DNA of 52,402 nt, from the IMG/VR virus record IMGVR_UViG_3300034106_003179, positions 1-52,402 of that record. One strand, given 5' to 3'. The position numbers were made by a program, and so were the translations under genes. The stretch is from a virus. Its lineage: Duplodnaviria; Caudoviricetes. The notes beneath the pieces were generated by a model. That model made no database searches. It was not told the DNA's origin and saw only the letters and a program-made list of their open reading frames with translations. Of the stretch, positions 1 to 52,402 are shown piece after piece; position 1 is the first letter of the stretch, and each line of letters starts with the position of its first letter.

Positions 1-27
1 ATTTCGCTCAGACGGGGCGTTTTGGGC

Positions 28-45
28 GACCCCCCCTAGGGGGTC
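28..45. other. C/G-run imperfect palindrome, candidate cos/packaging region
   Basis: GACCCCCCC-TA-GGGGGTC directly downstream of the HNH gene, a position typical of cos in HK97-like phages (inference). Confidence 0.3.
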
Positions 46-110
46 ATGGTCTTCTATTACGTAAGGGCATTCTCTCCGCAGCATGATCCAGAAGTTCGAC
101 GTGCCCCGGT

Positions 111-416
111 TCACCCGACGCTCACCGTCTTGCGGCTGTGGCACGAATGACAAAGGCACTGCCCGTTGTCTACCAGATACCGCAAGTCTGGCCGCTGCGC
201 GACGGGGATGATGTGGTCAGCATGGGCCTCACGCTTCCTCGCACACACGCGACCGCAGGAGCGGCATTGCCAGTTGTCCCGCAGCAACACCTCCCGCCGC
301 CACGCCGCGTGCTTGGAGTCGCAGTAGCCGCGGGCCGCGGCATTGGGTCGATACGCAGCCTTCTTGATTTTGAAGTTGGCCCGCGGCTGCCGGAACATTT
401 CGATTCGCTGTGGCAT
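111..416 (-). CDS. HNH endonuclease (terminase-associated type)
   Basis: RDNWQCRSCG...ADHIIP...NGQCLCHSCHSRKT motif. Confidence 0.9.
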   Translation of the reverse strand: MPQRIEMFRQPRANFKIKKAAYRPNAAARGYCDSKHAAWRREVLLRDNWQCRSCGRVCARKREAHADHIIPVAQRPDLRYLVDNGQCLCHSCHSRKTVSVG

Positions 417-469
417 GAATTCATGCTACCACGCGACGCAACTGCCCGCTCTCGCCGCAATAGCGCACT

Positions 470-646
470 TCAGGCGGGCGGTTCAGGAATTGGCATCCAG
501 TGGGTCGGCATCTTCTCCCAAACGTCCCAAGCGTCATACGCACCGGGCGCGTAGCGTGTCGCAATCGTGACGTTCTTGCCGTCACTCAGCAGCACGCGGT
601 CGCAATCTGGCTTCCGCTCGCTCACCGGAATCCATTGGCCTTCCAT
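470..646 (-). CDS. DUF551-like small phage protein
   Basis: WIPVSERKP...PTHWMPIPEPP; RBS GGGAG before ATG at 646. Confidence 0.75.
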   Translation of the reverse strand: MEGQWIPVSERKPDCDRVLLSDGKNVTIATRYAPGAYDAWDVWEKMPTHWMPIPEPPA

Positions 647-685
647 GTCTCTCCCTTCGCTCTGTAGCGTCATTCAGCGTCGCGT

Positions 686-707
686 TCCGCAGAAACAATG
701 GTTCTGT
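686..707 (+). mobile_element. Possible attI-like site / start of first cassette
   Basis: CCGCAGAAACAATG|GTTCTGT resembles attI1 (AAAACAAAG|TT); GTTCTGT matches the reverse complement of the next R'' (GCAGAAC) at 6/7. Confidence 0.35.
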
Positions 708-709
708 GG

Positions 710-1003
710 CTACACCACTCGCCCAAGATGCTTCACTCGGGGCCAGTAGACCCCCTTCTTGTTTCCGACCTGGACTAGATACGACCGATGATCGCGAGGC
801 ATCCCATAGCCTGCGGCTGAGTTGCACCCCAATCCTTCTGGCGGCACCGGCTTCTCGCCAGCCTCAACGACGGCAACGACCACGCCAACCTTCCGCTTGT
901 AACTGCCGCCGGACGCGCTGCCCCAATACACGCCGTCTCCGACCTTGAGCCCCTCCATCGCAGAACCACGCGATGGAATGGACTGCTCATTCTCGTCTGT
1001 CAT
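710..1003 (-). CDS. Cassette-borne hypothetical protein (inverted in cassette)
   Basis: 97-aa ORF whose start lies in attC 960-1048; N-terminal ...PSRGS is encoded by the attC left arm. Confidence 0.75.
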   Translation of the reverse strand: MTDENEQSIPSRGSAMEGLKVGDGVYWGSASGGSYKRKVGVVVAVVEAGEKPVPPEGLGCNSAAGYGMPRDHRSYLVQVGNKKGVYWPRVKHLGRVV

Positions 1004-1048
1004 GTGTCATGCTCCTGTGTTCGCAGCCATTCATCGCAAGCGTTCTCA
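960..1048 (+). mobile_element. Integron attC site #1
   Basis: R'' GCAGAAC, 5-nt spacer, L'' GATGGAAT, L' ATTCATC, R' GTTCTCA; hairpin with two extrahelical bases; 89 bp. Confidence 0.85.
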
Positions 1049-1324
1049 CTGCGCTCGTTCCAGCAAGCCGCGTAGCACCTCTGCTCGCCGTGCCTCTGAT
1101 TGCAAATCGCCGTAATCGGAAAACCAGCGGATCGCCGCCCGCTCCTCGTCGGTGAGCGTGGGGTGGCCAAGCCGCACCACAGTCCCACCGACCATCGCGG
1201 CCTCGCTCGTCGCGTCCTTTTCCAGAAACCACAGCGAGTGCTGCACGCCCTCGTCGTCAATCACGGCGTAGGCCATCACCGCAGAACCACGCGATGCAGC
1301 GGACATCTTATCTACCTCGTTCAT
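1046..1324 (-). CDS. Cassette-borne hypothetical protein, LTDEER..LRGLLER family
   Basis: 92 aa; starts in attC #2, TGA stop lies inside R' of attC #1. Confidence 0.75.
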   Translation of the reverse strand: MNEVDKMSAASRGSAVMAYAVIDDEGVQHSLWFLEKDATSEAAMVGGTVVRLGHPTLTDEERAAIRWFSDYGDLQSEARRAEVLRGLLERAQ

Positions 1325-1369
1325 GTGTCAATCTCCTGTGTTCGATGCCGCTGATCGCTGACGTTCTCA
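1281..1369 (+). mobile_element. Integron attC site #2
   Basis: GCAGAAC CACGC GATGCAGC GGAC...GCC GCTGATC GCTGAC GTTCTCA; 89 bp. Confidence 0.87.
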
Positions 1370-1693
1370 GCCTAGCCGCTCCAGCAGCCGCCGAAGGACT
1401 GCTGCCGCTTCTTCATCATTCGGGCCGCCATAGGTGATGTCTTCGCAGTTTGCGATTCCAGCCTTGATCGCCTCCCGCTCCTCATCGGTGAGCCGCAGTC
1501 TGTTGATCTCCTTGCTGGCCGCCTCCGCAGAATCGCAAGCCGCCTTCCAGTCAGCCGCCTTGTCTGCCACGCATTTCTGAAGCGCCGTTCGGTACTCGTC
1601 AATCGTCGAATTGTCGCTCACAATAAGCCTCGCGTGAGGGTGGCAGCCGTGAGAACCACGCATTGGAGCAGACCCGGCATCGTCATGTGTCAT
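1367..1693 (-). CDS. Cassette-borne hypothetical protein, LTDEER family
   Basis: MTHDDAGSAPMRGS...RLRLTDEEREAI...LRRLLERLG; RBS GAAAGGA and ATG in attC #3; stop in R' of attC #2. Confidence 0.7.
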   Translation of the reverse strand: MTHDDAGSAPMRGSHGCHPHARLIVSDNSTIDEYRTALQKCVADKAADWKAACDSAEAASKEINRLRLTDEEREAIKAGIANCEDITYGGPNDEEAAAVLRRLLERLG

Positions 1694-1734
1694 TTCAACG
1701 TCCTTTCTCGGGCTGCTCAATGCAGCCGTACGTC
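1650..1734 (+). mobile_element. Integron attC site #3 (divergent, R' mutated GTT>GTA)
   Basis: TGAGAAC CACGC ATTGGAGC AGAC...GCT GCTCAAT GCAGCC GTACGTC; different arm sequence but the same pairing. Confidence 0.7.
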
Positions 1735-1931
1735 CACTTTTGAAAAGTTTTTGCGCGACCTCGCCCGCCCGTAACTGTTCCTGCCGAGCCGTAAGCGTTT
1801 TTGTCAGTCGTTCAGACCTGTCCAGAAACGCACGGATGGCCGAAATCTGCTCCGAACTTGGCAGCGGGGCGCAAGTGGACTCGCAAAAATCCACAGCGGC
1901 CTTTATGGCAGTCCGCTCTTGCGGAGTTCTC

Positions 1932-2228
1932 TCACTCACAAATCGACGCCGGGTAGACCCACAAGGCCGCCCGATCATTGGTTGTTTCAGTTCCGCCCCA
2001 GTATTTTTCGCCAGTGTCGGCGCAGAACACGTCGATGAGCGCCGGGTCGCTGAGAAACTTTGCCAACAAGTCTGGCCCACATTGCGGCTTCGGCTTGAAG
2101 CCCACAACTCAAAACGGGTCAACAAAGAGTCCCGGCCGCAACTCCAGAAGACGCACCGCGCCCGCGCACCGCTCAACGCGGAGAGAACCACGCGATGCAG
2201 CGGACATCTCATCACCCTCGTTCGTCAT
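1932..2228 (-). pseudogene. Interrupted cassette gene
   Basis: MTNEGDEMSAASRGS start in attC #4; in-frame TGA at codon 40 (2109-2111); the frame stays open to 1932. Confidence 0.55.
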
Positions 2229-2270
2229 GGTTGCTCCTGTGTTCGATGCTGCTGATCGCAAGCGTTATGC
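2182..2270 (+). mobile_element. Integron attC site #4
   Basis: AGAGAAC CACGC GATGCAGC GGAC...GCTGATC GCAAGC GTTATGC; 89 bp. Confidence 0.87.
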
Positions 2271-2537
2271 CACAGTTGGCCCGGCTATCGTCGTTCCAGT
2301 TACGGCCGAGTCGATTACTGCCCGCATCGCCTTTGCCAGCATCCAGCAGTGCCACCCGGCCTCTTCCTTCGTCTCGCAATCCGCCACCTTGAAATGCTGC
2401 GGCCCGATGGTCAGCCACGCGGAATGAGCTTCGGGCCAATCTTCGTCGATGGCCTTCGTTACCCGTGTGTACCTCTCAGCCAAAGCCCAGTCCCGAGCAG
2501 GCGCTGCTGTCGGAAGTTCAGGCATCATCCAGTTCAT
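2265..2537 (-). CDS. Cassette-borne hypothetical protein
   Basis: 90 aa filling the cassette; TAA stop overlaps GTTA of attC #4. Confidence 0.7.
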   Translation of the reverse strand: MNWMMPELPTAAPARDWALAERYTRVTKAIDEDWPEAHSAWLTIGPQHFKVADCETKEEAGWHCWMLAKAMRAVIDSAVTGTTIAGPTVA

Positions 2538-2538
2538 G

Positions 2539-2627
2539 GCATAACCACGCGATGCAGCGGACTCGCGATTCCGCTTTGTGGTGTAGTTTCGTCAGCGGTC
2601 GCGAGCCGCTGATCGCAAGCGTTATCA
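2539..2627 (+). mobile_element. Integron attC site #5
   Basis: GCATAAC CACGC GATGCAGC GGACTCGCGA...TCGCGAGCC GCTGATC GCAAGC GTTATCA; R'' is exactly complementary to the cassette start GTTATGC; 89 bp. Confidence 0.9.
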
Positions 2628-2674
2628 CCGCCCACGCCACCGGCTCTTTGCTGTCCATACGTCCCTCTCTGATT

Positions 2675-2914
2675 TCAAGAGCGTCGTTCCGTCCGTTCCA
2701 GCAGCCCGCGAAGTGTGTTTGCTATGCTTGCACACTCCTCATCATCGTCGTTGTCGTTGTACGCTCCGACAGCTTCAGCAATCGCCCTCCGCTCCGCTTT
2801 TGTGAGTCGCAGGCGAGCGATCTCATCGGCAGCCTCGTCCAGCAACGCCAACGGCTCGCCTTCCTGCTCTGCCCGTAATGATCGCTCTCGGAGTTCGTTG
2901 ATTATGTCGCTCAT
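2675..2914 (-). CDS. Hypothetical protein, LTDEER family
   Basis: EAADEIARLRLTKAERRAI...TLRGLLER. Confidence 0.75.
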   Translation of the reverse strand: MSDIINELRERSLRAEQEGEPLALLDEAADEIARLRLTKAERRAIAEAVGAYNDNDDDEECASIANTLRGLLERTERRS

Positions 2915-2966
2915 GTCCCTCTCTGCGGCGTGTTGTGCAACTATCCGGCAATTCCGGTTGGTTCAC

Positions 2967-3185
2967 TCAGACGAGCAGACTCGTCAATTCGTACGGCACC
3001 AGCGCCCGTATCTCTTCCACGATCTTGGCCGTCTCAGGCGACGGCTCGCCGTGCTTGAGAATCGACCGGCACCGCGATTCGATCAACTCCAGCGCGATGA
3101 GCGCATCACGCCCGGCGAGTGCGTACCGATGCTCCCGCTCGTCGTCGGGGTCAGCGAGGTCGAATCGTAGCGTGGCGTGTGCCAT
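2967..3185 (-). CDS. Hypothetical phage protein
   Basis: 72-aa ORF on the main coding strand with a plausible composition. Confidence 0.65.
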   Translation of the reverse strand: MAHATLRFDLADPDDEREHRYALAGRDALIALELIESRCRSILKHGEPSPETAKIVEEIRALVPYELTSLLV

Positions 3186-3323
3186 GTTCCATATTCCCGA
3201 ATCTAGAACGCCCAGATTGTATCAGCATTCATACGGGAAACGTGTCGCTTCGGATACGTTTCGGCAACAAATGCTAGGTACTTGTTCGCAACTACCTAGC
3301 CGTCTTCTGGTGCAAGATCGCAA

Positions 3324-3611
3324 TCACTCAGTCCAACCACTCGGCGGCGTTGAGTGCGGTAGCGGAAAAGTCACAGGCTCGCCGCGCTTGGGCGACCTGT
3401 ATTTTTCACCTTGCGGCGGCATCGCGGGCAGCGGCATCCAATGCGTGACCGTCTGCGGCGAGTGCGGCAGGTCGGCGTCTCCCCACCATTCGCCGCTTCT
3501 CAACATGGCGACGGTCATGTATCCGCCGCAAGCAATGAGAACGTCTTGATTGCCTTCCGGCAGACGTTCTTTGACTGGAATCCACTCGGGGAAGGCGTTA
3601 GTCTTCGCCAT
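3324..3611 (-). CDS. DUF551-like protein (second copy)
   Basis: EWIPVKERLP...VTHWMPLPAMP; RBS GGAG. Confidence 0.75.
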   Translation of the reverse strand: MAKTNAFPEWIPVKERLPEGNQDVLIACGGYMTVAMLRSGEWWGDADLPHSPQTVTHWMPLPAMPPQGEKYRSPKRGEPVTFPLPHSTPPSGWTE

Positions 3612-3757
3612 AGCCTTGTCTCCTATCTCAACTAGGGGCGGGTTAGAACCGGCGGCGGGCTGCAATCCCGTCGCCGGTTCGCATTTATACATCGCCCAGA
3701 CGGGGAAGGCAAGTCCAGCCAAAATCCCGACTCTCTCTAAGGTGCCTAGCGCAACGG

Positions 3758-3988
3758 CTATTCTCGGCCCTCAATCCTCAAATCAGACGCCAGGGCAACG
3801 GGAATAACGTCAACGAATTTCCGGCCATCCGCGTCTTTCCTAGTCCATGTCAGGTAGCCGCCCCCGCGCCAGCCTTTGGATTCAACGTAAATGCCGCTAA
3901 CGGTTGCTCCGTTATGCCACCACTCGGCGCGAGCGCAAAAACAGCAAACCACAACAGACATCAAACACAATAGGTGGGAGTGAACCAT
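3758..3988 (-). CDS. Hypothetical protein with hydrophobic N-terminus
   Basis: 76-aa ORF, lower GC. Confidence 0.4.
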   Translation of the reverse strand: MVHSHLLCLMSVVVCCFCARAEWWHNGATVSGIYVESKGWRGGGYLTWTRKDADGRKFVDVIPVALASDLRIEGRE

Positions 3989-4033
3989 TTCGTTGTCCTG
4001 CGAATAGTGCGCTAGGTTGTGGGCCTAGCGCAC

Positions 4034-4435
4034 CTAGAGGCTTGCCGCCTCGCGGAACGCGGCATCGACCGCCGCTTCGTCCAGCCCCAACGCCGCAGCC
4101 AGCGGAATTAGCATCGCGTGCGACCGTTCGATATACGGAGCGTACTCCCATTCCACCCGCACCACCTCGCGTTGCGTGGCGTCTGGGATCGCGTCAATGG
4201 CTGACTCCACCGCCGCCATGCTCACGCCATGCGAAACGAGCCATAGGCGAATCTGGCGGGCCGTGATTTGCTCCGGCACCGGCGAGGTGTCGGGGGCCAT
4301 CTGCCAGCCCTCCGGCAGCTGATCGTCGGGGATGGCCGTGCAGCCATCCGGCGGCGACCAGCCTTCGGGAACGTCAACGCGAACGAACGTCACGACACGA
4401 CCGGCAGCGTTGAGGATTGCGAGAGAGTTTGCCAT
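4034..4435 (-). CDS. Tail fibre-associated/assembly protein
   Basis: Follows fibre gene; ITARQIRLWL...EWEYA...GLDEAAVDAAF type C-terminus. Confidence 0.6.
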   Translation of the reverse strand: MANSLAILNAAGRVVTFVRVDVPEGWSPPDGCTAIPDDQLPEGWQMAPDTSPVPEQITARQIRLWLVSHGVSMAAVESAIDAIPDATQREVVRVEWEYAPYIERSHAMLIPLAAALGLDEAAVDAAFREAASL

Positions 4436-5781
4436 TAGATCACCACAATGCGAATGAAGCCCGGCGAGCCGTTGCCGCCAGCGCCGGAGCTGAACCCGTT
4501 GGCACTTGCACCACCACCACCGCCAGCCGCGCCATATCCAACGCCGTTACCGCCAGCGCCAGCCTCACCAGAAGCGTTGCCATTTCCACCGGCACCAGAA
4601 ATGCCAACCAGTTGACCGACAGAGCCCATCGCACCGCTGTTACTCCAACCGCTCGCGCCAGCCGCACCGGCCGTGGATGCTGCAAGGGGCTGCGCCGTGT
4701 TGCCGTATTCGGTGCGATTTGACCAGCCGCCACTGCCGCCAACACCAAACGCATCAGATGCGTTGACACCACCGCCGCCGCCGCCGCCACTTGCCACCCA
4801 GCCAGAATTGCCACCACCAACGCCCGCAGGGGGCGAAGCAGTTGCGCCACCGTTTCCGCCTTGGCCGCCCCACCCGTAATCCGACTGCGGTTGCGTGCCA
4901 ATGGGGCTGATCGCTCCACCGCCTGCGCTGGCCGTTCCAGCGCCACCTGCGCCGCCGCCTGCTGCGTTCCAGTAGAAAAATTGCGACGAAGTGTGAGCGA
5001 AACTACTGCCGCCAGCCGTACCGGCTGCACCGTCTTGGTTGTCGGTCGTTCTTGCAGCGCCGCCACCTCCGCCAGCACCCGCGCTAATTGTCAGCGTGCT
5101 TGATTCCAGTTGGGAAACCGCAACCCAGCCAGTTCGGATGCGCCCGGCAGCAGCACCACCTCCGCCACCACCGCGAGCCGTGCCAGCCGCGCCGCGACGG
5201 CCACTGCCACCGCCACCACCACCGCCGATAATCTCCAGCAGCACAAACCGTGCGCCGGTCGGTATCGCCCATGTGTACGATCCGTTGCTGCCTGTCGCTG
5301 TAGCAGGGGCAGATGTGCGGGTGAACTCAAAAAAGGCTGGCAGAGTAACCGCGCCGGTAGACCCGTTCACGCTCGCCGCGACGGGGGCAAATGTGGAGTC
5401 GCCACGCAGGAAGGTTGTGCTGTTCGCCGTGCCGCTGCCAAGCCTCGCCGCAGCGACGGTGCCGCTGCTGATGTTTCCGGCGTTGGTCGTGTCGGTCGTG
5501 GCCGACGCTGCGAGGCCGCTCACGTGCGAGCTGCTGATCGTCGCGGCCGTCGTGAGGACGCCGCCAGTCGTGGTCACGACGATCTGCCCGCTTGTCGCGC
5601 CGATGGCCCCGGCGTTGGTGAGGTTGCCGTGAGTGTGCGATGCCGCAGCCGCGCCAATGCCTGCGGGCGTGATCGACCCGTCCGCCACCAACTCCCACGC
5701 GGAACCCGTCCACGAATAGACGCGCCCGTTCTGCGTGCTTTGGTCGCCTACGGTCGGCGAGGATGGGAATGAAAATGGCAT
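4435..5781 (-). CDS. Glycine-rich tail fibre protein
   Basis: N-terminal FPSSPTVG...YSWTGSAW, HTH-GN repeat, C-terminal Gly-rich domain (GGGGGGGSGRRG). Confidence 0.75.
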   Translation of the reverse strand: MPFSFPSSPTVGDQSTQNGRVYSWTGSAWELVADGSITPAGIGAAAASHTHGNLTNAGAIGATSGQIVVTTTGGVLTTAATISSSHVSGLAASATTDTTNAGNISSGTVAAARLGSGTANSTTFLRGDSTFAPVAASVNGSTGAVTLPAFFEFTRTSAPATATGSNGSYTWAIPTGARFVLLEIIGGGGGGGSGRRGAAGTARGGGGGGAAAGRIRTGWVAVSQLESSTLTISAGAGGGGGAARTTDNQDGAAGTAGGSSFAHTSSQFFYWNAAGGGAGGAGTASAGGGAISPIGTQPQSDYGWGGQGGNGGATASPPAGVGGGNSGWVASGGGGGGGVNASDAFGVGGSGGWSNRTEYGNTAQPLAASTAGAAGASGWSNSGAMGSVGQLVGISGAGGNGNASGEAGAGGNGVGYGAAGGGGGASANGFSSGAGGNGSPGFIRIVVI

Positions 5782-5789
5782 GTGTGTTT

Positions 5790-6011
5790 CTATCCTAGCG
5801 TCTCAACCGCCGGAACCTCATCTGTTGGCTGGAGCGTTTCTAGCCATTCAGCGTAGCCCTGCCAGTAGCCGCCTTGGCCGCAATCCGCAAGCAGGTCAGC
5901 ACCGACGAGCCAGCCGCCGCGATCACCGCGCACCGGCTGAATCTGCCGGTCAGCGTACCGGGCGTTGAGGGTCGCCAATGCGCCTAGGTTGTCAGCGTTT
6001 AGCCACGACAT
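5790..6011 (-). CDS. Hypothetical protein in fibre module
   Basis: 73 aa, translationally coupled to upstream gene. Confidence 0.65.
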   Translation of the reverse strand: MSWLNADNLGALATLNARYADRQIQPVRGDRGGWLVGADLLADCGQGGYWQGYAEWLETLQPTDEVPAVETLG

Positions 6012-6829
6012 TAGATCGCCGCTCCGAGGCTGTTGATTAGGGCGGTGACGCGGGCGCCGAGCAGGGCGAGGTTTAGGGACTCGCCGATGCTGTAGTAGGC
6101 GATGCGATGATTTGAAAAATCTGCTCCCGGTCGCCGAAAGACATTGAGATTCTCATTTGATGGCGTTTCACTCGGCCCTGAAGAGGATGTGGTGGAGACT
6201 GAATTTGTCCGGACAGTAACGCTGCTGCTGTCTGCTCGCGCAGCACCAACGAATGATGGGGCAACTGGCGCTGACGCAGTAAAAAATGAATTTCTGTTGA
6301 TTGTCATTTGTCCACTCGTCAAAACCATCGACCGCCCAGTTGCATTACCTACTGCTAGGAGCGAGTTTCCAAAGCCAGCTCCGATAGTCGATACAAACGC
6401 ACTCAAATGCTTACTATTTTGCGGATCAGCATTATTGTTTCGATTGGTGCTTAAATACTTCGTAGTCCCATTTCCTGCTAGCCCCGTCCTCCGGTTGTAG
6501 TCGCCCGAGACAAAGTTGAAATTCGTCGGTGCAGGCCCAACAAGTGGCACCAGCGCGCCCTCCAACGTACGAGCGCCCGCCAAGACGCACGACGCTTTAA
6601 TGGCATTCCAGATGCCGTCGTTTTTGCACCCGATGACAAACAGGTTGATCGCCGCCGCGACTCCAGCCTCTAGTGATTGACCGTCAGCGATTTCGACAGC
6701 CGCAAGGTACGCTGCGGCAGACGGGTCTAGCGCCGTGCCACGCGGCAGCGTGACCGGCGCTGGCCTGCCGAGCAGCGGCCTCGGCAGCGGCGGCGGAGTG
6801 TAGCCGCTGTTCAGTATGCCGTCGTTCAC
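6011..6829 (-). CDS. Putative virion/receptor-binding protein
   Basis: GTG start overlapping upstream TGA; beta-rich, AT-richer C-terminal half. Confidence 0.6.
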   Translation of the reverse strand: MNDGILNSGYTPPPLPRPLLGRPAPVTLPRGTALDPSAAAYLAAVEIADGQSLEAGVAAAINLFVIGCKNDGIWNAIKASCVLAGARTLEGALVPLVGPAPTNFNFVSGDYNRRTGLAGNGTTKYLSTNRNNNADPQNSKHLSAFVSTIGAGFGNSLLAVGNATGRSMVLTSGQMTINRNSFFTASAPVAPSFVGAARADSSSVTVRTNSVSTTSSSGPSETPSNENLNVFRRPGADFSNHRIAYYSIGESLNLALLGARVTALINSLGAAI

Positions 6830-7215
6830 AGGTCGGCTCCGAATGCGATAACGTCCATGCTCTCGGCGTTGTGCGTCGATACAACGATCGACCACGAAGC
6901 AGACGGCAGGATGAGATTGTTGTAGGCCGTGCTGACGCGAGTTGCCTTCACGCTCGCGGAAACGGTTGCGGCGGCAATGCTGATTTCATCGACGAACCGA
7001 TAGGTCGTTCCGTCGAACAAAAACACGCGCACCATGCCTAGGGTCGTTGTCACGCGGGCCTGCACGACGATCTCTGCGATCCGCGTTCCGGTCGCGGCTC
7101 CAGTGATGAGCGTGGCAACGGTTCCGGTGCCGTCGCGGTTAGTGTTCGCGGTGGCGACGTTGACGGCCCCGATTCGTGGCGTGACGGCAAACTGTGGTTC
7201 AAGGGCCATGGGCAA
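6826..7215 (-). CDS. Small beta-rich virion protein
   Basis: Thr/Ala/Val-rich 129 aa within fibre module. Confidence 0.65.
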   Translation of the reverse strand: MPMALEPQFAVTPRIGAVNVATANTNRDGTGTVATLITGAATGTRIAEIVVQARVTTTLGMVRVFLFDGTTYRFVDEISIAAATVSASVKATRVSTAYNNLILPSASWSIVVSTHNAESMDVIAFGADL

Positions 7216-7219
7216 ACTC

Positions 7220-8821
7220 CTAGCGGAAAGTGGACGACAGATACAAATTCATTGAGGCTCTCGCTCGCGTGGTCAGGCGGGCGTTGGCAATGGTGCCGCT
7301 GGTGATTTTCGCCGCCGCGATGCTCGTCACCTTGGCGTCGGTCACGGCACCATCAGCGAGGTCTGCGGTCACGACCGCACCCGCGTTGATCGTCCACGTT
7401 GCACCGCCGCCGGAGACAGTGATGTCGCCCTTGCTGCCGTCCGTCACGCCAGCACCGCCACCGCTCACGCTGATGGAGGTCGGGCCGATCTCGGCGTACT
7501 GTGAACCAACCCAGCGGTAGGCCCGCCCCGCGTCAGTCGCGATATAGAGCAACGAGGCATTGCCCGTGGCGGGGAAGTTCGCGGTCGTGACGTATTCGAC
7601 CACCTCTTCTGGCGAGGCGGCGGCGACGGCCGCAGCGAAGTCTGTCACCTGACTTGCGCTATGCGTATGAGAGACGCCTGCGGCATCCGTGATCCCATAC
7701 CCCGCTAGGGTGGTCGGCGTCGATGTGATCGTTGACCACGACTGCGTGTGGCTGGCCGCCGCAACGTCCGTGCCGATCACAAGGCCGAGATTCGTGCGGG
7801 CTGCCGAGGCCGTCGTCGCGCCGGTGCCGCCGTAGGCAACGCCGATGGCGCTGGCGAGCCATGTGCCGGTGGTAATTGTGCCATTAGGAGCGAGGACAAA
7901 ATTTGTTTGAGTAAGACCGCCAACAATTGATTGGTGCAAGATGCCTGAAGAATTCAGGACTAGCCCGTGATGGACGCCGAACCCTCCAGCCGAGTTTATA
8001 GCAAGCAGATTGCCGCTGACCGTGCCGGTGAACGTCGGGCTGGCGAGCGGGGCTTTCGCGGCGAGGCTGTTCGTCACGGTGGTCGAGAACGAGGCATCAT
8101 TGCCCAGTGCCGCCGCGAGCTCGTTCAGCGTGTCCAACGCAGCCGGGGCCGCGTTCACGACGTTCGCCACGGCGGTCGTGATGTCGCTGGTGCGGGCGAT
8201 GCTTGAGGAGAGCCGGGCATCGGGGAGCGTGCCGCTGGTGAGCAGGCTGGCGTTCGTTGTGGGCGGTGCAGCGGCGACGACGGCCGAGGTGAAGTCGGAG
8301 ATTTGTGCCGCTGTGTGCTGATGCGTGAGCGGTTGGCGAGCGTCACTGAGCCTCGCGTCGGTCGTGAGGACAACCGAGCCGGGCAGGCGTGCCGCGTCCA
8401 ACGTGCCAGAGGTCAAGAGGCTGGCATTGGTCGTCGCCGTGGCATTGCTGCCTGCTGGGCCTGTGGCACCCGTGGCCCCCGCCGGTCCCGCCGGTCCCGC
8501 CGGTCCCGCCGGTCCCGCCGGGCCTTGGATTCCCTGAATTCCTTGAATTCCCTGCGCTCCCGTGGCCCCGGCTTGACCTTGCGCGCCAGCGGCCCCGGCT
8601 GGGATTGTGAAGTTCAGCACCGCCGCACTCGAAGTGCCAGCGTTCACGACGCTCGCCGACGATCCCGGCGCACCCGTGGTCACGGTGCCAACCGTCACCG
8701 ATGCCGCCGCGCCTGCCGTACCCGTGGGGCCGACGCCGCCGGACACCGAAACGTCAATCTGCGTTTCGCCGACCGAGGCCGTGATCTGCTGCCCGCCGGA
8801 TACGTTCGCGTTGATCGGCAC
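7220..8821 (-). CDS. Collagen-repeat tail fibre protein
   Basis: G-X-Y repeats (GIQ, GPA), TTNASLLTSGTL x2, AALDTLNELAAALGND fibre motif, PTTLAGYGITDA repeat. Confidence 0.8.
   Translation of the reverse strand: MPINANVSGGQQITASVGETQIDVSVSGGVGPTGTAGAAASVTVGTVTTGAPGSSASVVNAGTSSAAVLNFTIPAGAAGAQGQAGATGAQGIQGIQGIQGPAGPAGPAGPAGPAGATGATGPAGSNATATTNASLLTSGTLDAARLPGSVVLTTDARLSDARQPLTHQHTAAQISDFTSAVVAAAPPTTNASLLTSGTLPDARLSSSIARTSDITTAVANVVNAAPAALDTLNELAAALGNDASFSTTVTNSLAAKAPLASPTFTGTVSGNLLAINSAGGFGVHHGLVLNSSGILHQSIVGGLTQTNFVLAPNGTITTGTWLASAIGVAYGGTGATTASAARTNLGLVIGTDVAAASHTQSWSTITSTPTTLAGYGITDAAGVSHTHSASQVTDFAAAVAAASPEEVVEYVTTANFPATGNASLLYIATDAGRAYRWVGSQYAEIGPTSISVSGGGAGVTDGSKGDITVSGGGATWTINAGAVVTADLADGAVTDAKVTSIAAAKITSGTIANARLTTRARASMNLYLSSTFR
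8478..8521. repeat. 9-bp tandem repeat (CCCGCCGGT)x~5 encoding GPA collagen triplets
   Basis: Read directly from sequence. Confidence 0.9.
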
Positions 8822-9138
8822 TAGATGACCTCCACGAATCCAGTGAGCGCGGTACGGGTCGCGTTGTTCTCCACCCACTTCATTTGCCACCCGTAGGTGC
8901 CACGGGCCAGGGCGGCCGTCTGCGTGTCGGTCAGCGAGACGTTGAACTGCCCCGCCGCAGCGTTGGCAGCCGCGACCGTGAACGCCTGCACTTCGGCACC
9001 GCTGACGAGGCTCGTCATCGCCGCCGTGACGGTGTACCCCGTCATCGTGAGCGGGTTGAAGTCAATGAGCACGCTGAAGTCGTCGGCTCTCTTGAGCGAC
9101 AGACTGAGCGTCCCCGGTGTCTGGTCGTATGAGGCCAT
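8821..9138 (-). CDS. BppU-like/Ig-like virion adaptor protein
   Basis: GQFNVSLTDTQTAAL..GTYGWQMKW...LTGFVEV pattern upstream of fibre. Confidence 0.55.
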   Translation of the reverse strand: MASYDQTPGTLSLSLKRADDFSVLIDFNPLTMTGYTVTAAMTSLVSGAEVQAFTVAAANAAAGQFNVSLTDTQTAALARGTYGWQMKWVENNATRTALTGFVEVI

Positions 9139-9145
9139 TCAGCAC

Positions 9146-9469
9146 CTAGTTTTGCGGGGGTGTCTCGACGGCCCGCGCCGTCACCGTCTTTACACGATCC
9201 GTCAACTCTCGCTGACCGTGGGCCAGTTCTTCCAGCGTCGCGGCCTGTTGGGTCTGCACCGTCGAAATCTCCTTGAGCGTCTCGCTCGTCTTCTCTAGGA
9301 ACTCGACGTGACTCTCGACCACCGGCTTTACGAGCGTCCCGTGCAGCGTGATCGCCGCCTCACGGCCCAGCCAGATGAGGACGGCTAGTAACACGACCGG
9401 CACGCCGAACCGCTCGGCAATCCGCAAGAGGGAATCCAGCACGCCTTGCTTCAGTTCTTCTCCGGTCAC
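9146..9469 (-). CDS. Holin-like membrane protein
   Basis: One TM (FGVPVVLLAVLIWLG) followed by a coiled coil. Confidence 0.5.
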   Translation of the reverse strand: MTGEELKQGVLDSLLRIAERFGVPVVLLAVLIWLGREAAITLHGTLVKPVVESHVEFLEKTSETLKEISTVQTQQAATLEELAHGQRELTDRVKTVTARAVETPPQN

Positions 9470-9825
9470 GTCGTCAACTCCTTCTGCATTGCCACAAGCC
9501 AAACACGGTTGCTCGCTCGCTCGTTCCACCAATCCAGCATGATTTTGATGATGACCGACACCATCAGTTGCAGAATGAACGCCCAAAACATTCCGTATTC
9601 CTGCGGTTCCTTGCCGCTGAGAACTTGGTGCATCCGCTTCACTGATCGTTCAATGCTGCCGCACACAGCCCGCGTCGCGTCGTCGCTGACGGCGTAGTTC
9701 AGGTTCATCGGCTCCCACGACTCGATCGTGAGTTGCACAAGGTCGGCGAACACGCGGCGGCCGATGATGTGCTTGCCCAGCGGGGCGCGCCGCCACGCGT
9801 AGTCTTGGAGGTCAGCGAGCTTCAC
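9466..9825 (-). CDS. Membrane protein
   Basis: C-terminal TM (FWAFILQLMVSVIIKIML); GTG start with GGAGG RBS. Confidence 0.6.
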   Translation of the reverse strand: MKLADLQDYAWRRAPLGKHIIGRRVFADLVQLTIESWEPMNLNYAVSDDATRAVCGSIERSVKRMHQVLSGKEPQEYGMFWAFILQLMVSVIIKIMLDWWNERASNRVWLVAMQKELTT

Positions 9826-10111
9826 GGCACCTCCCGTCGGCACATGCCTTGCCGCTGCCTTTGCAGACGGGGCATTGCATCCGAATCGAATTGCCATCAC
9901 CGATGACTCCGGTTCCGGCGCAGTTGGTGCATTTGCCAGCCGGGGCAGGGGGCTTCGGCGGCGTCGGGGCAATCTCGCCTTGCAGTCGTACCGCCATCCT
10001 CGCCGTCTCACAGGCGAGGTCGGCCGTGATCGCCGCGTCATCGACGGTCGGCGCGCCGCAGCCCTTGGCGAACAACAGGAACGTCCCGGTGACAAGAGCA
10101 GCGGTTTTCAC
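9812..10111 (-). CDS. Putative lipoprotein with DnaJ-like CxxCxGxG zinc finger
   Basis: Signal-like N-terminus ending KGC; CTNCAGTG and CPVCKGSG. Confidence 0.6.
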   Translation of the reverse strand: MKTAALVTGTFLLFAKGCGAPTVDDAAITADLACETARMAVRLQGEIAPTPPKPPAPAGKCTNCAGTGVIGDGNSIRMQCPVCKGSGKACADGRCREAR

Positions 10112-11028
10112 AACACGCCTCCGGTCCAGTTCTCAATGGTCGTCCGCTTGAAACCTGAGTAGCCCGCGTAGGTGTACGTGTCCTCGCCGCGGCACATACG
10201 GTCAATCACGTCCGCGTCGCACCAGAAAGAGCAGACGCGAACAGGCTCGGGGATGTTCGCCGGGTAGTGCTTGCCGACCGTGTTGCTCGCGCCCCAAGAG
10301 TTGTAGATGAGGATGCCGGGCCGCTTGCCCCACCGCACGCCACCGGCAAAAAGCGCGTGCGGCCACGTCCCGCCTGGGCGGCAGAACCCGTCCTCGTCGC
10401 GGCTCATGCTGAAGCCCTGCGTCGAGCAGATAACGCATCCGTAGCCATTGGAAACGGCGCGGGCCACGTCCATGAACGACGTGCAGAGTGTCGTCTCGCT
10501 CGCCCGCCGTTCCTGGGCGAACGGCTCCAGCGTGTCGGGCAGGCCGTTGCGGCCCCAATCGCGTTCACGCTGCGACGAGTGGGCATCGAACGTCACGCCG
10601 CCGTAATCGACGCCGTAGTGCAGGCAGCCGAAGTCCCGCACCGCCTTTGCGGCATGGAAGCCGGTGCTGCCGTCGCCGCCGGGGTTCGATGAACGCCCGC
10701 GAGCTTCGACTCGGCTCAGCCCGTAGAGGCTCGCTTCGATGGTGCGACCCGCCCACACCTCCGGCTCCTTGCGGTACACGATGTCGCAGGCCGCGAGCAC
10801 GTCCACGCACAGGCTCGCCGCCCAGCCGACGCACGAACCAACCGAGCCCTGCGAACCGCGTTGCCATGACGGCTGGCACTTGAGCAACGCCTCGTACAGA
10901 AACACGTCCGTCTGCTCGTCGGTGGCGAGGTCAGGCCCAGCCTGTGCCAGCGTCGGGCGTGCGAGCGTCGCGACGAACGCAGCGGCACCGGCGGGGTCGG
11001 GTTGGTATCCGAAAGCGTGAGCGGCCAA
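10108..11028 (-). CDS. Papain-like (C1) cysteine peptidase
   Basis: QGSVGSCVGWA (Q/C), WPHAL (H), YNSWG (N). Confidence 0.8.
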   Translation of the reverse strand: MAAHAFGYQPDPAGAAAFVATLARPTLAQAGPDLATDEQTDVFLYEALLKCQPSWQRGSQGSVGSCVGWAASLCVDVLAACDIVYRKEPEVWAGRTIEASLYGLSRVEARGRSSNPGGDGSTGFHAAKAVRDFGCLHYGVDYGGVTFDAHSSQRERDWGRNGLPDTLEPFAQERRASETTLCTSFMDVARAVSNGYGCVICSTQGFSMSRDEDGFCRPGGTWPHALFAGGVRWGKRPGILIYNSWGASNTVGKHYPANIPEPVRVCSFWCDADVIDRMCRGEDTYTYAGYSGFKRTTIENWTGGVL

Positions 11029-11031
11029 GTG

Positions 11032-11511
11032 TCACCCCCCGTGGATGCCAGCCCAGGCGATTGCCTTGGCGGCATCGCTGTAGGCGCGGCGCATGTCGGG
11101 AGTCACCGGCAAAACTTCCTTGCCCACCACTTCGAGCAGCACGGCCTCGGTCGCCTCACGCAGCCCGGCGTACTTGCCCGGTTGGTTGCCCGCGAGCCGC
11201 CGCCACGCGATGTCGAGAGCGAGGACGGTGAACTGCCGCAACGAACGCGTGTCGCTGAACACAATCTCGGTCGTGACGGCATCCCCCGCGACGACGATGG
11301 CCGACTTCTCCCACGTCGAGGCCCACACGGCACGATCAACGGGCGACGCGGAACGCAGGGCGGCGGCGATCCCGGCAACCTTGGCTTTCATCTCGGGACT
11401 CGGATCGGTAACGGAAACGGCAACGCGCGGCAGGCTCGGCAACGACGGCAAGCCGAACGCGGCCACGTAGCCGAGTACGATCGCGACAACGATCCGAGTA
11501 CGAACGCTCAT
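11032..11511 (-). CDS. Membrane-anchored hypothetical protein
   Basis: N-terminal TM; ATGA overlap. Confidence 0.65.
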   Translation of the reverse strand: MSVRTRIVVAIVLGYVAAFGLPSLPSLPRVAVSVTDPSPEMKAKVAGIAAALRSASPVDRAVWASTWEKSAIVVAGDAVTTEIVFSDTRSLRQFTVLALDIAWRRLAGNQPGKYAGLREATEAVLLEVVGKEVLPVTPDMRRAYSDAAKAIAWAGIHGG

Positions 11512-11789
11512 TTCTTGGCCTTTGCCGTGTTGCCCAGCAGCACGTCGAGAAGTTGCTGGCAGAGGGAGACGCCCTCCATGCACTGGGCCGCCTTCAAGCG
11601 GGTGGCGAGGTCGAGGACGATGTGCAAGTCTTTGGCCGTCACGGTTGCGGCCTTTTCACCTGCGGCTTCCAGCGGGGTTTCTTTCCAACCGGCTTGGACT
11701 TTTGCAGCCACGGCGGCAATCGCGGGGCCAGCGAGGACACCCACTGCCGCCACCGCGGCGACGAGACGAATAATTCCATCGGTGTTCAC
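11508..11789 (-). CDS. Membrane protein
   Basis: N-terminal hydrophobic helix; GTGA overlap. Confidence 0.6.
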   Translation of the reverse strand: MNTDGIIRLVAAVAAVGVLAGPAIAAVAAKVQAGWKETPLEAAGEKAATVTAKDLHIVLDLATRLKAAQCMEGVSLCQQLLDVLLGNTAKAKK

Positions 11790-12094
11790 TTCGCTTCCTC
11801 CGCTTTGAGCAGGCACCAGCGAACCAACGCCTCGCCCTGCGGCGTCTTGAGAATGTCGGCGAGCAGCCGCACCAGTTGGTCGTCCACCTGTGCGTTCGTC
11901 TTGCTGGCGATCCACTCGGCGGCGTCGGCCACGACGAGTGACTTCTTGTAGGGATCGCTTGCGTTGGCGAACGCCTGCCCGTAGGCGAGCAGCGGTGCCC
12001 ACTGGGAGAGCAAGCGAATCTGCTCCCACACGTTCAGGGTGTTGCCGTACTTGGCGTATTCCTCGGCGGTCGCGGTGTAGTTCGGGTTTTGCAT
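11786..12094 (-). CDS. Hypothetical protein
   Basis: 102 aa, strong RBS GAGGAG. Confidence 0.7.
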   Translation of the reverse strand: MQNPNYTATAEEYAKYGNTLNVWEQIRLLSQWAPLLAYGQAFANASDPYKKSLVVADAAEWIASKTNAQVDDQLVRLLADILKTPQGEALVRWCLLKAEEAK

Positions 12095-12156
12095 TGCGTT
12101 TGTCTCCTCTCCCTACACCGTATGGGGAAGCAGGCCGTCACTTGCAGATTCGGGTC

Positions 12157-12525
12157 TTACCACTGGCACTCCCGGTTGAGGCTGTCGAGGAAGTCCCGCG
12201 TCTCGGGCGGCGTCTCTATCGGGCTAAGTTCCATCGCCTGCGGCTTCGAGACGAGCCGCAGGCGGCGGGTGTTCTCGTCCCAACGCGACTGAATTTCGAG
12301 GCACGCCGCCTTGATTTCATCCTCTGTCGGGTCGCGGGTGTCGCCCTGCTCTGGCCGAAAACGCAGCCGACGGTCGTTTCGCAGCGGCAGGTTCCAGAGC
12401 GTGCGGAGCCGCAGCACTTGGTCTTTGGTGATTGTCCACCGCTCGCACAACGCCGAGATGGGCATGTGCGTTTCCCAATCACCACGAAAGGCCGTGATGC
12501 TAATGGTCGCCGTCACGCCCGCCAT
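12157..12525 (-). CDS. Hypothetical protein, possible HTH
   Basis: ISALCERWTITKDQVLRLR helix pattern. Confidence 0.55.
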   Translation of the reverse strand: MAGVTATISITAFRGDWETHMPISALCERWTITKDQVLRLRTLWNLPLRNDRRLRFRPEQGDTRDPTEDEIKAACLEIQSRWDENTRRLRLVSKPQAMELSPIETPPETRDFLDSLNRECQW

Positions 12526-13399
12526 CGGTCGGCTCCATCCAGTGCATGACCGTTCTCATCGACGGGTCGAGATACAACTTTTGCCCCGTCCGCTCCGTGA
12601 TGCTGCGATGGAAGGCGACGTGCTCGCAGTCCGTCTCGCCGTCGTAGCGGCCGCAGAGGTAGGCGGCCGAGGCATACACCGCCATGCCTCCGAACGCCGA
12701 GCAGACGGCAAACGGCTGCGAACCCACGGGCGGGAGGTGCTGGTGCTTCCAGCCGCCGACCCCGGCGGTGTAATCATCCCAGTACGAATTGAGCCGGTAC
12801 GCCCAGGCGTCGTAATGCACCCAGCCCGCGACGAGCTTCGGCTGCTTGTCCTCGCCCATCGCCATCGTCGGATGCTGGATCAGCGACACGCTTGCCATGC
12901 CGTAGGCATCGGGCGTGGCGTTCAGTTCTCCGATCCCGTGCATGACGCCCGCGTGACTCCACCCGCCCCACGCGTCCCAATCAATCACCACAACAAGATC
13001 GTAGTCGGCACAGGTGTCGGTCACCCACCGCTGGCAGGCGGTGCGGTACTCTGCGAGGGCAATCGTGCGGCGACCCGCAAACTCGGTCGTGAACTGCTCC
13101 CGGTCGAGCCGCTGGCTTGTGAACGTCGCCTGCCGGTGGGCGGCGCAGAAGTCGGCCAGCACTTGGTCGGTGTTGTCGGTGTTGTCGTTCGTCTCGATAT
13201 GCAGCCGCCACTCGCCGCACGTCTCGACAAGCTGCTCGAACCGCTCAAGGTTCGCCCTGAGGTGCGGCGCGCAGTTGCGGGCCAGCCCGACGAACGCCAC
13301 GCGCGAGTCGCGGAACCGTGCCTCGCCCTCGCGGACGCCGCGAAGGAAGTCCGCAGCAAACGGCTCAAGCGGGTAGACGAGGTGCTGCGGGACGTTCAC
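12500..13399 (-). CDS. GT-A fold glycosyltransferase (CAP59/GT2-like)
   Basis: FVGLARNC, ETNDNTDNT, VVVIDWD (DxD), SAFGGMAVY, DCEHVAFH. Confidence 0.75.
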   Translation of the reverse strand: MNVPQHLVYPLEPFAADFLRGVREGEARFRDSRVAFVGLARNCAPHLRANLERFEQLVETCGEWRLHIETNDNTDNTDQVLADFCAAHRQATFTSQRLDREQFTTEFAGRRTIALAEYRTACQRWVTDTCADYDLVVVIDWDAWGGWSHAGVMHGIGELNATPDAYGMASVSLIQHPTMAMGEDKQPKLVAGWVHYDAWAYRLNSYWDDYTAGVGGWKHQHLPPVGSQPFAVCSAFGGMAVYASAAYLCGRYDGETDCEHVAFHRSITERTGQKLYLDPSMRTVMHWMEPTDGGRDGDH

Positions 13400-13854
13400 G
13401 CAGGTTCCTTTCGCAAGTGGAACTCAATGTTTCCGTGCTGGTCATGGGCCGCACGCTCGACCGCCCACCACCGGGCCGAGACCGCGAAGTAATAGCAGCC
13501 GTACTTCTGATGCAGCTCCCTGCGGCGGTCCCAATAGTCGAACGTGCGGGGCGTGAAGAACCGCCGGTGCGTCGGATCGGTGAAAGCATTCTCATGCCGG
13601 TAGTCGGGCACCCGCAGGCTCAGGCTGCCGCCGGGGGCCAAGATTCGCCACGCTTCGTCGAGCCATTGCGGCACCTCGGCACGCAGATGCTCCACTACGT
13701 CGTTCGCCACGATCACGTCGAACTCGCCATCGACCCACGGCCACGGCAGTCGGTCGAGGTCGTGGGCCACGTCCACGTGCGGGCCGTGCGCCACGATGTC
13801 GTGGTTCACGGCACCGTCGAGACGTGTGAGGCCGCAGCCAAGGTGCAGAATCAT
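13396..13854 (-). CDS. Class I SAM-dependent methyltransferase (type 11)
   Basis: LHLGCG, DVVEHL, RILAPGG, DPTH. Confidence 0.85.
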   Translation of the reverse strand: MILHLGCGLTRLDGAVNHDIVAHGPHVDVAHDLDRLPWPWVDGEFDVIVANDVVEHLRAEVPQWLDEAWRILAPGGSLSLRVPDYRHENAFTDPTHRRFFTPRTFDYWDRRRELHQKYGCYYFAVSARWWAVERAAHDQHGNIEFHLRKEPA

Positions 13855-14000
13855 TTGCCACTCGCTGCGAGGTAGAGGCCGACGTTGGCAAACGCGTACC
13901 CCAAATAGGCCAGGCCTAGCCCTGCTTTTCCGTGCAGGGCTAGGTCGGCCGCGACGATCAAGTAGATGCCGCCCGTGAGGGCGATGAGCCACGGTGCCAT
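13851..14000 (-). CDS. Small 2-TM membrane protein
   Basis: 49 aa hydrophobic; ATGA overlap with methyltransferase. Confidence 0.6.
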   Translation of the reverse strand: MAPWLIALTGGIYLIVAADLALHGKAGLGLAYLGYAFANVGLYLAASGK

Positions 14001-14002
14001 GA

Positions 14003-14296
14003 CTACCGGTACCGGATGACGGCGAAATACATACGACGCGATGGCGAGTAGGCGATGCCTTCCTCGACGATCTGCTTGCGCCCGAAGAAGCAGCAGTTCC
14101 TTCTGGCGGCCTCGGGCGTGCTGCCCATGCCAATGCCTTCGGTCTGGCTGCACTGGCTGTGCACCAGCGAGCCGCGACGGGCGATGATGACGGCGTGATC
14201 CTGTGCCGAAATCACGGCGGGGCCACGCACGGCAACGGTCTGGCCGTGAACGAACGAAGCGGTGAGAGCGAGAAAGACGACAAACGCAAAACGCAT
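14003..14296 (-). CDS. Small secreted protein (CAP/SCP-like)
   Basis: Signal peptide; AQDHA...LVHS...EGIG motif. Confidence 0.5.
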   Translation of the reverse strand: MRFAFVVFLALTASFVHGQTVAVRGPAVISAQDHAVIIARRGSLVHSQCSQTEGIGMGSTPEAARRNCCFFGRKQIVEEGIAYSPSRRMYFAVIRYR

Positions 14297-14302
14297 AGCA
14301 CA

Positions 14303-14335
14303 ACTCCTTGGGTTGAGGAAACCAACCCAAGGAGT
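14303..14335 (-). promoter_or_regulatory. 13-bp stem hairpin occluding RBS of downstream gene
   Basis: ACTCCTTGGGTTG/CAACCCAAGGAGT inverted repeat containing AAGGAG. Confidence 0.55.
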
Positions 14336-14356
14336 GTGCCGTGCGTGTCAAATCTT

Positions 14357-15457
14357 TCAGCCGTCGGCCAGCGGCATGATCGTAATGCGGGCGGTGTCGG
14401 CCCGCAGCAGCATCGCACTGTCGCCGTTCTTGAACTCAATGCTGACCGTTTCCGCACCGTCGATCTTGTTGAGCCATTCAATCGCGTAGTGCGGATTGAT
14501 GACGAAGCCCCCCGGCGTGCCCGCTTCCAGCAGGCCGCACGTCACCTCGCTCTCGCCGTACTCCTGCGACTTGCTCCGCAGCGTGATCCCGGTGTCGGCG
14601 ACCGTCCACCGCACGCCCTTGCTCGTCTCGCTGGTGCAGACCGCCGCCATCGAACACGCCCGCAGCAGGTCGTCCGCGTTGGCAAACGAGTGCGGCCCGT
14701 CGTGGTCAGGCTCGATGAGGTGCCACTTGGGGAACTGCCCGGCCAGCAGCATCGCCCGCACGACCGTCGAATCAACCGTCACAATTACCTCCGAGCCGGT
14801 CGTCTCGAACTGCACCGCCTCGCCGCTCGCCGCGACCCGCCGCACAATTTCCATCGCCCGCTGCGGAACCAACGCCGAAGCGTCGTCGGTCGCTTGGTCG
14901 ATCTCGCACTCGGTCACGGCCATGCGCTTGCCGTCCGTCGCCACGAAGAACAGCGTCCCGTCGCGGAACTCCACTTGGATACCGCTCATCGTGAAGCGGT
15001 CGTCCTGCTTCGCGGGGACGCACAGGATCGGCCGCAGCAGGCCGCACAACTGGTCGGCGGGCAGGTGGGCAATCGGCTTGGCGTAGCCGTCGCTCGCCGC
15101 CGGGAACTCGTCGGCGTTCTCAGTGGGGAGCGTCCACGAACCCTTGCCCGCAGAGATGCGGCAGCGGTCGCCTTCGATCTGGAACGTCATCTCATCGGCG
15201 GTGATGTTTCCGACGATGGATTGCAGCCTGCCGAACGGCAGCAGCGTCACGTCGTCCATGCCGGGGAGCGGAGCCTCGACGCGAATTTCAAGGTCGGTGC
15301 CGATCATCACGCCGTTGCCGACTAGCACGTTCGTGAGGATCGGTTTCGGGGAGCGGGTCGGCACCGCCTTCTCGACGGCGTGGATCGCCCTACGAACGTC
15401 ATCGACGCTCAACGTCGTGCCAGTGGTTGTGCGCTTTCGGGTTGCTGTCGCGGCCAT
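14357..15457 (-). CDS. dnaN: DNA polymerase III beta sliding clamp
   Basis: PILTNVL, GTDLE, ADEFP, VATDGKRMA, GQFPKW, IMPL; 366 aa. Confidence 0.92.
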   Translation of the reverse strand: MAATATRKRTTTGTTLSVDDVRRAIHAVEKAVPTRSPKPILTNVLVGNGVMIGTDLEIRVEAPLPGMDDVTLLPFGRLQSIVGNITADEMTFQIEGDRCRISAGKGSWTLPTENADEFPAASDGYAKPIAHLPADQLCGLLRPILCVPAKQDDRFTMSGIQVEFRDGTLFFVATDGKRMAVTECEIDQATDDASALVPQRAMEIVRRVAASGEAVQFETTGSEVIVTVDSTVVRAMLLAGQFPKWHLIEPDHDGPHSFANADDLLRACSMAAVCTSETSKGVRWTVADTGITLRSKSQEYGESEVTCGLLEAGTPGGFVINPHYAIEWLNKIDGAETVSIEFKNGDSAMLLRADTARITIMPLADG

Positions 15458-15566
15458 GATTCACTTCCTTTCGGCTCATGGAAATACCAGCCAGAACACC
15501 CACGGCGAACGTCGCCGCGTGGAGTATTGAACCGATAGAAACGCAGACGATTTGCTCAATAGTCAC
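15399..15566 (-). CDS. Small membrane protein
   Basis: Hydrophobic segment; overlaps dnaN start. Confidence 0.4.
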   Translation of the reverse strand: MTIEQIVCVSIGSILHAATFAVGVLAGISMSRKEVNHGRDSNPKAHNHWHDVERR

Positions 15567-15792
15567 GAACCATCCCCCCGTCACCTTGAGCGTCCAGCAC
15601 CTCGACCGCGTTTAGTCCTCGCAGCGTGTTCGCCAACTTCTCGGCAAGCAGCATCGGCACGTCGTCCTCGTCGGCCAACGTCGCGGCACACAGGGCCAGC
15701 TCGTCGGCTCGTTCCTCGCACTCCTCACACAGCCCGTCGTCGGCCGCGACCCACAGGCGTATCGTCAACGGGCCAACCGAAACCTTCCGCAT
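15556..15792 (-). CDS. Hypothetical protein
   Basis: Acidic ORF ending NAVEVLDAQGDG; start uncertain. Confidence 0.5.
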   Translation of the reverse strand: MRKVSVGPLTIRLWVAADDGLCEECEERADELALCAATLADEDDVPMLLAEKLANTLRGLNAVEVLDAQGDGGMVRDY

Positions 15793-16069
15793 GAGTTCGT
15801 AAGCACGCATACGCTTCCTCCTTGCTGGTGACGACATGGCACGGGGTTCCTCCCCGCGTTTCCAATTCATTCATGCGACGGCGTTGAATCTCGGTCGGGT
15901 GCTTGCCCGGCTGCTTCACTTCCAACCACACCGCGTGGCCTTTCTGAAGGCACAGCAAGTCGGGCAGGCCCGCGAGTTGGTACGGCCCGCCATGAATCTT
16001 GATGGGCTTCCAGCCCAGTGATTCGGCTACCCGAACAATCGACGCTACGATGCTGGATTCGCGCGGCAT
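15725..16069 (-). CDS. VRR-NUC nuclease
   Basis: ESSI, AGLPDL, WLEVKQPG, TEIQ. Confidence 0.85.
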   Translation of the reverse strand: MPRESSIVASIVRVAESLGWKPIKIHGGPYQLAGLPDLLCLQKGHAVWLEVKQPGKHPTEIQRRRMNELETRGGTPCHVVTSKEEAYACLRTHAEGFGWPVDDTPVGRGRRRAV

Positions 16070-16782
16070 TCCTTTGCCCTTGCTACCGCGTCGCCGTTGA
16101 AGCAGCGGCGGCACGATTCACATACCCGAACAATCGACTCGCTCAGGTTGAGCGGACAATCGTGATCGACCGGCTCCATTCCGTCAAGGTCATATCCGTC
16201 ACGAAATATGACCGGTGCTATCGCTGCTGGCGGCACCTCGCCACGGTCGCACTGGTACGAATGAAACCACCGCAGCCCCGCAGGGGCGATCTGCTTGAAC
16301 CGCTCCAGCCGCTCCCACGAACTCTTATCGACCGACAAGTGCAGGTAGACGTTGGGGCGGGGCGTGAGCGTCGCGGCGATTTCTGGCTTGCGGCTGACCA
16401 CCCACTGCGGAACGCCGCTCAAGATTGTTGCTACGGAATCAATGCACGCGGGTGTCTCGGCAACAAGGTCGCCGCCGCCGCACCACCTGACATACGTCAA
16501 GCGGAGCCGCACGGCCCACGCCGCGATGCTGCCCGCGAGCCGGTGCGGGTCGGCCCGCAGGGAGTTGAGCAGCCGGTGCTGCTTGGCAAGGCTGGCGTTC
16601 CACGTCGCTGGGCCTTTGGCGAAGTAGCACGTCTCGGCACAGACGACGCTTGGCGTACACGTCCCGATGATCGGGAAGTTCAACGAATGCCCCGTGACCT
16701 TGTTCGTTGAGAAAGGATTCTCGTCGGGGGCCAGAAGCTCGTCGTGGCCCTGCGGTTTGCGGGCGAGGGTGGCAACGCTCAT
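16045..16782 (-). CDS. GP88-like Cys-rich (putative Fe-S) protein
   Basis: TCTPSVVCAETCYFAK, YVRWCGGGD, NVYLHLSVD, CPL...CESCRRC. Confidence 0.6.
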   Translation of the reverse strand: MSVATLARKPQGHDELLAPDENPFSTNKVTGHSLNFPIIGTCTPSVVCAETCYFAKGPATWNASLAKQHRLLNSLRADPHRLAGSIAAWAVRLRLTYVRWCGGGDLVAETPACIDSVATILSGVPQWVVSRKPEIAATLTPRPNVYLHLSVDKSSWERLERFKQIAPAGLRWFHSYQCDRGEVPPAAIAPVIFRDGYDLDGMEPVDHDCPLNLSESIVRVCESCRRCFNGDAVARAKECRANPAS

Positions 16783-16926
16783 GCGGCCACTTGACCAACG
16801 CTGTCAAGCAAACCGCCCCGCCGCGTGGAGGAGGCGGCGGGGCGGCAGCATGGAGCCATCCATGGCAGGCCAGTGTTACACGCCACCGCTGGCAGGGCGA
16901 CCCGTGTGGCTGACGATGAGCAGCCA

Positions 16927-17283
16927 CTACGCCGAGGGTGCGGCGGTGTTCAGATACTCCGTGATGCGTTCCCGCAGTTTGTCGTTCGTGTCGCGCAGCA
17001 CTTCGAGATACCGCCGCCCGTTTGGCTCGGCGTCGGCCTCCGCGAACGTCATGCCTTGGAACCGCCCGAACTGGAAGCGGAACTCCAAGCGGCTCGACTG
17101 CGGCTCGACCGCCGCCGGGCGGGTGACGGCAGGCACCAGTTCCATCACGCCGCAGAAGCAGCACTCCACCACGTCGTGCGGCACGCTGCGGCCCCGCTCC
17201 CGCACCATGCGGGTGTCGAAGGCTTCCCAGTGCGTTGCGTGGCAGCGGTAGCAGGGGGCGGCGTGGGGGTGGAAGTCGATCAT
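16927..17283 (-). CDS. Zn-ribbon protein with FGRFQG (DUF3820-like) C-terminus
   Basis: CYRC, CCFC, FQFGRFQGMTF. Confidence 0.55.
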   Translation of the reverse strand: MIDFHPHAAPCYRCHATHWEAFDTRMVRERGRSVPHDVVECCFCGVMELVPAVTRPAAVEPQSSRLEFRFQFGRFQGMTFAEADAEPNGRRYLEVLRDTNDKLRERITEYLNTAAPSA

Positions 17284-17705
17284 TGACCCGCCTCCCACAA
17301 CGTCCGCTGAATTGTTTCTTCGCAGTCGCCGCCCGATGAAAACACGCCCCAGTTGTCCCGGTACTTCCAAAAACGGCGAACCACGATTGTGTTCGGCCAT
17401 CGGCCGCTCGTTCCGCAGAGCGATTGGGCAGGAATAAAAAACCGCTCGCCGCGAAAGTTCAACGCGAGAACGTCGAAGTCAGTTCGCCGGTATCGTCGCG
17501 TACCGTTCTTGCCGTATGACTTACCAATGCGAACAGTGCCGTTCTTGTCGTGCGTAATGTTTTTGCACTGCACCTTTAGCCCGTTCACGACGGCATCGTG
17601 CGGGCGACAGCCGGATACCTTCCTCGCCTTGAGGCCGCTGCCTAGTGCAAGCTCGACGAACTCACGTTCCCAGACTTGCCCGGCAACCGCTGGGTTCAGC
17701 ATCAC
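17280..17705 (-). CDS. PD-(D/E/Q)xK-like endonuclease
   Basis: GQVWE, PHDAVVNGLKVQCK, YRRTDFDVLA; lower GC. Confidence 0.65.
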   Translation of the reverse strand: MMLNPAVAGQVWEREFVELALGSGLKARKVSGCRPHDAVVNGLKVQCKNITHDKNGTVRIGKSYGKNGTRRYRRTDFDVLALNFRGERFFIPAQSLCGTSGRWPNTIVVRRFWKYRDNWGVFSSGGDCEETIQRTLWEAGQ

Positions 17706-19348
17706 AGCACCTCCATGCGAGGCACCGGCTTGCCGTGCCGTCCCTCATTGACGATGTAAAGATTCCGCCGCGCCCGCGTCACGCCGACGTAGGCGATCCG
17801 GCACTCCTCGTCGTGCTGGTCGCGGTCGTCCTCGCGGCCCTGCTCGACCCGCTTGCCGACCGTCGTGAGCATCGCCACGTTGTCGGCCTCCATACCCTTG
17901 ACCGAGTGGATCGTGCCGACGCGAATCTTCGTGTTGGCGACCAGTTCCGGCCCCCACCGCTCCGCGTGCCGCCGCCACTCCTCGCCTCGGTCAACGAGGC
18001 CGCACCACTTACCGCTGCGAATCTTCTCCATCAGCGGCTCGGTCGCACCAACCTTCGTCAAGTCGTCGGAGAAGATCACGTCCCACTCGTCGGCGTGCTT
18101 CTTCGCCCAGCCGGTCTTCACGCCGCGCGCCAGCATCGGCTCCTTGTCTTTGTTTGTGCATGGCAACAATTCAATCGCCCGCGACCACTCCTTGCCGCTG
18201 ACGTGCTTGCCTTTCTCCAGCGCATAGAGGGCAGCGAGGCCCGTGCCGCGCGAGGTCGCCCCCTCCTGTTGCGTGACCCACTTCGCGGGTTTGCCCGCCG
18301 CGTGCAGGCTGGCGTAGAGCCGATTCGCCTCATAATTCGTGCGAGCGATAAACAGCCACTCCTCGTCTGGCCTCGCGCGGATGAATGGAAGTTCTGTCTC
18401 GCAGTCGAATATCTGCCCCTCATGGTCGGCCGGTGCAACCTTGCGGTCGAAGTACCCGCGGTACATGCGTCGCAGGCACCGCTCGCCCAGTTCGAGAATC
18501 GGCTTCGGGCAGCGGTAGCTTTTTGGCATCGTCCGCTCCTTTTCCGCAGGCCAGCCGAGGAAGCAGTCCGCAGACGATCCCGCGAAGCCAAAGATCGCCT
18601 GGAATGGATCGCCAACGACGTAGCACCACTTCACCGACTCCGCGGAAACGAGCCGCTTGCACGCCGCGTCGAGGAGCGGGCTGGCGTCCTGCTGCTCGTC
18701 GAACAGCCACGCCGACACGTCGGGCAACGTGCCTTCCGGTTCCGTTCGCTCGACGCCATCGACCGCGTGCAACCGGTAGCCTGAGAACCGCAGGAGCAAG
18801 TCGGAGAAGTCGAGCCGATCCTCCAGCCGCTTCGCCATCTCGTACCGTTCGGCTATCCGAACTACCGCGGCGTAGTCTGGCACGTCGTCGTCGAGCCGCC
18901 GCATCTTCCGCACGACTTCGCTGAGCGGTTGGAGCGTGTTCCTCGCTCGCTCCCAGCACGTCAACGCGGCCCCCTCCTGCCCGCCGACAAACTTCTGCCG
19001 CCCGGTGTCGTCGTCGATGGAGGTCGACACCTTCACACCGAGCGCGTTGCTAATCCATTCGGTGTCGGCCACGGCGTTGCCGATCAACTGCCCCGGCTCC
19101 AACGCCAAGCAGCGGCGAGCGGTCGAGTGAACGGTGCGGAACCACCCTTCGCCGTCGAGCAGCGACGGCGGGACGTTCCACGCCGCCGCCGCCCGGCTCA
19201 CGGCCTCGGCCCGTGCAGCCCGCGTGAAACTGGCGAAGCCAAGCCGCAGGGGATTGCCGCCCAGTTTGGGCAACGCCCCCTCCATGATGTTGAGCAGTTC
19301 GGTCGTCTTGCCGCTGCCCGCCGCGCCAATGAGTCTCGCTATCTTCAC
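17702..19348 (-). CDS. UvrD/Rep-like SF1 helicase
   Basis: GAAGSGKTT, FTRAA, RTVHS, DEQQD, GDPFQAIF, SYRCP, TIHSVKGMEAD, YVGVTRAR. Confidence 0.92.
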   Translation of the reverse strand: MKIARLIGAAGSGKTTELLNIMEGALPKLGGNPLRLGFASFTRAARAEAVSRAAAAWNVPPSLLDGEGWFRTVHSTARRCLALEPGQLIGNAVADTEWISNALGVKVSTSIDDDTGRQKFVGGQEGAALTCWERARNTLQPLSEVVRKMRRLDDDVPDYAAVVRIAERYEMAKRLEDRLDFSDLLLRFSGYRLHAVDGVERTEPEGTLPDVSAWLFDEQQDASPLLDAACKRLVSAESVKWCYVVGDPFQAIFGFAGSSADCFLGWPAEKERTMPKSYRCPKPILELGERCLRRMYRGYFDRKVAPADHEGQIFDCETELPFIRARPDEEWLFIARTNYEANRLYASLHAAGKPAKWVTQQEGATSRGTGLAALYALEKGKHVSGKEWSRAIELLPCTNKDKEPMLARGVKTGWAKKHADEWDVIFSDDLTKVGATEPLMEKIRSGKWCGLVDRGEEWRRHAERWGPELVANTKIRVGTIHSVKGMEADNVAMLTTVGKRVEQGREDDRDQHDEECRIAYVGVTRARRNLYIVNEGRHGKPVPRMEVL

Positions 19349-19409
19349 TAGATTGCCCTCGCTAAAACCAACAGGGGGGTACGAAAGTGATTTGCCCAAA
19401 AGTTCTCAC

Positions 19410-19541
19410 GGCAAAAACAGTTTTCCCGCCAATTTTCCCGGCACGTTTCGCCCTTGTTTTTAAGGCACCAAACGCACTTTGCCGGGAAAACGAGTCGCCG
19501 CGAAGGTGTTTTGGGCATGTTGAAATTTCCCATATAACTAG
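19410..19541. repeat. 132-bp element copy A, candidate replication origin
   Basis: Phased A/T tracts and TTTTCCCGGCA/TGCCGGGAAAA inverted repeat between primase and helicase; gapless similarity to 28601-28732. Confidence 0.65.
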
Positions 19542-21265
19542 ACCGATTCCCCGGAGGGCGGCAGCGCGAGCGGGCCAGCGGTCGTCAGCGTTGCCGCCAT
19601 GTCCTCCAGCACCGCGAACTCCCTCCTAGACCACACCACGTACGATTTGCGGGCACCGCCGAGGTGGCGGTGTTCCTCATGCCGGAAATCCTCCGACGCC
19701 CCCATACGGGCAAGCAGGCGCCTCTTGAGGGCCAGCCGCTCCCCGGTCTCGACGCGGTGCTGCCGTTCGATGTCTTCCCAAATCTTTCCCCACGCAAACC
19801 AGAGCGTGCCGTCGGCCCGCCACGCGGCCCGGCCCGTTGGGTCGGGAATGTCGTCGTCGGACGGCTGGGCAGCCTGAGCCAGCCGGTCGTAGAGCCATGA
19901 GGCCAGAAGCACGTACCGCAGGCTGCTTGCTCCCGGCCACTCCTCGCCCGCGTTGTCGAGGAGCTTCGCCTTGACCCCGCGTGCGTTTCGCTTCGTCGCC
20001 CGGTCGCCCGCCGACACGTTGTCCCGCACCTTGTAGCCGCCGTCCCAAATCTGCTTCCACCGCTTCGGGTCGTCGTCGAGCATCACGCGGCCCGTCGCGG
20101 CCAGCACCTGCGCCGCGACCTTCGACGCCGAGCGGTATTGGTCTACCGTGAGCGTGACGTTGCCCGTCTTGTCGGCGGTCAGCTCCCGCCAGTGCGGAAC
20201 GTGGAGCCGGTACTCAATCGGGTCGGAATGCACCACGGTCAGGCTCCATTCGCCCGGCCCCCATTCCGGCTCGCTGTCCGAGTCGGGCGTGAGCGGCGAG
20301 AACGACAAGCCCACCGCCGTAAAGACCCGCTGCCAGCCGGTCGGCGTCAGCCCCGGTTGCCGGGCCGTCGGCACCGGCAGCGGGGCATTGTCGGCGGCGG
20401 CAATCGCCGCTTCGGTCGCCACGCCCGCCGAACGCGTCTTGCGGACGTAGGCCACCGCGGAGCGGTACAGCCCCACGACTTCGGAATCCTCCAGCGGCGG
20501 CTTGCACTGGATCGTGTTGACCGCCCGAATCTTGAGCAGCAAGTCCTGCTGCTCCCGCTCGTTGTCGAGGTTCGGCCCGGAGCGGAACGCTTCCGCGATG
20601 GCGAAGCGGTGCAGTTCGTTGTTGCGACCGCCACTGGCGACCGGGCGGTGCAGCATCTCGCGGGCGGGCGAGCGGGCAATCCGCTGCGTCTGCCCGTCGT
20701 CATTCCAGAGCAGCGAGAGCAGCCGTTCGGGGAGCGGCTGAAGCTCCACGTCGTCGGGCGACAACCCCGGCACCCACTCGTAGCGGACGCCCGTGTGGTG
20801 CGTCGAGGGCGGCACGACCGACTGCGCGGCCTTGCCGCCGTTGCCGATCCGCACTTCGATCCCCAGCACCTTCCGCACCGCGACCGCGGGCAAGTCCTCT
20901 TGCCACCGAAACAGCCGATGCGGGCCACGCCCGGCCCGGTAGGTCGGCGTCCAGATTTCACCAAGGCCCAATTCCTCCCACGCCGCCTTCGCATCCTCGC
21001 CGTCCAGTTCCACGTCGATGACGCCCGACTTCGGGCCGAGGAGCAGGCCGACGTTCACCGGCCTGCCGCTATCAAACCACGACAAGACTTCTTCCTCGTC
21101 GTTCGTCGCGGACAGGTGCCACGCGTCGCCGCCCGATGGATGCTTGCCCGGCGTGCCGCAGTCGCGGCCCTTCCAGCAGGTGCAGACTTCCGGCTCGACC
21201 ACGCCGTAGAGCGGCACCAGATGCCAGCCCAGCCGCGTGTAGGAAGCCGCCAGTACGTTGCTCAT
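19538..21265 (-). CDS. Bifunctional primase-polymerase with PriCT-like domain
   Basis: GWHLVPL, CTC..C.TPGKHP, NVGLLLG, IDVELD, GPHRLF, VVPPSTH, GGRNNEL, KPPLEDSEV. Confidence 0.88.
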   Translation of the reverse strand: MSNVLAASYTRLGWHLVPLYGVVEPEVCTCWKGRDCGTPGKHPSGGDAWHLSATNDEEEVLSWFDSGRPVNVGLLLGPKSGVIDVELDGEDAKAAWEELGLGEIWTPTYRAGRGPHRLFRWQEDLPAVAVRKVLGIEVRIGNGGKAAQSVVPPSTHHTGVRYEWVPGLSPDDVELQPLPERLLSLLWNDDGQTQRIARSPAREMLHRPVASGGRNNELHRFAIAEAFRSGPNLDNEREQQDLLLKIRAVNTIQCKPPLEDSEVVGLYRSAVAYVRKTRSAGVATEAAIAAADNAPLPVPTARQPGLTPTGWQRVFTAVGLSFSPLTPDSDSEPEWGPGEWSLTVVHSDPIEYRLHVPHWRELTADKTGNVTLTVDQYRSASKVAAQVLAATGRVMLDDDPKRWKQIWDGGYKVRDNVSAGDRATKRNARGVKAKLLDNAGEEWPGASSLRYVLLASWLYDRLAQAAQPSDDDIPDPTGRAAWRADGTLWFAWGKIWEDIERQHRVETGERLALKRRLLARMGASEDFRHEEHRHLGGARKSYVVWSRREFAVLEDMAATLTTAGPLALPPSGESV

Positions 21266-21287
21266 CGCCAGAACCTCCGTGAGTGGT

Positions 21288-21329
21288 GAAGAAAAGCCCC
21301 CGCGCCGCGTCTCCACGCGACGCGGGGGC
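21288..21329 (-). terminator. Rho-independent terminator
   Basis: GC stem followed by TTTTCTTC on the minus strand. Confidence 0.55.
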
Positions 21330-21354
21330 ATACGACCGACGAGCCTTTCCCTGA

Positions 21355-22119
21355 CTACGCCGCATCCTGCGGTACGTCGATCTGAGTCGCGACGCGAGAC
21401 AGCGGCTCGGTGTAGAGCCGCCGCACAATGTCGCCTTCTTCCTTCGTGATCGTCCCGACGAACCGCGGCACGATCTGCGAGTACGGTTGCCCGCCCGCAT
21501 TCTCCACCCGGTCGAGGGTCAGGCTGACCATCGCCCGGTAGTGCGGCACCGACAAACGCTTCACGAACGGCGTCACCGTCTTGAGGCTGCCCGGCCCAGC
21601 CGTGACCAGCAGCGGCCACGCCTCGTCGGCACGGAGGATCGCCAACAGGCGGCTCTCCTTGCACCGCTTGCCGCGACCGGACTTCGACGTGCCGTACTGG
21701 TTGTAGGGCAATCTCGTCCAATCGTAGGTGCGGTCGCCCGTGCGACACGACTCCAGCACCTCAGCGTCGAGGTCGCCGATTTCCTCGTTGACCCGAACCG
21801 CGGTCATGAGGTCATACGACACCAGCACCGGAGACGCCTTGCCCTGCGGCTCCTCGCTGCCCCACAACGTGCCACGCACGCCGTAGTAGACGAGGATGCC
21901 GTCGATGCTCTTGGCACTCTGCTCGTTATTGCCAGAGTCCGTCCAGCTCCACACCTTCCCGCCGCCCGCAGGCGTCGAGACGCGAGGGAGGTCAGACGCG
22001 AGCAACGATTCGCCCGGCCCAAGGTTCGCCATCAGAGCCTCACGCACGTCCGAGTCGGGACGCAACGCAAGGAACTTGCTCTCGGCTGCACCCGTGATGA
22101 GTTCGCCAGTAGGAGCCAT
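21355..22119 (-). CDS. Putative ssDNA-binding/replication accessory protein
   Basis: LPRVSTP..GG, QYGT...GKRCKE, PGSLK pattern, in replication block. Confidence 0.5.
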   Translation of the reverse strand: MAPTGELITGAAESKFLALRPDSDVREALMANLGPGESLLASDLPRVSTPAGGGKVWSWTDSGNNEQSAKSIDGILVYYGVRGTLWGSEEPQGKASPVLVSYDLMTAVRVNEEIGDLDAEVLESCRTGDRTYDWTRLPYNQYGTSKSGRGKRCKESRLLAILRADEAWPLLVTAGPGSLKTVTPFVKRLSVPHYRAMVSLTLDRVENAGGQPYSQIVPRFVGTITKEEGDIVRRLYTEPLSRVATQIDVPQDAA

Positions 22120-22174
22120 CAAACCACCAATCCTTTCTTGAAGTGGAAAAGAGAAACGAAACGTACCCAAACAA

Positions 22175-22612
22175 TCAACCCAACGTGCGATGCGACAGCC
22201 GCATCTCACGGAATTCACGAACCAGACCCGCAAACGGAGTGCCGTCGGCCAGCGCGGAATCCGCCGTGCCGTCGCCGCCCCGCTGCTCAATCAGCCAACT
22301 CTTGAGCGTGGTGGTGTTCACCGCGATCAAGTCGTCGAGGCCCGCCGACTCGGCCGCTTCGACCACGGCCTCGCGGTTCTCGGTCGGCACCGACACGCTG
22401 AAAAACTCCCGCACGTACCACGACTTGCCCGCCGCCCGCACACCGTCGAGGCCCGACGCGGCCAACTGCTCGACCGCCAACTGCTCGGCCTCGTCGAGAG
22501 CCTTGTTGATCTTCTTCGCCTCGTTGGCAATCCGATCCTTCTCGGCTTGCAACGACGCGACGCGTTCCAGAATCGCGGCCAACTGGACCGGCTGGGATTC
22601 AACTGAACTCAT
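22175..22612 (-). CDS. Phage coiled-coil protein (gp33-like)
   Basis: Coiled coil followed by VNTTTLKSWL. Confidence 0.6.
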   Translation of the reverse strand: MSSVESQPVQLAAILERVASLQAEKDRIANEAKKINKALDEAEQLAVEQLAASGLDGVRAAGKSWYVREFFSVSVPTENREAVVEAAESAGLDDLIAVNTTTLKSWLIEQRGGDGTADSALADGTPFAGLVREFREMRLSHRTLG

Positions 22613-24018
22613 GCTACCGACTCCTTTCTCGGAGACAGGTTCTGCAGCACCGCCTCGACAACGCTTCGACGCTCCTTCAATGCCGCATAGACTTGCTGAT
22701 CGACCGTGCCGGGGGCGACGAGGTGGTAGTAGCGGATGCACCGCGTCTGCCCCGGTCGCCGCAGGCGGGCGAGCGATTGCTCGTAGTCGCCCAGCGAGTA
22801 GCCGAGCGAGTAGTAAATGGCATACGCTGCCCGCGTGAGGTCGATGCCGACACCACCCGATTGAATCTGCACGCCAAGAATCACGGCGTCGCCTGCCTGC
22901 CACCGCTCCAAGTCCTTCCGCTCGCCGCTGACTTCCGCATACTCGCGGCCCAACTCGCGGGCCGCTGCCTGCACGTCGTCGAGGTCGGAGCGGAACCGGC
23001 AGAACACGACGACCGGCTCCGTCACGGGAAGATCGGACAGACGATCCTCAAGCACGGCCCGCTTCGTCGGCATCCCGTCGATCAGCACCGTGCCTGCCTC
23101 GTCGGTGCGGGCGTAGCCGCTCGTCGCCTGTTGCAGCCGCAGCAGTTTGGTCAGTGCGTTCGCCGCCGTCACCGTCCCCGCCGAAATCTCGGCGGTCATT
23201 TCCTTCTCCAACTGGCGGTAGAACTTCATCGTCGCGGGCGACAACGGCACCGGGATCGTTTCATGGATCGCGTCGGGCAAGTCCAGCACCTCGTCGGCGG
23301 TGACCCGCCAGCAGTGGGCGTCGAGCTTCGCCGTCAGTTCGTCTTGGTTCCTCCACTTCCGTACCTTGCTCGGAAAGCGTGGATCGCACTCCGCGTACCT
23401 CGCCCGCATCCGCGTGAACGACGAGCCGAACACCTGCGGGTCGAGGAAGCGGAACTGCCCGTAGAGGTCGAGCGGCGAGTGCGGCATCGGCGTCCCAGTG
23501 AGGCACAGCCGCTTTGCGTGCTGGTGCCGCGTCGCCAGTTTCGCCAGCCAGCGGCTCGCCTTGCCGCCCGGCGATTTGATCCGGTGCGACTCATCCAAAA
23601 CGATAGCCGCCCACCGCACCGCCTCGACCGCCTTGCCCAACTCGCCACGCCACACGGCGTCGTAGTTCACGACGACGACGAGCGTCGTGTCGCCTGCCGT
23701 CGCCATCGCCTGCTGCAACCGTTCGGCCCGCTTCTTGGCTGGGCCTTCGTGAATCAGCACCGCTTTCATCTTCTTGCCCGATAGGCCGAGCGTGAGGATC
23801 GCGGTGAATGTTTTCCCAGTACCCATGTCCAGCCCGAACAGCGACGCGTGCCGCTCCCGTGCCCACTCCGCAGCCTCGGCTTGATGCTTCCACGCCTCGA
23901 ACGCTCCGAGCGAGGCACCGTCGACAACCTTCTCCCATGCGGGAGCAACGGCCTGCGGGCAGACGACAAGGATATGCGGTCGCATTTTCATGCGGTCGAA
24001 CGAATCGTGCCATGCCAT
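22609..24018 (-). CDS. SNF2-family helicase with permuted N-terminal motifs
   Basis: DMGTGKT, LDESHRIK, LTGTP, GVGIDLT, QSLARLRRPGQ; motif Ia precedes motif I. Confidence 0.9.
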   Translation of the reverse strand: MAWHDSFDRMKMRPHILVVCPQAVAPAWEKVVDGASLGAFEAWKHQAEAAEWARERHASLFGLDMGTGKTFTAILTLGLSGKKMKAVLIHEGPAKKRAERLQQAMATAGDTTLVVVVNYDAVWRGELGKAVEAVRWAAIVLDESHRIKSPGGKASRWLAKLATRHQHAKRLCLTGTPMPHSPLDLYGQFRFLDPQVFGSSFTRMRARYAECDPRFPSKVRKWRNQDELTAKLDAHCWRVTADEVLDLPDAIHETIPVPLSPATMKFYRQLEKEMTAEISAGTVTAANALTKLLRLQQATSGYARTDEAGTVLIDGMPTKRAVLEDRLSDLPVTEPVVVFCRFRSDLDDVQAAARELGREYAEVSGERKDLERWQAGDAVILGVQIQSGGVGIDLTRAAYAIYYSLGYSLGDYEQSLARLRRPGQTRCIRYYHLVAPGTVDQQVYAALKERRSVVEAVLQNLSPRKESVA

Positions 24019-24019
24019 T

Positions 24020-24337
24020 TCAGTTGTCCTCCTGCTGCAAGAGGTCGGCTTCGATTGCCTCCCACCTCGCTTCGATCTGGTTGTCGGCCCACGTGTGTAC
24101 CTCGTCCAAGACGCCGAGCGTCACCGGGCGGGGCAGGCCGATGGCCGACGTGACTTCCTTGACCGTGATCTTGCGAACGTCCGCAGTCGGTGGCGTCGAG
24201 GGCCAGCCGTCGCCGTTGGCATCCCGCCAGCAACCGGGGTCGCCGGGGTCGAGGTCGTAGGTGATCTCGACTTCGACTTCGCAGCAGTTCAGCCGCAGGT
24301 CGTCGTTGTCGTCGGTGAGCGTGAGCGTGTGCGTCAT
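24020..24337 (-). CDS. Acidic hypothetical protein
   Basis: 105 aa, ATGA overlap. Confidence 0.65.
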   Translation of the reverse strand: MTHTLTLTDDNDDLRLNCCEVEVEITYDLDPGDPGCWRDANGDGWPSTPPTADVRKITVKEVTSAIGLPRPVTLGVLDEVHTWADNQIEARWEAIEADLLQQEDN

Positions 24338-24618
24338 GCCGTCACCTCGTTTCGCAGTTGCGTCCGCAGCCCGTCGATCTGCTCATGGATGCCGCGTGCG
24401 ATCTCGGCCAACGCCGTCGCCATCGCACGGTTGGCGTCGGCCCGCGTTTCGTGCCAGCCGTCCGTAACCTTCGACAACTGCTGTCCGCAGCGGACGAGCA
24501 GCTGACCGTCGGCCACGATGTCCGTCACCGTGCCCTCGTAGAGATACGTCACGATCCCACCCAGGTCGCTCACCATCGTGCCCACATAGGGGCGGTACAC
24601 CGTTTCACCTGCGTCCAT
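24334..24618 (-). CDS. Hypothetical protein
   Basis: RBS AGGAG before ATG 24618. Confidence 0.65.
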   Translation of the reverse strand: MDAGETVYRPYVGTMVSDLGGIVTYLYEGTVTDIVADGQLLVRCGQQLSKVTDGWHETRADANRAMATALAEIARGIHEQIDGLRTQLRNEVTA

Positions 24619-24646
24619 GACTACTGCTCCTGTGATTCCGTTCGTG

Positions 24647-24698
24647 AAAAAGAAAAGCCGGGGCGGGCGGGAGAACGGAGGGCCCGTCCCGCCCCGGC
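24647..24698 (-). terminator. Rho-independent terminator
   Basis: GCCGGGGCGGG stem followed by TTTTCTTTTT. Confidence 0.7.
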
Positions 24699-24715
24699 AC
24701 ACCGATGGCAGGCAA

Positions 24716-25603
24716 CTAGACCGCCATCGTCAGCGCGAGCCTTTCGGCCTGCGCTACTTTGCCGTCGTGCAACGCCCGCACGATCCGCTCCATCTCGGTC
24801 GGGCGACCGCGACGGATGCTGTCGTGCTGCACGTAGCCTTGGATCGCGTTGAACGCCTCCCAAGCCGACACGCGGAAGTCGGAGCCGATGGCCCCGCGGC
24901 CCGTGACCGTCCGCTCCGTGACCAACCGACGGAAGATTGCTTCCGTGCGGTTCTTGTGCATCGTGACCGACCGGCCCTCGTCGCTCTTGGGCTCGCCATA
25001 GATGGCGTTCAAGAACTCGACCATCCGCACTTCGCGGGACTGCATCTGCTGCACGACCGTCGTGAGGTTGCCCCAGCCAGCTTCCAGCGAGGCGAACGTA
25101 GCGATCAACTCATCCATCTGGAGTCGCAGGCTCGACGTGTGGCGAATCGCCACGTTCGTACCTTCGGCCATCCGCAGGATCATCATGTTCCGGCAGGCGT
25201 CGCGGTACATTCCGAGCGAAGCCCGAAACGCCTGCCCGCCGTAGCCCGCATCGATGACGACGCGGGGGAACACGTTGTCCTTCGTGCCGTACACCGCGAG
25301 CCGCCGTTCCTTCGTCGGCTGGATCGTGACGTAGTGGCCGTGGTCGAAGTGGCACTTCACGTCGGCCACCCCGTCGAACGCCACGCCCGCCGCCTCGACC
25401 AACGCCAGCACGTCGTCGGTCGTGTGCGGCGTGTAGCGGTCGCTGACCGAGCCGTAGCCCACGGCCTGCCCGTCGTCGCTCTTGAACAGCCCGTAGAACG
25501 GCGTCCGCATGTTCTCCGGCCCCCGCAGCGGGAACTTGTCGATGGAGAAGTTGAAGGCCGAGCGAACCTTGTCGGCCACGTTGCAAGTGATCATGTCGTT
25601 CAT
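24716..25603 (-). CDS. DUF932/DUF945-family protein
   Basis: VSDRYTP, YRDACRNMM, IRHTSS, SAWEAFNAIQGY. Confidence 0.75.
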   Translation of the reverse strand: MNDMITCNVADKVRSAFNFSIDKFPLRGPENMRTPFYGLFKSDDGQAVGYGSVSDRYTPHTTDDVLALVEAAGVAFDGVADVKCHFDHGHYVTIQPTKERRLAVYGTKDNVFPRVVIDAGYGGQAFRASLGMYRDACRNMMILRMAEGTNVAIRHTSSLRLQMDELIATFASLEAGWGNLTTVVQQMQSREVRMVEFLNAIYGEPKSDEGRSVTMHKNRTEAIFRRLVTERTVTGRGAIGSDFRVSAWEAFNAIQGYVQHDSIRRGRPTEMERIVRALHDGKVAQAERLALTMAV

Positions 25604-25679
25604 CGTGAAATCCTCCGTAGTTATGAAACCTAAACAATCAGTCCAGCGGCACGGCCAACGCGGCCGGGTCGCAAGTCGG

Positions 25680-25883
25680 TCAGCCGATCACGATCTCCTC
25701 GACCGCCAGCCCCTCTTGCTCGCGGATCACGCGGCAGAGGTTTTCGATCAGCGTGAGCGTGGCATCCACGTTGGCGGGGTTGTCGCCCACCTTCGTCGTG
25801 AGCCGCGTCCGCATGTCGTCGCGGCCGAGGTAGTTGATCGCGTCCTTGATCTTCTTGAAGTCCATTTTGCTGGCAGGGGTCAT
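25680..25883 (-). CDS. Small early protein
   Basis: 67 aa, RBS GGAG. Confidence 0.65.
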   Translation of the reverse strand: MTPASKMDFKKIKDAINYLGRDDMRTRLTTKVGDNPANVDATLTLIENLCRVIREQEGLAVEEIVIG

Positions 25884-25928
25884 CGTCGTGTCTCCGTTGT
25901 GGGGGTGTTGGGGAGTCCGAACAATCAG

Positions 25929-26144
25929 TCAGGTGGCAACCGCAACGCGGCTGACTCCGTTGGCCTTGGCGACCTGGATCGCCCACCGCTTCGCCTCGGC
26001 ATACTTCATGTCGCCTGGGGCAAACACGACCGACTCATCCGCGGTGCCGTCGGCCATGTCCTTCTGAAACCGGAAGGCCCAGTAGCCCTTCCCACGCGGC
26101 TTGCGTCCGTGGGTGAATTCGTAGTTGCTGGTGTTGATGGTCAT
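25929..26144 (-). CDS. Small early protein
   Basis: 71 aa, first gene after promoter; HGRKPRGKGYWAF. Confidence 0.7.
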   Translation of the reverse strand: MTINTSNYEFTHGRKPRGKGYWAFRFQKDMADGTADESVVFAPGDMKYAEAKRWAIQVAKANGVSRVAVAT

Positions 26145-26197
26145 CGCCGTATCTCCGTTTCGTTGTCCTGTCGCGGTGTCCGCCGCGTCATGCCCTC

Positions 26198-26225
26198 ATT
26201 ATACCTATCGTCCTCTGTGCGTCAA
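26198..26225 (-). promoter_or_regulatory. Sigma70-type early promoter
   Basis: TTGACG-16-TATAAT with AT-rich upstream element. Confidence 0.75.
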
Positions 26226-26269
26226 TAGGGTTAGAAAAAATATTTTTACCCCTGTTTTCCCCGGTGTTT

Positions 26270-26509
26270 TCACCGGATCACCCCCAGCCCCGCGTCCGCG
26301 AGGTCGAGGACGGCCCGCCCGAAGGCCCGCAGCCGCCCCGGCGGCAAGGCCGGGGCAGGCTGCGAGACCGGCAGGGTTGCCATCGGCTGCATTGCCTGCC
26401 GGTGAGCGGTGTCGATGGCGGCGAGTTGAAGCCGCGTTTCAATGATGAGCGAGGATGCAACTGCCATCACGGCGATGAAGCACCCGGTGCGGAGAAGGTC
26501 GCGGATCAT
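26270..26509 (-). CDS. Small membrane protein
   Basis: N-terminal TM; ATGA overlap. Confidence 0.6.
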   Translation of the reverse strand: MIRDLLRTGCFIAVMAVASSLIIETRLQLAAIDTAHRQAMQPMATLPVSQPAPALPPGRLRAFGRAVLDLADAGLGVIR

Positions 26510-26685
26510 GCTTCGCACCCTTCCCAATGCTTGACCAGCTCCGCGGCCCTCTTGCGTGTGCCGTACACGCCGACGAGCCACTGGTACCCGGTCGCCTCGT
26601 TGCTGCTCCAGATTTCAAACCATCGCTCGCCGGGGCGGCGAGGGTCGAGCGTCTCGACGATGCGGTACGTCACGACGTGCGTCAT
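26506..26685 (-). CDS. Small hypothetical protein (59 aa, not in ORF track)
   Basis: MTHVVTYRIVETLDPRRPGERWFEIW...; ATGA overlaps at both ends. Confidence 0.65.
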   Translation of the reverse strand: MTHVVTYRIVETLDPRRPGERWFEIWSSNEATGYQWLVGVYGTRKRAAELVKHWEGCEA

Positions 26686-27185
26686 GCCGCGGCCTCCTCA
26701 TGCGTCGGCCAGAAGTACGGGAGGTCGGCCGTCTCCCGCCATCCGAACTGACCGTAGTGCTTGGCATCCTTGCGAAGCAAGTTGCTGCGATGCGATGCGT
26801 GCAGCCGGTCGTAGCCGAGCCAGTTGGGCTGCGTGAACGCTGGCAGCCCGTCAGCGTACTTGACCCACAAGGCCATCTCGTAGCGAGCGAGATCGTCCAT
26901 CGTTTTGCGAAACTGATCCCGCAGCGTGTCCTTGAATCCGCGTTGCCGCCACGCCACGCACATGATCTCGGCGTACTCGGCCAGAGCAAGCTCGTGGCCT
27001 CGCCACATACGGACGGCGGGATGGTTCCGCCACCGCGATGCCGGATTGCCGCGATGCTCGCCAACGTCCACGCCGAGCGTGAGCAGAATCTGCTTGCACT
27101 CGACGCGCTGCTTGCCGAGCCGCCGATTATCAAGGCACCGGGCCGAGGCCCAGATGTTGGGGTAGGGCAGGAAGGTCTGCATCAT
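26682..27185 (-). CDS. Pyrimidine dimer DNA glycosylase/endonuclease V-like (MSMEG_6728 family)
   Basis: MQTFLPY, LDNRRLGKQRVECKQIL, NHPAVRMWRG, HASHRSNLLRKD. Confidence 0.85.
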   Translation of the reverse strand: MMQTFLPYPNIWASARCLDNRRLGKQRVECKQILLTLGVDVGEHRGNPASRWRNHPAVRMWRGHELALAEYAEIMCVAWRQRGFKDTLRDQFRKTMDDLARYEMALWVKYADGLPAFTQPNWLGYDRLHASHRSNLLRKDAKHYGQFGWRETADLPYFWPTHEEAAA

Positions 27186-27424
27186 GCGTCTCCTTCGATC
27201 TTCTTGAGGATGGCCCTCGCCGCGGCAACGCTCCGCAGCGGAGCTTCGCCGAGCGGCACCGACTCAAGCCACTCAACGCAGTCGCGCAGAGCAGCCGTCA
27301 GTTCCGGCACCGCGGCCCAGGCTTTTGCGTGGCGTGGCAAGTCAGCCGACCCGATGACATTCACGCCGTCAATCACGTCGTAGCGACCATCTGCTTCGTT
27401 GAACTCGTATCGGTAGCCGCTCAT
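27182..27424 (-). CDS. Hypothetical protein
   Basis: AAVPELTAAL...ARAILKKIEG. Confidence 0.65.
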   Translation of the reverse strand: MSGYRYEFNEADGRYDVIDGVNVIGSADLPRHAKAWAAVPELTAALRDCVEWLESVPLGEAPLRSVAAARAILKKIEGDA

Positions 27425-27729
27425 GACTGCACCGCCTTTCGTATTGCCTCGTCAGCCATCTTCACGGCCGCAAAGTCTGCCTCGTCGAGCGACCCCGTAT
27501 CCACCCACGCTGCTAACTGCTCGCGGCACGCGATGAGTGCGGTCAGGAGTTCCGGTGCGGCTGCGATCAGCCGCCCGTTGGCCCGGCCTTCCTCAACCGA
27601 GCCGTACCACTCCGAGTCTGACCAAGGGCCAGTGACGCGGGCGAGCGTCACGAATGAGGTCGGGCCTTCCATCGGCCAGACTTCCGCGCCGTCCTCCGTT
27701 CCCCACGGGCCGGGTGTGTGGCTGCTCAT
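27421..27729 (-). CDS. HTPGPW/ANARLIAAAPELL-type phage protein
   Basis: HTPGPW...ANGRLIAAAPELL; flanked by 20-bp direct repeats. Confidence 0.7.
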   Translation of the reverse strand: MSSHTPGPWGTEDGAEVWPMEGPTSFVTLARVTGPWSDSEWYGSVEEGRANGRLIAAAPELLTALIACREQLAAWVDTGSLDEADFAAVKMADEAIRKAVQS

Positions 27730-28049
27730 GACTGCACCGCCTTCCCGGTTCCGTTGCATCCGCCGCACGCGCGGTACCGGTACCCGTTGCGGCGGTACCC
27801 GTCTTCCTCACGCCAGCCCGTTCCGTTGCATTGAAAGCAGAACCCGTTTACCTCGTAGAAGTCCTTGAGTTCGCTCGGCAACCCAGCCTCGTACCGGGCC
27901 TTTCGCCACGCCTTGATCGTCGGGATGTCCCGGCTCGACACCGGGGTGGCCGCGAGCTGCTGAAAGTTCTGGAAGTGCTGATCCAGTGGAACGAATGGCA
28001 GCACCGCCCTCGCCACTCCGTCATCGCCCACGTACCTGTTTCCGTCCAT
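27726..28049 (-). CDS. Protein with DnaJ-like CxxCxGxG zinc finger
   Basis: CFQCNGTG, CGGCNGTG. Confidence 0.6.
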   Translation of the reverse strand: MDGNRYVGDDGVARAVLPFVPLDQHFQNFQQLAATPVSSRDIPTIKAWRKARYEAGLPSELKDFYEVNGFCFQCNGTGWREEDGYRRNGYRYRACGGCNGTGKAVQS

Positions 28050-28125
28050 CGTCCCGTCCTCCGTTGAAGTCCTACCGTCCCGCCCGTGCTGCGGAACGCC
28101 CGCAGCACGGGTATCCGAACAATCG

Positions 28126-28386
28126 TCAGATGCGAACCGCTTGCGGCTCGCGAGTAGCGGTTGCTGTTGAGTCGCAATCAACCGACTCCAGCACGGCCGC
28201 CAGCGTGTCGAGGATGTCGTTGATTCTCGGCAGAACGTCCGTCTCGGCGTTCACCATGTTCGACCGCGAGCCGTCGGCGTAGGGGGCTGCCATCTTCCGC
28301 AGGATCGCCGACCGCATGTATTTGAGGTCGATGCTGGCGTCGAGGATTCCGTTTCGCAGCGTGTTGCGTTGCTCGTAAAGTTTCAT
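28126..28386 (-). CDS. Small early protein
   Basis: First ORF after consensus promoter; RBS GGAG. Confidence 0.65.
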   Translation of the reverse strand: MKLYEQRNTLRNGILDASIDLKYMRSAILRKMAAPYADGSRSNMVNAETDVLPRINDILDTLAAVLESVDCDSTATATREPQAVRI

Positions 28387-28438
28387 CGTTCGTTCTCCGT
28401 TGTTGGCGTCTCGCGGTGTCCGCCGCGTTGACCCCTGC

Positions 28439-28467
28439 ATTATACCGTATCGGCAAAAGTGTGTCAA
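28439..28467 (-). promoter_or_regulatory. Consensus sigma70 early promoter
   Basis: TTGACA-17-TATAAT. Confidence 0.85.
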
Positions 28468-28600
28468 TAGGTTTACGGAATTTTTCTTTTTGGCTGTTTT
28501 GCCGGGGGAAACAGGGGATGCCCCCTTTATATATGCCCCCTCTGGCCGCTTCGGGGGGGTCAAAAAGCGCACGTTCCCCCGGCGGCTCCAGAAAAAGGTC

Positions 28601-28732
28601 GGCAAAAACGGTTTTCGCGGCAGTTTTGCCGGGTCGTCAAACCGTTACGCCGTAACGTGTTAGCGTCGCTTGCCGGGAAAACGGGCTGCCGCAAAGCGTT
28701 TTTGGCCCTGTGTGAATTCCCTATATACCTAG
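28601..28732. repeat. 132-bp element copy B
   Basis: Gapless homologue of 19410-19541. Confidence 0.65.
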
Positions 28733-28965
28733 GCGGGCGTTTTCCGTTTGCCCCGCGTGGCGATCCAATCGGGGTTGCCGCTCGTCTCATGAATGAACGG
28801 CTGCAACGCCTTCAAGTCGGCGGGAGCCAGAGCCGCGAGCCGCCCGTTGACGAAATGGATGCCGACGTTCGCCCGCTTCGCCGCGCGACTGATCGTCTTG
28901 GCCGAGCAGCCGAGCTTTGCCGCGGCCTGCCGTGTGGAATAGTAGCCCATACGCTTCGTCTCCAT
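28729..28965 (-). CDS. HTH DNA-binding protein
   Basis: YYSTRQAAAKLGCSAKTISRAA. Confidence 0.75.
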   Translation of the reverse strand: METKRMGYYSTRQAAAKLGCSAKTISRAAKRANVGIHFVNGRLAALAPADLKALQPFIHETSGNPDWIATRGKRKTPA

Positions 28966-29015
28966 GCCGTTCTCCTTCATTGGTAGCAGTGCGGCCCATA
29001 GAAAGCAAGTAGGGG

Positions 29016-29237
29016 TCAGCCGAGTTTCGACCGCTTGCGTCCCGAGAGAGTGGGATCGCGGTGCAAGTAGTCGCGGAGGTTCTTCTCGACGCTCTTTTTG
29101 CTGACGGCCCACGCTCGGCCGCTCAATCGGAACCCTTCAAGCGTTCCAGCCTGCACCATCTTTATGACCCAAACGTCCGTGCAGCCAAGCATTTGCGCTG
29201 CAACCGGCACAGAAATCCATTCGGGGGGTCGTTGCAT
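29016..29237 (-). CDS. Excisionase-like HTH_17 protein
   Basis: ISVPVAAQMLGCTDVWVIKMVQAGTLEG..WAV; divergent from integrase. Confidence 0.75.
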   Translation of the reverse strand: MQRPPEWISVPVAAQMLGCTDVWVIKMVQAGTLEGFRLSGRAWAVSKKSVEKNLRDYLHRDPTLSGRKRSKLG

Positions 29238-29303
29238 TGTTTCGGCTCCTCAAGTATTCCGGGATACGACCCCGGCCGTCCTTGCGGACAGCCGGGGGTC
29301 GAA

Positions 29304-29319
29304 TGGCGGGGACGGGATT
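29304..29319 (-). mobile_element. Candidate attP core resembling a tRNA(Met) 3' end
   Basis: Minus strand AATCCCGTCCCCGCCA followed by a hairpin (29267-29301), between xis and int. Confidence 0.5.
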
Positions 29320-29381
29320 CCGCGCTAGAGGGAGTTGCACCGCAGGAGGCATGACCTACATACGAGCGGAGGACTACAACC

Positions 29382-30239
29382 ATGCTCCTACAAAATCTGT
29401 TCGACAACTTCTATCGCCCGCTGCGTCTGCGTGGCCGCTCGGTCAACACCTCTCGACTCTACGGCTGCACAATCCGTGCATTCGGCAAATGGCTCACATA
29501 CCCACCAACCGTCGAAGACCTCACAGACCTCACGCTGTCGCGGTATCTGGAACACCGGGCAGCGACTCGCAGCCCGTACACCAGCGAGAAAGAGCGGAGC
29601 CAGTTATGCAGCCTGTGGCGGTTCGCCGCGGACCGCGGGCTTGTGACGACGCGGCCGGAAGTGCCGCCCGCACCGCTGCCCGACCGCGTGCCGCGAGCGT
29701 GGACACTCGGCGAGCTTGGAGCGATCTACCGTGCCGCCGCCGCGACGCGGGGGTACGTTGGCTCCGTTCCGGCGGGCGTGTGGTACTCGGCCCTCGTCTC
29801 CGTGATCTGGGAGTCAGCGGAGCGCATCGGGGCGGTGCTGGCCTGCCTTCCCGGCGACTTCGCCGCCCCGCACCTGCACGTCCTCGCCGAGTACCGGAAG
29901 GGACATAAGCGGGACCGCATCTACCGCCTGTCGTCGCGGACGTGCGGCCTGCTCACGCTCGCCTGCGGCAAGGACCGCCTGCTGGAGTGGCCCAAGTCCC
30001 GCACGCTCCTGTGGGCAAAGTACGCCGATGTCGTGGCCCGTGCCGGGCTGGGACGCGGGCGGCACCTGTCGTTTCACGCCCTGCGCCGCTCAGCCGCGAG
30101 CCATTACGCTTCGCGTGGCGGCGACCCGGTGCAACTGCTTGATCACTCCAGCCCGCGAATCACGCACCGCTGGTACCTCGACCGCAGACTGACCGACAAC
30201 GGGCCAGCCCCGTGCGACGTGCTGCCGGAAATCAACTAG
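29382..30239 (+). CDS. int: Tyrosine recombinase / phage integrase
   Basis: ERIG (R), RKG (K), HALRR, LDHSS, RWY; RBS GGAGG. Confidence 0.88.
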   Translation: MLLQNLFDNFYRPLRLRGRSVNTSRLYGCTIRAFGKWLTYPPTVEDLTDLTLSRYLEHRAATRSPYTSEKERSQLCSLWRFAADRGLVTTRPEVPPAPLPDRVPRAWTLGELGAIYRAAAATRGYVGSVPAGVWYSALVSVIWESAERIGAVLACLPGDFAAPHLHVLAEYRKGHKRDRIYRLSSRTCGLLTLACGKDRLLEWPKSRTLLWAKYADVVARAGLGRGRHLSFHALRRSAASHYASRGGDPVQLLDHSSPRITHRWYLDRRLTDNGPAPCDVLPEIN

Positions 30240-30250
30240 CGGCTGACGGG

Positions 30251-30286
30251 GAGGCGGCGGGGAAAGGAAGGGAAACCCGCCGCCTC
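30251..30286. terminator. Hairpin between convergent genes
   Basis: GAGGCGGCGGG/CCCGCCGCCTC inverted repeat. Confidence 0.6.
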
Positions 30287-30304
30287 GACCCGCCGCCCGG
30301 CCCA

Positions 30305-30490
30305 CTACTCCTGCGGTCGTGCAATGTTCGCAAGCATCGCCAGCAGCCGCTCACGCTCTTCGAGCAGTCGCCCGATCATGCGTGCCGCCGTGCCGTTCGT
30401 CGCGGTCCACGAGTTGCTCGGCCCGTGGCGTCCCACCCACAGCCACGCTTCCTGCGCCTCGTCTTCGCTGTACGGCACGCGGGGATTCAC
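30305..30490 (-). CDS. Small hypothetical protein
   Basis: GTGA overlap with upstream gene. Confidence 0.55.
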   Translation of the reverse strand: MNPRVPYSEDEAQEAWLWVGRHGPSNSWTATNGTAARMIGRLLEERERLLAMLANIARPQE

Positions 30491-30834
30491 TCGACGCTCT
30501 CCCGGTAGAGCACCAGGGCAATGATTGAATACGCCGCAAGGTCGAGCAGCGTGTCTTCCACGCCGTCGAATTCCACCTCGCCCCGGCGAAAGAACGACCG
30601 CAGCCTGTGCATCTTGTCGCTCATTCGCAGCACGCACCCAGCGTAGGCGGGCACGTTGATAACGTCGGCCGAATTGCGAATGTTGCTCAGGGCATCATCG
30701 TCCTGGCCGTAGTCTTTTGTCTTCCGAAGGTGGAGCGTGCGGATCTCGTCGAGGATGTCGAGGAACTCGCGCGAGCCGGGCCGCAGGCCCTCACGCATCA
30801 CGCCATCACCATTGAGTCGGTCGGCCACAATCAT
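30487..30834 (-). CDS. DUF1599 / nucleotide-modification-associated (MazG-like fold) protein
   Basis: KTKDYG, RMSDKMHRL, EDTLLDLAAYSII. Confidence 0.75.
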   Translation of the reverse strand: MIVADRLNGDGVMREGLRPGSREFLDILDEIRTLHLRKTKDYGQDDDALSNIRNSADVINVPAYAGCVLRMSDKMHRLRSFFRRGEVEFDGVEDTLLDLAAYSIIALVLYRESVE

Positions 30835-31904
30835 TTTCCTTCCCTCAAGTCACGGTCACAGAACAGCGGATAAGCACGGGTCACTTCGCGGCGGCCACCG
30901 TCGATGATCGCCATTCCCTGGCATGGCCTCTCAGGAGAAGCGACCCGCTCAGCGTATGGTGAATGTCCAATCACGCTGCCGTTGGCAACGTATCTCGCAC
31001 CTCTGAGCCAGCCCCACGAGTGGTAATGTCCAAAGATCGTAAGGTCCGCCTTGCGCCCCGCATCCCAGCGAGCGATGGCCTTGCTGGCTGGCAGCGCGAG
31101 CCCGTAGACTCCACCAGCGAAACGAATTGAGTGGCCATGCGTTGTGCGAACGAGGAACCCGTCGAGGTCAACGTAGCCAAGGTGCCCTTCGGCAATCTGC
31201 CACCGCACGTTTTTGTTTCGCTCTTCGCGGGCCAGCGTGAAATACATCAGCTGTTCCCACGAGTGATCTAGTTCCGTGGCGATGCGGTTTTTCTCGGTGC
31301 TTCGCCCGTGGTTCCCGGCGTTCGTGCAGACGATCACGCTGCCGACGTTGGCTGCGATGCGGTCGATGAGCCCACGCAGCCGCTCCGAGATCCACCGCGT
31401 GGCGTTCATCGGAGAAAGCTGGGCCACCTCGGCACAGTCGGGGTGAATGTGGCCCGTGATGAAATCGCCGCCCAGCCAGACGAGCACGCGGTCTATGTCC
31501 GCTTGGTTGCGTTCGTGTTGCAGGCAGTCCAAGAACCGCTCTTCGAGCTCCGCAAGCCGCAGTTGGCATACGTCAAGAGAGTAGTCGTTTTCGCCGTTCA
31601 CGGTCTCGGGAAGTATGCGCTCTTCGCAGTGAACGTCGCTGAGCATGAGCACCGCAGTGGCGTGGTGCTTGGTGCGTTTCTTGCCCTTGACGCCTTTGGT
31701 CAACGGCGTTGGCTTTACGCCCTGCAAAGACACCAGACTATCCGCCCGCGCCCGCTCGGCGTCGATCTGGGCCAAGGCCGCCTTGTACCGTTTCTGGTAC
31801 GAGGTCACCTCGGCCCGCAGGCGTGCGATCTCGGCGTCGGCCTGGAGCTGCGAGGCATGCTCGACCCCGGCCGCGATCTCGTCGGCTAATCTTTTTGCAG
31901 CCAT
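30831..31904 (-). CDS. Calcineurin-like metallophosphoesterase with N-terminal coiled coil
   Basis: SDVH, GGDF, GNHG, THGH, FGHYH, NGS. Confidence 0.85.
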   Translation of the reverse strand: MAAKRLADEIAAGVEHASQLQADAEIARLRAEVTSYQKRYKAALAQIDAERARADSLVSLQGVKPTPLTKGVKGKKRTKHHATAVLMLSDVHCEERILPETVNGENDYSLDVCQLRLAELEERFLDCLQHERNQADIDRVLVWLGGDFITGHIHPDCAEVAQLSPMNATRWISERLRGLIDRIAANVGSVIVCTNAGNHGRSTEKNRIATELDHSWEQLMYFTLAREERNKNVRWQIAEGHLGYVDLDGFLVRTTHGHSIRFAGGVYGLALPASKAIARWDAGRKADLTIFGHYHSWGWLRGARYVANGSVIGHSPYAERVASPERPCQGMAIIDGGRREVTRAYPLFCDRDLREGK

Positions 31905-32140
31905 TCGGCAAACCTCTTGTGATCGCAGGTCTTCCAGCCACGTTCACGGCAACGCTCAGCCAGAACGCGGGCGACGGTGCCACGGCGAGCCTCGTAGCCG
32001 CCCGCCTTGAACTTGGCACGCACGGCAAGCAGTTCGGCCTGGGCATCGGGCGGGATGCCGTCCCACCAAGTCTTCGGGACGCAAGCCTTCAACGATTCGG
32101 CAACGTCATCTGTCAGGCTTGGCGTCTTTGCCTTTGCCAC
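31886..32140 (-). CDS. Hypothetical protein
   Basis: GTG start with GGAGG RBS. Confidence 0.6.
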   Translation of the reverse strand: MAKAKTPSLTDDVAESLKACVPKTWWDGIPPDAQAELLAVRAKFKAGGYEARRGTVARVLAERCRERGWKTCDHKRFAEWLQKD

Positions 32141-32294
32141 GGCGGCCTCCTTTTGTTTTGGGCTTCGCCGCACGACGCAGCACCATGTTGCCGTCGTCGT
32201 CGAGGATGCCGAGGCCGGACGGCTCGTCGTCCTCGAAGTCGAGCTCAGCGAGTTTTGGCTTCGCTGCCTTCGGCGTTGCTGGCTTGCGTGGCAC
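32106..32294 (-). CDS. Small charged protein
   Basis: Basic-acidic-basic 62 aa; GGAGG RBS. Confidence 0.5.
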   Translation of the reverse strand: MPRKPATPKAAKPKLAELDFEDDEPSGLGILDDDGNMVLRRAAKPKTKGGRRGKGKDAKPDR

Positions 32295-32739
32295 GGGCCG
32301 CCTCCTTCCGTGCGTTGGAAATCGCACGGCGAACCAGCAGCCTAGCGGGGAGGTCAAGGAACGGCAGGCCGCGATCTGCCGCCGCTTCGCGGAGATAGCC
32401 CACCACAGTGTCGATGTTTCTCTCGCACCACCCCGGTTCCTGCGCCTCCATCGCGTCCATGTGTTTCACGCGGGCGTTGCATTTGCAGTTGGGCGTGGCA
32501 GTGATGCCGATGCTGGAGAGGAGTTTCCTGAGTTCCGTGCCGGGTCCGTTGGGCGGGGCGGGCGGCGGCAGCACTGGCAACTCAAAACCCGGCTTCGGCA
32601 CGCGCGGGTAGGCCGGGTGGTCAACGTCCACCGTGACTGTGTCGCCTTTTTCGCTGACGATGCACGCCCGCACTTCATCCAGCGTGTAGCCGCGAGACTT
32701 ACACCGTGCGTCCCACTGTGCGACCTTGCCCGTGATCAT
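32245..32739 (-). CDS. Hypothetical Cys-containing protein
   Basis: GPGTEL...CKC...WC; ATGA overlap. Confidence 0.65.
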   Translation of the reverse strand: MITGKVAQWDARCKSRGYTLDEVRACIVSEKGDTVTVDVDHPAYPRVPKPGFELPVLPPPAPPNGPGTELRKLLSSIGITATPNCKCNARVKHMDAMEAQEPGWCERNIDTVVGYLREAAADRGLPFLDLPARLLVRRAISNARKEAARATQASNAEGSEAKTR

Positions 32740-33458
32740 GGGAATGGGTTGCACTCCTCATCGATGCACTTCACGCCGGTGCGATAGACGCCGTCAATAT
32801 TTTCGCACTCAAGCTCCGACATTGAGTCGCCGCAGCCGTTCCAATAACAGCACGACCCGGGGTATCCGCCGCAGCCAACCTCAAGCGTCAGCGACGACCA
32901 GTTAATGCTCGGCTCGTAGCCATCCGGGCACGGAGAGTATTGGTCTATTGTTTGCGCGCCACTAAAAGTCTCTGCAGGATCGGCAGATATGAAGGTCAGT
33001 TGATCTCGCTCCGTGTCCGGGTTGATGCCGCACGCTTTCCACTTGGTGGTCCACAAGTGTTCCACGCCGAAGGCGCCAACTGGGAGGCCGCCTCCATAGT
33101 CTATTCTCGGCATCGTGTAAAACTTCAGCGTGAGTTCACACACCCCTTCGACCATGTCAATCGCGGGAAAGGTATAGCCTGGGACTACGTCGCCAAACCC
33201 AAAATCAGAACGCCCTGTAAGCCGCGTGTCATACCCACATGCCCCAAGAGATTCTTCTATAAAGTCGAGAAAGTCTGGCTGAGCAAACGGTGCCCACATC
33301 GGCCTGATAAATTGCCCGTTGATGTAGAGCACGGGCTCTGGGCAGTTGCTGAGTAATCGATTGGGCACGCACTGCCCATCGCAACAGCAGCAGCCTTGGG
33401 GGCACGGGTTCTCATCGTCGCACGGGCCGGAGCATGGATTACAACATGGACAGGCCAT
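32736..33458 (-). CDS. Cys-rich putative tail-tip protein
   Basis: MACPCC...CCCC N-terminus, GSCC...C C-terminus, lower-GC middle. Confidence 0.6.
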   Translation of the reverse strand: MACPCCNPCSGPCDDENPCPQGCCCCDGQCVPNRLLSNCPEPVLYINGQFIRPMWAPFAQPDFLDFIEESLGACGYDTRLTGRSDFGFGDVVPGYTFPAIDMVEGVCELTLKFYTMPRIDYGGGLPVGAFGVEHLWTTKWKACGINPDTERDQLTFISADPAETFSGAQTIDQYSPCPDGYEPSINWSSLTLEVGCGGYPGSCCYWNGCGDSMSELECENIDGVYRTGVKCIDEECNPFP

Positions 33459-33462
33459 AGCC

Positions 33463-34170
33463 TCACCCGAATGTTAGGTACGTTGCCGTGAAAGTAGTTC
33501 CGAGAATCGTCATGGTCTGCGTGCCAGACATGGAAACGCTGATGGCCGTTTGTGTTCCGCTCATCGAAATGCTTGTAGCCGTTTGTGTTCCGCCCATCGA
33601 AACACTCGTAGCCGTGGCCGTCTGCGCGGTAACGGTGATAGTGCAGTCGGTCGTGTTAAGCGAAGCAGAAACGCCGGTGACAAACGTAAATTCCGAAGTG
33701 CTGCCGGGGCTGAAAAAATTTATTACTGACGTGCTTGCCGGGCTAAAGAAATTTATCACTGACGTGCTGCCAGCCCCGAAGACAGTGCGCGATGCTGTGC
33801 TCGAAGCAAACACCGCCGACGCCGTAGCCAGCGGCACGTCGATTAGATACCACGCCGTTCCGTCCCTGGCGATCGCGCAGTCGCGTGTGCTGGCTGCCGA
33901 GTTCGTGATTGGAAAAAACAGATTCACCACCGAAGCGGTGTTTGGAGTCGTCGTCTGATTGCGAAACGTGACAGTCTTGGTGCCGCCAACTGGCCACGCG
34001 CCGGTGAACGTGCCCATCTTGACGGCCTTTGGCATCCGGCCTTCGGGGATGCGATCAAACACCAGCGGCCTCGCCGGGCGCGGAGCCGTCTCGGCGGCGC
34101 GCACCACATTGGCGATCCGCTCGGCGGACTCGCGAGTGAACTGTACGGCGTCGCGGTCGCTCGGCGTCAT
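33463..34170 (-). CDS. Tail-tip protein with 11-aa repeats
   Basis: Follows distal tail gene; Thr/Ser-rich repeats. Confidence 0.65.
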   Translation of the reverse strand: MTPSDRDAVQFTRESAERIANVVRAAETAPRPARPLVFDRIPEGRMPKAVKMGTFTGAWPVGGTKTVTFRNQTTTPNTASVVNLFFPITNSAASTRDCAIARDGTAWYLIDVPLATASAVFASSTASRTVFGAGSTSVINFFSPASTSVINFFSPGSTSEFTFVTGVSASLNTTDCTITVTAQTATATSVSMGGTQTATSISMSGTQTAISVSMSGTQTMTILGTTFTATYLTFG

Positions 34171-35069
34171 GTTGGCGGCGTCCCGAAGACCGTTGCGAAA
34201 CTAGCCTCGGGATTCACGCGACGATTCAATACCGTCGCGTTCCCCGTCATGTTCAGGCCACCGCTGCCGTTGAGCCCCACGGGATTCGGCGATGGCACCC
34301 ACTCGCTGTTCTGAAAATCAAACACCATCGCACGACGTTTCTGCCCGCCGTCGATGAAGTTGTAGCCCACGTCTGGCAGCAGCATATTGTGGCCGCTCTG
34401 GCGGTAGGCCAGAGTGGCCGTTGCCTTCCAATACTTCACGACACTGCCGCCGAATTCTTCGTACTCGTAGGTCGTATCGATGCCCGCCACGCGGATCGTG
34501 TGCGTTCCGCAGCCCAGGTAGGTGGCGTTGTTGACGTGGTTGTTTACTTCGTACCAGCCAGACGGGAACGCGGCGAAGTTCTTTGTGACCTTCATCAGCA
34601 CCACGCTCTCGGTCGTCATCAGTCCGGGGTAGAAGTCGTAGGCACTGTTCGTCAGCGGATAGGTCGTGCCGCCGTCGTAGTACCGCAACGCCGGGAACTC
34701 GCCGCTACTGCCCTCAAAACTCCACACGGTGGGGCGCGAGGTCGGCGTCAGGAACTCCTCGTCGCGCACGACGCCGTATTCCAGCACTACCTCGACGTGA
34801 TAGGGCGAACCCTCAAATCCTTCGTTGATCGAAAACTTCCGCAACTTCCACGCCGCAAGACGCGGGTGCGGCTCGCCGAAAATCGCAGAGGTCGCGATCA
34901 CCCCCGTGGTCGTGTTAAAGACGGCGGCCAGGATTTCCAGTTCCGTCGCCGGGTCGTTTTGCAGCGTGCCGTCGGCGAGAACGCAGACGAGCCGACGCTT
35001 GACGATGGCGGGCCTGCCCACCTCACGCTCGAACGTCTGCGCCAGTTCTTTGATCGATACAACGCTCAT
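34167..35069 (-). CDS. Distal tail/hub-like protein
   Basis: Immediately downstream of tape measure. Confidence 0.6.
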   Translation of the reverse strand: MSVVSIKELAQTFEREVGRPAIVKRRLVCVLADGTLQNDPATELEILAAVFNTTTGVIATSAIFGEPHPRLAAWKLRKFSINEGFEGSPYHVEVVLEYGVVRDEEFLTPTSRPTVWSFEGSSGEFPALRYYDGGTTYPLTNSAYDFYPGLMTTESVVLMKVTKNFAAFPSGWYEVNNHVNNATYLGCGTHTIRVAGIDTTYEYEEFGGSVVKYWKATATLAYRQSGHNMLLPDVGYNFIDGGQKRRAMVFDFQNSEWVPSPNPVGLNGSGGLNMTGNATVLNRRVNPEASFATVFGTPPT

Positions 35070-35072
35070 GCG

Positions 35073-38000
35073 TTACCCCATTCTCGCCGCGCCGACGATT
35101 GCCACCGGCTGGTTGAAGTAGTTCGAGGCGGCACCTGTGATGCCCGATGCGATAGCGTTAAGCAGCCGCGTCTGCAACCGGGCCTCAATCAGAGCGGGGT
35201 CTTGGGCCTGGGCGGCCACGTCCTGCACCAACGCCTGCCCCTCGGCGGTGCGAATGTCGGCGACGTTCACAGTCGCGTTCGTCGGCCGCGTCAGCGCCTC
35301 CATCCGGCGGGCCTGCTCCTCCGCGACGCGGGCGCTCTGAGCAAGGGCGGCGTTCGCCCCGGCGTAGGCGTTCTGGAAGCCTTGCAGGAAGGCGTCGTTC
35401 TGGCGGGCGACGAGCGATTGGAACTGCTGGGCGGCGGTGTTGCCCTGCTGCAACTGCTGGGCCTGCTGGCGGTTGGCCTGCTGGCGGCCGTTGGCGATCT
35501 GTTCCTCGCCCCGCTTCGCTTGCTGCAACTGCTTCAGCCGTGTCGCGCCAGCGCGGGCGTCGGCAAGATTGCCAGACTTACGGGCCTCCTCAATCGATTT
35601 CTGCTCGGTCAGTATCTTCGCTTCGAGTGCCTGAACGTTGACCGCCGCCTGCTTCTTCCGTTCTTCGAGTTGCTTGACCGCTTCGAGTTCGGCCTTCTGC
35701 CGATCGTCGATCTTCGACGTGAGAAAGTCCTCAACCCGCTGGGCAGCGGCCAGCCGCTGATTGAATAGGTCTTGCTGCCTGTCCACCTCACGCTGATACG
35801 TCTCGGCGGTCAGGATGCCGTCCTGCGCCTGCTGCTGGGCCTTGGCAATGCCTTGTTCAAGAGCCTCGGCCGCCAACGCCCCGACGTTGCCGAACTGCTC
35901 GGCCTTTCCGATGAGGGCGTCGATGCTTTTGTTCGTGGCCTCAAACGTTTTCGTGAACCCATCGGCGAAGCCTTGATCGACGGCCTGCTGCTGGGTATCA
36001 AGTTTGGCCTGCAACTGGTCGAGTTGGGCGAGCTTGGCCGTGGCGGCGTCGGCAGCGATGATGTTTCCAGCCTCGCGCTGCTTGCGGATTTCTTCTTCTA
36101 GCCGCAACCGCTCGCGGTCCACGACTTCAATATCCCGCTCCAACTGCGTCGCCGTGTCGCCCGCCTTGAGCAGTTCGGCCACGCGGTTCTTCTCGTTTTC
36201 GAGCGTCCGCTTTTGGAGTTCGTCGATCTTCTTGAAGCCTTCAATCTGCTTGTCGTATTCGCTGGTTGCCTTGGCAACTTCCTGCGCGAGCGTCGCAGCG
36301 TTGATCCGGCCGTCCTCGAACTGTGCCCCAAGGTCGCGGAGTTTGTCTTGGAATTGTGCAGCGGCATCAAAGCCAGACTGCCCGAACTGCTGGGCACCTT
36401 CGACAGCCTTGTTGATCTTTTCCTGCAAACCGGCGAGCGTCTTTTCGGTTTCGGCGTTGATCTGAATGTCGAGCTTCGCGTCTTCCTCAATCGCCGCCAG
36501 TTCAGTTTTGAACGCGGCCCCCGCCTTTTCGGCCTCACGCCGGAACGTTTCTTCGTTAAACAAACCGGCGTCGAGTTTTGTCTTGAGGTCGTCCACCGCC
36601 GTTTGGTACTTGAGGGCGGCGTCGAAGCCTGCCCGCCCAAACTTGGCCGACTCGTTGATCGCGTCGCTGACGCTGCCAGTAACGTTTTGCAGCGTCTTTT
36701 CAAACTCCTTCGCGAAGCCACCGGACAGCGGTTCCTCCGCGGACTCACGCAGGCGGTCAACGGAGGCTTTCGCGTTGTCCGTGTTGCCGAGCCACCCGTC
36801 GAACAACTGCGTCACGGAAAAAACGCCGTCGCCAAGTGCCGTGAACGTCTCGCCCACCGCGTCAAGCACTGGCGTCAGCACTGTACCGATTGCCTGCGCT
36901 AGCCTCGTGACCGCGGCGATGAGGTCGGCAAGCAGATTGGCAAAACCTTCTACCGCGCCCGCGAACGGCAATATTGCGGCCTGCCCCAGCCCGGCGAGTG
37001 CGGTCTGCACGTTGTCGAACGCAGTGCCGAGTGACGAAACCCGGTCGCGGTCAATCTCGCTGATGCCCGCCGCGAACCGCTCCAGCGAGATACGGGATTC
37101 CTCCAGAGCGTTGAACACGGGCAGGAGCGTAAGGCCGTTCTTGCCTAACACGTCCACAGCAAGGGCGGCCCGCTTTGCGGGGTCTTCGATCCCCTGCAAC
37201 GCGTCAGAAACTTCTTTCGCCAGCCCGGCGGTATCGGCCGTGCGGAGTCGTTCCTGCGAAATGCCCAACTCGGCAAACGCCGCGGCGGCCTGCCCGCTGC
37301 CCGAACGGGCTTCCGCGAGCGTAACGTTGAACCTTTGAAGTCCGGAGGCAACCGTCTCGACGCTTTGGCCGGTTCGCTGTGCCGCTTCCGCAAGAACTTG
37401 AATCGTCTGAAAATCGGTACCAAGCCGCAAGGCGGTGTTGCCTAACTGCTCAAGTCTTCCTTCAAGGTCGGCCAGCCCGCGGACAACGCCCACCGCTGCT
37501 GCCCCAAACCCCGCAACAGCGGCCAGCCCAAGGTTGACCGGGTTGATGATCGACGTGATTGAACGTCCAACAGATTGCAGTCCCGGCGTCAGCCCGCTAG
37601 AAAACGCACGGGTCAGCCCCTCTCCTGCGCTCGCAAGACCGGACAGCCTACCCGCCACGTTGCCAATCGGGCCGGGCAGCACGGCGAGGACGCCAGAAAG
37701 TTCTCGAAACTTCAGTACGCCCGCGTCGCCTGCGGCTTCGATTCTTTCGGCAGTCCTGCCCGCCTCGACCGTCGCACGGGCGAACAGACCAGCCTGCCGC
37801 TCTAGTTCGCGGTTGAAGTCTTGTTCGGTCAGCACGCCTTGCTGCTTGAGCCTCGCAGCGGCGGCGATTGCCTCGTCAAAACGCTCCTGCGCCGTGAAGT
37901 TGGCCTGCCGGATTTTGTTGGCTTCGGTCTCTAATGCGGCCCGCTCGCGGTTGGCCTGCGCGGCGGCGGCGGCTTCGACTCGGCGAGCCTCTGCGAACGC

Positions 38001-38903
38001 GTCGGCTTGCTGCTTTTCGGCAGCGGATACGGCATCGGCCCTCGCCTTCGCAGACTCGGCGGCCTGCTTGTCGAGGCCGAGCTTGTCGATAGCGGCGGCG
38101 TTCAATGCCTGCGTGTCGATGGCACCGGCTTTTTCTAATTCGACATAGCGGGCAATCTCGTCGGCAACGTACTTTGTCTGGTCTCCGTATTGCCGCTGGA
38201 TGCGTGCGCCTTCTTCAAAGATCGCCTGCCTTCGTTGCTCCGCTTCGGCAGCGGCGGCCGTAATGCCGCTCGTCTTCTCGACGGCCCGTTGATAGATTTC
38301 CTCGGTAATAAACCCGGCGTCGAGAACTTCCTTCAGCCGTTCGAGCGACGCCTGCCGCTTCTCTTGCTCGGTCGTTACTGACTCCGTGATGCGGATGGCC
38401 TCTTGCCGCAGCTCGACCAACTGACGCTCGGTTTCGGCGGCGGCTTCGGCAGCGCGGGCATTGTCGCCGCTGAGTTCGGCCCGCGCTCTTGCGGCGGTTT
38501 CTTCCGTGATCGCCTTCTGCTCAAGCAGCGTGGCAATCTCTTGGAGTTGAGCGGCCTGCCTTTCTTCTGCTTTTGTGTAACGCTCTGTGACTTCGATTCC
38601 CCGCTCAAAAGCCTCGGCGGCCTGCTGGGCTTCTTCTTTCAACTGCCCGAATGCCGCCGCATATTCCTGCGGGGCGACAACGCCAGTTCGCAACTGCTCT
38701 GCAAGCGTCGCAAACTTCGCTGCAAATTGCTCTTGTGCAGCGGCGGCACCCGCCGAGGCTTCGGTCAGCGGCTTGAACACCGCCGTCGCCCGGTCGGCCT
38801 GCTTGGCAAGGTTGTCGAGCGCACGGTCAACGGGCGTGAGCGACTTTGCCAAGCCGCTCGCGTCGCCCGTGACCTTGAGTGCCAGCCCGAGAATGTTTGC
38901 CAT
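35073..38903 (-). CDS. Tape measure protein
   Basis: 1276 aa, Ala/Glu/Gln-rich helical, after tail chaperones. Confidence 0.9.
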   Translation of the reverse strand: MANILGLALKVTGDASGLAKSLTPVDRALDNLAKQADRATAVFKPLTEASAGAAAAQEQFAAKFATLAEQLRTGVVAPQEYAAAFGQLKEEAQQAAEAFERGIEVTERYTKAEERQAAQLQEIATLLEQKAITEETAARARAELSGDNARAAEAAAETERQLVELRQEAIRITESVTTEQEKRQASLERLKEVLDAGFITEEIYQRAVEKTSGITAAAAEAEQRRQAIFEEGARIQRQYGDQTKYVADEIARYVELEKAGAIDTQALNAAAIDKLGLDKQAAESAKARADAVSAAEKQQADAFAEARRVEAAAAAQANRERAALETEANKIRQANFTAQERFDEAIAAAARLKQQGVLTEQDFNRELERQAGLFARATVEAGRTAERIEAAGDAGVLKFRELSGVLAVLPGPIGNVAGRLSGLASAGEGLTRAFSSGLTPGLQSVGRSITSIINPVNLGLAAVAGFGAAAVGVVRGLADLEGRLEQLGNTALRLGTDFQTIQVLAEAAQRTGQSVETVASGLQRFNVTLAEARSGSGQAAAAFAELGISQERLRTADTAGLAKEVSDALQGIEDPAKRAALAVDVLGKNGLTLLPVFNALEESRISLERFAAGISEIDRDRVSSLGTAFDNVQTALAGLGQAAILPFAGAVEGFANLLADLIAAVTRLAQAIGTVLTPVLDAVGETFTALGDGVFSVTQLFDGWLGNTDNAKASVDRLRESAEEPLSGGFAKEFEKTLQNVTGSVSDAINESAKFGRAGFDAALKYQTAVDDLKTKLDAGLFNEETFRREAEKAGAAFKTELAAIEEDAKLDIQINAETEKTLAGLQEKINKAVEGAQQFGQSGFDAAAQFQDKLRDLGAQFEDGRINAATLAQEVAKATSEYDKQIEGFKKIDELQKRTLENEKNRVAELLKAGDTATQLERDIEVVDRERLRLEEEIRKQREAGNIIAADAATAKLAQLDQLQAKLDTQQQAVDQGFADGFTKTFEATNKSIDALIGKAEQFGNVGALAAEALEQGIAKAQQQAQDGILTAETYQREVDRQQDLFNQRLAAAQRVEDFLTSKIDDRQKAELEAVKQLEERKKQAAVNVQALEAKILTEQKSIEEARKSGNLADARAGATRLKQLQQAKRGEEQIANGRQQANRQQAQQLQQGNTAAQQFQSLVARQNDAFLQGFQNAYAGANAALAQSARVAEEQARRMEALTRPTNATVNVADIRTAEGQALVQDVAAQAQDPALIEARLQTRLLNAIASGITGAASNYFNQPVAIVGAARMG

Positions 38904-38905
38904 GT

Positions 38906-39187
38906 TTACCCGCCGAGTGCCTGTTGGAGCATCCGAAGTTGGTCGAGCATCTGGTCGGCGTGCTGCGGCGGCTTCTCAATCGGTATGAAGTCGGACGCAG
39001 ACGGTGCCTTGCCTTTCGCAGAGTGCGGTGCCAGCACCGCACTCACTAGCAAACCCGTCTGCCGCCACGGATCGGGCATCGCTTGGAAGTAGCGGACGTA
39101 TGCCATCCACTCCGCAAGCTCTGCCGAATCCATGCGGCACGACAGTTCACGCACCGTCATGCCGAGATGCCCCGCCAACGCGAACAT
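38906..39187 (-). CDS. Tail assembly chaperone, frameshifted C-terminal part (gpT-like)
   Basis: LAGHLGMTVREL...ELAEWMAY; reachable by -1 shift. Confidence 0.75.
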   Translation of the reverse strand: MFALAGHLGMTVRELSCRMDSAELAEWMAYVRYFQAMPDPWRQTGLLVSAVLAPHSAKGKAPSASDFIPIEKPPQHADQMLDQLRMLQQALGG

Positions 39188-39210
39188 GAATCGTCGCGTT
39201 GGCGAGACGT

Positions 39211-39555
39211 TCAGCCTTTTCCCAGTGCCTCAACGTCCTCCTCGCTCATGTTGTTGTGCTTGATCGCCTCGTCGAACAATCGCCCCATCACCGAGCCGCT
39301 TTTCTTTGCCAGCCCGGCGACTTGCTCCCGCGAAAAGAGCAGTTCACCCTTCTCGTCACACAGGACGCGGGCGAGGTATTCGGTGCGGAAGTTCTCCACG
39401 CCGGTCTCCTTCTTGCCGATCCACATGCGCTCGTAGGCGTCGCGTTCGCCAACGCTCATGATGCGAATATGAACGTCGCCGCCCCATTCGCGGACGGTCA
39501 CTTTCTTCAAGCCAAGGTCGTCGGCGGCGAGAATCTGGTCTGCGGTCAGTGCCAT
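39211..39555 (-). CDS. Tail assembly chaperone (gpG-like)
   Basis: VTVREWGGDVHIR..., LCDEKGELLF, ends LGKG. Confidence 0.8.
   Translation of the reverse strand: MALTADQILAADDLGLKKVTVREWGGDVHIRIMSVGERDAYERMWIGKKETGVENFRTEYLARVLCDEKGELLFSREQVAGLAKKSGSVMGRLFDEAIKHNNMSEEDVEALGKG
39217..39223 (-). promoter_or_regulatory. -1 programmed frameshift slippery site G GGA AAA
   Basis: CTG GGA AAA GGC TGA; the -1 frame reads RLNVSPTRRFMFALAG into the next ORF. Confidence 0.8.
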
Positions 39556-39563
39556 TGTGTTCC

Positions 39564-39884
39564 TCATTCGGGCGTGATTTTGAACGTCATCGCGTAACGT
39601 GCGATGTCGTTTACTCGGCCCGAGAGTTGCACCCGCTCGCAGATCGCTTTTGTGGAGAAGGTCAGCCCGCCGCCAGAGATGGCGAGCGTGGCCTTCTTGC
39701 CGTACTGGGCCAGCGAGACGTTGGCAGTGCTCAGGCACGAGATATCTATAGTGCCTGCGTCAAGCGTCCACGTGCTAGCACGCGCGAGCGGCAGACCGCC
39801 ACCCGCGTTGACCTTGATCTCCACGACCTCGCCAAAGTTCGTGGAGTTCCACGTCGCCGTGACGCCCGTGCATACGTTTGCCAT
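39564..39884 (-). CDS. Tail tube-like protein 2
   Basis: DAGTIDI...VNDIARYAMTFKIT. Confidence 0.6.
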   Translation of the reverse strand: MANVCTGVTATWNSTNFGEVVEIKVNAGGGLPLARASTWTLDAGTIDISCLSTANVSLAQYGKKATLAISGGGLTFSTKAICERVQLSGRVNDIARYAMTFKITPE

Positions 39885-39903
39885 GACGGGCCTCCGTCAA
39901 GGC

Positions 39904-40284
39904 TTAGCGAGCAACCTTGAAAGTGGCCGTGCCCTTGATCGTGTCGTTCGTAGAGAACGTGACGCTCGACGAGGCAACCGTGGCGTTCTTCGACAGGAAT
40001 GAAACCCCGGCGTGCGTAATCACCATCGCGGCACTCGAAGCGTCGGCGATGACGCTCTTGCCAAGATACTCAATCGTCACCTCGCGGCCGGTATCCGAAA
40101 CCGAACCAGTGAGCGGTCGGTCGATGGTCGCCACGCTATTGCCCGTCGTCAGGCCAAGGTGCGACACGTCGATCTTGTCTTCGGTCGCGGGGTCGGCAAG
40201 GTTGTAGACAATGTTCGTCACGGTGAACGCGGTGCCGCCGAACGTGAAGACGGTTCCTGCGCCATCATGGGGAGTCGCGGACAT
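39904..40284 (-). CDS. Major tail tube protein
   Basis: IDVSHLG...DTGREVTIEY...KGTATFKV. Confidence 0.7.
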   Translation of the reverse strand: MSATPHDGAGTVFTFGGTAFTVTNIVYNLADPATEDKIDVSHLGLTTGNSVATIDRPLTGSVSDTGREVTIEYLGKSVIADASSAAMVITHAGVSFLSKNATVASSSVTFSTNDTIKGTATFKVAR

Positions 40285-40288
40285 AGTT

Positions 40289-40705
40289 TCAAATCTCCTG
40301 CCAGAGTATTCCGAACGTCATCTGTACGGTGTAAACCGGCGGCACGTCGCCGCCCGCCAACTGCACGAACCCGTCGCCTTCGTTTTCCAGCGACACGTTC
40401 GACACAACCGTATTTTGAAAAGTTCCTCCCCACCCATCCAGAGACACGCGGACGGCGTCCGCAAGGTCGCGGACGGCCTCGTAGGTGGTGGCAAAAGCGT
40501 CAACCGTCAGCATGACCATCGGGACGCCAACCGGGCCGGACAGCGAATGCTGCCGCTGAATCGACGTTCGCCGCCATGTCACGAAGGGCAGGGCGGCGTC
40601 GGCGGGGGCGATGACCGGGTAGACCCGGCTGCTGACGAGGGCCGTCACGGCGGCGGTCGTGACGAGCCGGTTGCGGACGGCGGCTTCGGGTGATTTGAAC
40701 GCCAT
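40289..40705 (-). CDS. Tail terminator (DUF3168-like)
   Basis: RVYPVIAP..LPFVTW; synteny. Confidence 0.75.
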   Translation of the reverse strand: MAFKSPEAAVRNRLVTTAAVTALVSSRVYPVIAPADAALPFVTWRRTSIQRQHSLSGPVGVPMVMLTVDAFATTYEAVRDLADAVRVSLDGWGGTFQNTVVSNVSLENEGDGFVQLAGGDVPPVYTVQMTFGILWQEI

Positions 40706-40707
40706 GC

Positions 40708-41478
40708 CTAAAGCCCCGAAATGGTTTTGGTGTCGCTGTACGTCAATGTGTCCAACGCCCGGCGAAGCGTAAGATTCAACTCCTGCGTGAGGATTGACGC
40801 CACCTGCCCCTGCGTATCCTCAAAGGCTGACCGCACGGGCGGGATGCCCATGAGCCCGCCGGGCTTGACCGGCGGGATGATGATGGGGTCTCGGCTCGCC
40901 TTGAAGAACGCATTGGGATAGCCGGGGTCAGTCTTCACGCTGCCGTCGCTCGTCGGCACCATTTTGAACGGGCCGAGCTTTTTGAAGCTCGACGCGATGT
41001 ATTGGTTCTGCCCCTTCTCGACGCGGTGCGCTTTCACCTCGACGGCAGGCCTGCCCGGCACGCGGCGCATGTGGCCCCGGCGTCCGTAAGGCTCCACGGA
41101 CTTTCGATTGATCAGCCGTTCCTGCGTGCCGAACTCCAGCCACCACTGGTGATAGCCGCGGTCTTTGCCCGCCCGTATCTTGCCGCCTTGGGCACTCGAC
41201 GAGTCTTCTCTGCCGCTGCGGCGGTAGCCGATCATGGCGACGGCATTGCCGTCCTTTGGGTACTTCTTCACCAGAAACGACGCGGCCCGCTTGAGGTTGC
41301 CCGTGGGGCCAACCGGCGTGAGTTGTTGCAGCCGCAAGTACGCGGGCTGAATTGCCTTCTTGAGTGCGTCGTGCAGGGCGGTCGCGGTGAACTTCGGCTC
41401 GCCGAGGTTCTGGATGCCACGCCGCACCGAGTCCAATTCGGGGAAATCCGCAGAGATTTTGATGCCCGCAAAAGCCAT
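40708..41478 (-). CDS. HK97 gp10-like tail completion protein (extended)
   Basis: PVGPTGNLK, WLEFGT; synteny. Confidence 0.7.
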   Translation of the reverse strand: MAFAGIKISADFPELDSVRRGIQNLGEPKFTATALHDALKKAIQPAYLRLQQLTPVGPTGNLKRAASFLVKKYPKDGNAVAMIGYRRSGREDSSSAQGGKIRAGKDRGYHQWWLEFGTQERLINRKSVEPYGRRGHMRRVPGRPAVEVKAHRVEKGQNQYIASSFKKLGPFKMVPTSDGSVKTDPGYPNAFFKASRDPIIIPPVKPGGLMGIPPVRSAFEDTQGQVASILTQELNLTLRRALDTLTYSDTKTISGL

Positions 41479-41795
41479 CAGATGTTCTCCTGACAGATGA
41501 CTTCGTGTTCGCTGCGGTTGTTGTGTTCCAGCAGCGAAATGATTTCGAGCGTGCGGCCCCGCCACGCCAGCCGCATGTTCTGCGTCAGCCCCGGCAGGTG
41601 CCGCATCCGCACGCGGTGGCTCACTTCGACGTTCGACTGCCCGAACGTGAGCAGCTCGCGGGCACTCATGCCCTCGACGCTGGCCCAGACCGCCGTGCTA
41701 TCGCTCCACGCCATCACCGTTTCGCCGAGCGTGTTGGTGCTGCCGCTGGCGATTTGCACGGTGACGCGTTCGCGGAGGCTGCCGGGGCGAATCAT
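41478..41795 (-). CDS. Head closure protein (SPP1 gp16-like)
   Basis: GSLRERVTVQ, VWASVE, HRVRMR. Confidence 0.85.
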   Translation of the reverse strand: MIRPGSLRERVTVQIASGSTNTLGETVMAWSDSTAVWASVEGMSARELLTFGQSNVEVSHRVRMRHLPGLTQNMRLAWRGRTLEIISLLEHNNRSEHEVICQENI

Positions 41796-42391
41796 GTGTA
41801 ACTCCCCCACGACACGCTATCGAGCAGCGACTTCACGCCGAACGGCACCTCGTTCGCGCTGACGTTATCGACGGCGGTGCGTCGCTCGTACCACGTCGAA
41901 ATCAGCATCAGCATCGCGTGCTTGGCTCGCACGGGTGCAGCCGCTCCGTCGGTGCCGAACCCAGCCCACCACGTCACGGTGATGCTGCCGGGGTCGTCGA
42001 GATTCGACGGCCACGTCTGGCCGTAGAGATTGCGAATCGCACCGGGCGTCGAGTCGCGGTCGACGCGATACTCCGAGGTCGCCAGCGTCGCGGTCTGCCC
42101 CGTCGAGTTGAGCGTGTACGTCACGGCCACGGAGGTCGCGGTGCCGTGCATCGCCATCGGAGGGCGGGGCAACTCAATCTCCGGCGGGAACTGGTCGAGC
42201 CGCATCTGGTATTGCGTGTGGACGAGCGTGCGGTCGATGTAGTCCTCGACCCACTCGCGGGCCGCACTGATGAGCGAGGCCACGTAGGCGTCGTCCTCGC
42301 TGCCGTCGATGCGGCAGTGGGCCTTGGCGTCGGCCAGCGACACCGGCTCGACGGTCGGCTGCGTCACGCGGCGAAGGCTGCGAAATCTCAT
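41792..42391 (-). CDS. Head-tail connector (gp6-like)
   Basis: EPVSLADAKAHCRID, AMLMLISTWYERR. Confidence 0.88.
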   Translation of the reverse strand: MRFRSLRRVTQPTVEPVSLADAKAHCRIDGSEDDAYVASLISAAREWVEDYIDRTLVHTQYQMRLDQFPPEIELPRPPMAMHGTATSVAVTYTLNSTGQTATLATSEYRVDRDSTPGAIRNLYGQTWPSNLDDPGSITVTWWAGFGTDGAAAPVRAKHAMLMLISTWYERRTAVDNVSANEVPFGVKSLLDSVSWGSYT

Positions 42392-42588
42392 TGCTTCTTC
42401 CTCCGTCGCGAGTTGATGTCAGCGGTTTCGCCGCCGGGCTCAATCGCCGCTTCCTCGATGTCGATGGACTGCTGCCGCTCCACGACGGCGTACCCCCACG
42501 CGACCAACCGTGCCGCGAGGTCGTCCGTCACGCTCACCACTTCGCCTGCCTTGTAGGCGGCGTACTGCCGGGACATTTTGATTTTCAT
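42388..42588 (-). CDS. Small head-module protein
   Basis: YKAGEVVSV...AARLVAWGYA. Confidence 0.65.
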   Translation of the reverse strand: MKIKMSRQYAAYKAGEVVSVTDDLAARLVAWGYAVVERQQSIDIEEAAIEPGGETADINSRRRKKQ

Positions 42589-43322
42589 TACGACGGCACG
42601 CTCCATGCAGAGTCGGGCTTTTTCATGGTGTTGGAAAACTCGGTGCTGTATTGAAACACCGGCTTGTCGAGGGTCTTGCCCGGCCACGTCACCATGTATT
42701 CGCCGTGGCCGAGGATCACGCGGGGCGTGATGTAGGGGCGGTTGCCAGCGGCGCGGAACTGCCGCCAGAACCAGATGTCGTCATCGGTGCGGCCTTCGGC
42801 CCATTCGCCGTCCTCGTTGGGCACGCCCTTGAACCAGGGTTTCGGCGTTCGCTTGAGGGCGGCGGTGCTGATGACGGTGCAGCCGAAGTGCATCGTATCG
42901 ACTTCTTGCACCGGCTCCGCAAACCACTCTTTCGGCAGTGTCGTCTTGCCGCCTTCGGGCGGGTTGTCGAGCATCCCCTTCAAGGTCAGCATCGGCCTGC
43001 CGTCTTCGCGTTTCGTTTGCAGGCCCGTCAACGCGTCGCACTGGAACGTCATCGCCATTGCGAACAACTGCTCAACGTCCTCCTTCGTAAAAAACGTGTC
43101 GTAGTCAATGGTCAACAGGTACTCGCATTTGTCGACGAACTGCTCAAAGACGCGTTGCAGGCATTGGCCCCAAAACGCCCCAGTGACTTTCGTCGGGCGA
43201 ATCCCCAAGGGCATCAACGCCTGCGCCCACGTATAGAAGTTGTCCTGAAACCCCAGCCGCGGAACGCTCATCACGGCCTCGACGCGAATGTCGCACTCAG
43301 TGTTTCCGACGCGGACGATCAT
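42588..43322 (-). CDS. GT2-like glycosyltransferase in head module
   Basis: LLTIDYD (DxD), HFGCTVI, KPWF, DDIWFW, LGH. Confidence 0.7.
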   Translation of the reverse strand: MIVRVGNTECDIRVEAVMSVPRLGFQDNFYTWAQALMPLGIRPTKVTGAFWGQCLQRVFEQFVDKCEYLLTIDYDTFFTKEDVEQLFAMAMTFQCDALTGLQTKREDGRPMLTLKGMLDNPPEGGKTTLPKEWFAEPVQEVDTMHFGCTVISTAALKRTPKPWFKGVPNEDGEWAEGRTDDDIWFWRQFRAAGNRPYITPRVILGHGEYMVTWPGKTLDKPVFQYSTEFSNTMKKPDSAWSVPS

Positions 43323-43333
43323 GCAAGCCTCGT

Positions 43334-43373
43334 AAAAAGAAAGCGGGCGGCCCCGGTGTGGAGCCGCCCGCTC
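43334..43373 (-). terminator. Rho-independent terminator after capsid genes
   Basis: AGCGGGCGGC stem followed by TTCTTTTT. Confidence 0.75.
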
Positions 43374-43395
43374 AGGATTGCACGCTCGTCAAGGA

Positions 43396-43839
43396 TTAGC
43401 CGACGACCTTGGAAGCCACGCCCTTCTCGGACGCGGTATCCGGCCCCTGCTCGCCCTTGCTGAGCCGGGCGTTGGTCACGACGGCACAGGCACCCGGCGG
43501 CGTGGCGTACACGGTGAGGTACCGCTTCTTGCCGCGGAGGTCGACGTCGAAGCGATGGGAGTAGCCCACGTTCGCTCCGGTCGTCGAGCCAGCCGCAACG
43601 GTGAAGCCGCTGCCGCTGACCATGCCGCTGACGTTCACCTGCCCGCTGCCCGCTGCGTCGCTGTCGGCCAGACGCAGCACCGAGGCACCGGACGACTGGG
43701 CGGCGGTGTAGGCCGAGAACAGTACGTCAATGGAGGCGTGGTCGAAACCGAGCGTGTCGATCTCCAGCGAGTGCGTAGCACCGGCGGCGACGCTCGCCTC
43801 AACCTTGCTGACACTCTTGGTGGCTTCTGCATGATTCAT
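43396..43839 (-). CDS. Capsid decoration/cement protein
   Basis: IDTLGFD...DLRGKKRYL, directly after MCP. Confidence 0.65.
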   Translation of the reverse strand: MNHAEATKSVSKVEASVAAGATHSLEIDTLGFDHASIDVLFSAYTAAQSSGASVLRLADSDAAGSGQVNVSGMVSGSGFTVAAGSTTGANVGYSHRFDVDLRGKKRYLTVYATPPGACAVVTNARLSKGEQGPDTASEKGVASKVVG

Positions 43840-43876
43840 GGGTCAAAAATCTCCTAGTGAGAGGTTCCTAGAGGTA

Positions 43877-45253
43877 TCAGCCGAACTTGAGGGCGACGAC
43901 CGGGCCAGCCTTGCTCGTCGAGCCAAGGTCGTGGACGACCATCGCGTTACGCGTGGTGGCGAACGTGAGCGTCTGGTCGAACTCGATGTACCGCTCGGAA
44001 GCGGTACGGATCGAAACGGCCCGCCGCTCGCCGAACGTCGCGGCCTGCGAGAGGTCGCCGAACATCGCGGCCACCTTGCCGGTCGTGCCAGTGAGGCCCG
44101 ACTCAAGGCTGTGGACGAGACGCACCGGGTAGCCGAGGAACCGCTCGCCGAAGCCAGCAGCCACGTCGGCCGAGGCGTTGCCGCCGGGGCCAGCCGCACC
44201 GCCGGGGAGCATGGCGAGCCGCAGCATCGCAGCGCCCCAGCCAGCCGGACTCACGTACCATGCCGCGTTGCGACGTGCAAAGAGCGGCAGGCGAGCCAGC
44301 GTGTCGGTGAAGTTCTTGAGCGTCAGCGCGTCGAAGGTCGAGTTGCTGGTCGCGGTCACGACCGACGCCGAATAAGCCGACTGCAGAATCTTCGTCGTGA
44401 TGCCGGTCGTGCCGTGGTACTGGCTCGACCCGTCACCGATGAAGCCAGCGTTGTCGAACGCTTCGGCAAACGCCTGGGCCACCTCGACCGCCATCGCGTC
44501 AGCGAGGTCGATAATGGAGTCTTCGAGGAGCGAGTTGGGGATGCGGTTGGCGATGCCCCAAATCTTCGCGTTCAGTTCGATGTTGTCGAACGTCACGTCG
44601 CTCGCCGACACCTCGACGTTCTCGCCAACCGGACGGGCGGCAAGGCCACCGGTGCGGCGGGCCACGACGAGCGTGTCGCTGCTCATGTTGACACGGCGGG
44701 CGTACTGCGGAAACGCACCGTACTCCTCGACAAGCCGGATGATCTCGTTGCTCATTTCGGGAGCGACGAGCACGCCGCCGAGGCTGTTGATGCCACCGGC
44801 CTGAGCGCGAGTCTCGACGCCGTGATCCTTGCACCACCGGCGGGCTTCCTCGTCGCCGAACACGAAGCCCTTGATGTGCATACCGGCCCGGTAGGCCGAC
44901 TCGGGGTTGCTGAACGCACGAAGGTTGTTGTGGGCCTTCGGCACCGCGTACTCACGCTTCTCCACGGTCGTCTCCTTCACCTCGGGGGTTTCGATGGCCT
45001 TGGCGGGAGCGGAACGCTCCAGCACGGATCGCAGGGTCTTTTCTTTCTCGTTAACCTTCTCAAGAAACTCGATCTTGGCCTTGATCTGGTCGGCACGCTC
45101 CATGAGCGAACGAAGCGAGTTTTCCTCCGCGCCCATCGCGGCGGGGTCGGCAGCCTCGCCCTCGGCGGCGGGAGCGTCTTCGGTTTCCATCGCAGCCTGA
45201 ATCTGCGCGGTGATGTTCGCCAGCTCGTCGAGCAGTGCCTTGATCTTGTCCAC
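43877..45253 (-). CDS. Major capsid protein (HK97 fold, with delta domain)
   Basis: Coiled-coil N-terminus, GGVLVAPE, FLGYPV, FGDLS. Confidence 0.93.
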   Translation of the reverse strand: MDKIKALLDELANITAQIQAAMETEDAPAAEGEAADPAAMGAEENSLRSLMERADQIKAKIEFLEKVNEKEKTLRSVLERSAPAKAIETPEVKETTVEKREYAVPKAHNNLRAFSNPESAYRAGMHIKGFVFGDEEARRWCKDHGVETRAQAGGINSLGGVLVAPEMSNEIIRLVEEYGAFPQYARRVNMSSDTLVVARRTGGLAARPVGENVEVSASDVTFDNIELNAKIWGIANRIPNSLLEDSIIDLADAMAVEVAQAFAEAFDNAGFIGDGSSQYHGTTGITTKILQSAYSASVVTATSNSTFDALTLKNFTDTLARLPLFARRNAAWYVSPAGWGAAMLRLAMLPGGAAGPGGNASADVAAGFGERFLGYPVRLVHSLESGLTGTTGKVAAMFGDLSQAATFGERRAVSIRTASERYIEFDQTLTFATTRNAMVVHDLGSTSKAGPVVALKFG

Positions 45254-45357
45254 GATGGAATCTCCTAGTGCGGTTCGTGGCGACGCGGACGCATCGCCTA
45301 CGCACGAACCTACGGCCTGACCCCGCCACCCATCCAGCAACGCGGCGGCGGTGTTTA

Positions 45358-45537
45358 CTAACTAAGAAATGCCGCCCGCCTGCGAATCTGCTCCGCAGGC
45401 ACGACCGACTTCGCGGTGTGGCCGCAGCACGGACAGCGCAGGTAGCGAGTTTGATACTCGCCGCGTGACTGACTCGACACGACGCCGAGGCGGGCCTTGC
45501 GGCACCGCTCGCATACGTCGCCGGATTTAGCGGCCAT
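45358..45537 (-). CDS. Ogr/Delta-like zinc-finger protein (59 aa, not in ORF track)
   Basis: CERC...TRYLRCPCCG. Confidence 0.6.
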   Translation of the reverse strand: MAAKSGDVCERCRKARLGVVSSQSRGEYQTRYLRCPCCGHTAKSVVPAEQIRRRAAFLS

Positions 45538-46540
45538 GCTGCCTCAAGAAGTCGCGGTAAAACGCGGCGCGCGTTTCCAAGTGTCGGCGGGCCTCGTCGT
45601 GCAGCCGCCGCTCCTGCCGGAACGCATCATACGAACGCTTGGCAACTGCCACGTCGCTGTCGGGGTAGGCGGGGAACGTGGTCGGGGAAACGTCGATCAA
45701 CGAGTCCACCCGCTTGATCGTCCGCACGCTGCGGCCTTCCTCGACGCTCCACTCATCGCCGCCCGGCGAGACTTGGAACGCGAAGGAGCTTCCCTTGACG
45801 ATTCCTGCTCGAATGTTCGCGGCAATGTCCTTGCCGTAGGTCGTATCCGGTACCGGGAACTCGTACCGCAGGCCCACTTCGTCCACGGTCAGCCGCAACG
45901 TCTCGGGGTAGCGGGCGAGGGGAAAGTTGGCGTCGTGGTTCCAGAGTGCCCGCGTCTGCAGCGGCTTCTTGCGGCCGCGTCGTTCGGAGACAAGGCTGAA
46001 CGCGCCGGGGTCCAGCCGCTCCACGAAATCGCCCAAGTCAAGCGACAGCACGCCAAACTTCGCGGCGTACCCGACGATCCACTCACGGGACTCGTCGCTG
46101 CCTTCTTCGCTCCGCGTCTCGACCGCGAGCAGCGGCGTGTCGGATTCAACCTCGTCAAGGATCAGCGAGCGGCGTTCGATGTTCATTTCCATGCTCCTGT
46201 TGTTGTCTGCTGCGTCAATCTGCTTAGTCAGTTTGTTGGCCCATGCCCGCCCCGGATCGCCGCCCCACAAGGCCCACGCGATTCGCCCCGCACTCGGGAA
46301 CCCATCCTCGCCGGGACTCCATCCCTGCCCCTGCTTGTCGACTTCATGGCGGGCGAAGTAACTCGCCATACGCTTCGCTGTGTCGGGCGAGATATTCGTG
46401 CCGTTCGACAAATCGCGGGCACGGGCCACGCCGACCGCTGTGCCGCCGCGGTTGAACTCGTCGCGCCACGCCAGCCCCTTTGCTGCTTCTTCACGGACGC
46501 CTGCCGGGGGCGTGAAGTCAATGTGGTCATACTTCGCCAT
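45527..46540 (-). CDS. HK97 prohead protease with N-terminal extension
   Basis: GYAAKF, ALWNHD, GSSFAF, DVSPTTFPAY. Confidence 0.92.
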   Translation of the reverse strand: MAKYDHIDFTPPAGVREEAAKGLAWRDEFNRGGTAVGVARARDLSNGTNISPDTAKRMASYFARHEVDKQGQGWSPGEDGFPSAGRIAWALWGGDPGRAWANKLTKQIDAADNNRSMEMNIERRSLILDEVESDTPLLAVETRSEEGSDESREWIVGYAAKFGVLSLDLGDFVERLDPGAFSLVSERRGRKKPLQTRALWNHDANFPLARYPETLRLTVDEVGLRYEFPVPDTTYGKDIAANIRAGIVKGSSFAFQVSPGGDEWSVEEGRSVRTIKRVDSLIDVSPTTFPAYPDSDVAVAKRSYDAFRQERRLHDEARRHLETRAAFYRDFLRQHGR

Positions 46541-48059
46541 CGGGGTTTTCCTTGCGGCGTCGCTTCTGCGAGCGGATTGGCGGCGACGGCGGGGTGGCGG
46601 GAGTCGGCGCAGGTTGGCTTTCGTTCACGCCCGCGAGGATCGCCGTGATCTGCTGGGCGTTGATGCTCGGGAACGACGCGGCGATCAACGCCGCCGCACC
46701 GTCCTTCGTGATAAGGCCCGCCGGGACTTGCGACAGAATCGCAATCAGCCCCGTGATCTGCGCCCCGTTGAGGCTCACGTCCGCAACCTGCGGGGCGGCT
46801 GGCCCGGCGTTTGGCCGCGGAGCGTCGCCTTCGGCGGCAGGCACGCCGCCCTCGACGCCTTGCCCGTCGATGCCGCTGCCCGGCTGTTGCTGGGCCAGCA
46901 CGTCCTCGACCGACGGCGGCGCGCCAAGCGTTCCCATGTTGAGCGGGCGGTAGCGAACGTCGCCGCCCTCCACGGGGTCCATGTTTTCAAGCTCGCGGAT
47001 GTCGTCGGTCGAAAGCACGCCGATGTCCCACATGGCCCGGTAGTACGACGACCGGCTCGCAGAGTCGCCGCGGAGCAGACCTCGCACGTCGAACTCAATC
47101 AGATAGCGGTCGTCCTCGGCGATAAGGTCACGCATGAACGCGGACTCAAAACGCCGTAGCCACGGCAGGATCGTGTGCGTGACGAATTCGATCTCGGCCT
47201 GCGGTCCCGCGGTGCCGATGCCAAGCAGCCAACCGGGCACGCGGAACAGGCGGGCGATTTCTTCCAACTGGTATCGCCGCAACTCAAGGAACTGAGCGTC
47301 GCTGTTGCTGCTCTGCGGAATCTCAAACGGGCGCAGGCCGTTGGTGAGGACGGCGGTGTTGTGGGAATTTCCCACGCCCGCGTGGCGTCGGTCCCATTGC
47401 GACCGCAAGGCTTCGCGGGCTTCGCCGTTGAGTTGCCCGTCCGTCGAAAGCACGAAGCCGGGGCGAGCCCCCGCCGCGAAGAAACGCGCCCCGTGCAGTT
47501 CGCACGCTCTGGCGAGGGCGATGGCGTCCTTGCACTCCTCCACGATCCTGATGCCGTTCACGCCATCGTCGGACGGGCCGCGGACTTGGAGGATGTGCTC
47601 GTTGGCGTAGGTCGTTTCGTTGCCGCGATCTTCGCGGTACTTGTACCGAAGATTGCCGTTTTCGATCCGCTCGACCTTCATGCGGCTCGGGTGCAGCGGC
47701 ACAATCTGCCCCGCACGCAGTTCGGAGAACGCGTCGCCCCACAGGCCAACGTGAAACACCGCCTGCTCCCGCCACTCGAAGCTCGTCTGCCACCCGTTCG
47801 GCTGGGAGTGCAGCTGGCGGTAGAGCGGCAGTTCGCGGGCAAGCCGCTTGCCGCCGCCGGGCGTCCGCTCCAAGACGTGCAGCGGCAGGCTCGCCACGGT
47901 TTCGGCTACCACCCGCAAACAGGCGAACACGGCGGCAACGGTTTGGGCGTTGCTGGAATCAATCCGCACGCCCGCGTTGGATCGGCTCGACGCGTCGTCG
48001 TCCCACATGCGTTCTTCGCCGGGGAGCCAGAGGATGCGGTTGTCTGTCTTGGAAATCAT
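46527..48059 (-). CDS. Portal protein (HK97 family)
   Basis: VFACLRVVAETVASLPL, QPNGWQT, QFLELR, IARLFRVP. Confidence 0.95.
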   Translation of the reverse strand: MISKTDNRILWLPGEERMWDDDASSRSNAGVRIDSSNAQTVAAVFACLRVVAETVASLPLHVLERTPGGGKRLARELPLYRQLHSQPNGWQTSFEWREQAVFHVGLWGDAFSELRAGQIVPLHPSRMKVERIENGNLRYKYREDRGNETTYANEHILQVRGPSDDGVNGIRIVEECKDAIALARACELHGARFFAAGARPGFVLSTDGQLNGEAREALRSQWDRRHAGVGNSHNTAVLTNGLRPFEIPQSSNSDAQFLELRRYQLEEIARLFRVPGWLLGIGTAGPQAEIEFVTHTILPWLRRFESAFMRDLIAEDDRYLIEFDVRGLLRGDSASRSSYYRAMWDIGVLSTDDIRELENMDPVEGGDVRYRPLNMGTLGAPPSVEDVLAQQQPGSGIDGQGVEGGVPAAEGDAPRPNAGPAAPQVADVSLNGAQITGLIAILSQVPAGLITKDGAAALIAASFPSINAQQITAILAGVNESQPAPTPATPPSPPIRSQKRRRKENPDGEV

Positions 48060-49663
48060 ATGAAAAAGATTTCAGGGGTCGCGTCGGGTTTTTGCTCGCT
48101 GCCGATCCACGCTCCGATGGCTTGGCACAACGCCACCACACCGTCGATTCGTTCAGTAGATTTGGCCTTGCTCGGGTAAATGTTGCCGTAGCGGTCTTCG
48201 TGGACGGCCACGTTGCCAGCACACCACGTCAGCACCGGGTGCCCGGCGTGGCGAATCTTGGCATTGGTGATCAAGTTTTCGAGACTCTTGGCGGGGGCCG
48301 ACATGGCCCGCCCGCCCTGCGGGAATCCTCGCACTTCCACCCCGTCCCCTTGCAGCATATTGGCGAGCATCTGCCCGTTGAACTTCAAATCGACCGCCAA
48401 CTGCCGCACGTTGTATTGGCTGCAAATCTCCGCGATGTCCCGGTGCAGCACCGTGTAGTCGGTCACGTTGCCGTCCGTCGTGCGGAGGTGGCCGTCGCGT
48501 ATCCAATCCAGATACGGCACCTTGTCCCGCTGGCTCCGCTCGACCGCGTTGGACTCGGGAATCCAGAAGAACGGCAGCACGTCAATGCTCCCATCCTCGG
48601 GATCGGGGCAGACGAGGACGAGGGCCGAAAGGTCGTAGGTCGTCGCAAGGTCGAGGCCCGCGTACACGGGCCGGTCGCCAAAGTCGCGGAGCGGCACCGA
48701 ACCTTGCTGCCACGTTTCCGGTGACAGCCAGCGAACGTCGGAGGACGTCCACGTATTGAGCCGGTAGCGAAGGAACGAATTGAGTTTCGTGGGCGACTGC
48801 TCGGCCTCCTTCGCGTCGAGGGCGAAGTCGCCCGGCTTGATCGTCACGCCCCACGACGGATTGGCCTGAGGCCACACGGTCGGGTCTTTCCAATCGGCCC
48901 CCCCCTCCATCTCGTAGATGCAGGAGAAGAACGTGGGGTCATGTTTCCAATTTGCCGCGACCGCCTTGGCGTATTGGTACTGCTCGTAGCAGATGCCTTT
49001 GCGGTCGTAGCCCGCCGTCGTGATGGAGCAGAGCAGCGGTTGCTCGCGGGCCGCACCGCCGTAGCGGAGAGCGTCCCAAAGACGACGATCTTTTTGAGCG
49101 TGCAGCTCATCGAATAGCAGCCCGTGGATATTCAAGCCTTCCGCACGGAACGCATCGGCAGACAGCACGCGATAGAACGACGCCTCCTTGCGGTACGCAA
49201 TCGTGCGGCGGGAGTCGATGACTTCCAGCACGCGGGAGAGTTGCGGCGACGCCCGCACCATGCTCGCGGCCTCGCGGTAGACCACCGAGGCTTGTTCACG
49301 ATCCGCAGCCGCCCCGTACACTTCGGCTCCGTTCTCGCCGTCCATGACGAGCAGATAGAGGCCGATGCCAGCCAGCAGCGTGGACTTCCCCGACTTCTTG
49401 GCCGTCGAGATATACGCCACGCGGAAGCGGCGGGTGTCGTCGGCGAGCCGCTTCCAGCCGAACAACTCGCCCAGCATCACCGTCTGCCACTCAAGCAGCG
49501 TAAACGGCTGGCCCGCGTGCTTGCCCTTGGAGTGCCGCAGCCACTCCTCGAAGAATCCGATGGCGTGCTTCGCGGCTTCGGGGTCGAAGTAGTAATCAAG
49601 CCCCTGACGGGCGGCGTCGCTTCGCAGCGTAGGCGGCAACCGGGTCTGTATCTGCGTTTCCAT
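48056..49663 (-). CDS. terL: Terminase large subunit
   Basis: AKKSGKST, FDELH, ITTAG, GLDLA, RIDGVVA. Confidence 0.96.
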   Translation of the reverse strand: METQIQTRLPPTLRSDAARQGLDYYFDPEAAKHAIGFFEEWLRHSKGKHAGQPFTLLEWQTVMLGELFGWKRLADDTRRFRVAYISTAKKSGKSTLLAGIGLYLLVMDGENGAEVYGAAADREQASVVYREAASMVRASPQLSRVLEVIDSRRTIAYRKEASFYRVLSADAFRAEGLNIHGLLFDELHAQKDRRLWDALRYGGAAREQPLLCSITTAGYDRKGICYEQYQYAKAVAANWKHDPTFFSCIYEMEGGADWKDPTVWPQANPSWGVTIKPGDFALDAKEAEQSPTKLNSFLRYRLNTWTSSDVRWLSPETWQQGSVPLRDFGDRPVYAGLDLATTYDLSALVLVCPDPEDGSIDVLPFFWIPESNAVERSQRDKVPYLDWIRDGHLRTTDGNVTDYTVLHRDIAEICSQYNVRQLAVDLKFNGQMLANMLQGDGVEVRGFPQGGRAMSAPAKSLENLITNAKIRHAGHPVLTWCAGNVAVHEDRYGNIYPSKAKSTERIDGVVALCQAIGAWIGSEQKPDATPEIFFI

Positions 49664-50123
49664 TCGTCGTCGACACCTGTGACCGGCTGCTCGGCGTCAT
49701 GCCGAACTCTTGCTCAATTCGCAGCATCGCGGCGTGGTGGCGGTGCATCTGCGTGGCCCACGGGGCGACTTGCGTGTATTTGATTCGCAGCCTGCCGTCG
49801 GTGCTGTTCGGGTCTGGCTCCCAGTGCGTGTATTGCTCGCCTGCGACCTTCACCTTCTCATAGCAGTCAAAATACAAGACCGTCTCGATGCAGTACCGCG
49901 TCAGCGTCGGCACGTCGGCCTCGGTCAGTACCCGCATCCGTGCGAGCGTTTGCACCGCTTCTTTCCAGACTTCGATGCTCTTGCCGTCGAGGGTCTTCGG
50001 CGGCGGGAAGTCCTGCGGCATGAGGGCAGGCGTCGGCTCGTCGGACGGCAGCGAATCCTTCGACGGGTTGCCGCGAATGTATTTGAGGATCGACGGTTCG
50101 GGCGGGGGGCCGCGTTTGCCCAT
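49596..50123 (-). CDS. terS: Terminase small subunit (P27 family)
   Basis: MGKRGPPP..GNP...EFGMTPSSR. Confidence 0.9.
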   Translation of the reverse strand: MGKRGPPPEPSILKYIRGNPSKDSLPSDEPTPALMPQDFPPPKTLDGKSIEVWKEAVQTLARMRVLTEADVPTLTRYCIETVLYFDCYEKVKVAGEQYTHWEPDPNSTDGRLRIKYTQVAPWATQMHRHHAAMLRIEQEFGMTPSSRSQVSTTNGNADTDPVAAYAAKRRRPSGA

Positions 50124-51022
50124 CAGATGAACTCCATAAGTTCTGCGCGGGATGCTGGTTCGTCCTTCATGCAACCTAGCACGCAACTGGTAATCATTTC
50201 AGCATCTGGCTGGCGCACACCACGGCACCCCATGCACGAATGGTGTGCCTTCACCACGACGCCGACGCCTCGCGGACGAAGGTGCTCCATCAACTCTTGA
50301 GCGATCTGGTTTGTCATTCGCTCCTGCACTTGCGGACGCTTTGCAAACACTTCAACAAGCCGCGGAATCTTTGACAGGCCAATCACGCGACCGTCTGGCA
50401 CGTAGCCCACGGCGGCGGTGCCGGTGAACGGCAACAGGTGATGCTCGCACATGCTTGAGAAACGGATGCCGCGAACGACAACCATCTGGTCGCTCGTCTC
50501 GTTGAAGACGGTGCCAAGCACGCTTCGCGGTTCGACGTGCAGGCCGGAGGTCATTTCGCGGAACGCTTTGACGACTCGCTTCGGTGTGTCCAGCAGCCCC
50601 TCGCGGCTCGGGTTCTCGCCGATCCACTCAAGCAGCCGCACGACAGCGTCCTCGGGGCCGCGTTCCTGCTCCCACGGGAACTGCACCCAGCCGCTCACCT
50701 CGTCCGCGTTTGGGGCGATGTTGGCGGGCGTGTGCGGCTTGCGGAGCAGCGTGTCAACGCGGTATCCCTCGGCCACGAACGGAGCGAGCGTTGCCCCGCT
50801 GTCCGCGAGGTCGTCCACGATGAGAAGCGTGTCGCGGTCGTAGTTTGCCAGCACGTCGAGCGTGATCGCACCCTCGGCCGGAGCGATCAGCGGGAGGCCC
50901 GTGTAGGCCGCGACCGGGATGCCGCCACGCGGCACGCCATAGACGGCGACCGCCTGCGGATTCCTCGCCACGATGGCTTCGGCCCCTCGGGCCACGTCGT
51001 GCCAAGTTAGCGAACGAGCCAC
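50123..51022 (-). CDS. folE: Phosphoribosyltransferase-GTP cyclohydrolase I fusion
   Basis: N-terminal GVPRGG, LIVDDLADSGATL, WVQFPWE; C-terminal TPKRV, CEHHLLPF, GLSK, QVQER, HSCMGCRG. Confidence 0.9.
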   Translation of the reverse strand: MARSLTWHDVARGAEAIVARNPQAVAVYGVPRGGIPVAAYTGLPLIAPAEGAITLDVLANYDRDTLLIVDDLADSGATLAPFVAEGYRVDTLLRKPHTPANIAPNADEVSGWVQFPWEQERGPEDAVVRLLEWIGENPSREGLLDTPKRVVKAFREMTSGLHVEPRSVLGTVFNETSDQMVVVRGIRFSSMCEHHLLPFTGTAAVGYVPDGRVIGLSKIPRLVEVFAKRPQVQERMTNQIAQELMEHLRPRGVGVVVKAHHSCMGCRGVRQPDAEMITSCVLGCMKDEPASRAELMEFI

Positions 51023-51648
51023 GCCTTGTGCTGCTGCATCGACAGTCGCCACTCTGGGTTCTCCTTGATGAGATGCAGGCACCATTCGACCGCCCGCTTG
51101 TCGAGCGTCCAACCATCGAAGGCTGGACTAATGAGTTGATGAGTCGCCTTGCACGTTGGCTTTGGCACCGCCTGCCCGTGCCCCCGCACGTACTTCACTT
51201 CGTCGGCGGTGAGTTGCCGCACCGCGTGTTCGGCGACCTTCGGGCTGACCGTGATCCAGTCAAGGCCGAGGCCGCTCACGTCCTTGCTGCCGTTTGTTTC
51301 GATGGCACAGAGGAACCCCGCGGTGTGCAGGGCATCGACCAGTTCGCGGTCGGCTTGCAACGCAGGCTCGCCGCCGCTGAACACGATCCACGCCTTGTGG
51401 CCCGCGTCGTACCACTCCTGCGTCTTGCCGACCAAGGCTCGGGCTTCGTCTACGATCTCGGCGGCGCAGAGTTTTCTGCCCGACACGAACTCGGTGTCGC
51501 AGTCGAAACCGCCCGGCGAGTCGTCCGCAGCCTCCATGCGGCAGCGGAGGTTGCAGCCGGTGAAGCGGACGAACACGCTCATTTGCCCGGCTCGCATCCC
51601 TTCGCCTTGCGGCGACCAGAAAATCTCGTTGACCGTGTATTGCTTCAT
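51007..51648 (-). CDS. queE: 7-carboxy-7-deazaguanine synthase
   Basis: EIFWSPQGEG, RFTGCNLRC...CDT, SGGEP, IETNG, TVSPK, QQHK. Confidence 0.92.
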   Translation of the reverse strand: MKQYTVNEIFWSPQGEGMRAGQMSVFVRFTGCNLRCRMEAADDSPGGFDCDTEFVSGRKLCAAEIVDEARALVGKTQEWYDAGHKAWIVFSGGEPALQADRELVDALHTAGFLCAIETNGSKDVSGLGLDWITVSPKVAEHAVRQLTADEVKYVRGHGQAVPKPTCKATHQLISPAFDGWTLDKRAVEWCLHLIKENPEWRLSMQQHKAWLVR

Positions 51649-52040
51649 GGCTTCACCGTGACGATGGAGGTGTCGGTCTCTTGCAGGGCCAGCTCGACGA
51701 CGTTCAGGCCCGTGGCCCGCAGTTCGGAGAGGATATGCTCGGCCATGTTCTCGGCCGACGTGGGGAACGGGACTTCGTACACGCGGCAGCACGCGCCGCT
51801 GGACAGCAGCGCGTCGCGGGCGGGGTCGCTGGCGTGCAGCAGGAGCGAGTGGTCGAGGCGGTCGATGAACGGCTTGACGTGCTTTTCGATGTCCTCAAAA
51901 AGCATTGTGACGCTGCCGTTGCGTGGTTCCGATACTGTCACCGCGACGCCGTAGCGGTGCCCGTGAATCGACGCACACTTGCCGCCGATCTCCTCGTTGC
52001 GGTGGGCCGCGTAGAACTTGAAATGCTTGGTGATTGTCAT
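51645..52040 (-). CDS. queD: 6-carboxytetrahydropterin synthase
   Basis: AAHR, KC..HGH, LDH, TSAEN, QET. Confidence 0.92.
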   Translation of the reverse strand: MTITKHFKFYAAHRNEEIGGKCASIHGHRYGVAVTVSEPRNGSVTMLFEDIEKHVKPFIDRLDHSLLLHASDPARDALLSSGACCRVYEVPFPTSAENMAEHILSELRATGLNVVELALQETDTSIVTVKP

Positions 52041-52402
52041 GCAGCCGCCAGCAACGGGTCTGGCACTCCCGCGAACTCAAACGCTTCGGCACGCTCGGTG
52101 CAAGAGCCGCACTTGCCGCACGGCCTGTCGCTGCCGACGTAGCACGTCCACGTTTTTTCGTACGGGACTCCAAGCGCGACGCCACGCTTGCAGATGTCAC
52201 CCTTGGTCATGTCGATGTAGGGAGCGTGAAGTCCGAGGGTGTGCCAATCGCACAACCCGAACGCCTTGCCCATCGCGTCCACGAACTCGGGGCGGCAGTC
52301 GGGGTAAATCGTGTGGTCGCCCGCGTGGGCTCCATAGGCCAGCCGGTCGGCCTTGCGGGCGATGGCAATGGCACCGGCAGCGGCCAGCATGAACATATTG
52401 CG
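52037..52402 (-). CDS. queC: 7-cyano-7-deazaguanine synthase (5' truncated by window)
   Basis: RN.F, YPDCRPEF, TWTCY, PCGKCGSCTER. Confidence 0.92.
   Translation of the reverse strand, partial: RNMFMLAAAGAIAIARKADRLAYGAHAGDHTIYPDCRPEFVDAMGKAFGLCDWHTLGLHAPYIDMTKGDICKRGVALGVPYEKTWTCYVGSDRPCGKCGSCTERAEAFEFAGVPDPLLAAA

What the first reader, a model, noticed from the sequence alone, without database searches (positions are those of the whole stretch)
960..2270. Inverted cassette architecture: attC supplies RBS, start codon and N-terminus, and R' supplies the stop codon
Seen: all cassette ORFs are antisense to attC. In attC #1-#4 the central loop carries a minus-strand RBS (ACAGGAG in #1, #2, #4; GAAAGGA in #3) and an ATG. 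The left arm encodes a shared N-terminal peptide (SIPSRGS, SAASRGS, SAPMRGS). Stop codons fall inside the neighbouring R' box (TGA 1046-48, TGA 1367-69, TAA 2265-67). Known: classical cassettes are mostly co-oriented, with the stop in or near R'', and are driven by Pc. Inference: this is a mirror-image cassette class, in which each unit is a self-contained translation module read from the phage's minus-strand transcript, and the attC hairpin could gate translation.
Basis: partly seen in the sequence, partly recalled or inferred. Interest (0 to 1): 0.88.

Follow-up and report, generated by a model that had tools for sequence, protein, structure and literature searches.

The report
Mirror-image integron cassettes in a phage
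A lake-water phage carries a small array of genuine integron gene cassettes that are read backwards, so that the recombination hairpin of each cassette also holds the ribosome-binding site, start codon and first amino acids of its gene, a design shared by dozens of related viral contigs but not by the bacterial integrons that use the same hairpin family.

Summary
Five ~87-nt repeats (961-2626) are integron attC sites. A covariance model built from them finds 284 copies in 79 viral sources. It also finds the same family next to integron-integrase genes in Pirellulales (Planctomycetota) genomes, which fixes the window's + strand as the attC top strand.

The phage arrays bear the marks of IntI-type recombination. 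Each cassette ends in an ~8-nt inverted repeat, and homologous cassettes in different contexts diverge at G|TT.

The genes are mirrored. The longest ORF is on the bottom strand in 138 of 179 phage cassettes, but on the top strand in 117 of 137 bacterial ones. A Shine-Dalgarno sequence plus ATG lies on the bottom strand of 143 of 284 phage attCs, against 3 of 212 bacterial ones. That ATG opens a frame of at least 50 codons in 109 of 118 cases. Stops fall in the terminal RYYYAA of the cassette.

No integron integrase is present in the window or in 50 other viral records, so this is an intI-less array (CALIN), presumably served by the host's IntI.

Such arrays in phages are already published (Qi et al. 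2023). I found no description of the mirrored class with an attC-embedded translation start. Use of that start and recombination in trans are inferred, not shown.

The parts
701..703 (+). GTT at the left (top-strand 5') boundary of the array. The first cassette begins at TT 702. No attC lies upstream.
   Evidence: The sequence reads AGAAACAATG|GTTCTGTGGCTAC. GTTCTGTGGCT is a common R' flank in other phage arrays. The filters-off model search finds no attC to the left.
710..1003 (-). Cassette 1 ORF, 97 aa. The start and first 14 codons lie inside attC #1. The stop is TAG at 710-712, nine bases before the AAC of the boundary.
   Evidence: GC1/2/3 = 0.66/0.47/0.69
961..1047 (+). attC #1 (top strand +). 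R'' AAC 964-966, R' GTT 1042-1044. On the minus strand: SD AGGAG 1012-1016 and ATG 1001-1003.
   Evidence: R1 80.7 bits; fold; coordinates
1046..1324 (-). Cassette 2 ORF, 92 aa, of the LTDEER...LRGLLER family. It starts in attC #2. Its stop, TGA 1046-1048, lies in the GTTCTCA of attC #1.
   Evidence: GC3 0.73
1282..1368 (+). attC #2. AAC 1285-1287, GTT 1363-1365. On the minus strand: SD 1333-1337 and ATG 1322-1324.
   Evidence: R1 90.7 bits; fold
1367..1693 (-). Cassette 3 ORF, 108 aa, of the same family as cassette 2. It starts in attC #3. Its stop is TGA 1367-1369.
1651..1737 (+). attC #3, degenerate. AAC 1654-1656, but GTA 1728-1730 stands in place of GTT. On the minus strand: SD AAGGA 1701-1705 and ATG 1691-1693. 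The upstream frame meets no stop here, so cassettes 3 and 4 are in effect fused.
   Evidence: R1 56.9 bits; the 282-aa frame 1367-2215 stays open through it
1738..2182 (-). Body of cassette 4. Coding potential is split over three frames: 2109-2228 (39 codons from the attC #4 ATG), 1932-2105, and about 1740-1977. It is either decayed or holds several small genes.
   Evidence: no homologue in the 78 viral loci
2183..2269 (+). attC #4. AAC 2186-2188, GTT 2264-2266. On the minus strand: SD 2234-2238 and ATG 2226-2228. One pair of the inner stem is C·A on the minus strand and G·T on the plus strand.
   Evidence: R1 86.3 bits; the minimum-energy fold does not form the hairpin
2265..2537 (-). Cassette 5 ORF, 90 aa. 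Its ATG (2535-2537) comes just after attC #5, and its stop TAA 2265-2267 lies in the GTTATGC of attC #4. The cassette ends TTATGCCA...TGGCATAA are a 9-nt inverted repeat when the G and C are counted.
   Evidence: In L005 and L032 the same protein carries an attC-coded extension.
2540..2626 (+). attC #5. AAC 2543-2545, GTT 2621-2623. The GC stem is extended, and there is no SD or ATG in the loop.
   Evidence: R1 87.9 bits. DNA fold -27 kcal/mol with z -4.2; RNA fold -48 kcal/mol with z -6.1.
29382..30239 (+). The only tyrosine recombinase of the phage, 285 aa. It is not an integron integrase. It sits beside an HTH_17 (excisionase-like) gene at 29016-29237, so it is probably the lysogeny integrase.

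Best explanation
Positions 701-2626 are an integrase-less array (CALIN) of five integron attC sites and five cassettes. It lies inside a roughly 52-kb temperate tailed phage whose host is probably a planctomycete of the order Pirellulales.

The attC sites belong to the same sequence and structure family as the attCs of Pirellulales chromosomal integrons. The window's + strand is the attC top strand. The phage's coding strand (minus) is the recombinogenic bottom strand.

Read along the bottom strand, each cassette runs as follows:
1. C of the R' box, spacer, L' arm.
2. Terminal loop holding the SD and the ATG.
3. L''/R'' arm, which codes roughly residues 7-14 (S-x-x-S/M-x-G-S).
4. The gene body.
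5. A stop codon inside the last six bases (RYYYAA).

The whole translation unit therefore moves as one integron cassette.

SHOWN BY COMPARISON: cassettes have been exchanged between phage genomes by recombination at G|TT.

INFERRED: the recombinase is the host's IntI acting in trans on the prophage or on replicating phage DNA. Transcription comes from the upstream phage operon. Ribosomes start at the attC-embedded ATG.
For: FAMILY AND STRUCTURE.
- In 85 aligned copies, 95.7% of cells pair and 12 of 20 pairs show changes on both sides. 0 of 500 shuffles reach this.
- Two bulged bases lie on the + strand 5' arm, which is the minus-strand arm opposite its AAC. They are separated by a 6-bp stem, and the distal bulge is T on the minus strand. 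This matches the rule quoted from Nivina et al. 2016.

LINK TO INTEGRONS.
- The seed pattern hits 85 bacterial stretches, mostly Planctomycetota, and model R1 gives 233 hits there.
- TIGR02249 integron integrase scores over its cut-off in 5 of 5 genomes tested.
- In 6 of 6 intI regions, the R1 hits on the 5' side of intI point away from it.

RECOMBINATION SIGNATURE IN PHAGE ARRAYS.
- The R' flank of one attC is complementary to the R'' flank of the next at positions 4-8 after GTT in 98/97/96/89/77% of 164 cassettes. For an attC's own two flanks the figures are 65/84/46/33/40%, the same as random pairs.
- Of 10 junctions where homologous cassettes have different neighbours, identity switches at G|TT in 7.

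MIRRORING.
- The bottom-strand ORF is longer in 138 of 179 phage cassettes and the top-strand ORF in 39. In bacterial loci the top-strand ORF is longer in 117 of 137, and next to intI in 22 of 30.
- The window's minus-strand ORFs show the coding GC1 > GC2 < GC3 pattern. Differences between homologues fall 35/11/10 at codon positions 3/1/2.

EMBEDDED START.
- SD + ATG lies on the bottom strand of 143 of 284 phage attC hits and on the top strand of 2 of 284. In bacterial loci the bottom-strand figure is 3 of 212, and next to intI 2 of 37.
- The ATG is in frame with at least 50 codons in 109 of 118 cases, against 5 and 11 for the other two frames. SD-ATG spacers are 4-10 nt.
- 83 of 157 distinct cassette proteins begin with an attC-coded peptide.

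STOPS. 135 of 165 fall within 10 nt before the AAC of the next attC, mostly as TGAGAAC (52) or TAAC (26).

NO intI. None in the window. 0 of 50 viral records score over the TIGR02249 cut-off.

PHAGE IDENTITY. Terminase, portal, major head and tape-measure genes are present, and the record is rated 97% complete.
Against: - No experiment or RNA or protein data bear on the translation start or the transcript. No RNA run holds the stretch (a blank, not evidence either way).
- The proximal extrahelical base on the bottom strand is C, whereas Nivina et al. say it is usually G.
- The same protein occurs with and without the attC-coded extension: window 2265-2537 and L043 without it, L005 and L032 with it. 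The leader is therefore dispensable for that protein, and a downstream start is possible.
- In the window, attC #4 opens only 39 codons, attC #3 has lost GTT, and attC #4 does not fold as a hairpin at minimum energy. Part of this array is decaying.
- 39 of 179 phage cassettes have the longer ORF on the top strand.
- Two repeats (L009, L078) are chimeras whose arms do not pair. This points to homologous recombination within attCs as well.
- In L183 a second set of five attC hits lies on the 3' side of intI, so that locus is not a clean orientation standard.
- The IntegronFinder and HattCI attC models could not be run.
- The host assignment rests only on the shared attC family.
Confidence: 0.8

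Rival explanations
1. The sites are attCs and the genes are antisense to them, but the SD and ATG inside attC are not the functional start. On this reading, translation begins at a downstream ATG or GTG, and the in-loop ATG is either a short leader or an incidental in-frame extension.
For: - The window's cassette 5 and L043 encode the protein without the extension, while L005 and L032 carry it in frame ahead of the retained internal Met.
- About a quarter of phage attCs are short (47-56 nt) and have no start. Their ORFs begin 5-40 nt after the attC.
- In the window, cassette 2 has Met residues at positions 7 and 17.
Against: - 109 of 118 SD-linked ATGs are in frame with at least 50 codons, against 5 and 11 for the other frames.
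- SD-ATG spacing is canonical at 4-10 nt.
- The motif occurs on 143 of 284 phage attCs but only 3 of 212 bacterial ones, and on the top strand of only 2 of 284.
- Only two of the three reading frames through the arm are ever used.
Confidence: 0.12
2. Cassette exchange is catalysed by the phage's own tyrosine recombinase, not by a host integron integrase. The system would then be a self-contained phage 'integron' with a non-canonical integrase.
For: - The window encodes a tyrosine recombinase at 29382-30239.
- 14 of 17 near-complete array-bearing viral records have a PF00589 match at E <= 0.001, and 12 of those score over the cut-off.
Against: - 3 of 17 near-complete records, including one with terminal repeats, have no such gene.
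- The window's enzyme lies 27 kb from the array, next to an HTH_17 gene, as in a lysogeny module.
- It scores 27-29 bits against Xer models and does not match TIGR02249.
- It shares only the catalytic-motif stretch with a Lacipirellula IntI, E 0.016.
- The integrase loci of three other contigs do not overlap their array loci.
- The attC architecture matches that of the host sites that lie next to real intI genes.
Confidence: 0.1
3. The repeats are phage intergenic RNA hairpins or homologous-recombination 'linker' modules (of the kind of the T4 promoter-stem-loop cassettes, recalled from memory). On this reading they merely resemble attC, and shuffling happens by homologous recombination.
For: - The repeats are 80-100% identical across phages whose flanking DNA is at most 77% identical or unalignable, so they would be good substrates for homologous recombination.
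- Chimeric repeats exist (L009, L078).
- Contigs from four lake metagenomes break and rejoin within the repeats.
Against: - Homologous recombination would not make each cassette's two ends complementary to each other while an attC's own two flanks are no more complementary than random pairs.
- It would not place the breakpoints at G|TT.
- The same family is linked to intI in bacteria.
- The extrahelical-base spacing fits IntI substrates.
Confidence: 0.04
4. The array is an assembly or binning artefact: a piece of host integron joined to a phage contig.
For: - The array lies within 2.7 kb of a contig end.
- attC bins are 10-30 times deeper than the flanks in metagenome contigs, and short-read assemblies fragment there.
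Against: - 78 independent viral contigs carry such arrays, and many are internal.
- Orientation, cassette size (median 282 against 586 nt) and the embedded starts differ from host arrays.
- The cargo is phage-typical: DUF551, DNA methyltransferases, Mom-like, HNH.
- In the window, an HNH gene and a DUF551 gene lie beyond the array and tail-fibre-like genes lie before it.
Confidence: 0.02

Closest known systems
CALINs (clusters of attC sites lacking an integron integrase) in bacteriophage genomes, Qi et al. 2023, Front Microbiol (PMC9892861; I read the abstract, the outline and all of section 3.4)
   Same: attC arrays without intI carried in phage genomes. DNA methyltransferases are among the cargo. 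Phage attCs were shown there to be recombined by IntI1 as bottom strands.
   Different: That paper reports 17 CALINs of two or more sites in isolated phages of other hosts, and it describes the clear cases as co-oriented 'as in bacteria'. Here the arrays reach 15 sites per fetched locus and occur in 78 viral contigs. The genes are systematically on the bottom strand, and half the attCs hold the translation start. I could not see its Supplementary Table S1, which lists the phages.
Sedentary chromosomal integrons of Pirellulales (Planctomycetota) and their attC family
   Same: Same attC sequence and structure family: AAC-CAyGC...GC-nnn-C-GTT, two bulges 6 bp apart, and a variable loop. Same chimeric-attC cassette boundaries.
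   Different: The bacterial arrays sit beside intI. Their ORFs are on the top strand in 117 of 137 cassettes, their median cassette core is 586 nt against 282, and SD + ATG lies on the bottom strand of only 3 of 212 attCs.
Translation signals supplied by integron recombination sites: ORF-11 and its TIR in attI1, and short ORFs within attC that relieve hairpin blocks (Jacquier et al. 2009), as summarised in the review PMC8876359 (passages read)
   Same: A recombination site doubles as a translation-initiation region. The attC hairpin in the mRNA interacts with ribosomes.
   Different: Those cases are on the top strand. They serve the next cassette or a short leader ORF by coupling or re-initiation. 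Here the bottom-strand copy of the cassette's own attC carries the SD, the ATG and 14-20 codons of the cassette's own protein.
Inverted cassettes in chromosomal integrons, such as toxin-antitoxin cassettes with their own promoters (recalled; only listings seen for PMC13108822 and PMC11023631)
   Same: Cassette ORFs lie antisense to the attC top strand.
   Different: In bacteria these are a minority and carry their own promoters. Here the whole array is inverted and appears promoterless by a sigma-70 scan (the scan may not fit planctomycete promoters). The attC itself holds the start.
Fused gene cassettes (review PMC8876359, section 2.4.4, passage read)
   Same: attC #3 has lost the GTT triplet, so cassettes 3 and 4 can no longer be separated and a frame runs through the site.
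   Different: Here the cause is a point change (GTA) in R', not deletion of the attC.

Membership tests
integron attC site | Conserved AAC (R'') and GTT (R') triplets at the two ends of an imperfect palindrome | tested here: met
   269 of 284 phage hits have AAC and GTT at the expected offsets. In the window 4 of 5 do; attC #3 has GTA.
integron attC site | Paired R and L boxes separated by an unpaired central spacer, with structure conserved more than sequence | tested here: met
   95.7% of cells pair, 12 pairs show compensatory change, and 0 of 500 shuffles reach this. The spacer is 3 nt against 4 nt.
integron attC site | Extrahelical bases on the arm opposite the AAC on the bottom strand, first and last separated by a 6-bp stem, with the distal one T and the proximal one usually G (Nivina et al. 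2016, passage read) | tested here: inconclusive
   Position, 6-bp spacing and the distal T are met on the minus strand. The proximal base is C, not G.
integron attC site | Variable terminal structure of widely varying length | tested here: met
   Total site length runs from 47 to about 90 nt. Of 235 unique phage sites, 57 are short and 178 long.
integron attC site | Chimeric sites in arrays: the R'' of a cassette's attC matches the first bases of that cassette (crossover at G|TT) | tested here: met
   Cassette-end complementarity is 98-77% over 5 positions, against the random level for an attC's own flanks. Breaks fall at G|TT in 7 of 10 junctions. In the window, attC #4 and #5 match 9 of 9.
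integron attC site | Recombined by an integron integrase as a folded bottom strand | not testable with these tools
   Only indirect evidence: the same family lies next to intI genes in 6 regions of 4 bacterial genomes.
integron attC site | Detected by the curated attC covariance model of IntegronFinder or by HattCI | not tested
   Neither model is available here. Rfam has no match.
complete integron | intI gene and attI adjacent to the array | tested here: not met
   The window has one tyrosine recombinase 27 kb away, and it is not IntI. 0 of 50 viral records (of 78 loci) score over the TIGR02249 cut-off. The array is therefore filed as a CALIN.
classical (co-oriented) integron cassette | ORF on the attC top strand with attC downstream of the gene | tested here: not met
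   The bottom-strand ORF is longer in 138 of 179 phage cassettes. All interpretable window ORFs are on the minus strand.

The most novel reading that the evidence does not exclude
Phages of planctomycetes keep a cassette pool of their own. It is mobilised by their hosts' integron integrases but built as a mirror image of bacterial cassettes.

In this pool the attC lies upstream of the gene. Its bottom-strand RNA copy is a portable, insulated translation-initiation module, and it adds a shared acidic N-terminal tag (M-x-D/E-rich...S-x-x-S-x-G-S).

Two consequences would follow. First, the recombinogenic bottom strand is the non-template strand of the phage operon, so transcription could itself promote attC folding and cassette exchange. 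Second, a mirrored cassette that landed at a host attI would be silent there, which would keep phage counter-defence cargo (DNA methyltransferases, Mom-like enzymes) out of host expression.
Probability: 0.45. Interest if true: 0.88.

Novelty: new variant of a known kind. Interest (0 to 1): 0.8.

Why it matters
Integrons are regarded as bacterial devices in which promoterless genes sit upstream of their attC and are read from one promoter. If this reading holds, three things follow.

1. The same recombination chemistry supports a second, inverted cassette grammar, and that grammar has spread through a whole group of environmental phages. This widens the range of elements that use integron recombination. 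It gives phages a modular way to swap small accessory genes, some of them DNA-modification genes likely to counter restriction.

2. It shows that an attC can be under double selection, as a DNA recombination hairpin and as an mRNA start region plus coding sequence.

3. It constrains models of how cassettes are born, because here the attC must be joined to the 5' end of a gene.

It also offers compact natural 'plug-in' translation modules to test. A practical point is that cassette annotation which assumes co-orientation would miscall the cassette genes in such arrays.

Tried and rejected
- Rfam: no family at gathering score in the window. At E <= 10 in 600-3400 only a chance snoRNA-like hit appeared.
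- Megablast of 1-20000 against 50,697 phage records: no match.
- Paralogous duplication as the source of the repeats: rejected. The repeats flank 78 unrelated protein clusters, and outside the repeats the window shares almost no DNA with the other loci.
- Terminator or promoter function: the sigma-70 and intrinsic-terminator scans of 1-6000 were at the shuffle level, and nothing lies on the minus strand within the array. This is weak, because planctomycete promoters may differ.
- Cargo function: the window's cassette proteins have no Pfam or PHROG family. The protein-atlas look-up of 1046-1324 gave only unnamed viral clusters at 0.80 and structure rows with TM < 0.5, treated as leads only.
- Expression: no RNA holder was listed for 600-3300, so neither strand of transcription nor expression could be examined.
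- Laying contigs of four DNA runs: attC bins were much deeper than the flanks and many joints run between attCs. Most joints have sides under 30 letters, and the depths sum over other organisms. I use this only as a hint that the attC family is abundant and that cassette 5 also occurs with another attC (joint 2542>2186, side 64-68, three runs).
- I checked whether the integrases of three other contigs lie within their array loci. They do not.
- Literature searches for a prior description of bottom-strand starts in attC, or of mirrored phage cassettes, found none in the held library. Subscription papers and supplements were not searchable, and the supplement of Qi et al. 2023 listing its phages was not seen.

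ROWS DROPPED.
- In one search I used 212 of the 233 bacterial hits (those with E up to about 6e-5).
- In one search I used 37 of the 38 hits (one partial hit was left out).
- In one search I searched 50 of the 78 viral loci because of a size limit.
- Cassettes with more than 1500 nt (phage) or 2500 nt (bacteria) between sites were skipped, and identical cassettes were counted once.
Full report
WHAT IS IN THE SEQUENCE. The window is a complete-looking virus record: 52,402 b, rated 97% complete and linear, with 63% G+C. By third-position G+C nearly all of its genes lie on the minus strand. PHROG matches identify a large terminase (48056-49663), portal, major head protein, tape-measure protein (35073-38903), helicases and primase, tail-fibre-like proteins (7220-8890 and 4435-5781) and an HNH endonuclease (111-416). 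The one clear + strand gene is a 285-aa tyrosine recombinase (29382-30239), which sits next to an HTH_17 gene. This is a temperate tailed phage.

Between the tail-fibre-like genes and the HNH gene lies a family of ~87-nt repeats. The repeat finder gives four copies of 93 nt and a fifth, weaker one. A 20-nt core matches five times against 0.02 expected. All five are at 961-2626 and all are in one orientation.

THE REPEATS ARE STRUCTURED AND WIDESPREAD. Each copy folds as follows:
- an outer 5-bp helix (GAAC/GTTC);
- a 3-by-4-nt internal loop;
- a 5-bp helix, a bulge, a 6-bp helix, a bulge, and 4 or more further pairs;
- a loop of 3 to about 40 nt.

A two-arm pattern taken from the window hits 78 IMG/VR contigs of 4-154 kb (99 copies). 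It also hits 85 stretches of bacterial genomes, mostly Pirellulales and other Planctomycetota, with some canonical-looking sites in proteobacterial and Nitrospirota MAGs.

In an alignment of 85 copies, 95.7% of cells pair and 12 of 20 pairs show compensatory changes. No shuffle out of 500, and no slid register, comes close. The covariance model built from the alignment (R1) finds 284 sites in the window plus the 78 viral loci. Within a locus all sites are on one strand. They are typically 280-420 nt apart, with up to 15 per fetched locus. In the window the model finds exactly the five sites, even with filters off, and it separates the strands by more than 40 bits.

THEY ARE INTEGRON attC SITES, AND THE + STRAND IS THE TOP STRAND. 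Three independent lines agree.

(i) Link to intI. R1 finds 233 sites in the bacterial loci. All five bacterial genomes I tested carry integron integrases over the curated TIGR02249 cut-off, while the same search gave no over-cut-off hit in 14 control genomes. I fetched 20 kb around six of these intI genes. In each, the R1 hits on the 5' side of intI lie on the strand that reads away from intI, which is the canonical arrangement. One locus, L183, also has five hits on the 3' side, so it is not clean. In these arrays the longer ORF is on the model's strand in 22 of 30 cassettes.

(ii) Geometry of the bulges. Nivina et al. 2016 state that the extrahelical bases lie on the arm opposite the AAC on the bottom strand. 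They also state that the first and last are separated by a 6-bp stem, that the distal one is a conserved T, and that the proximal one is usually G (passages read). On the window's minus strand the two bulges are on the arm opposite its AAC, 6 bp apart, and the distal one is T. The proximal one is C, which is the one departure.

(iii) Cassette boundaries. In an integron array each attC is a chimera, so the R'' of a cassette's attC matches the first bases of that same cassette. Over 164 non-redundant phage cassettes, the R' flank of the upstream site and the R'' flank of the downstream site are complementary at positions 4-8 after GTT in 98, 97, 96, 89 and 77% of cases. For the two flanks of one site the figures are 65, 84, 46, 33 and 40%, the same as for random pairs. 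In the window, attC #4 and #5 give GTTATGCCA and TGGCATAAC, a 9 of 9 match.

I then looked at homologous cassettes in different loci (35 pairs). Ten junctions have unrelated neighbours. In seven, identity switches to non-identity exactly at G|TT of the R' box. In one it switches about 7 nt earlier. In one it runs 23 nt into a shared attC arm. One is unreadable because of an indel. This also shows that the attC at the top-strand 3' end travels with the cassette, as in integrons.

THERE IS NO INTEGRON INTEGRASE IN THE PHAGES. The window's recombinase scores 27-29 bits on Xer models, does not match TIGR02249, and shares only the catalytic-motif stretch with a Lacipirellula IntI. Of 50 viral records searched (of the 78 loci), none has a TIGR02249 match over the cut-off. 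Seventeen of these records are at least 90% complete. Fourteen of those 17 have some tyrosine recombinase and three have none. The arrays are therefore CALINs. The simplest reading is that host IntI acts in trans. A role for the phage recombinases is not excluded.

THE CASSETTES ARE MIRRORED.
- Phage cassettes: the longest ORF lies on the attC bottom strand in 138 of 179 and on the top strand in 39. Median lengths are 102 and 76 aa, and the median cassette core is 282 nt.
- Bacterial loci, same test: top strand in 117 of 137 and bottom strand in 20, with a median core of 586 nt (212 of the 233 hits used).
- The window's minus-strand ORFs have the coding pattern GC1 > GC2 < GC3, and the + strand ORFs do not. 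In six gap-free homologous pairs the differences fall 35, 11 and 10 at codon positions 3, 1 and 2.

THE attC CARRIES THE START.
- An SD-like motif followed after 4-10 nt by ATG occurs on the bottom strand of 143 of 284 phage sites and on the top strand of 2. It occurs on the bottom strand of 3 of 212 bacterial sites and of 2 of 37 intI-adjacent sites.
- In 118 distinct contexts, the SD-linked ATG is in frame with at least 50 codons in 109 (median 101 codons). The two other frames give 5 and 11.
- Of 165 cassettes, the longest bottom-strand ORF starts inside the cassette's own attC in 102 and downstream of it in 55 (most of these within 40 nt). In the remaining 8 it starts upstream of the attC.
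- Only two of the three frames through the arm are used. One gives ...S-x-x-S/M-x-G-S and the other ...G-P-L-H-R-V-V. 83 of 157 distinct cassette proteins begin with such a peptide.
- Stops fall within 10 nt before the AAC of the next site in 135 of 165 cassettes, mainly as TGAGAAC (52) and TAAC (26). By the G|TT rule these bases are the last six of the ORF's own cassette. SD, start, N-terminus, body and stop therefore move as one unit.

Of 235 unique phage attCs, 118 have SD + ATG, 60 are long without it, and 57 are short 47-56-nt hairpins. The window's attC #5 is of the long, non-coding kind.

HOW THE HAIRPIN AND THE START RELATE. Folded as RNA, the window's attC #1 and #2 present the SD and AUG in an open loop of about 36 nt, with codons 7-14 in the 3' arm. 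attC #3 is partly paired. attC #4 does not form the hairpin at minimum energy, because one inner pair is C·A on this strand. In another subfamily (L008) the SD is CAGGAG inside the stem, paired with CUCCUG. Gating by the hairpin is thus plausible for some subfamilies. For the window's sites 'presentation in a loop' fits better. Neither idea is tested.

CARGO AND SPREAD. The 157 cassette proteins fall into 78 clusters. The largest has 54 members and includes the window's 1046-1324, 1367-1693 and the non-cassette 2675-2914. It shares ...LTDEER-AI...LRGLLER and has no Pfam or PHROG family. Fourteen proteins are DUF551-like. The remaining cluster representatives include C5, N6/N4 and Dam-type DNA methyltransferases, a Mom-like protein, a PAPS-reductase-like protein and HNH endonucleases. 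This is phage accessory and anti-restriction-type content, in line with the methyltransferases Qi et al. noted.

One protein occurs with different attCs. The window and L043 start at MNWMM..., while L005 and L032 carry an in-frame attC-coded extension ahead of that Met. The leader is therefore exchangeable and not essential to that protein.

Outside the attCs the window shares little DNA with the other loci. The attC bins are hit in 40-45 of the 78 loci at 80-100% identity, while flanking bins are hit in 0-7 loci at 66-77%. Two repeats (L009, L078) are chimeras with non-pairing arms, so homologous exchange inside attCs also happens.

STATE OF THE WINDOW'S ARRAY. The five cassettes, in top-strand order, are 702-1042, 1043-1363, 1364-~1728, ~1729-2264 and 2265-2621. 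The array starts at a lone GTT (701-703) with no attC to its left. attC #3 has GTA in place of GTT and gives no stop, so cassettes 3 and 4 are fused. The body of cassette 4 is split over three frames. Genes of cassette-like families flank the array without attCs: DUF551 at 470-673 and 3324-3722, and the LTDEER family at 2675-2914.

COMPARISON WITH WHAT IS KNOWN.
- Qi et al. 2023 already reported attC clusters without integrase in phages: 17 CALINs, attCs recombined by IntI1, and methyltransferase cargo. They described the clear cases as oriented as in bacteria.
- Recombination sites that supply translation signals are also known, namely ORF-11 in attI1 and short ORFs within attC that relieve the hairpin block. 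Both are on the top strand and act on the next gene.
- Inverted cassettes are known as a minority with their own promoters (recalled).
- Six full-text searches found no description of a systematically mirrored cassette class, or of an attC whose bottom-strand copy holds the SD, ATG and N-terminal codons of its own gene.

I therefore file this as a new variant of a known kind: genuine attC cassettes and a CALIN in a phage, with a new cassette grammar.

VERDICT. Comparison shows the attC identity, the orientation, recombination at G|TT, and the phage-specific enrichment and in-frame nature of the embedded starts. Four points remain inferred: use of the start in vivo, the read-through transcript, host IntI as the recombinase, and the planctomycete host. 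Confidence in the overall explanation is 0.8, and interest is 0.8.

Noticed in passing
window 1046-1324, 1367-1693, 2675-2914 (minus strand): Three paralogues of a small protein family share ...LTDEER-AI... and a C-terminal LRGLLER. It is the largest cargo cluster in the phage arrays (54 of 157 proteins) and has no Pfam or PHROG family. The N-terminal halves vary widely. The copy at 2675-2914 has no attC.
   Followed up: partly
window 1651-1737: attC #3 has GTA (1728-1730) in place of the conserved GTT and no stop for the upstream frame. A 282-aa frame (1367-2215) therefore runs through the site. This looks like a fused, immobilised cassette pair.
   Followed up: partly
window 1738-2228: The cassette between attC #3 and #4 has coding signal in three frames (2109-2228, 1932-2105, about 1740-1977) and no homologue in the 78 viral loci. 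It could be a frameshifted gene or several mini-genes.
   Followed up: no
window 470-673 and 3324-3722: DUF551 genes flank the array without attCs. DUF551-like proteins are also cassette cargo in other phages (14 of 157). Some resident genes may be former cassettes whose attCs have decayed, or the source of new cassettes.
   Followed up: no
L009 5524-5610 and L078 1746-1829: Chimeric attCs. The 5' arm is of the GGAATGG type and the 3' arm of the CCGCTG type, so the inner stem cannot pair. This is apparently homologous recombination within the shared loop sequence.
   Followed up: no
L090 4162-4247 (Pirellulales MAG contig): A bacterial-collection attC with a phage-style ACAGGAG...ATG on the bottom strand. 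It is either a prophage array or a mirrored cassette inside a host array.
   Followed up: no
L183 13056-19379 (Novipirellula chromosome): A second run of five attC hits lies on the 3' side of an intI gene and points away from it. This genome has three full-length intI genes.
   Followed up: no
window 1003-1169, 1337-1503, 2172-2338, 2506-2672: In contigs of four lake-water DNA runs, the bins holding attCs have summed depths of about 115-590, against about 5-20 for the phage flanks. This attC family is very abundant in those communities.
   Followed up: partly
L008 10923-11010 and related sites: In one attC subfamily the Shine-Dalgarno sequence (CAGGAG) is part of the L' stem and pairs with CTCCTG of the L'' arm, with the ATG just inside the stem. 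This is a natural candidate for hairpin-controlled initiation.
   Followed up: partly
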